A DNA stretch of 28,503 nucleotides, from assembly GCA_050950285.1 (NCBI GenBank), contig JBMNHG010000008.1, forward strand, positions 806,001-834,503, in the 5' to 3' direction. Made by a program: the position numbers and the translations under genes. Position 1 is the stretch's first letter, and each line of letters opens with the position of its first letter. The notes beneath the pieces are model-generated. The model made no database searches. It was not told the origin of the DNA and saw nothing but the letters and a program-made list of their open reading frames with translations. This DNA is from Kiritimatiellia bacterium. Its GTDB lineage: Bacteria > Verrucomicrobiota > Kiritimatiellia > RFP12 > JBMNHG01. This document shows positions 1 through 28,503 of this stretch, one piece after another.

Positions 1-2
1 GC

Positions 3-3000
3 TACGGGGTGGCCGAGGACACCTTCTGGCTTCCCGCCACCAACTGGTCCTTCACCCTCGGCACCAACCGCGTCGGGGGGCTGCACGTCTCCAGCAGCGG
101 CACGCTCTCCTTCGGTTGGCCCAAGGGCTCGCCCCGCGCCCGCCGGATGCCCGACGGCTCGGGCCTCGACTTCCTCGCCCCCCTGCAGACCTCCCTCGGC
201 ATCGTCCCGCCGGCCGGACGCTTCTGGCACGCCCCGACCGCCTCCAACAGCCTGCTCCTCGCCTGGCAGGACGTCTTCGCCGGCCGCGACGCCGGCCTCC
301 CCGTCACCTTCCAGGCCGAACTCTTCCCCTCCGGCGACTTCGTCTACCGCTACGACTTGTCCCGGCTGTCCGCCACCAACGCGCTGCCCGCCACCAACTG
401 GGTCGTCGGCGCCCAGCACGGCGGCGGCGGCGAGACCTTCGCCTTCGGCGGCACGGGCGTCCTCGTCCACGGCCTCGAGCTCCACTGGCGCGCCTTCGGC
501 ATGCTCGACCCGGACATCGCCGACCACGACGGCGACGGACTCTCCACCTGCGACGAAGTGATGGTCCACGGCACCGACCCCCGCCTGCCCGACACCGACC
601 TCGACGGCGTTTTGGACGGCGCCGAAGTCGCCGCCGGAACGAGTCCGCTGCTCCGCGACACCGACGGCGACGGGCTCGTCGACGGCTCCGACCCCGACCC
701 GCTGTCCCCGACGCCGCCCGACGACCTCGACGGCGACGGCATCCCCGACGCCTGCGAAACGGCGAAGTTCGGCGGCACCAACGCGGTGGACAGCCTCGCC
801 TTCGACCCCGGCGGGACCGGCTTCCCGCTCTCCACGAAGATCGCGGCGGGCATGGACCCCTTCGCGGAGGCTTCCGCTCCGACGAACCTCGCCTGGAACC
901 TCGCCTCCCTCAAGCTCTTCGACGCCTTCCGGTGCGACCTCCCCGCCGGCGGCACGAACCGGGTGTACGAGCGCACCTTCACGATCGACCGCGACGGCGG
1001 CTGGCAGCAGTACTTCCTCTCCGCCTCCTCGAATGCGCCCGCAGGCTGGTCGCTGGAGGGCATGACGCTCGAATGGGCCGACTCCGAAGGCGGAAGCGGC
1101 ACCGCGACCGCCTCGCCGCCCGACGACAGCCTCTGGCTCCCCGTCTCGACGAACGCGCTGCAACTGACCCTCGCGCTCCGCGCCACCTCGACGAATTCGA
1201 CCTGCCCACAGCCGCTGTACCTGCTGGCCTGGGCGCCGGGCGTCCTCGTGGGCGGCGCCGGGGCGGCGGCGGAAATCAACGGCGCGCGCTGCCAGGCCGT
1301 CGAATGGACGGGCGGCGGGACGTCGGTCGGCGTCCGCTACGACTTCTCCAACCGCCCCTGCCGCGCCGCGCCCTCCGAGATGGAGCAGGCCGCGCTCCTC
1401 GACCCGTTCCCCGGCGAAGCCCGCCTCGCCTTCACGCCGGACGGCGGCTTCACGGGCGGCTCGCTCGCGGCGAAGGCGCCCGGCATCTACGACGTGCCCG
1501 GATGCACGATCGCCCCCGCGCCGCCCCCGGCGCGGCGGGGCGCCCGGGGCGCGGGCGGCAGGGACGACCCCGGGGAAGGCCCGGTCGAACGCCTCCTCTT
1601 CTTCGAACCCCGCATCGCCTACGGCGACGGCCGCCACGGCGGATGCGGGACCACGCTCTTCTTCGACGCCGCGACGGGCGACTACGAGCCCGCTTCCGAC
1701 TACCCCCTCGACAGCCGGTGCCTCCGGGAGGGCTGGCGGCAGGATGCCACGGGCGGCCACCCGTGCGACTGCAGGGCCGAAATCGGCTACGGCGACCCGG
1801 CGCTGGCCGCGTACTTCGACGAAACCGTCGAAGACGACGGCCTTCGCGCCACCGGCACCATCTTCTTCGACGGCAGGCCGGTCTGGAGCGGGGAGGCCAT
1901 CCACCGCGTCGGCGAAAGATGCCACGACCCCTTCTACGACGAATGCGGCGACTGCGCGTCCGGATGCGCCGACGGCGACTGCGACGGCCTCGAAGGCGAC
2001 GGCCTCGGCTCGCTCGCCTTCCGCATCCCCCTCGGGATCCCCCGCGACGGCCAGGTCTCCGGCTTCCTCTGGTTCCGGGCGACGGAGCCGCTGCTCGTCG
2101 CGCCCGCCACCTTCAACCTGCTCGCCCGCGACGACGCCGCCGTCGCCGAAAGCGCCGCCGGCGGAACCCGCACCATCGCCTGCTCCGACGCCCGAGGCCG
2201 CACCGTCGTCGTCGAACCGATCGCCCACGGCGTCCGGATCACCGTCCGCAAGACCGCCGGCGACGAACTGGAGCACGTCTGGGAGATCGCCAACGTCGGC
2301 GGGAGCCCGCGCCAAGTCGCGTTCAAGAAGATCAGCCGCCGGGACAACGTCATGCGCGACGTCGTCTACTCATATCGTGGGGATGGGGAGTGGGCGTGCT
2401 TCGACAACATCTCCCAACTTTCCGAACAGGTGCTTCGCACCGACACGCTCGACGACGGCCCCCACGGCGTCCTCCGCGAGGAACGCATCGTGCGCGACGC
2501 CGCCGGCGCGATCCTCTCGCGGGACGTCGCCGAGTCCCGGCGCTTCGGCTGCGGCCGGGACGCGACGCTCCGCCAGACCTACCACGCGACGCTCGGCCTC
2601 GAGCCCGGCGGCGAGCCCGGCCTGGTCGAAGACCACGCCACCTGCTGGACGGACGACGCCCATCCCCGCCGCAACGGACGCCCCCGCCTCGTTTGGGGCG
2701 AGTCGCGACCCTGGAGCTACCAGGCCTGGGACGACGAAGGCCGCGAGATATTGCGCCTCGACCAATTCGACGGCTCGGAGGTCCCCTGGCTGCTTGCGAA
2801 CTGGGCCGCCCCGTCCGATCTCTCCGATCTGTCCGATCACCCCGGCCTGGCCGCCATCGCCACCGTCTCCGACTACGCGCCGCTGCCCGGCGACGACAAT
2901 CCGCTCGCCGCCCTCGATTCCGTCCGCACCGAGTCGCGCCACCTCGTCCGCGACGGCGCGGCGGCGTGCATCGGGCGCACGTGGCACGTCCACACCGTCG

Positions 3001-3062
3001 GCACGGACACGGTGGGCCGCGCCTTCGCGACCGTGAAGACGGTCCGCGCCTGCTCCCCGGAC
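3..3062 (+). CDS. N-terminal part of a giant Rhs/YD-repeat toxin (5' end outside window); contains bacterial TSP3-like Ca-binding repeats and a Cys-rich segment
   Basis: Frame is open from the window start with strong GC3 codon bias. It has DxDxDG/GTDP repeats (DHDGDGLSTCDEVMVHGTDPRLPDTDLDG...DTDGDGLVDG, ~520-760), a CxxCxxxCxxxxC cluster (~1920-1985) and YD-like motifs (YQAWDDEGREILR). Codon bias moves to frame +1 at ~3060 (TCC CCG GAC C GCC GCC TTC GAC), i.e. one extra base. Confidence 0.8.
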
Positions 3063-3063
3063 C

Positions 3064-6000
3064 GCCGCCTTCGACGACCCCGGCAACGCCGTCTCGACCG
3101 CCACCCGCTTCGACGCCGACGCCCCCGGCATCCCGCTGCTCCTGCGCGGCCGCCCGCTCGAATCCACCGACGAGGACGGCGTGACCACGACCTACGACTA
3201 CGCCCTCGGCGACTACGACCCCGCCACCCGCACCTTCGCCCCCGGCGGTTCCGGAACCGCGCTCCGCACGATCGCCCAACGCTGGTATCAGTCCAATCCG
3301 TCCGATACGTCCGACCTGACCATCCAGGACGCCGCGCACGGCACGACGCTCTACTCCGCCACCCTCCTTCACGCCACCGGCGCCACCCTCGACTGGCAGG
3401 CGCACACCTACGACGACAGGAACCGCCTCCGTTCCACGCTCTACTCCGACGGCTCCATCTCCACCAACGCCTACTCCTGCTGCCGCCTGCTCTGGACGCA
3501 GGATCGCGACGGCTTCAAGACTCTCCGCTCCGCCGAAACCGGCACAGACCACTTGCGATACGCCATGCTCGACGTGTCGTTTCCAGAGCTCCCGCAAAAC
3601 GAAGGCGGTCCTTCCGGCTACTACTTCGCCGTGCCGGGTGCCTATTCATATGCCCGCACCTACGACTTCCGGGCGACGGAGCACAGTTTCGATGCGATGG
3701 GCCGGCGCATCCGCACCCGTGAACTCGCGACAAACCCCGATCGCTCGCAAGACATCGCGACGCTTCGCAAAACCAGCTATGGATGGGAAGCGTCGGAAAC
3801 CACCAGCTATCCCCATGGCATATCCGACTTCCAAGTCCACACCGACGCGCGGGGACTCGTCACCCAAACCGCGTTCACCCAAACCCCCGCTGAAACCATC
3901 CAAACAGTGGACACCTTCGACGGCTCCGCGCTTCTGATGCGCACCACCTCGCGCACCATGCGCGGCGGCGGTTCCACCACCCGCCGGGAATGGGACGGCG
4001 AATGGACGGAAGCAGCCAGCAAAACCACGTTCGCTCCGGACGGGCGGCGAATCGAAATCGCCACCCTTGCCACGTCCGACGCCCCCGTGGTCACAAACAG
4101 CGTGGTGGAATACGACTTCCTCGGGCGCATCGCCGCTTCCGAAACGCCGCTCTCCCGCACGGAATACGCCTACCACGGCAGTTCGCGCCGCATCGCGTCG
4201 GAAACGGAAGTCCGCTCCGGTCGCGTCACGACGCCCCTCTACGACGAACTCGGCGACGCCATCGGCAGCGTGGCCGACGGCGTGGCGTCGATGTCGCTCG
4301 CCACCTACGAACTGCGCTCCAACGTCTGGTGGCGCGTCGCGACCTCCTTCCTGACGGCCGACGGCCGGACCAACGGGCTTTCCGTGTCCCGCACGCGCCT
4401 GACGGGGCTTTCCAACGCCCTGCGCTCCTGCGTCGAAACCGAGGCCGACGGCGCGACCACGCGCGTCGCCACGTCGTTCGACCCGGTCGCCAAGGTGTCC
4501 ACCGACACCCTCGAACGCACCGGCATGGCGACCACGACGCGCAAGCGCAAGTTCGGGCGGGAGATCGAGGCGACGGACGCCGACGGCGTCACCCGCTACA
4601 ACTACTTCGACCCCTACGGTCGCGTCTACCTCACGCGGGAGTTCACGGGCGAACGCCTCCACTGGCGCACCCTCGCCATGCGCGACAGCGTCGGCGACGT
4701 CTACGCCTCGGCCCGCTTCATCGGCGGCACCCCGCACTGGAACAACGTCGCCCGGTTCAACGGCTTCGACTCGCGCGGCAACCTCGTCGCCTCCACCAAT
4801 GAAATGGGGTACGTCACGCATTCGCTCTTCGACTCCGCCGGACGCCTCGCCGCGCGCTTCGGCGCGGCCTACCCCGTGGCCTACGGCTACGACGCGACGG
4901 GACGCCTGAAGTCCCTCTTCACCACCCGCGACGGCGCAACGTGGGACGTCACGCAGTGGAACTACGACCCCGCCACGGGGCTGGTCACCAACAAGGTCTA
5001 TGCCGACGGCTCCACGCTTGCGCATGGCTGGACGCCCGACGGCCTGCCGGAGCGCACCACCTGGGCGCGCGGCGCATGGCGTCATGTCGCGTACAACGAC
5101 CGGCGGCTTCCCGCCGCCGTCTCGCACTCCGACCCCGGCACGCCGGGCCATGAATTGTCCTACGACGCCTTCGGGCGGCTCGTCGCCGTAGCCGACGCCG
5201 CCGGACGCCGCCACGGCTACGCCTACGGCGCTTCCGCCGCCTCGCCGACGAACGAGACCGCCGTCGCGGACTCCGCCACGAACGCCGTCGCCCGAGTCCT
5301 CGACGCCAACGGCCACCCGGTTTCGACGACCTTGCGCGTCAACGACGCACCGCGAGGCGGGGTGTGGCATGCCTATGCGGACTCGGGCAGGCTGGCGCAG
5401 GTCGCCGCCACCAACGCCCAGGGGCGCGGGCTTGTGGCCGCCTACACCAACTTTGCCGGGCGCTCATTTGGTCATTCGGTCGAACTGCCCTCCGGCGCGG
5501 TCTTCACGCGGACGCTCGCGCGCGACGCCTACCGCCCGAACCGCGTCACGTCCATTGTCCATGCGTTCGACGGCGTGGAGGTCAGCCGATACGCGCACAC
5601 GTTCGATGCGCTTGACCGTCTTTCCGCCCGCAACGCCGACGCCTTCGGCTACAACGTCCGTTCCGAAATCGTGTCCGCCACCGTCGCATCCAACGAATAC
5701 GCCTATGCCTACGATTACATAGGGAACCATACAACCGCCTCGGTCAACTCGGATACGACAACCTACACGGCGAACAATCTCAACCAATACACCCAGGTTT
5801 CTGTGTCTTCTGTGCCTTCTGTGGACAATCCAATCTATGACCTCGACGGAAACATGCTGACCAATGGTGTTTGGTCTTACACGTGGGACTGCGAGAATCG
5901 GCTTGTTTCCGTCTTTTCAAACAACGTCTGTGTTGTTTCCAACGCCTACGACTACCTTTCCCGCCGCGTCCTGAAGGCCACGCCCGAGGCGGTTCGCGCC

Positions 6001-7248
6001 TTCGTCTACGACGGCTGGAACTTGATTCACGAAACCGTGACGGCAGGCAACGGCGACGTGTCGGAAATCCAGTATTTCTGGGGGCCTGACCTCTCCGGCA
6101 CGCTCCAAGGCGCGGGCGGCGTCGGCGGCTTGCTGGCCGTTTCCATCAACGGGCAGTTCTACCTGCCCTGCGTTGACAACAACGGCAACATCACCGCCTA
6201 TGTTGGAGAAACTGGCTCTGTCGTGGCAGAGTATGTCTATGACGCCTATGGAGGCGCCATTGCCCAAACCGGAAGCATGGCAGATGCCTTCCGCCATCGT
6301 TTCAGCACAAAATACTACGACGTAGAAACGGGGCTTTACTACTACGGACGCCGGTTCTACTCGCCAACGCTCCACCGCTGGCTCAACCGTGATCCGATCC
6401 AAGAACAAGGAGGGGCGAATCTGTATGCGTTTTGCAGAAATGATGGAGTGAACGCCGTGGATTTGCTGGGGCTTGCCTTGTATGCCTTTGATGGAACCTG
6501 GAATGACAAGGACAAAATGAAGCGTCCGACCAATGTCGCCAAGCTATATGAAGCTTACCAGAATCCAAGCAAAGTATACATGAAAGGAATTGGAACAGCC
6601 TCCTTGACAAGGGTGATCGGCGGCATAACGGGCGCTGGTGGTAAAAGCCGAGTTCATGCTATGTATCGTAGGTTTGTGAAATTTTACAATACACCTGATT
6701 CAACTGGCGAAAATCAAAAAATTGATGTCATCGGCTTCAGTCGTGGCGCAGCGCTTGCGCGCGATTTCGTGAACTACATCAACGAGCAAGGCGGCGTGCC
6801 CAGAACGACGAAAAACGGCAAGGAAATTGTTTGCCCCGTGAAGATTCGCTTCCTGGGTCTTTTTGACACGGTGGCCTCCTTTGGAATACCCGGAAACGAC
6901 ATAAATTTCGGATACGATCTCTCCATCCCCGGCAATGTGGAAAACGTCCGCCATGCGATTGCCCAAGATGAATATCGCGGCATGTTCCCCCTCTCGCCCG
7001 TTTTGGATCCGGACGGGACCGGTGTCGATCCAAGAATCGTTGAACGTCCCTTCCGGGGCTCGCACTCTGATGTCGGCGGAGGATATGAAGTTGGCGACCG
7101 GTCGAATTTCGCCCTGAATTGGATGTATCACGAGGCCATCCGAGTCGGCGTGCCCTTTGGGCCGCTCAGTCCCGAAGACGTTGGCGCAAGCGATCCGGTC
7201 ATTCACGACACCGGAGGCACGGGGCCTCGGGACATCTATTATCCATAA
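3064..7248 (+). CDS. C-terminal part of the same Rhs toxin: YD repeats, Rhs core and DUF2235 (Tle1-like phospholipase) toxin tip
   Basis: Many YD/YxYD repeats. The Rhs-associated core is RFSTKYYDVETGLYYYGRRFYSPTLHRWLNRDPI...NLYAF...VDLLGL. After 6474 come FDGTWN, TNV, GIGT, IGFSRGAALAR, FLGLFDTV, HAIAQDE and GSHSDVGGG motifs typical of DUF2235 alpha/beta hydrolases. Continues the upstream ORF across a +1 frameshift at ~3058-3063. Confidence 0.9.
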   Translation, partial: AAFDDPGNAVSTATRFDADAPGIPLLLRGRPLESTDEDGVTTTYDYALGDYDPATRTFAPGGSGTALRTIAQRWYQSNPSDTSDLTIQDAAHGTTLYSATLLHATGATLDWQAHTYDDRNRLRSTLYSDGSISTNAYSCCRLLWTQDRDGFKTLRSAETGTDHLRYAMLDVSFPELPQNEGGPSGYYFAVPGAYSYARTYDFRATEHSFDAMGRRIRTRELATNPDRSQDIATLRKTSYGWEASETTSYPHGISDFQVHTDARGLVTQTAFTQTPAETIQTVDTFDGSALLMRTTSRTMRGGGSTTRREWDGEWTEAASKTTFAPDGRRIEIATLATSDAPVVTNSVVEYDFLGRIAASETPLSRTEYAYHGSSRRIASETEVRSGRVTTPLYDELGDAIGSVADGVASMSLATYELRSNVWWRVATSFLTADGRTNGLSVSRTRLTGLSNALRSCVETEADGATTRVATSFDPVAKVSTDTLERTGMATTTRKRKFGREIEATDADGVTRYNYFDPYGRVYLTREFTGERLHWRTLAMRDSVGDVYASARFIGGTPHWNNVARFNGFDSRGNLVASTNEMGYVTHSLFDSAGRLAARFGAAYPVAYGYDATGRLKSLFTTRDGATWDVTQWNYDPATGLVTNKVYADGSTLAHGWTPDGLPERTTWARGAWRHVAYNDRRLPAAVSHSDPGTPGHELSYDAFGRLVAVADAAGRRHGYAYGASAASPTNETAVADSATNAVARVLDANGHPVSTTLRVNDAPRGGVWHAYADSGRLAQVAATNAQGRGLVAAYTNFAGRSFGHSVELPSGAVFTRTLARDAYRPNRVTSIVHAFDGVEVSRYAHTFDALDRLSARNADAFGYNVRSEIVSATVASNEYAYAYDYIGNHTTASVNSDTTTYTANNLNQYTQVSVSSVPSVDNPIYDLDGNMLTNGVWSYTWDCENRLVSVFSNNVCVVSNAYDYLSRRVLKATPEAVRAFVYDGWNLIHETVTAGNGDVSEIQYFWGPDLSGTLQGAGGVGGLLAVSINGQFYLPCVDNNGNITAYVGETGSVVAEYVYDAYGGAIAQTGSMADAFRHRFSTKYYDVETGLYYYGRRFYSPTLHRWLNRDPIQEQGGANLYAFCRNDGVNAVDLLGLALYAFDGTWNDKDKMKRPTNVAKLYEAYQNPSKVYMKGIGTASLTRVIGGITGAGGKSRVHAMYRRFVKFYNTPDSTGENQKIDVIGFSRGAALARDFVNYINEQGGVPRTTKNGKEIVCPVKIRFLGLFDTVASFGIPGNDINFGYDLSIPGNVENVRHAIAQDEYRGMFPLSPVLDPDGTGVDPRIVERPFRGSHSDVGGGYEVGDRSNFALNWMYHEAIRVGVPFGPLSPEDVGASDPVIHDTGGTGPRDIYYP

Positions 7249-7271
7249 GGATCAGCAAACGAGGAGATGCC

Positions 7272-7667
7272 ATGAAGAAAAAGCCAATCCGTTTTTTTCC
7301 AGCAGCAACGATTTCGATTATGATGTTGGCGCTTGGGGGATGCATGACACAGGACTATGCGGTCGGTATAAGAAACAAAACCGGAAACATCATCTACAAA
7401 ACCCATGTGTCATACGATGGATTTCAGTCGGTTGGAGGCACTCTAATAGCAGGAGGAACATCTGTGCATCTTTTTCCAGAAGTCCCCATACCCAAGGTTG
7501 CACAAGTCGAGTGGCAAACAGAAGACGGTGTCTTTCACCGGCAGAATGTCGAGGTTAAAAAAAACATGCCAAGAGGTTTTAAAGGAGATTTGATGTTTGA
7601 AATCACGGACGGGAATGTTGTCCTTCTTTTTGAAGAGTACTATGAAATGCCTTCGGGTTTCAGATGA
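7272..7667 (+). CDS. Lipoprotein, probable cognate immunity protein of the DUF2235 tip (Tli1/DUF3304-like)
   Basis: GAGGAG RBS at 7261-7266 and ATG at 7272. Basic N-terminus, hydrophobic stretch and lipobox LGGC. Lies 23 nt after the toxin stop and is low GC. The N-x-T...GG...P...V-x-W pattern resembles DUF3304 by eye only. Confidence 0.75.
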   Translation: MKKKPIRFFPAATISIMMLALGGCMTQDYAVGIRNKTGNIIYKTHVSYDGFQSVGGTLIAGGTSVHLFPEVPIPKVAQVEWQTEDGVFHRQNVEVKKNMPRGFKGDLMFEITDGNVVLLFEEYYEMPSGFR

Positions 7668-7732
7668 AACCGATTGCCAAACGATTGTTTTCACTGATAT
7701 GACAACATCCGCATGAACGACAAGCGACTACC

Positions 7733-8449
7733 ATGAATTGTTACAAACGACAATACTGGATGATAGCAGATTTCGAGGCACTCGACAGGGCACCCAAAGA
7801 CCCTTTGGACCTTGCCCATAGGAAACGCCTGGAAAACATACAGAACCAAGGTTGGCGCGGATATCTGAAGCAAAAGCTTGATCGCGCAAGTTCGGGGAAG
7901 GCGTATCGGTTTGAGTTCTCGGGGAATTATCCAGCTTCCGATGATCCCGGGAACATCCGCCACGACGGCTATCCGGGAGACAAAGCGGGGAAGACTTATG
8001 AAAGAATTCAACGAGGTCAGATTGTCTGTAAGGAAGACGACATCTATATCTTGTTGATAGGGATGAACGATGCGCTCAACCTTGGTGTAGATCTTGCAAA
8101 AGGCAAAGTGGACATCAATCCAACTTTCAGCGCCATGACTGGCATTGCCACGTCAATTCGTGAGGACGATCCCGCGCTGTTTCTCTGGGGGAAAATCCCC
8201 TACATTACCGATTTGGCAAAAGACAGAAATCCAAAATACATCCCTACGAATGTCAATCTTCCCATCAAATACATCAATCAGCATGTCGGCAGCGAAGCGT
8301 CGTTTTTTGGGGCGACCGTCTTCGACTTGCAAAACCTGTTCATTGACAATCCTTCGTTTACCGACGACGGCTTTCATTTCAGCGACGCAGGAAATCGACA
8401 TGTGGCGTCTCTCCTGTTTGAGATGATTCAAAAAAAAATTAACAAGTAA
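7733..8449 (+). pseudogene. SGNH/GDSL hydrolase-like ORF lacking block I; probable orphan toxin tip fragment
   Basis: Block II-like RHDGYPG, block III LLIGMNDA and block V DDGFHFSDAG are present. No GDS nucleophile motif is in frame (in-frame TGA at 7700-7702). Low GC and lies between two lipoprotein genes. Confidence 0.6.
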
Positions 8450-8469
8450 TGTCATGACAGGAGCAATGT

Positions 8470-9297
8470 ATGAAAACTAAATGCTTGGCTTTGTGCCTCC
8501 TCCTCTTTCTTCTTGTGAGCTGTTCCAGTGAAGACAATGATAGCAATGCAGTTCAGTTTAATGCAGCGGATCTGGCCGACTACAAAAAGTTGGGGATTAC
8601 AAATGGATTTCTTCGCTTTAAAGACAGAAACTTAGGGTTGTTCGGCTATGCGAATACCAATGGCAATGTTATGTTGAAGCCCCAGTATTATGTTTGCAGC
8701 CTAACATTTTTTCAAGGATATGCTTGGGTGGATTTAGGTTATGAAGGCGACAGCATTCCCGATTACAACGATCTGTCCCTTGGCGACTTTATTGACACGA
8801 ACGGCGTCAGACTGGTCGGGAAAAAGCTACATGCCACTATTCCAAATCCCTGGATGTGGGGGGTGAATTACGAACCGCAGTTTGTCAATGGGCTTGCGTT
8901 CGTGTCGGCCGATCCCTCCGACTTTCCAGAAATCGCCATGCCGACGAATGTGAATCAAGAAGTAAGGAAGGAGCTTGAAAGCAAAAGCGCCAGATATGTC
9001 TATTGCATCGATACGAATGGAAATCCAGTCAGCGCCCACCATGTCCACGGGCCTTTTTATACAACTGCTACATGGTGCAACGGCCCCAAGTTCCGTTGGG
9101 GAAGTCGGCTGACATGGGTCGATCTGTTGAACGGGGACAGGGGAATACTGCTTTGGGACGGAACCGTGCCCCTGACGACTTCGGTCAAGGACTATGAGGA
9201 GCTTTTGGAGATCGAACGCCGATTCGTCGAAGAGAACTATGGAACAAACGGCGTCGTGAAATTCACAGGCCAGGCATGGGTGTACTTCTATTATTGA
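8470..9297 (+). CDS. WG-repeat lipoprotein, probable immunity protein
   Basis: AGGAG RBS at ~8459-8463 and signal peptide with lipobox LVSC. Repeats FGYANTNGNVMLKPQY, FIDTNG, YCIDTNG with F-x-x-G-x-A-x-V resemble WG beta-repeats. Directly follows the SGNH ORF. Confidence 0.75.
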   Translation: MKTKCLALCLLLFLLVSCSSEDNDSNAVQFNAADLADYKKLGITNGFLRFKDRNLGLFGYANTNGNVMLKPQYYVCSLTFFQGYAWVDLGYEGDSIPDYNDLSLGDFIDTNGVRLVGKKLHATIPNPWMWGVNYEPQFVNGLAFVSADPSDFPEIAMPTNVNQEVRKELESKSARYVYCIDTNGNPVSAHHVHGPFYTTATWCNGPKFRWGSRLTWVDLLNGDRGILLWDGTVPLTTSVKDYEELLEIERRFVEENYGTNGVVKFTGQAWVYFYY

Positions 9298-9319
9298 CCG
9301 TTGAAAGTGGGAGGTTGAA

Positions 9320-11489
9320 ATGACGCAGTTGTCCATCGTTTTAGTTGTTCATGAATTTGGTGTGCAACGCAACCGGATGGCCACCCCGCATTTCATGGAC
9401 GCCCTCGGCAGGGAGACCAACACCGTCGTGACGGCGGTCGGCGAGCCCGGAAGCGCCGCCACCCCCGATTGCGGGACGCTCGGCTTCACGGCTTCCGAAA
9501 CGACGGCGTACCCCCACGGCACCGGCGACCACGTCGTCCATGTCGACCGGCGCGGGGTTCGCACGGTCACGACGCGCACGTCGCACGCCGACCGCGAGGA
9601 GAGCGTCACCCTGACGTTCTCGCCGGCGAACCCCGACGTTTGCGTCGTGGCGAGCACGAACATCGCCTACCGGAACGGGCGTTCCATCGCCATCCGAAGC
9701 TGGGACGGCGGCTGGACGCGCGAAACCTCGTGGAGCGACTACGCCGCCGACGGAACACGGCGCGCCTTCTCCGTCACCGAGGCGTCCGATTCACCGAACG
9801 CGGTCACGAATCAAATTTCGCACAGCGATTTCCTCGGGCGGACGGTGGCGACGCTGACGCCCGGCGCCGCAGGCGCGTGGCTCGTCACCTCGAACGCCTA
9901 CGACGGCGCGACCTCGCGCCTGGTTCGCACCGAAACCACCGGACAGCCTGCGACGACCTACCTCTACGACGAGCGCGGCGAGATGGCGGCGACGGTTCAA
10001 AGCGGCGTCGAGACCGCGTCGGAAACCCGCTACGAGAACATCGCCGGGGCATGGTGGCGGGTGGACGTCCGCAGCACGTCGCGCGAGGGCGTCACCAACG
10101 CCGTCGCGACGACCCGCCGGCAGTTGACGGGGCTTTCCAACGCCCTGCGGAGCCGCACGGTGAACACCGGCCCGAACGGCTCGACGACGACGGAATCGGG
10201 CAGCTACAACCCGCAGACTTGCGAACTGACGATGGTTCGCGCCACCGATGCGGCGACGCCATCCACCACCGTCTCGAAGTTCGGGCGTCCAATTCGTCGC
10301 GAATCGCTGCGGGAAACCGTTTACAACTACTTCGACCCGCTCGGGCGCGTTGCATACTCGGAAATGCGCGACCCTGAAACGGGCGTCTATTCCCATTTCC
10401 GCTGGTCGGGACTCGACGAGTCCGACAACGAGACCCACTACGGCATTTATTATTACGACGACGATCTGCACGTCACTGGATCGAGAACCTTCGACGCCTT
10501 CGGCCGCGAAACGTCCCGCACCGACGCCCTCGGCAACACCGTCACCAACACCTACGACGCCCTCGGGCGTCCGGTTGCCGCCACCGGCGCGGCCTACCCC
10601 GTGGCCTACGGGTACGACGCCGCCGGCCGCACGACCGCCCTCGCCACCGCCCGCGGCAACGCCGCCGGCTTCGCCGACCTCGCCGTCCAGCTTGCCGGAG
10701 GCGCGTCCCTCGCGTCCCTTGCGTCCCCTGCGTCCCTCGATCTCACCGCCTGGAACTACGATCATGCCACGGGACTGCTCACCAACAAGGTCTACGCCGA
10801 CGGATCAGCAGTGTCCTACGCGTACACCCCCGACGGCAGGCTTGCCGCCCGCGCCTGGGCGCGCGGACTCGCCACCGCCTACGCCTACAACCCCGACGGC
10901 TTGCTCACCGCCACCACCTACAGCGACAACACGCCGGACATCGTGCTGACATACGACCTCTTCCAGCGCCCTGCTTCCGCCTCCAACGCCGTCGCGCGAT
11001 ACGCCTACCAGAACAGCCACCTCGGCACCGCCACCAACGAGACGGCCACGGTCGGCGGCGACACCGCGACCCTGGCCCGCACCATGGACAACCGCCACCG
11101 CCTGGCGGAACTGCGCGTCGAGGATGCGCCACCCGTTCAATACGGCTACGATGCCGAGAACCGGCACTCCGCCGTCTCCAACACCGCCTTCCGCGCCACC
11201 TACGCCTACACCTCCGACGGCTGGGATGCGGGGTATTCGGTGGCCTTGACGAATGGCGTCGTACTTGCCCGCAACCTGACCCGCGACCCCTACCGCCGCA
11301 GTCTGGTAAAAGCCATCACCAACAGCGCCAGCGGCGTGCCGTACAATCCGCTGGCCTACACCTACGACCTCCTCGACCGCGTCACGTCACGAAACGCCGA
11401 CACCTTCGACTACAACGCCAGAAGCGAAGTCACATCCGCCATCATCCAGCCCGCCCACACCAACCGCTACGCCTTCGACAACATAGGCA
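9320..11489 (+). CDS. Orphan Rhs scaffold (N-terminally truncated), 5' exon of group II intron copy 1
   Basis: Colinear with Rhs1 from ~3673 onward (ATxHxxDAxGR, LTGLSNALRS, YNYFDP, GAAYPVAYGYDA, WNYDxATGLxTNKVYADGS). GGAGG precedes ATG 9320. Ends YAFDNIG-A immediately before the GTGCG intron start. Confidence 0.85.
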
Positions 11490-13422
11490 GTGCGCCAAGC
11501 GAAGCTCGGCGCTTCTTGCGGGGTGGAAGTCCCCGCCGAGTAAGGACCAGCCATCCACTCGTACCGAGTGTTGGCACTATGGAAGAGGAGTCGAATCCGA
11601 ATGAAGTAGTGTAAGCGTACACAGGGAACTCCGCAGGCCGCAGGGAGGATGCACCCTCCCGAAGCGGTTCAGCCCCGTTAATTGATCATGCGCAGGGCGA
11701 CATGTTTGCCGACATGGAAGCCAGCAACAAGGACGCGCAACCGGCTTGCGTCCGGTGACTGCGCCGGGGTCTACGGCGCGCGGCATGCGGAGAGAGAAGC
11801 GAACGGGAACTTGGGAGACCCGCCGCCGTCCGCGTCCGCGAGGGCGCGGTAGCGGCCGCCGAGCCGGAAGGGAAGGCGGCGCGACGCGGCGGCGGGAGTC
11901 AGACCGCCCCATAGTACTCCGGGACGGGCGAGCCGGTCACACGGGGAAGGGGGCGGCGGGGCTGCGAAGCCCGCAAAGGAAACAGGAAAGATGGACACGA
12001 CAGGCTGTCAAACACTGCAAACCTCACTGCGGGGAATAGCGGATCGGGCGCGACGCGACCCGAAGGCGCGATTCCGCGACGTGTACAGGCTGCTCAACGA
12101 GGCGAACCTGCGCGAGTGCTTCCGGGCGTTGCGCAGGGACGCCGCGCCGGGGATTGACCGGGTGACGTTCGACGACTACGAACGCGACCTCGACGCCAAC
12201 CTCGCGGCGCTGGTCGAGCGGCTCAAGCACAAGCGGTACCACGCCCGACTGGTGCGCAGGGTGAACATTCCGAAGGGGGGCGGGGAACTGCGTCCCCTCG
12301 GAATCCCTGTGCTGGAGGACAAACTTCTGCAAATGGCCGTGGCGAAGGTGCTCACGGCGATCTACGAAGAGGACTTCCTGCCGGCGAGCCGGGGCTACCG
12401 TCCCGGCGGCGACGCCCGCGAGGCCAGCCGCGAATGGGCGGCGAGGCTCGGCGGGGGGAGCTATGCGTGGGTGGTCGATGCGGACATCAAGGGCTTCTTC
12501 GAGCACGTCGATCACGACTGGATGCTCAGGATGCTGGAGCTTCGCATCGACGACAAGCCGTTTCTGCGGCTGGTGCGCAAATGGCTCAAGGCGGGGGGTG
12601 CTCGAAACGGACGGACGGGTGCTGCATCCGACGGAGGGGACGCCCCAAGGCGGGGTGGTCTCGCCGGTGCTGGCGAACGTCTACCTGCACTACGCGCTGG
12701 ATCTCTGGTTCGACCGCGTGGTCAGGAGGACGACGCCGGGCCGCTGCGCGATGCTGCGCTACGCCGACGACTTCGTGGTCGCCTTCGAGCGGCGCGAGGA
12801 CGCGGAACGCTTCCTTGGGGAACTGCCCGGGCGACTGGGCAAGTTCGGCCTGGAGCTGTCGGGGGAGAAGACGCGGCTGGTGCGCTTCGAGCGGGGCAAC
12901 CCGTCGGGCGACAACGGCGGCTTCGACTTCCTGGGGTTCCAGTACCACTGGGAGCGTACGCGAAACGGACGCTGGAAGGTGCAGCGCCGGACGGCTCCGA
13001 GCCGTCTCCGGCGGTCGGTGGAACGCTTCGCCGAGTGGATCAAGGCCAACCGGGGCGAACGCCTGCCCGTTCTCATGGAACGGCTGGGGCGCAAGCTCGC
13101 GGGGTACTGGCAGTACTACGGCGTGACGGGCAACGGGCGCAGCCTGTGCAAGTTCTGGAGGCAGGTGGTGGCTGGGCTCTACAAGTGGCTCAACCGCAGA
13201 AGCCAGAAGCGGGGCTTGACCTGGGTCCGTCTCAATGCGATCCTCAAGCGCCACGGGGTGCCGGGACCGCGGATCACCGAGAGCGGGCAGATGCTGTTTT
13301 CCTTCATGGGGGCGCGTTGAAGACCGAGTGCAAAGCGAGCAGTCCCGAAGAGCCCGGTGCGGGAATTCCGCACGCCGGGATCCGTGCGGGGGGCGCCCGG
13401 CAACGGGCGTCCCTACCGCGAT
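11490..13422 (+). mobile_element. Group II intron copy 1 (IIB-like, probably bacterial class E), 1933 nt
   Basis: 5' GTGCG boundary. Domain V GAGCCCGGTGCGGGAATTCCGCACGCCGGGATC at 13350-13382 (AGC triad). Domain VI has a bulged A at 13415 and the intron ends in AT. Internal RT ORF; near-identical to 17032-18963. Confidence 0.95.
11991..13320 (+). pseudogene. ltrA: Group II intron reverse transcriptase/maturase with +1 frameshift
   Basis: RT0-RT7 motifs split across two frames (IPKxxG..RPLGIP, DADIKGFF | GTPQGGVVSP, YADD). G6 run at 12593-12598 versus G5 in intact copy 3. Confidence 0.88.
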
Positions 13423-14366
13423 ACATCATAGCATACGCTGATGAGCAAGGCGCAATCGTGGCCGACTATCTTTATGACGCCTTTGGCCGTACCATAGAGG
13501 CAACGGGTCTGCTTGCGGACACCTTCCGTCACCGCTTCAGCACGAAGTATTATGATACCGAGACAGGACTGTATTACTACGGCTACCGTTTCTACGTACC
13601 CGAACTGATGAGGTGGATCAACAGGGATCCGATTGAGGAAGGTGATGGATGGAATTTATATGAGGTTGTTAGAAACAATCTTGTTAACCACAACGATGTT
13701 TTGGGACTTTGGAAAAAAGGGAAAACTATTGATGGCGGCAAGCGCAGAGTTTACATTCGAGAAAGCGAGGACTCATTTGAAAGTTTGGCCTGTCTTTTGA
13801 AGCTAGACCTAAATGAGGTTCACAAATGGGCAAAGATTCATAACGACAGCAGTAGCCCCGATGGTAAAATTCCATGCGAAGTTTCCGTGCCAAACGAGAT
13901 TGTTGTGTTTACGTCAAAACCATCATGGTATGACAGCTCATTGTCGGTAGTTGCCAACTTTCGTAGTAAAGCAGAAAAACTATCTAAACACTACGAGGCG
14001 AATGGCTATAAAGTTATCTTCAGAAAACACAATGACAATGTTGCAGTATTCAAGTCGCTTTGGAAATCGCCGGATATATACGGGTTTGTTTATGCGGGGC
14101 ATGGAGCATACCCGTTAGGGTTACGAATTAACAGTAGTGCTGATGGAGCCGTCTTTCCGTGTGAAGTGTCTCCGCCTCATAAGTTAGCAATTGGCTTGTT
14201 CTATGCCTGCTACTCAGATAATGAAGGTACAGGCGAATTCGACACATTGGGATCCTGGAAAGATCATGTTGCGATAGAAGCCGGTGCCGAGTACGTGGGG
14301 TATCATGGCTTGGCTTGGTGGTGGAGTGATCCTGTGAATAGCGAGGGCACCAATGACAACAATTAA
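13423..14366 (+). CDS. 3' exon: Rhs core plus C-terminal toxin tip with clan CD (caspase/gingipain-fold) His-Cys motif
   Basis: Reads (N)IIAYADEQG...YDAFG...RFSTKYYDTETGLYYYGYRFY...RWINRDPI...NDVLGL, then a low-GC tip (13710-14366) with FVYAGHG and FYACYS. In frame with exon 9320-11489 after intron removal (A|AC = Asn). Confidence 0.85.
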
Positions 14367-14688
14367 AAGAATAGCTTTCTGGGTTTTCTTAATTGTTGTT
14401 TTCTATGTGCTAGTCACCCAAATTGCAACTGTAATTTTTCAACTCCATTATAATCGAACTGCAACCGTTCGTGCTCGTCAAATTGCAAAGGAGCAAATAC
14501 AATGTGAACGTGAGCGAGTAACCAAAGCAATTGCTGCAATCGAATCGAATTACTTGCATGACGCTATGAGTACATTTACAAACAGCCAAATACTAGACTA
14601 CGCCACCAATACGTTCTGCACGGTTACCAACGAAACGGCGACGGTTGGTGGCAATATCGCCACTCTGCCCCGTGACAATGCTCTGTAA
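14353..14688 (+). CDS. Membrane-anchored probable immunity protein, apparently truncated and fused to Rhs sequence
   Basis: Overlaps the toxin stop and has an N-terminal hydrophobic helix (IAFWVFLIVVFYVLV). The last ~30 aa (TVTNETATVGGNIATL) match Rhs scaffold sequence at ~11025-11075. Confidence 0.6.
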   Translation: MTTIKRIAFWVFLIVVFYVLVTQIATVIFQLHYNRTATVRARQIAKEQIQCERERVTKAIAAIESNYLHDAMSTFTNSQILDYATNTFCTVTNETATVGGNIATLPRDNAL

Positions 14689-15092
14689 CATGGACAACCG
14701 CCATCGGATGAAAACACTGCGCAGCGGCGGTGCCGCTCCCGTCTATTACGGCTACGACTCGGAAAGCCGTCTGTCCACCGTCTCGAATGATGCCTTTTCG
14801 GCAAGCTACGCATATACTGATGACGCTTGGGATGCAGGGTATGACATAATGCTGTACAATGGCGTTACGCTCACTTGTGACCTTACCTGTGACCGCTACC
14901 GCCGCAGTCTGGTAAAGGCCATTACAAACAGCGTTAATAGCATAGCGACAGCTCCATTAGCCTACGCCTACGACAAACTGAACCGCGTCACCAGTCGTAA
15001 CAATGACACTTTTGACTATAATGCCAGAAGCGAGGTCACTGCGGCGGACATTGGAGCCACCATCAGCCGGTATGCCTACGACAACATTGGTA
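14599..15092 (+). pseudogene. Decayed Rhs scaffold fragment, 5' exon of intron copy 2
   Basis: Colinear with 11000-11489 (MDNRHR, YGYDxExR, YRRSLVKAITNS, TFDYNARSEVT, RYAYDNIG). A 13-nt frameshifting insertion sits at 14674-14686. Confidence 0.85.
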
Positions 15093-17031
15093 GTGCGCCA
15101 AGCGAAGCTCGGCGCTTCTTGCGGGGTGGAAGTCTCCGCCGAGCAAGGACCAGCCATCCAGCTCGTACCGAGTGTCGGCACTATGGAAGAGGAGACGAAA
15201 CCGAATGAAGCAGTGCAAGCGTACACAGGGAACTCCGCAGGCCGCAGGGAGGATGCACCCCCTCCGAAGCGGTTCAGCCCCGTCAACACCGATCATGCGC
15301 AGGGCGACATGGTTGCCGACATGGAAGCCAGCAACAAGGACGCGCAACCGGCTTGCGTCCGGTGACTGCGCCGGGGTCTCACGGCGCGCGGCATGCGGAG
15401 AGAGAAGCGAACGGGAACTTGGGAGGCCCGCCGCCGTCCGCGTCCGCTGGGGGCGCGGTAGCGGCCGCCGAGCCGGAAGGGAAGGCGGCGCGACGCGGCG
15501 GCGGGAGTCAGACCGCCCCATGGTACTCCGAGACGGGCGAGCCGGTCACACGGGGAAGGGGGCGGCGGGGCTGCGAAGCCCGCAAAGGGAACAGAGAAGA
15601 TGGACGCGACAGGCTGTCAAACACTGCAAACCTCACTGCGGGGAACAGCGGATCGGGCGCGACGCGACCCGAAGGCGCGATTCCGCGACGTGTACAGGCT
15701 GCTCGACGAGGCGAACCTGCGCGAGTGCTTCCGGGCGCTCCGCAGGGACGCCGCGCCGGGGATCGACCGGGTGACGTTCGACGACTACGAACGCGACCTC
15801 GACGCCAACCTCGCCGCGCTGGTCGAGCGGCTGAAGCGCAAGCGGCACCACGCCCGACTCGTGCGCAGGGTGAACATTCCGAAGGGGGGCGGGAAGCTGC
15901 GTCCCCTCGGAATCCCCGCGCTGGAGGACAAACTTCTGCAAATGGCCGTGGCGAAGGTGCTTACGGCTATCTACGAAGAGGACTTCCTGCCGGCGAGCCG
16001 GGGCTACCGTCCCGGCGGCGACGCCCGCGAGGCCAGCCGCGAATGGGCGGCGAGGCTCGGCGGGGGGAGCTATGCGTGGGTGGTCGATGCGGACGTCAAG
16101 GGCTTCTTCGAGCACGTCGATCACGACTGGATGCTCAGGATGCTGGAGCTTCGCATCGACGACAAGCCGTTCCTGCGGCTGGTGCGCAAGTGGCTCAAGG
16201 CGGGGGTGCTCGAAACGGACGGACGGGTCGCTCCATCCGACGGAAGGGACGCCCCAGGGCGGGGTGGTCTCGCCGGTGCTCGCGAACGTCTACCTGCACT
16301 ACGCGCTCGACCTCTGGTTCGACCGCGTGGTCAGGAGGACGACGCCGGGCCGATGCGTGATGCTGCGCTACGCCGACGACTTCGTGGTCGCCTTCGAGCG
16401 GCGCGAGGACGCGGAACGCTTCCTTGGGGAACTGCCCGGGCGACTCGGCAAGTTCGGCCTGGAGCTGTCGGGGGAGAAGACGCGGCTGGTGCGCTTCGAG
16501 CGGGGCAACCCGTCGGGCGACAACGGCGGCTTCGACTTCCTGGGGTTCCAGTACCACTGGGAGCGTACGCGAAACGGACGCTGGAAGGTGCAGCGCCGGA
16601 CGGCTCCGAGCCGTCTCCGGCGGTCGGTGGAACGCTTCGCCGAGTGGATCAAGGCCAACCGGGGCGAACGCCTGCCCGTTCTCATGGAACGGCTGGGGCG
16701 CAAGCTCGCGGGGTACTGGCAATATTACGGCGTATCGGGCAACGGACGCAGCCTGTGCAAGTTCTGGAGGCAGGTGGTGGCTGGGCTCTACAAGTGGCTC
16801 AACCGCAGAAGCCAGAAGCGGGGCTTGACCTGGGTCCGTCTCAATGCGATCCTCAAGCGCCACGGGGTGCCGGGACCGCGGATCACCGAGAGCGGGCAGA
16901 TGCTGTTTTCCTTCATGGGCGCGCGTTGAAGACCGAGTGCAAAGCGAGCAGTCCCGAAGAGCCCGGTGCGGGAATTCCGCACGCCGGGATCCGTGCGGGG
17001 GGCGCCCGGCAACGGGCGTCCCTACCGCGAT
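15093..17031 (+). mobile_element. Group II intron copy 2 (divergent 5' half), 1939 nt
   Basis: GTGCG start after TACGACAACATTGGTA. Same domain V/VI and CTACCGCGAT end as copies 1 and 3. Confidence 0.95.
15600..16929 (+). pseudogene. ltrA: Group II intron reverse transcriptase/maturase with +1 frameshift
   Basis: Same RT as copy 3 but with an extra base near 16229 (CGGGTCGCTC vs CGGGTGCTG). GTPQGG and YADD lie in the shifted frame. Confidence 0.88.
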
Positions 17032-18963
17032 GTGCGCCAAGCGAAGCTCGGCGCTTCTTGCGGGGTGGAAGTCCCCGCCGAGTAAGGACCAGCCATCCAC
17101 TCGTACCGAGTGTTGGCACTATGGAAGAGGAGTCGAATCCGAATGAAGTAGTGTAAGCGTACACAGGGAACTTCGCAGGCCGCAGGGAGGATGCACCCTC
17201 CCGAAGCGGTTCAGCCCCGTTAATTGATCATGCGCAGGGCGACATGTTTGCCTACATGGAAGCCAGCAACAAGAACGCGCAACTGGCTTGCGTCCGGTGA
17301 CTGCGCCGGGGTCTACGGCGCGCGGCATGCGGAGAGAGAAGCGAACGGGAACTTGGGAGACCCGCCGCCGTCCGCGTCCGCGAGGGCGCGGTAGCGGCCG
17401 CCGAGCCGGAAGGGAAGGCGGCGCGACGCGGCGGCGGGAGTCAGACCGCCCCATAGTACTCCGGGACGGGCGAGCCGATCACACGGGGAAGGGGGCGGCG
17501 GGGCTGCGAAGCCCGCAAAGGGAACAGGAAAGATGGACACGACAGGCTGTCAAACACTGCAAACCTCACTGCGGGGAATAGCGGATCGGGCGCGACGCGA
17601 CCCGAAGGCGCGATTCCGCGACGTGTACAGGCTGCTCAACGAGGCGAACCTGCGCGAATGCTTCCGGGCGCTCCGCAAGGACGCCGCGCCGGGGGTTGAC
17701 CGGGTGACGTTCGACGACTACGAACGCGACCTCGACGCCAACCTCGCGGCGCTGGTCGAGCGGCTCAAGCACAAGCGGTACCACGCCCGACTGGTGCGCA
17801 GGGTGAACATTCCGAAGGGGGGCGGGAAACTGCGTCCCCTCGGAATCCCTGCGCTGGAGGACAAACTTCTGCAAATGGCCGTGGCGAAGGTGCTCACGGC
17901 GATCTACGAAGAGGACTTCCTGCCGGCGAGCCGGGGCTACCGTCCCGGCGGCGACGCCCGCGAGGCCAGCCGCGAATGGGCGGCGAGGCTCGGCGGGGGG
18001 AGCTATGCGTGGGTGGTCGATGCGGACATCAAGGGCTTCTTCGAGCACGTCGATCACGACTGGATGCTCAGGATGCTGGAGCTTCGCATCGACGACAAGC
18101 CGTTTCTGCGGCTGGTGCGCAAATGGCTCAAGGCGGGGGTGCTCGAAACGGACGGACGGGTGCTGCATCCGACGGAGGGGACGCCCCAAGGCGGGGTGGT
18201 CTCGCCGGTGCTGGCGAACGTCTACCTGCACTACGCGCTGGATCTCTGGTTCGACCGCGTGGTCAGGAGGACGACGTCGGGCCGCTGTGTGATGCTGCGC
18301 TACGCCGACGACTTCGTGGTCGCCTTCGAGCGGCGCGAGGACGCGGAACGCTTCCTTGGGGAACTGCCCGGGCGACTGGGCAAGTTCGGCCTGGAGCTGT
18401 CGGGGGAGAAGACGCGGCTGGTGCGCTTCGAGCGGGGCAACCCGTCGGGCGACAACGGCGGCTTCGACTTCCTGGGGTTCCAGTACCACTGGGAGCGTAC
18501 GCGAAACGGACGCTGGAAGGTGCAGCGCCGGACGGCTCCGAGCCGTCTCCGGCGGTCGGTGGAACGCTTCGCCGAGTGGATCAAGGCCAACCGGGGCGAA
18601 CGCCTGCCCGTTCTCATGGAACGGCTGGGGCGCAAGCTCGCGGGGTACTGGCAGTACTACGGCGTGACGGGCAACGGGCGCAGCCTGTGCAAGTTCTGGA
18701 GGCAGGTGGTGGCTGGGCTCTACAAGTGGCTCAACCGCAGAAGCCAGAAGCGGGGCTTGACCTGGGTCCGTCTCAATGCGATCCTCAAGCGCCACGGGGT
18801 GCCGGGACCGCGGATCACCGAGAGCGGGCAGATGCTGTTTTCCTTCATGGGGGCGCGTTGAAGACCGAGTGCAAAGCGAGCAGTCCCGAAGAGCCCGGTG
18901 CGGGAATTCCGCACGCCGGGATCCGTGCGGGGGGCGCCCGGCAACGGGCGTCCCTACCGCGAT
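17032..18963 (+). mobile_element. Group II intron copy 3, 1932 nt, intact ORF, directly abutting copy 2
   Basis: Junction ...CTACCGCGAT|GTGCGCCAAG at 17031/17032. Domain V/VI at ~18891-18963. Confidence 0.95.
17533..18861 (+). CDS. ltrA: Group II intron reverse transcriptase/maturase (442 aa, no endonuclease domain)
   Basis: AAPGVD (RT0), RRVNIPKGGGKLRPLGIP, DADIKGFFEHVDH, GTPQGGVVSPVLANVYLH, RYADDF, FDFLGF, and thumb domain GYWQYY...WLNRRS. No HNH domain at the C-terminus. Confidence 0.96.
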   Translation: MDTTGCQTLQTSLRGIADRARRDPKARFRDVYRLLNEANLRECFRALRKDAAPGVDRVTFDDYERDLDANLAALVERLKHKRYHARLVRRVNIPKGGGKLRPLGIPALEDKLLQMAVAKVLTAIYEEDFLPASRGYRPGGDAREASREWAARLGGGSYAWVVDADIKGFFEHVDHDWMLRMLELRIDDKPFLRLVRKWLKAGVLETDGRVLHPTEGTPQGGVVSPVLANVYLHYALDLWFDRVVRRTTSGRCVMLRYADDFVVAFERREDAERFLGELPGRLGKFGLELSGEKTRLVRFERGNPSGDNGGFDFLGFQYHWERTRNGRWKVQRRTAPSRLRRSVERFAEWIKANRGERLPVLMERLGRKLAGYWQYYGVTGNGRSLCKFWRQVVAGLYKWLNRRSQKRGLTWVRLNAILKRHGVPGPRITESGQMLFSFMGAR

Positions 18964-18990
18964 TCCTCGTCCTCGAGACCGCCGGAAGAG

Positions 18991-19044
18991 TCGACAGGTG
19001 TCGATAGGTATCGACAGGTATCGACGGGAACGATAGATTCGATC
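18991..19044. repeat. 10-bp tandem repeat (TCGACAGGTA-like, 4-5 degenerate units)
   Basis: tcgacaggtg tcgataggta tcgacaggta tcgacgggaa. Confidence 0.7.
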
Positions 19045-19173
19045 AAGCCCACAGTGTGGCGCGGACATTCCTGTCTGCGCGGGTAGGCAAGCGTCGGCTT
19101 GCCTGCGGCCCCGCGGACGAGCAGACGCTCGTCCCTCCCGTGGCTGCGGCCTTGGCGCTTAGCTTGGCACCCT

Positions 19174-19648
19174 GCGTGCGGCTAGCCGGGACGGCGTCGC
19201 CCCACCACGCTGTCGCGCCGGCGTATCGGCTTTTCGCGTATTTCGCGGTTAAATAAGAGCCCCTTTGACGTTTCCGGCGCCTTGTCATTTTCCTCATCTG
19301 CGCGGGCCAGGTCCCGCGGTAGAAAGCGCGGCCGGGTCCGCGCACTCAAAACCGCTTGCGCACGTAGTGCGCCACGCGGGGTGACCGCACAAGCCGTATT
19401 TGCATCAGCACCAACACCTTGCCTGGCATACGTGGCGTCCCCGCCGCGTGGCCACCCCATCCCGCACGCGGCGGAGTCGCCGCGTCGATCATCCCCCCTT
19501 TTACACTCTTCGATCATACGACTGAGTCGTATGATCAACATGCGAGAGGAAAAGAGGGCAGGCATAGCCAACTGGCGGCACAGTACCCCGCGTGCGGCTA
19601 GCCGGGATCCTACTTCGCTAAAGCTTCGTAGGACAAGCGGCGTCGCCC
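19174..19648. repeat. Two copies of a REP-like 29-bp unit, the second interrupted by a 30-bp hairpin element
   Basis: GCGTGCGGCTAGCCGGGA|CGGCGTCGCCC at 19174-19202. The same sequence occurs at 19590-19648 with TCCTACTTCGCTAAAGCTTCGTAGGACAAG inserted at 19608-19637. Confidence 0.7.
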
Positions 19649-19685
19649 TGTGCTGGCGCGCTTTTGCAAGTTCACCCCAAACACT

Positions 19686-19739
19686 CGACCCCCATCGACC
19701 CCCATCGACCCCAGGCGACCCCCGTCGACCCCCATCGAA
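19686..19739. repeat. 10-bp tandem repeat (CCCCATCGAC, ~5 units)
   Basis: tcgac ccccatcgac ccccatcgac cccaggcgac ccccgtcgac ccccatcgaa. Confidence 0.8.
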
Positions 19740-19842
19740 GCTTGCAATCAACGCCCTCGACGCTCGTCGCCACTGCCTGCTGCCTCCCCTCCCCCCGCCA
19801 CGCACCAAAACCAGCGCCTTCCCCGGCATTACCGCTAACCAA

Positions 19843-20190
19843 AACAATCATGCAATCATGGAATCCTGTCAAAAAAATACCCGTCGCAGCATCCGCGTTG
19901 CGAATGATTCCGCGCGAAGCATTCCGCGCCATCCGCGAAATCCGTAGCTGAAAACCAGTCGCAGCCACCGCATCGCGAATGAGCCAGCGCGAAACTCCCC
20001 CTACCTCATCCGCCCCGCACCGAAACCAACGCCATCCCCGCCTTACCACCTAAAAGAACAATCATGCAATCCTGTAATCCTGCTAATATGCGCCCGCGCA
20101 GCGGGAAATCCTGTCAAAAAAATCACCAGTCGCAGCTCCGGCAGCGCGAATGATCCGGCGCGAAGCATTCCGCGCCATCCGCGAAATCGG
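19843..20190. repeat. Imperfect direct repeat of ~105-135 bp
   Basis: 19843-19944 and 20057-20190 share AACAATCATGCAATC, AATCCTGTCAAAAAAAT, GTCGCAGC, GCGAATGAT and GCGCGAAGCATTCCGCGCCATCCGCGAAATC. Confidence 0.75.
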
Positions 20191-20193
20191 TGA

Positions 20194-23100
20194 TTATGGC
20201 GGTGACGATGAAATACGGAAGAATTGTCTGGGCTGCCCTGCGGGCATGGCGACGGAGGCTTCATACAGGAAAACCCCATTCTCTTCACCAGTTTCCTGGA
20301 TCGTTGCATCCGCAACGCGCCAAACCGGATCGTTGAGGTCGTCTTTCGTGTACACAAGATAGGGGATTCCGCGCTCTCCCCAGAAAGAGAACTTGAATGT
20401 AATGCCGTCGGCGGATGTGGAAACCATATCCGGCGCAACGACCGGCATGGGGACATCGCCAATCCAAACGATATCATCAACCCATGCTGCGTCCGTGCTA
20501 CTGGCCACCGACCCGTTCTTGACGTACTCCCATCGCAATACGTTGGTAACACCTGCGTTCTCAACCCTGTTCGATACCCATGTCCATGGGGTCTTGGTGC
20601 CGGAGATCGAGGAAACCAGCACCCCATTTACAAGAAACCGCAGGTGATCGTTAACTTCGCTGACAGTTTTCCACCAGAATGTGATGGAACCGCTGCCATA
20701 TACCTCTGTTTCGAAAGCTGTAAAACCGTTGTCGGGCACTACACCGGAGCCCCCCAGCTTGACAGCCGCATTCCCCGAGGGCGCACCCGCCGCTGTATCG
20801 GCGGAAATGCCGTTCTCGATGCCGCTTTGGGTGTAGGTGCGCCCATAGGAACCGGAGACACGCGCGATCGAATCGCGGTAGGTGGCGGTCAGGGTGCTGG
20901 CCGCTGTCGGCATGGTCAGTGTCGTTGTGCTAGACGAGGCGTCCTCAAGGAATGCCGCTGCGTCGCCGGTCCAGGCCGCGAATTCCATGTAGAGCGGATC
21001 GGGAGCGGCCTTTACCGTCACGACGGAACCCTCGGGGTGCCAGCCGCTGCCGGATCCATTATTGACCGTCAACGGAACAGAATATGTCGCCGTGATGGAG
21101 ATTGGAACGCCGAGCATCGTCACCGTCGTCGTCGCAGAGGCGGCGGACACGACGAAAGCCACATCGCCCGTCCAGCGGTAGAACCGCTTGCCGGGGATAT
21201 CCGGTGCCGAGACAACGACCTGGCTGTTGTAGGGATACTCGCCGCTGCCATTGCCGCCCAGGACGGTCAGGGGATAGAGGATAGGCTTGTAGGTCGCGGC
21301 CAAAACCACGTTGGTAGGCGGCATGACCAGCACCGTGCTGGCGGAGAGGGTGTCCGCCACGCCGTTCGTGTCTCCCGTCCAGCGGTCGAACTCGTAGTAC
21401 GGCGCAGATGCATCGGCGGAGATCGCCACGGGGCTGCCGTTCGTGTGCCAGCCGTCGCCGGTGCCTGCCTCGACGGTCAGGGAGAACTTAGGAGTCCAGG
21501 TAATCGCGTCAACCCACCCGGCATCATCGCCGACGTACTCGCCAATTGGATCCTTCTCATACTCCCACCTGAAGGTATGCGCCGTTTCGGCTTCGCCGAA
21601 CACCTCGACCGAAACGAGAATCCAGCCAGTTCCTGTTCCGGAAATCTGGTTGGTGGCGCCCGCCCCGACTTCGTGGAAACTCAAAACATCGTAATCCAAT
21701 TCGCTGGAGACCTTCCAGTCGAAGCCCAGAAAGCCCGGGCCTGTGACCGACCATTCGATGCCGGCCATTTCCCCGTCATCAAGCAGCCCGATACCGCCGA
21801 GTTTCATGGACGAGCCGCCATCCCCGGAGTGCTCGTCAGACGGATTCACTGCGGAACTAATTCCAACTGGAACAATGGTTGCGAAGCTGGCGTGAATGGT
21901 CTGGTTGCTGGTCACGCTTACAAAGCTGTACTCGCTTACTGAGCCGACGGAAACGCCGTTTACGAGCACATCAATATGGTAGAAATTCGGATCGGGAAGG
22001 ATCATGAAATTGGTGCTGGCACCATGGGCAACCGTTATCGTGCCGGCTGGCATGATACTGCCGCCCGGGCTGGATGTGGCTGTGATTTCATGCACCCAGG
22101 GCGCCGTTGGACAGTCGCAATAGTAGGCATCCCAGCCGGTGGTGCCGAGGATGTGATAAACGGTGGTCGGGCAGGAATCAAACACCCAGTAACCGTGTGT
22201 TGGGGCGTTGCCAGCGAAAAAGACGCTGGTCAGGGAGGTGCAGTTGCGGAACGCGTAGTTGCCGATGGTGGTGACGCTGCCGGGGATCGTCACGCTGGTC
22301 AGGGAGGTGCAGCCGGAGAACGCGTCGTAGCCGATGGTTGTAATGCTGTCGGGGATCGTTACGTCGGCCAGTGAGGTGCAGTTCCAGAACGCCGAGGAAC
22401 CGATATTGGTGACGCTATTGGGGATCGTCACGCCGGCCAGTGAGGTGCAGTAGTAGAACGCGCAGTCGCCGATGGTGGTGACGCTGTCGGGGATCGTCAC
22501 GCTGGCCATGGAGGTGCAGCGGGAGAACGCGTAATCGCTGATGTTGGTGACGCCGCTGCAGATCGCCACGCTGGTCAGGGATGTGCAGCCAGAGAACGCA
22601 GAGCCGCCGATGGCAGTGACGCTGTCGGGGATCGTGTAGGCACCGGTCTTACCTCTTGGGCAAAAAATGAGGGTGGTTTGCTCCTTGTTGAACAACACCC
22701 CTTCCAGACTGCTGTAATTGGGGTTTGCGGAAGAGACGGTGATGTTGGTCAGGGATGTGCAACCGTAGAACGCCCCGTCGCCGATGGTGGTGACGCTATC
22801 GGGGAGCGTCACGCTGCTCAGGGCGGTACAGTTGCAGAACGCACTGTCGCCGATGGTGGTGACGTTGTCGGGAATCGTGTAGGCGCCGATCCTGCCGCCG
22901 GGACATTGGATTAGGATGGTTTGCTCCTTGTTGAACAACACCCCTTCAAGACTGCTGTAATTGGGGTTTGCGGAAGCGACGGTGATGTTGGTCAGGGAGA
23001 TGCAACTGGAGAACGCAGAGGAACCGATGTTGGTGACGCTGTCGGGGAGCGTCACGCTGCTCAGGGCGGTACAGTTGCAGAACGCACTGTCGCCGATGGT

Positions 23101-23990
23101 GGTGGCTCCGCTCCCGATCGTCACGCTGGCCAAGGAACCGCAGTTCCAGAATGCCGAGGAACCGATATTGGTGACGCTGTTTGGGATCGTCAAGCTGCTC
23201 AGGGATGTGCAGCCGATGAACGCGTATTTCCCGATGTTGGTGACGCTGTCGGGAATCGTCACGCTGACTAGGGAGGAGCAGCACCAGAACGCGTGGTCGA
23301 TGATGTTGGTGACGCTGTCGGGAATCGTCACGCTGGTCAGTTTGGTGCAGAGGTGGAACGCGGAGGAGCCGATATTGGTGACGCTGTCGGGGATCGTGTA
23401 CGCGCCGGTCTTACCTCTGGGGCAAAAAATGAGGGTGGTATGCTCTTTATTGAACAGAACTCCGTCTATACTGCTGTAGTTGAGGTTTGCGGCAACAACG
23501 GTGATGTTGGTCATGGATGTGATGTATTCGAACATATTGTTTACGATGTTGGTGACGCTTCTGCCGATCATCACGTTGGCAAGGGAGGTGCAGCCGAATA
23601 ACGTGGAGCCGCCGATGGTGGTGACGCTGTCGCCGATCATCACGCTGGCCAGGGATGTGCAGTTTTCAAACGCCCTGTCGTCGATGGCGGTGACGTTGTC
23701 GGGGATCGTCACGCTGGTCAGGGAGGTGCAGTTGTAGAACGCCCCATAGCCGATGGTAGTGACGCCGTCGGGGATCGTCACGCTGGCCAGGGAGGTGCAG
23801 TTGTAGAACGCCTGGTCGTCGATGGTGGTGACGCTGTCGGGGATCGTCACGCTGGTCAGGGAGGTGCAGTTGAAGAATGCGCTGGAACCGATGGTGGTGA
23901 CGCTGTCGGGGATCGTCACGCTGGTCAGGGAGGTGCAGTTGTAGAACGCCCCATAGCCGATGGTGGTGACGCTGTCGCCGATCGTCACGC
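20194..23990 (-). pseudogene. BspA-like LRR_5 surface protein, 3' part (gene interrupted by IS630)
   Basis: Many 23-aa repeats CTSLTSVTIPDSVTTIGxxAF with NxNYSSxxGVLFNK inserts. These are followed by InlB B-repeat-like units (LTVxxGxGxG...FxxWTGD), two copies of a beta-sandwich (FxWKxxSE...RWEYxK...AxWVDxIxW) and a C-terminal Y..DL...W...FFRI motif. Confidence 0.9.
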
Positions 23991-23992
23991 TA

Positions 23993-25199
23993 GTGCCCTG
24001 TCCCGAAAATAGGCTTGCAAAAGTCTGGCCGGCATGCTATGATGTGCGGCATGAAAAAGAACCGGAAACCGGGGCGCCCCATATCGCTCCTTTCGCTGTC
24101 CGACGAGGATCGTGCCGAGCTGGAACGGCGGATCAAGGCGCCGACGGCGAGCAAGCGGGACAGCCTCCGCGCCTCCATCGTCCTGAAGCGGGCGGCGATG
24201 GGCCAGGCCGAGGCGGCGGAATCGCTGGGCTGCAGCGAGGCGTGCGTCTCCCGCTGGACGGCGCGGTTCCGCAGGGAGGGACTTGCCGGCCTGAAGGATG
24301 CGCCGGGTCGCGGGCGGAAGCCGTACCTCGATCCGTCGCGCGTCGAGACCGTGATCACCCGCGTGAACCGGCCGCCGAAGGGCCATGCCCGCTGGTCGGT
24401 ACGCACGATGGCGCGGGAATCCGGCGTGTCGCGCAGCAGCGTGAGCCGCATCTGGCGCGCGAACGACCTCAAGCCGCACCTGAAGAAGGGGTTCAAGCTG
24501 TCCGACGACCCGGATTTCGAGCGGAAGTTCTGGGACGTGGTCGGGCTGTATCTGGATCCGCCGGAGCGCGCTCTCGTCCTGTGCTGCGACGAGAAGAGCC
24601 AGTGCCAGGCGCTGGAACGCACGCAGCGGGCGCTTCCGCTGGTGTCCGGCCATGCGAAGACCTTCACGCACGACTACATCCGGCACGGCACGCTCACGCT
24701 TTTCGCCGCCCTGAACTATCTGGACGGCAAGGTGGTCGGGCGTCTCGGGGAGAACCACACCCACAAGGAGTGGCTGCTCTTCCTGAAGCAGATCGACCGC
24801 GAGTGCCCCGCGGGCGTGACGCTGCACCTGATCCTCGACAACTACGCCACGCACAAGAAGGAGGAAGTCACATCCTGGATGGAGAGGCGGAACGCCGCGT
24901 ACGAGAAGCGGCACGGCGTGAAACGCTTCGTCACGCACTTCACGCCGACGTCAAGCAGCTGGCTCAACCTGGTCGAGCGCTTCTTCGGCGACATCACGCA
25001 GCAGGCGCTGCTCAACGACAGCTTCGGCAGCGTCAGGGAGCTCGCGCAACGCATACTGGATTACATCGCCGCGCACAATCTGGAGCCGAAACGGTATGTC
25101 TGGAGGGCGGATGGCAGGGCGATCCTGGAAAAGATACGGCGCGCCAGACAGAAACTCGCGGAGACGCAATTAGACAACCCCATTTGCGGGACAGGGCAC
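23993..25199 (+). mobile_element. IS630-family insertion sequence (1207 bp)
   Basis: Terminal inverted repeats GTGCCCTGTCCCGAAAAT (23993-24010) and ATTTGCGGGACAGGGCAC (25182-25199) match at 17 of 18 positions. TA is duplicated at 23991-92 and 25200-01 within a CTAG target. Confidence 0.95.
24015..24043 (+). promoter_or_regulatory. Sigma70-type promoter for IS630 transposase
   Basis: TTGCAA-17 bp-TATGAT with extended -10 TG. ATG follows 7 nt later with no SD sequence. Confidence 0.6.
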
Positions 25200-25202
25200 T
25201 AG
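24051..25202 (+). CDS. IS630 family transposase
   Basis: HTH region (DAPGRGRKP, RWSVRTMA), VLCCDEKSQCQAL, HDYIRHGT, ILDNYATHK, HFTPTSSSWLNLVERFF. The stop TAG is formed by the duplicated TA target. Confidence 0.95.
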   Translation: MKKNRKPGRPISLLSLSDEDRAELERRIKAPTASKRDSLRASIVLKRAAMGQAEAAESLGCSEACVSRWTARFRREGLAGLKDAPGRGRKPYLDPSRVETVITRVNRPPKGHARWSVRTMARESGVSRSSVSRIWRANDLKPHLKKGFKLSDDPDFERKFWDVVGLYLDPPERALVLCCDEKSQCQALERTQRALPLVSGHAKTFTHDYIRHGTLTLFAALNYLDGKVVGRLGENHTHKEWLLFLKQIDRECPAGVTLHLILDNYATHKKEEVTSWMERRNAAYEKRHGVKRFVTHFTPTSSSWLNLVERFFGDITQQALLNDSFGSVRELAQRILDYIAAHNLEPKRYVWRADGRAILEKIRRARQKLAETQLDNPICGTGH

Positions 25203-25575
25203 CCAGGGATTTGCACCAGGAGAACGCGGAGTAGCCGATGGTGGTGACGCCGCCGCCGATCGTCACGCTGGCCAGTTTGGTGCAGTGGGAGAAAGCGTCG
25301 TTGCCGATGGTGGTGACGCTGTCGGGGATCGTCACGCCGGCCAGGGATGTGCAGCGGGAGAACGCGTAGTTGCCGATGGCGGTGACGGGGCAGCCGCCGA
25401 GTTCGTTTGTGATCGCCAATGCGCCCGCATACGAGGAGCTGAAGTCGGTGATGATGGCCTTGCCGTCGGCGATGGTGTAGGTGTAGGGGCCATAGGTGTC
25501 GGCGGAGGCGTTCGAGGGCGCGAGAATCGAGACGGCGGCAGCCATCGTCATAATCAAGAATGCAAGTTTCCTCAT
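25200..25575 (-). pseudogene. BspA-like LRR_5 surface protein, 5' part with signal peptide
   Basis: GGGAGA RBS, MRKLAFLIMTMAAAVSILAPSNASA signal peptide, then YTY...ITD...GGCPVTAIG cap and the first LRR_5 repeats. Removing the IS and one TA restores SLASVTI in frame (1390 aa). Confidence 0.9.
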
Positions 25576-25741
25576 GAGCCATCTCCCGCGGATGTGAACT
25601 ACGTCTTGCCGGTATGATGCAGGGTAGCACAACGCTTGGCGGGAAAGCAACGACAATCGACGACCGCCGACGACACCCCGCCGACGACAATCGACAACGG
25701 CGGGCAACCGGCAGATAGCCCCTGTCCCTAAAACTATGTCC

Positions 25742-25821
25742 CGCCCCTTCAGGGCTAGTCGTTCATTTGCCTATTCCCCAGGGCGTTGCCCTGGGCTGGT
25801 ATATTTCGCCCCTTCAGGGCT
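25742..25821. repeat. REP-like palindromic cluster
   Basis: CGCCCCTTCAGGGCT occurs twice, flanking the hairpin CCCAGGGCGTTGCCCTGGG. Confidence 0.7.
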
Positions 25822-26020
25822 TTCATCAACTTTGTCGCGAGCTTTGTCGGTAACTTTGTCGAAGACGAAAGATTAAGCGGGTGGAGTAAGCGTGCCGATT
25901 AAGAGTGAGATTAAGAGAGGGTTTAGACCGAAGTTCCAGCGATTCCCAACAGCCTGCTCATTCGCAAACCCTTGCAGGCAAGCATTCTACGCGCTTTCCG
26001 GCGCCATTTTCCCGTTCCGC

Positions 26021-27763
26021 TTACATGGAAACGCCCTTGTTGTTCCGCCAGCAGGCGTGGTCCGCCTCGAGCAGTTGGAAGGCTTTGGCCTGGAAGGCGT
26101 TGGGCATCGTGTCGCGGGTAAAGCGCACGGCGGTTCTGCCTTCTCCGAAACAGCATGTGTTGCGCACCTGTGTCGATAGCGCGCCAAGCAGCCCGTCCCA
26201 GCGCCGGAGCCGCAGTCCGTCAGTGGTGCGTTTCCGGGCGCGCTTGCGCTTGAGGTTTTCCGAGGGCTGCGCCTTGGCGACGGGATCGCGGCTGGCGCGG
26301 GCGGCTTCCAGTTCCTCGTCGGCGTAGAGCAGCGGGGCCAGGGCCTGGCGCATGTGCCATTCCACGTAATAGGCGAGCATGCACAGCAGCACGTGCGCGC
26401 GCACGCGGTCCTCCAGACGGTGGTAGATCGGGCGGACGAGCAGATCGACGCCCTTGAAGGTCCTGAAGGCCTGCTCGACGTCGCCCAGGCTCTTGTAGGC
26501 GCGCACCGCGTCCTCTGCGGAAAGCGACTCGGGCGTCTCGCTGGTGCGCACGACGTAGATGCCGTCCAGGGCGGCCTCGCGGGCGATGGATTCCGTGTCG
26601 CGCTCCCAGCCGAAGTGGTTGTCGGCGATGTCCAGCCTGAAGTGCTTGGCGACCTTGTAGCGGTTGATCACGCGTCCCGCCCTGACGCCGATCTCGGCTG
26701 CCGTCAGGGGCTTCTTCCTCCGGCGCCCCACATGGTCGCGCAGCCTGGCGAGCTCCTTCTCGGTGGACTCCAGCAGTTCGCCGCGCACGCGGGCGCGGTC
26801 CATCGCCAGCACCGGGTTGTAGCAGGCCACCAGCCGCTCGCCGGGGAAGTCGGGATGGATGATCTCGGCCAGGTTGCCCTGCGTGAACAGCGGCGCACCG
26901 GAGGGATCGCGTGTCTCCAGCAGCCTGCGGATGTCCGAGCTTCGCAGGCAGGATATCCAGCCGCAGCCCTCCTGCTGCCGCAGACGGTCGATCTGCGTGT
27001 TCGTCAGCATGCCGCGGTCACCCACGAAGACGAACCGCGCTATGCCGAAGCCGCCGCGCAGCCGGTCGATCTGGTCCGGCACCGTCACCGGGTCGGCGGT
27101 GTCGCCGGGATACACCCGCACCGCGACCGGCCTGCCGTCGGTATCGGTCATAAGCCCGTAGACGATGCCGGGTAGCTTGAGGCCGTCGCGGTTGTAGCCG
27201 CGCTTTGCCAGGGGGCATTGCTTGCCGTAGTATGAGCTGCTGGACACGTCGTACAGGACTGTCGCCCCCTCTTCAAGGTGCCGCCCGGCCAGCTTGCGCT
27301 CGATGAAGGGCTGGCGGGCCGCGAGCCAGTCCATCGCCGCATAAAGGTCGTTCTCGTCCACGTCCTGCACGCCGAACTCCTGCGCGAGCGTGGAGTCCCC
27401 GAACAGGGAGACCGTCTCCAGCTTCGAGCCCGGCTCTATTATGCGCTGGGCTATCATCGCCAGCACGATGTCGCGCTCCGGGCAGGGCTTGGACGACACC
27501 AGATCCCGCATGCCGAGCCGGCTCATTGCCGTGCGGACGGCTCTGACGTGGCCGCATGGCAGGGATGACTCGACCTCGAAAAGGCTTTCGGCCTCCACAA
27601 GATGCTCGCCCTTGAGCGCCGCGCGCAGCGCCGCCACCGCCTCGGGCGGCAGCATCGACAGGTTGGCAAGCGTGCGCTTGACGGTGCGCCCGCCCTCGCG
27701 GCAGCTCTCGCGCAGCAGGACTGCGGGCGGGGATTTGCGGTTCGGCACGATGTCAATGTACAT
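26021..27763 (-). CDS. IS1634 family transposase (580 aa)
   Basis: MYIDIVPNRKSPPAVLLRES, TLANLS, LYAAMDWL, LYDVSSSSY, VGDRGM, DGIYVVRT, YKSLxxVExAFR...RPIYHRLEDRVRAHV. Confidence 0.93.
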   Translation of the reverse strand: MYIDIVPNRKSPPAVLLRESCREGGRTVKRTLANLSMLPPEAVAALRAALKGEHLVEAESLFEVESSLPCGHVRAVRTAMSRLGMRDLVSSKPCPERDIVLAMIAQRIIEPGSKLETVSLFGDSTLAQEFGVQDVDENDLYAAMDWLAARQPFIERKLAGRHLEEGATVLYDVSSSSYYGKQCPLAKRGYNRDGLKLPGIVYGLMTDTDGRPVAVRVYPGDTADPVTVPDQIDRLRGGFGIARFVFVGDRGMLTNTQIDRLRQQEGCGWISCLRSSDIRRLLETRDPSGAPLFTQGNLAEIIHPDFPGERLVACYNPVLAMDRARVRGELLESTEKELARLRDHVGRRRKKPLTAAEIGVRAGRVINRYKVAKHFRLDIADNHFGWERDTESIAREAALDGIYVVRTSETPESLSAEDAVRAYKSLGDVEQAFRTFKGVDLLVRPIYHRLEDRVRAHVLLCMLAYYVEWHMRQALAPLLYADEELEAARASRDPVAKAQPSENLKRKRARKRTTDGLRLRRWDGLLGALSTQVRNTCCFGEGRTAVRFTRDTMPNAFQAKAFQLLEADHACWRNNKGVSM

Positions 27764-27769
27764 GGGCTC

Positions 27770-27798
27770 ACTATAGCAGACCAGTCAGCCTCATGCAA
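27770..27798 (-). promoter_or_regulatory. Sigma70-type promoter for IS1634 transposase
   Basis: Minus strand TTGCAT-17 bp-TATAGT with extended -10 TG. ATG follows 6 nt later with no SD sequence. Confidence 0.6.
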
Positions 27799-28092
27799 GC
27801 GGAAAAACGGCATTTCGTCAAAAAAAGTTATTAACAATTACATGGGCGCAAATGGAACGGATTTTGCTGCCTTAGGGGTGCCGGAATGCCGCTAAATCAA
27901 GAAAATATGGCCGTTTCGGGCATGAAAGAGCCGCTGGAACTTCGGGTTAGGGTAAAGCAGTTGCCACAGCTTTACTGGACGCATATGCGATGTCGGATGT
28001 CGCAGCCAGGGGTGGCGATGAGGCGCAATTGCTTCGGAGGGGAACCAAAGCCGTTTATGAAAATGCCCTTGCACGGGTGACCGGCGCGCAAA

Positions 28093-28503
28093 TCAATAGG
28101 TCGCGGCGACTTTGCTCCAGGAGTCCCTGAGGGTGGAGGTCCGGTTGAAGACGGGCGCACCGGGTTTGGACTCGACGCTGTCGGCGCAGAAGTAGCCGAG
28201 GCGTTCGAACTGCACCACCTCGCCGGCGGGCGTCTCGGCCAGGGCGGGTTCGGCGAAGCAGGCCGTTTCCTGGCACGAGTCCGGGTTCAGGAACTCGCGG
28301 AAGTCGCGGGTGGCGTCGCCATCGGGGTCCGGCACGCTGAAGAGGCGGTCGTACAGGCGCACGGGGAGTTTGACCGCATGCCTGGTGCTGACCCAGTGGA
28401 TGGTGCCCCTCACCTTGCGTCCGTCGGGCGCGGTTCCGCCGAGCGACTGCGGGTCGTAGGTGCAGTGGATGGTGGCGATGGAGCCGTCGGGGTTTTTGTC
28501 CAC
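28093..28503 (-). CDS. glnS: Glutaminyl-tRNA synthetase, C-terminal anticodon-binding part (5' end outside window)
   Basis: IHCTYDPQS..G...DGRKVRGTIHWVS, VRLYDRLF, FLNPDS, QFERLGYFCAD and FNRT..LRD motifs of GlnRS. Confidence 0.95.
   Translation of the reverse strand: MDKNPDGSIATIHCTYDPQSLGGTAPDGRKVRGTIHWVSTRHAVKLPVRLYDRLFSVPDPDGDATRDFREFLNPDSCQETACFAEPALAETPAGEVVQFERLGYFCADSVESKPGAPVFNRTSTLRDSWSKVAATY

Follow-up and report, generated by a model that had tools for sequence, protein, structure and literature searches.

The window analysed here, a 28,503-nt stretch of a Kiritimatiellia assembly (GCA_050950285.1, contig JBMNHG010000008.1), contains an Rhs gene interrupted by a group II intron whose two flanking exons do not match each other. 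How these exons came to be joined, and whether the intron takes part in the exchange of toxin tips, are the questions raised by this locus. Polymorphic toxins, Rhs proteins included, diversify by swapping their C-terminal tips, which has so far been explained by recombination between short conserved stretches of the core. A mobile intron would be a longer, nearly identical block of homology and a candidate for self-removal from the transcript.

Exons and cassettes at the intron 1 locus

Table 1. Coordinates of the features in the window, counted from its first nucleotide.
Feature	Position	Strand	Basis
Rhs1, full-length intron-free Rhs gene, 1355 aa	3181..7248	+	translation
Empty sites of Rhs1	A at 5725, D at 5851, B at 6187	+	
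ORF 3' of Rhs1, candidate immunity gene travelling with tip 1	7119..7667	+	
Rhs2 5' exon, N-truncated Rhs core ending at site A (...YAFDNIG + A)	9320..11489	+	
Group II intron copy I1 (intron 1), 1933 nt	11490..13422	+	alignment, blastn, flanks
EBS1 of I1, TGCCGA, G variant	11707..11712	+	
I1 reverse transcriptase/maturase, broken by one extra G	11991..13320	+	
Domains 5 and 6 of I1, bulged A and terminal AU	13348..13422	+	RF00029 match, fold
Rhs2 3' exon: site B' start, Rhs-associated core domain, tip 2	13423..14366	+	
Candidate immunity gene of tip 2, 111 aa	14353..14688	+	
Orphan Rhs core fragment ending at site A (YAYDNIG + A)	14596..15092	+	
Intron copy I2, 1939 nt, about 97% identical to other copies, reverse transcriptase frameshifted	15093..17031	+	
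Intron copy I3, 1932 nt, 3' flank non-Rhs	17032..18963	+	
I3 EBS1, TGCCTA (A-type)	17249-17254	+	
I3 reverse transcriptase/maturase, intact, 442 aa	17533-18861	+	

In the intron-free Rhs1, the asparagine codon of YDYIG-N (site A) starts at 5725 (residue 849) and that of DNNG-N-ITAY (site B) at 6187 (residue 1003), 462 nt or 154 codons apart. Intron 1 begins with GTGCGCC at 11490 and ends with CGCGAT at 13422. Its 5' exon stops at site A, and its 3' exon starts with AC-ATC-ATA-GCA-TAC (N-IIAY), that is, at B', the continuation of site B. Each cut splits the asparagine codon behind its first base (phase 1), and splicing in silico yields a stop-free frame of 723 + 1 + 313 = 1037 aa. Coordinates and translation thus confirmed the exon sites, their distance of 154 codons, the phase and the continuous frame proposed by the first-pass annotation. 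That annotation had also held that the flanks are not the two halves of one target, which was borne out by the empty sites of this genome: A continued into A' (NALW...) in 24 of 24 cases and B into B' (NI.AY...) in 34 of 34, so that all 58 keep their own continuation. Further, in five paralogs that have no intron and are about 90% identical to the Rhs2 5' exon, A and B' are separated by 454-478 nt, and every intron-free paralog in the genome retains the 154-aa segment. The pairing of positions 11489 and 13423 stands as a mismatch of sequence beyond chance; its physical linkage was not confirmed, since no read or independent contig, among the contigs of four runs, was found to bridge I1 from one exon to the other.

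The tip of Rhs1 is a Tle1-like phospholipase (Pfam PF09994, E 8.7e-36); RHS_repeat was also matched, as was TIGR03696, the Rhs-associated core domain, at aa 1020-1098. The ORF downstream of Rhs1 matched no Pfam family. YD repeats (PF05593, TIGR01643) were found in Rhs1 and in the Rhs2 5' exon, which is the counterpart of Rhs1 aa 165-849, and Rhs shells in the PDB were matched. The Rhs2 3' exon carries TIGR03696 at its aa 17-95 (79.1 bits). Spliced in silico, Rhs2 would be short of 154 shell residues and of about 146 residues at the N-terminus; the complete shell and N-terminal region of the full-length paralogs being absent, Rhs2 as read from its translation is best named a long orphan cassette.

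The cassettes have close relatives elsewhere in the genome. The Rhs1 segment 5849-7636 has a 94% identical counterpart on the 3' exon side of intron copy C2b (C2:690202-691999), and this homology begins at the last bases of that intron. Tip 2 and its candidate immunity gene are together 88% identical to C8:744043-742783, starting about 11 nt past the intron. There, an intron-free orphan carries the copy of the 3' exon (C8:744043-743105, 88%), with a copy of the 111-aa ORF beside it (C8:743115-742783, 80%), the two having been duplicated as a pair. Profile searches assigned neither tip 2 nor the 111-aa ORF to a family; the 3' end of the latter runs into the next Rhs core fragment.

The intron family and its target sites

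All eight full intron copies in the genome have GTGCGCC...CGCGAT ends, in agreement with the 5' GUGYG and 3' AY boundaries of group II introns. Rfam model RF02005 (domain 1-4 structure, gathering score 49) matched the three window copies with 105.6, 103.3 and 96.9 bits, the first being that of I1 at 11526-11779. RF00029 (domains 5 and 6) matched I1 at 13348-13422 over its full length (1-77), reaching 36.2 bits where the gathering score is 40, with E 5.8e-06 for a search of 191 nt; the AGC triad, the 2-nt bulge and the bulged A were all present in the alignment. The encoded protein matched the group II reverse transcriptase model TIGR04416 (343.9 bits, cut-off 300) and RVT_1 (E 1.8e-33), while the maturase domain GIIM scored 21.3 bits, slightly below the cut-off of 23. 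Intron 1 is classed as an ORF-containing group II intron without an endonuclease domain. The reverse transcriptase is intact in four of the eight copies, has its ATG changed to ACG in two and is frameshifted in two, I1 among them. The extra G of I1 lies in a G run (12593-12598), and the shifted frame stays open to 14366; metagenome contigs with and without this G were found in runs X1 and X2.

Besides the eight full copies, the genome contains one copy cut by a contig end, one with an internal deletion and a 384-nt fragment. Each of the eight splits an Rhs-like frame within a G|N pair, always in phase 1; with the two partial copies they lie at Rhs Y-D-x-x-G|N codons, as expected from the enrichment in Rhs motifs put forward earlier. 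Recurrence of mismatched pairing, likewise anticipated, was found: flanks are cognate in three copies (C7a, A|A'; C3a and C2a, B|B') and non-cognate in five (I1, A|B'; C2b, A|D'; C6a, B|A'; I2, A|intron; I3, intron|non-Rhs), I2 and I3 forming an exact head-to-tail tandem in which the last base of one abuts the other. Cognate flanks at three of eight occupied against 58 of 58 empty sites give a Fisher p = 6e-6, with paralogs that are not independent of each other. Over 45 nt the 5' flank is the same in I1, C2b and C7a, and each of the three continues into a 3' flank of its own. The intron-bearing parental sites A|A' and B|B' are thus represented; a D| copy is absent, and the assembly contains no D| 5' flank and no gene with two introns. 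Nor does it contain a simple reciprocal product of I1: C6a has the B|A' flanks, but is of the G variant too. Four A sites are filled and 24 empty, and four B sites are filled and 34 empty. A YDKKG|N site that is empty at C3:239766 is occupied in C12a within the same assembly, and this coexistence of empty and occupied alleles hints at recent mobility. In every case that allowed the 5' end to be judged, the carrier was a truncated gene or an orphan cassette, with no full-length Rhs gene among them; the 5' flank of C12a is missing from the assembly. The 3' exon of C6a is frameshifted and the 5' exon of C2a is interrupted by an IS.

The exon-binding site EBS1 lies in the loop CATG-TTTGCC(G/T)A-CATG. 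In four relatives the loop and the 5' flank vary together (TGGGGT/GCCCCA, TGCCGA/TCGGTA, TAACAT/ATGTTA, GGTAG/CTATT), and covariation was counted in five lineages; no EBS2 assignment was obtained from the intron sequence. The T variant, fitting TAGGCA of site A, is present in C2b, C7a and I3, and the G variant, fitting CGGCA of site B, in C3a, C6a, C2a and I2, and also in I1. Within the genome the G and T variants track sites B and A, except in I1, whose TGCCGA is complementary to CGGCA of site B and is mismatched at one position with TAGGCA of its own exon. Three B-site copies have GGAA| flanks, with a mismatch to EBS1 at position -2. The markers of I1 are B-type from intron position 226 onward, and at the markers from 226 to 641 it agrees with the B-site copies. 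More generally, the 1.9-kb copies are 97-99% identical and mosaic: among 37 informative sites, 294 of 666 site pairs failed the four-gamete test, and a PHI-like permutation gave p = 0.005. A B variant behind an A exon suggests recombination between copies rather than fresh insertion.

Proposed recombination between copies and its rivals

The explanation we favour, and consider reasonably likely, is that a mobile intron settled at several Rhs repeats and that recombination between its copies joined non-matching exons, as a by-product of a selfish element. The DNA target of this endonuclease-less intron would be the codon string GAY-AAY-NNN-GGN-A|AY (D-N-x-G|N) of the Rhs YD repeats. Of the Rhs genes and orphan cassettes this Lentisphaerota-type genome has dozens, and the string recurs both inside them and from one to the next. 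Such recurrence would account for the intron occupying no fewer than four repeats that are not equivalent to each other (A, D, B and YDKKG|N), all in the same codon phase. Intron copies, in one orientation per array, offer far better homology than the diverged Rhs cores, and homologous recombination, by crossover or gene conversion, between copies at different sites would join non-matching exons. In Rhs2, a site-B intron with the B'-tip 2-immunity cassette would have been joined to a site-A scaffold, skipping 154 codons, with the crossover in the first ~226 nt of the intron. Since the target fixes the phase, any recombinant would be in frame once spliced; the frame-preserving join previously suggested agrees with the same codon string being found at every target. 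The anatomy, the census of sites, the mismatched flanks, the mosaic copies and the EBS1 variants are observed; the recombination event, its direction, the splicing and any benefit to the host we infer. Against this explanation, the crossover would have to lie in the first ~12% of the intron, and a simple crossover does not account for the I2-I3 tandem. Also against it are the lack of a bridging read or contig, of a gene with two introns, of a D| 5' flank and of a simple reciprocal product of I1 in this assembly, and the -2 mismatches of three B-site copies; against splicing, domains 5 and 6 score under the Rfam threshold and the I1 maturase is frameshifted.

An assembly artefact, in which wrong flanks were joined through the near-identical 1.9-kb introns or from mixed strains and the real copies are all cognate, is unlikely, although the assembly gives it some ground. 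It is of metagenome type (12 contigs, 4.05 Mb), so that strain mixture or mis-joins at repeats are possible, and C7a, C12a and the window are all near contig ends. Contig breaks fall at repeats, C12 stopping within an intron and the window next to a multi-copy IS. The small contigs C5 and C12 duplicate other regions at 95-100%, no contig bridged the intron, and swapping 3' halves would make both I1 and C6a cognate. However, four or more separate mis-joins would be needed, and C2b (A|D') has no D| partner for a swap. I1 and C6a differ at positions 143 and 788, leaving an identical stretch of only ~640 nt, and many resolved 2-kb repeats, together with the resolved tandem, suggest reads longer than the intron. 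Further, the I1-specific extra G appears in contigs of two independent metagenomes.

It is quite unlikely that the intron is a co-opted device, kept by selection as a joint between scaffold and cassette at the DNA level and possibly through RNA trans-splicing. The Rhs-associated core domain, the module boundary used in tip exchange, begins 17 codons after site B; cassette homologies stop at the intron edges; EBS1 variants are tuned to two different repeats; and the lineage is found in Rhs genes of four other genomes, one of another phylum (B' flanks in G016 and G034, FDYDVFG| in G113, YYGYRY|YSP in a Chitinophagales MAG), an association that counts for the favoured explanation as well. Experiments have shown that group II introns of bacteria can trans-splice between genes (PMC7947834; see also PMC6248898). 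But no full-length, presumably expressed Rhs gene has the intron, several products are visibly broken (the frameshifts of C6a, the IS in C2a), occupancy is low, many relatives of the intron lie outside Rhs genes, and a conserved gene family present in multiple copies suits a purely selfish element well. Of the portable block coupling scaffolds to new cassettes that the first-pass annotation had envisaged, the homology starting at the intron boundary was retained, and the selected system was not, its carriers being truncated or orphan. We read the shuffling as a probable accident of a repeat-rich niche and not as an evolved device. The boldest form, in which the lineage is a working joint of Rhs diversification that links any scaffold to any cassette by DNA recombination and trans-splicing, appears a long shot; were it true, silent orphan tips could be expressed combinatorially without DNA change, by trans-splicing between intron-bearing cassettes.

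Repeat proteins are prone to slippage deletions, and a hybrid junction would keep IBS1 and the +1 A (EBS1 pairing 5/6 for the G variant, 6/6 for the T variant), but loss of 154 codons by slippage at the GACAAC-NNN-GGCAAC motifs of A and B, with later homing of the intron into the hybrid, is highly improbable: none of the 24 empty A sites is joined to B', I1 mismatches its own exon though a matching variant exists in the genome, and three non-cognate pairs would be three separate accidents, of which the back-jump B|A' is impossible by deletion.

Most likely, recombination among its copies has made the intron an accidental but effective joint for reshuffling toxin cassettes.

Precedents in relaxase and Rhs genes

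Group II intron-mediated exon shuffling has been described for relaxase genes (Ll.LtrB and Ef.PcfG; LaRoche-Johnston, Bosan & Cousineau 2020, PMC7947834), where the homology of chimeric genes shifts exactly at the Ll.LtrB site. The same was found here, with exons of different origin and a homology shift exactly at the intron site. Both systems have near-identical intron copies in related genes and in-frame products that could be spliced. In the relaxase system, however, all copies lie at one homologous position of orthologous genes, whereas here they lie at several non-equivalent repeats of one protein, so that blocks of 154 or ~42 codons are removed or duplicated and tips swapped; the hosts are arrays of toxin-immunity cassettes, with putative chimeric products. 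The mechanism thus has a precedent, and the Rhs case is a variant of it, not a demonstrated dedicated system. A literature search gave no report of intron-mediated exon shuffling in Rhs, in keeping with the earlier suggestion that it was undescribed there, although the relaxase precedent exists.

Should long reads confirm the flanks, this would be natural bacterial exon shuffling through introns inside a repeat protein, with the scar hidden by splicing and the reading frame guaranteed by the target motif. It would also be an example of a group II intron whose exon-binding site was adjusted at one base so that another repeat in the same gene family could be colonised, and how far such spread is selfish or of use to the host would become directly testable.

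Recombination between main and orphan rhs genes has been reported by Koskiniemi et al. (2014, PMC3967940), with a new tip reaching the scaffold by homologous recombination between direct repeats; that paper makes no mention of introns (0 occurrences). The organisation is alike, a main rhs gene being followed by cassettes of an orphan core fragment, toxin and immunity gene. There the homology was 522 bp of 95% identical rhs core, whereas here the best block is the 1.9-kb intron (97-99%), and the joints lie at the intron edges, also between non-equivalent positions of the core.

A group II intron in three copies and the surrounding Rhs genes

One group II intron was present three times within the window (copies I1, I2 and I3), each time starting with GTGCGCC and ending with CGCGAT. 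The Rfam model for domains D1-D4 (RF02005) scored 97-106 bits on the three copies, and that for D5-D6 (RF00029) aligned in its entirety to the end of I1 with 36.2 bits, just below the gathering score of 40. The intron-encoded protein was a group II reverse transcriptase/maturase (TIGR04416, 343.9 bits, cut-off 300, plus RVT_1) in which the domain search detected no endonuclease domain. Its gene was intact in I3, disrupted by one additional G at 12593-12598 in I1, and disrupted by a different one-base insertion in I2. The shifted reverse-transcriptase frame of I1 stayed open across the rest of the intron and ran in frame into the toxin exon, forming a 791-aa ORF (11991-14366); the DNA being GC-rich, this is probably due to chance.

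Features of the window
Feature	Position	Remarks
1060-aa ORF	2-3184	ends GTGA, overlapping the Rhs1 start; no Pfam family
Rhs1	3181-7248	full-length, intron-free; Tle1-like phospholipase tip
GDSL-lipase-like ORF	7733-8449	between Rhs1 and Rhs2 (7733-9297)
WG-repeat ORF	8470-9297	between Rhs1 and Rhs2
Rhs2 5' exon	9320-11489	directly before I1
Group II intron I1	11490-13422	alignment, blastn
Rhs2 3' exon	13423-14366	directly after I1; encodes tip 2
Candidate immunity gene	14353-14688	111 aa; after the Rhs2 3' exon
Short Rhs core fragment	about 14596-15092	shares its end motif with the Rhs2 5' exon; I2 and I3 come next
Group II intron I2	15093-17031	alignment, blastn
Group II intron I3	17032-18963	alignment, blastn
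Intact reverse transcriptase/maturase of I3	17533-18861	442 aa
Leucine-rich-repeat protein	20194-23988 (-)	1264 aa, BspA-type
Acido-Lenti-1 small RNA motif	25777-25821 (+)	RF01687
DDE transposase	26021-27763 (-)	in a ~2-kb element

A ~4-kb unit ahead of Rhs1 that includes the Rhs1 start (1-3566) recurred at 95-98% identity in front of other full-length Rhs genes of this genome (contigs C5, C6 and C10). The two ORFs between Rhs1 and Rhs2 may be immunity or accessory genes for a phospholipase tip, for which they are unusual candidates. Tip 2 matched no Pfam or NCBIfam family, and its sole Atlas lead was weak (0.84, DUF6345). The TIGR03696 core domain lay wholly within the Rhs2 3' exon (aa 17-95), which places the start of this exon, at site B (defined below), 17 codons ahead of the module that Rhs loci exchange.

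Pairing of exon flanks in Rhs2 and across the genome

The first-pass annotation had noted that I1 joins Rhs exons that do not match, and its description of the exon ends was correct: YAFDNIG plus A closed the 5' exon, and AC-ATC-ATA-GCA-TAC opened the 3' exon. The equivalent Asn codons of Rhs1, at 5725 and 6187, are 154 codons apart; each cut falls in phase 1, and the frame joined in silico comprised 723 + 1 + 313 = 1037 aa. That these flanks are not the two halves of one target was borne out by tblastn, in which the 5' exon matched Rhs1 aa 165-849 and the 3' exon matched aa 1004-1098. Five intron-free paralogs ~90% identical to the Rhs2 5' exon retained 454-478 nt between the two sites.

The assembly (4.05 Mb, 12 contigs, with the window at the end of contig C8) contained dozens of Rhs genes plus orphan arrays, and eight full intron copies, in addition to one copy truncated where its contig ends (C12a; copies outside the window are named by contig), one with an internal deletion (C3b) and a 384-nt fragment. 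As expected from the earlier proposal of a preference for Rhs codons, all eight full copies lay within Rhs-like frames, each inserted behind base 1 of the Asn codon in a Y-D-x-x-G-N motif. Three such motifs of the Rhs core were distinguished: site A (YAFDNIG/N, the slash marking the cut), site B (FPFYDNNG/N) and site D (YDLDG/N), the last found as a 3' flank only; A', B' and D' denote their native continuations. Both flanks came from the same site in C7a (A/A'), C3a and C2a (both B/B'). The remaining five full copies had non-cognate flanks: I1 (A/B'), C2b (A/D'), C6a (B/A'), I2 (site A before, I3 behind) and I3 (I2 before, non-Rhs DNA behind). Cognate flanks were thus seen for three of eight full copies, against 58 of 58 empty sites (Fisher p = 6e-6, paralogs not being independent); in this genome, empty A sites continued into A' (NALW...) in 24/24 cases and empty B sites into B' (NI.AY...) in 34/34. 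The deleted copy C3b joined site B to non-Rhs DNA. A 45-nt 5' flank was identical in I1, C2b and C7a, which have 3' flanks of three kinds.

A fourth motif, YDKKG/N, was occupied by C12a and empty at C3:239766, so that occupied and empty alleles stand side by side in the assembly. Contig C12 (18 kb) matched parts of C3:239766-259928 at 98-100% identity in rearranged order, the intron at YDKKG/N lying in C12:16979-18291. To judge from the sequences, these differences suggest that the sampled population contains structural variants of its Rhs arrays.

Mosaic introns and the origin of the mismatched pairs

The eight copies differed at 125 alignment columns and were visible mosaics. The four-gamete test failed for 294 of 666 pairs (37 informative sites), and neighbouring sites were less incompatible than in 5000 permutations (p = 0.005). 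The exon-binding loop EBS1 was assigned to CATG-TTTGCC(G/T)A-CATG (intron positions 218-223), an assignment supported by loop/5' flank covariation in four relatives (TGGGGT/GCCCCA, TGCCGA/TCGGTA, TAACAT/ATGTTA and GGTAG/CTATT). The T variant, carried by C2b, C7a and I3, pairs with every base of TAGGCA in site A, and the G variant, carried by C3a, C6a, C2a, I2 and I1, pairs with CGGCA of site B. In I1, a B-type intron therefore follows an exon of the A type; I1 also agreed with the B-site copies at markers from position 226 to 641. Such a pattern would be expected from a crossover, not from fresh insertion of the best-fitting variant. A crossover between an A-site and a B-site copy near the intron 5' end could have produced I1, carrying along the cassette of B', tip 2 and candidate immunity gene. 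C6a (B/A') was considered as the simple reciprocal product of I1 and ruled out, since the two copies share their 5'-most 640 nt as well as the G variant. An EBS2 candidate (GTGTTG, intron positions 79-84, pairing with exon CAACA) is not claimed, as relatives whose flanks are unrelated conserve it as well. The GGAA exon end of three B-site copies (C6:16155-18086, C3:579713-580409 and C2:684460-686393) mismatches EBS1 at -2; unlike these, empty B sites mostly have GGCA or GGGA.

Homology between cassettes began at or near the intron edge. Tip 2 and its candidate immunity gene had an 88% identical copy on an intron-free orphan (C8:744043-742783), with homology beginning ~11 nt past the intron. 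The Rhs1 segment 5849-7636 (spanning D', tip 1 and the ORF behind it) shared 94% identity with the 3' side of C2b, beginning at the last bases of the intron; the 5' exon of C2b is of the A type, as in Rhs2, unlike its D'-type 3' side. The reading we consider most likely, with moderate confidence, is that the intron is selfish and specialised for a codon motif of Rhs genes, and that recombination among its copies scrambles and recombines toxin cassettes while keeping them in frame.

An assembly chimera, in which wrong flanks were joined, appears unlikely. C5 and C12 are small near-duplicate contigs and contig breaks fall at repeats, as a chimera would predict, but several independent mis-joins would be required, the A/D' pair has no swap partner, and the additional G specific to I1 was found in contigs of two separate metagenomes. 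Four runs aligned to 9300-14700 (landfill, bioreactor, digester and biofilm metagenomes) consisted of short Logan contigs, none of which bridged the intron or showed a joint; their loose ends showed only intron-free A/A' junctions and other organisms' intron copies. Tip 2 relatives (63-71%) were encoded on six metagenome contigs; all lay on continuous cores with no intron, so none repeats the arrangement of site A, intron and B'.

The first-pass annotation had proposed a toxin-tip shuffling system. In-frame scrambling by intron recombination is the part of that proposal we retain; a selected shuffling device, possibly with trans-splicing, seems quite improbable. All carriers with an assessable 5' end were N-truncated or fragmentary cassettes, and the intron was absent from every full-length Rhs gene. 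The first residue of Rhs2 itself corresponds to Rhs1 aa 165. The products of C6a (3' exon with frameshifts and an IS cut) and C2a (5' exon cut by an IS) are clearly dead. That a deletion preceded intron insertion is very improbable.

I2 and I3 lie head to tail with zero bases between them (17031/17032, ...CGCGAT/GTGCGCC...). The A-type EBS1 of I3 cannot pair with the end of I2, and it does not pair with the non-Rhs TCCTCG repeat that forms the 3' flank of I3; an uninterrupted copy of this TCCTCG-repeat site was absent from the genome. One possibility is that an I2-type intron retrohomed into an occupied site whose exon side was still intact: its EBS1 wobble-pairs with TTGGTA, and the base ahead of EBS1 could wobble-pair with the first G of the resident intron. 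The I3 3' flank resembles that of a related intron in another genome (locus L016 in G034), and the 5' flank TCGTCCTCGTCCTCG occurs in two metagenome runs (X1 and X2).

Relatives, precedents and other features of the window

Closely related intron proteins were found in Lentisphaerota and Kiritimatiellia MAGs. Within the order, 300 other genomes were sampled, and 9 of them contained the intron DNA (E <= 1e-20). Related introns had Rhs flanks in four genomes: G016 and G034 (B' sites), G113 (FDYDVFG/) and a Chitinophagales MAG. The Chitinophagales intron (locus L045, 1068-2990), from another phylum, was 70% identical (protein 63%), had its own matching EBS1 loop, and split an Rhs gene in YYGYRY/YSP...RW, the most conserved Rhs motif. 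Many further related copies lie outside Rhs genes.

Older work reportedly deals with E. coli introns near Rhs elements. The literature searched, which did not extend to that work, yielded among the papers listed, as judged mainly from titles and abstract openings, no group II intron residing in Rhs YD repeats, nor intron copies at non-equivalent in-phase repeats leading to block deletion or duplication with tip exchange; an Rhs survey preprint mentions introns zero times. For lactococcal and enterococcal relaxase genes, DNA-level exon shuffling through recombination of group II intron copies is described together with RNA-level trans-splicing, the homology of the chimeras shifting exactly at the intron site (PMC7947834). 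Exchange of Salmonella Rhs tips through 522 bp of 95% identical core is also described (PMC3967940).

Downstream of the introns, the leucine-rich-repeat protein has InlB B-repeat-like domains, and its DNA shows periodic repeats of 69 nt and 243 nt. The Acido-Lenti-1 motif scored 45.2 bits (gathering score 37). The transposase element has at least ten copies at 96-99% identity, and the contig ends just past it.
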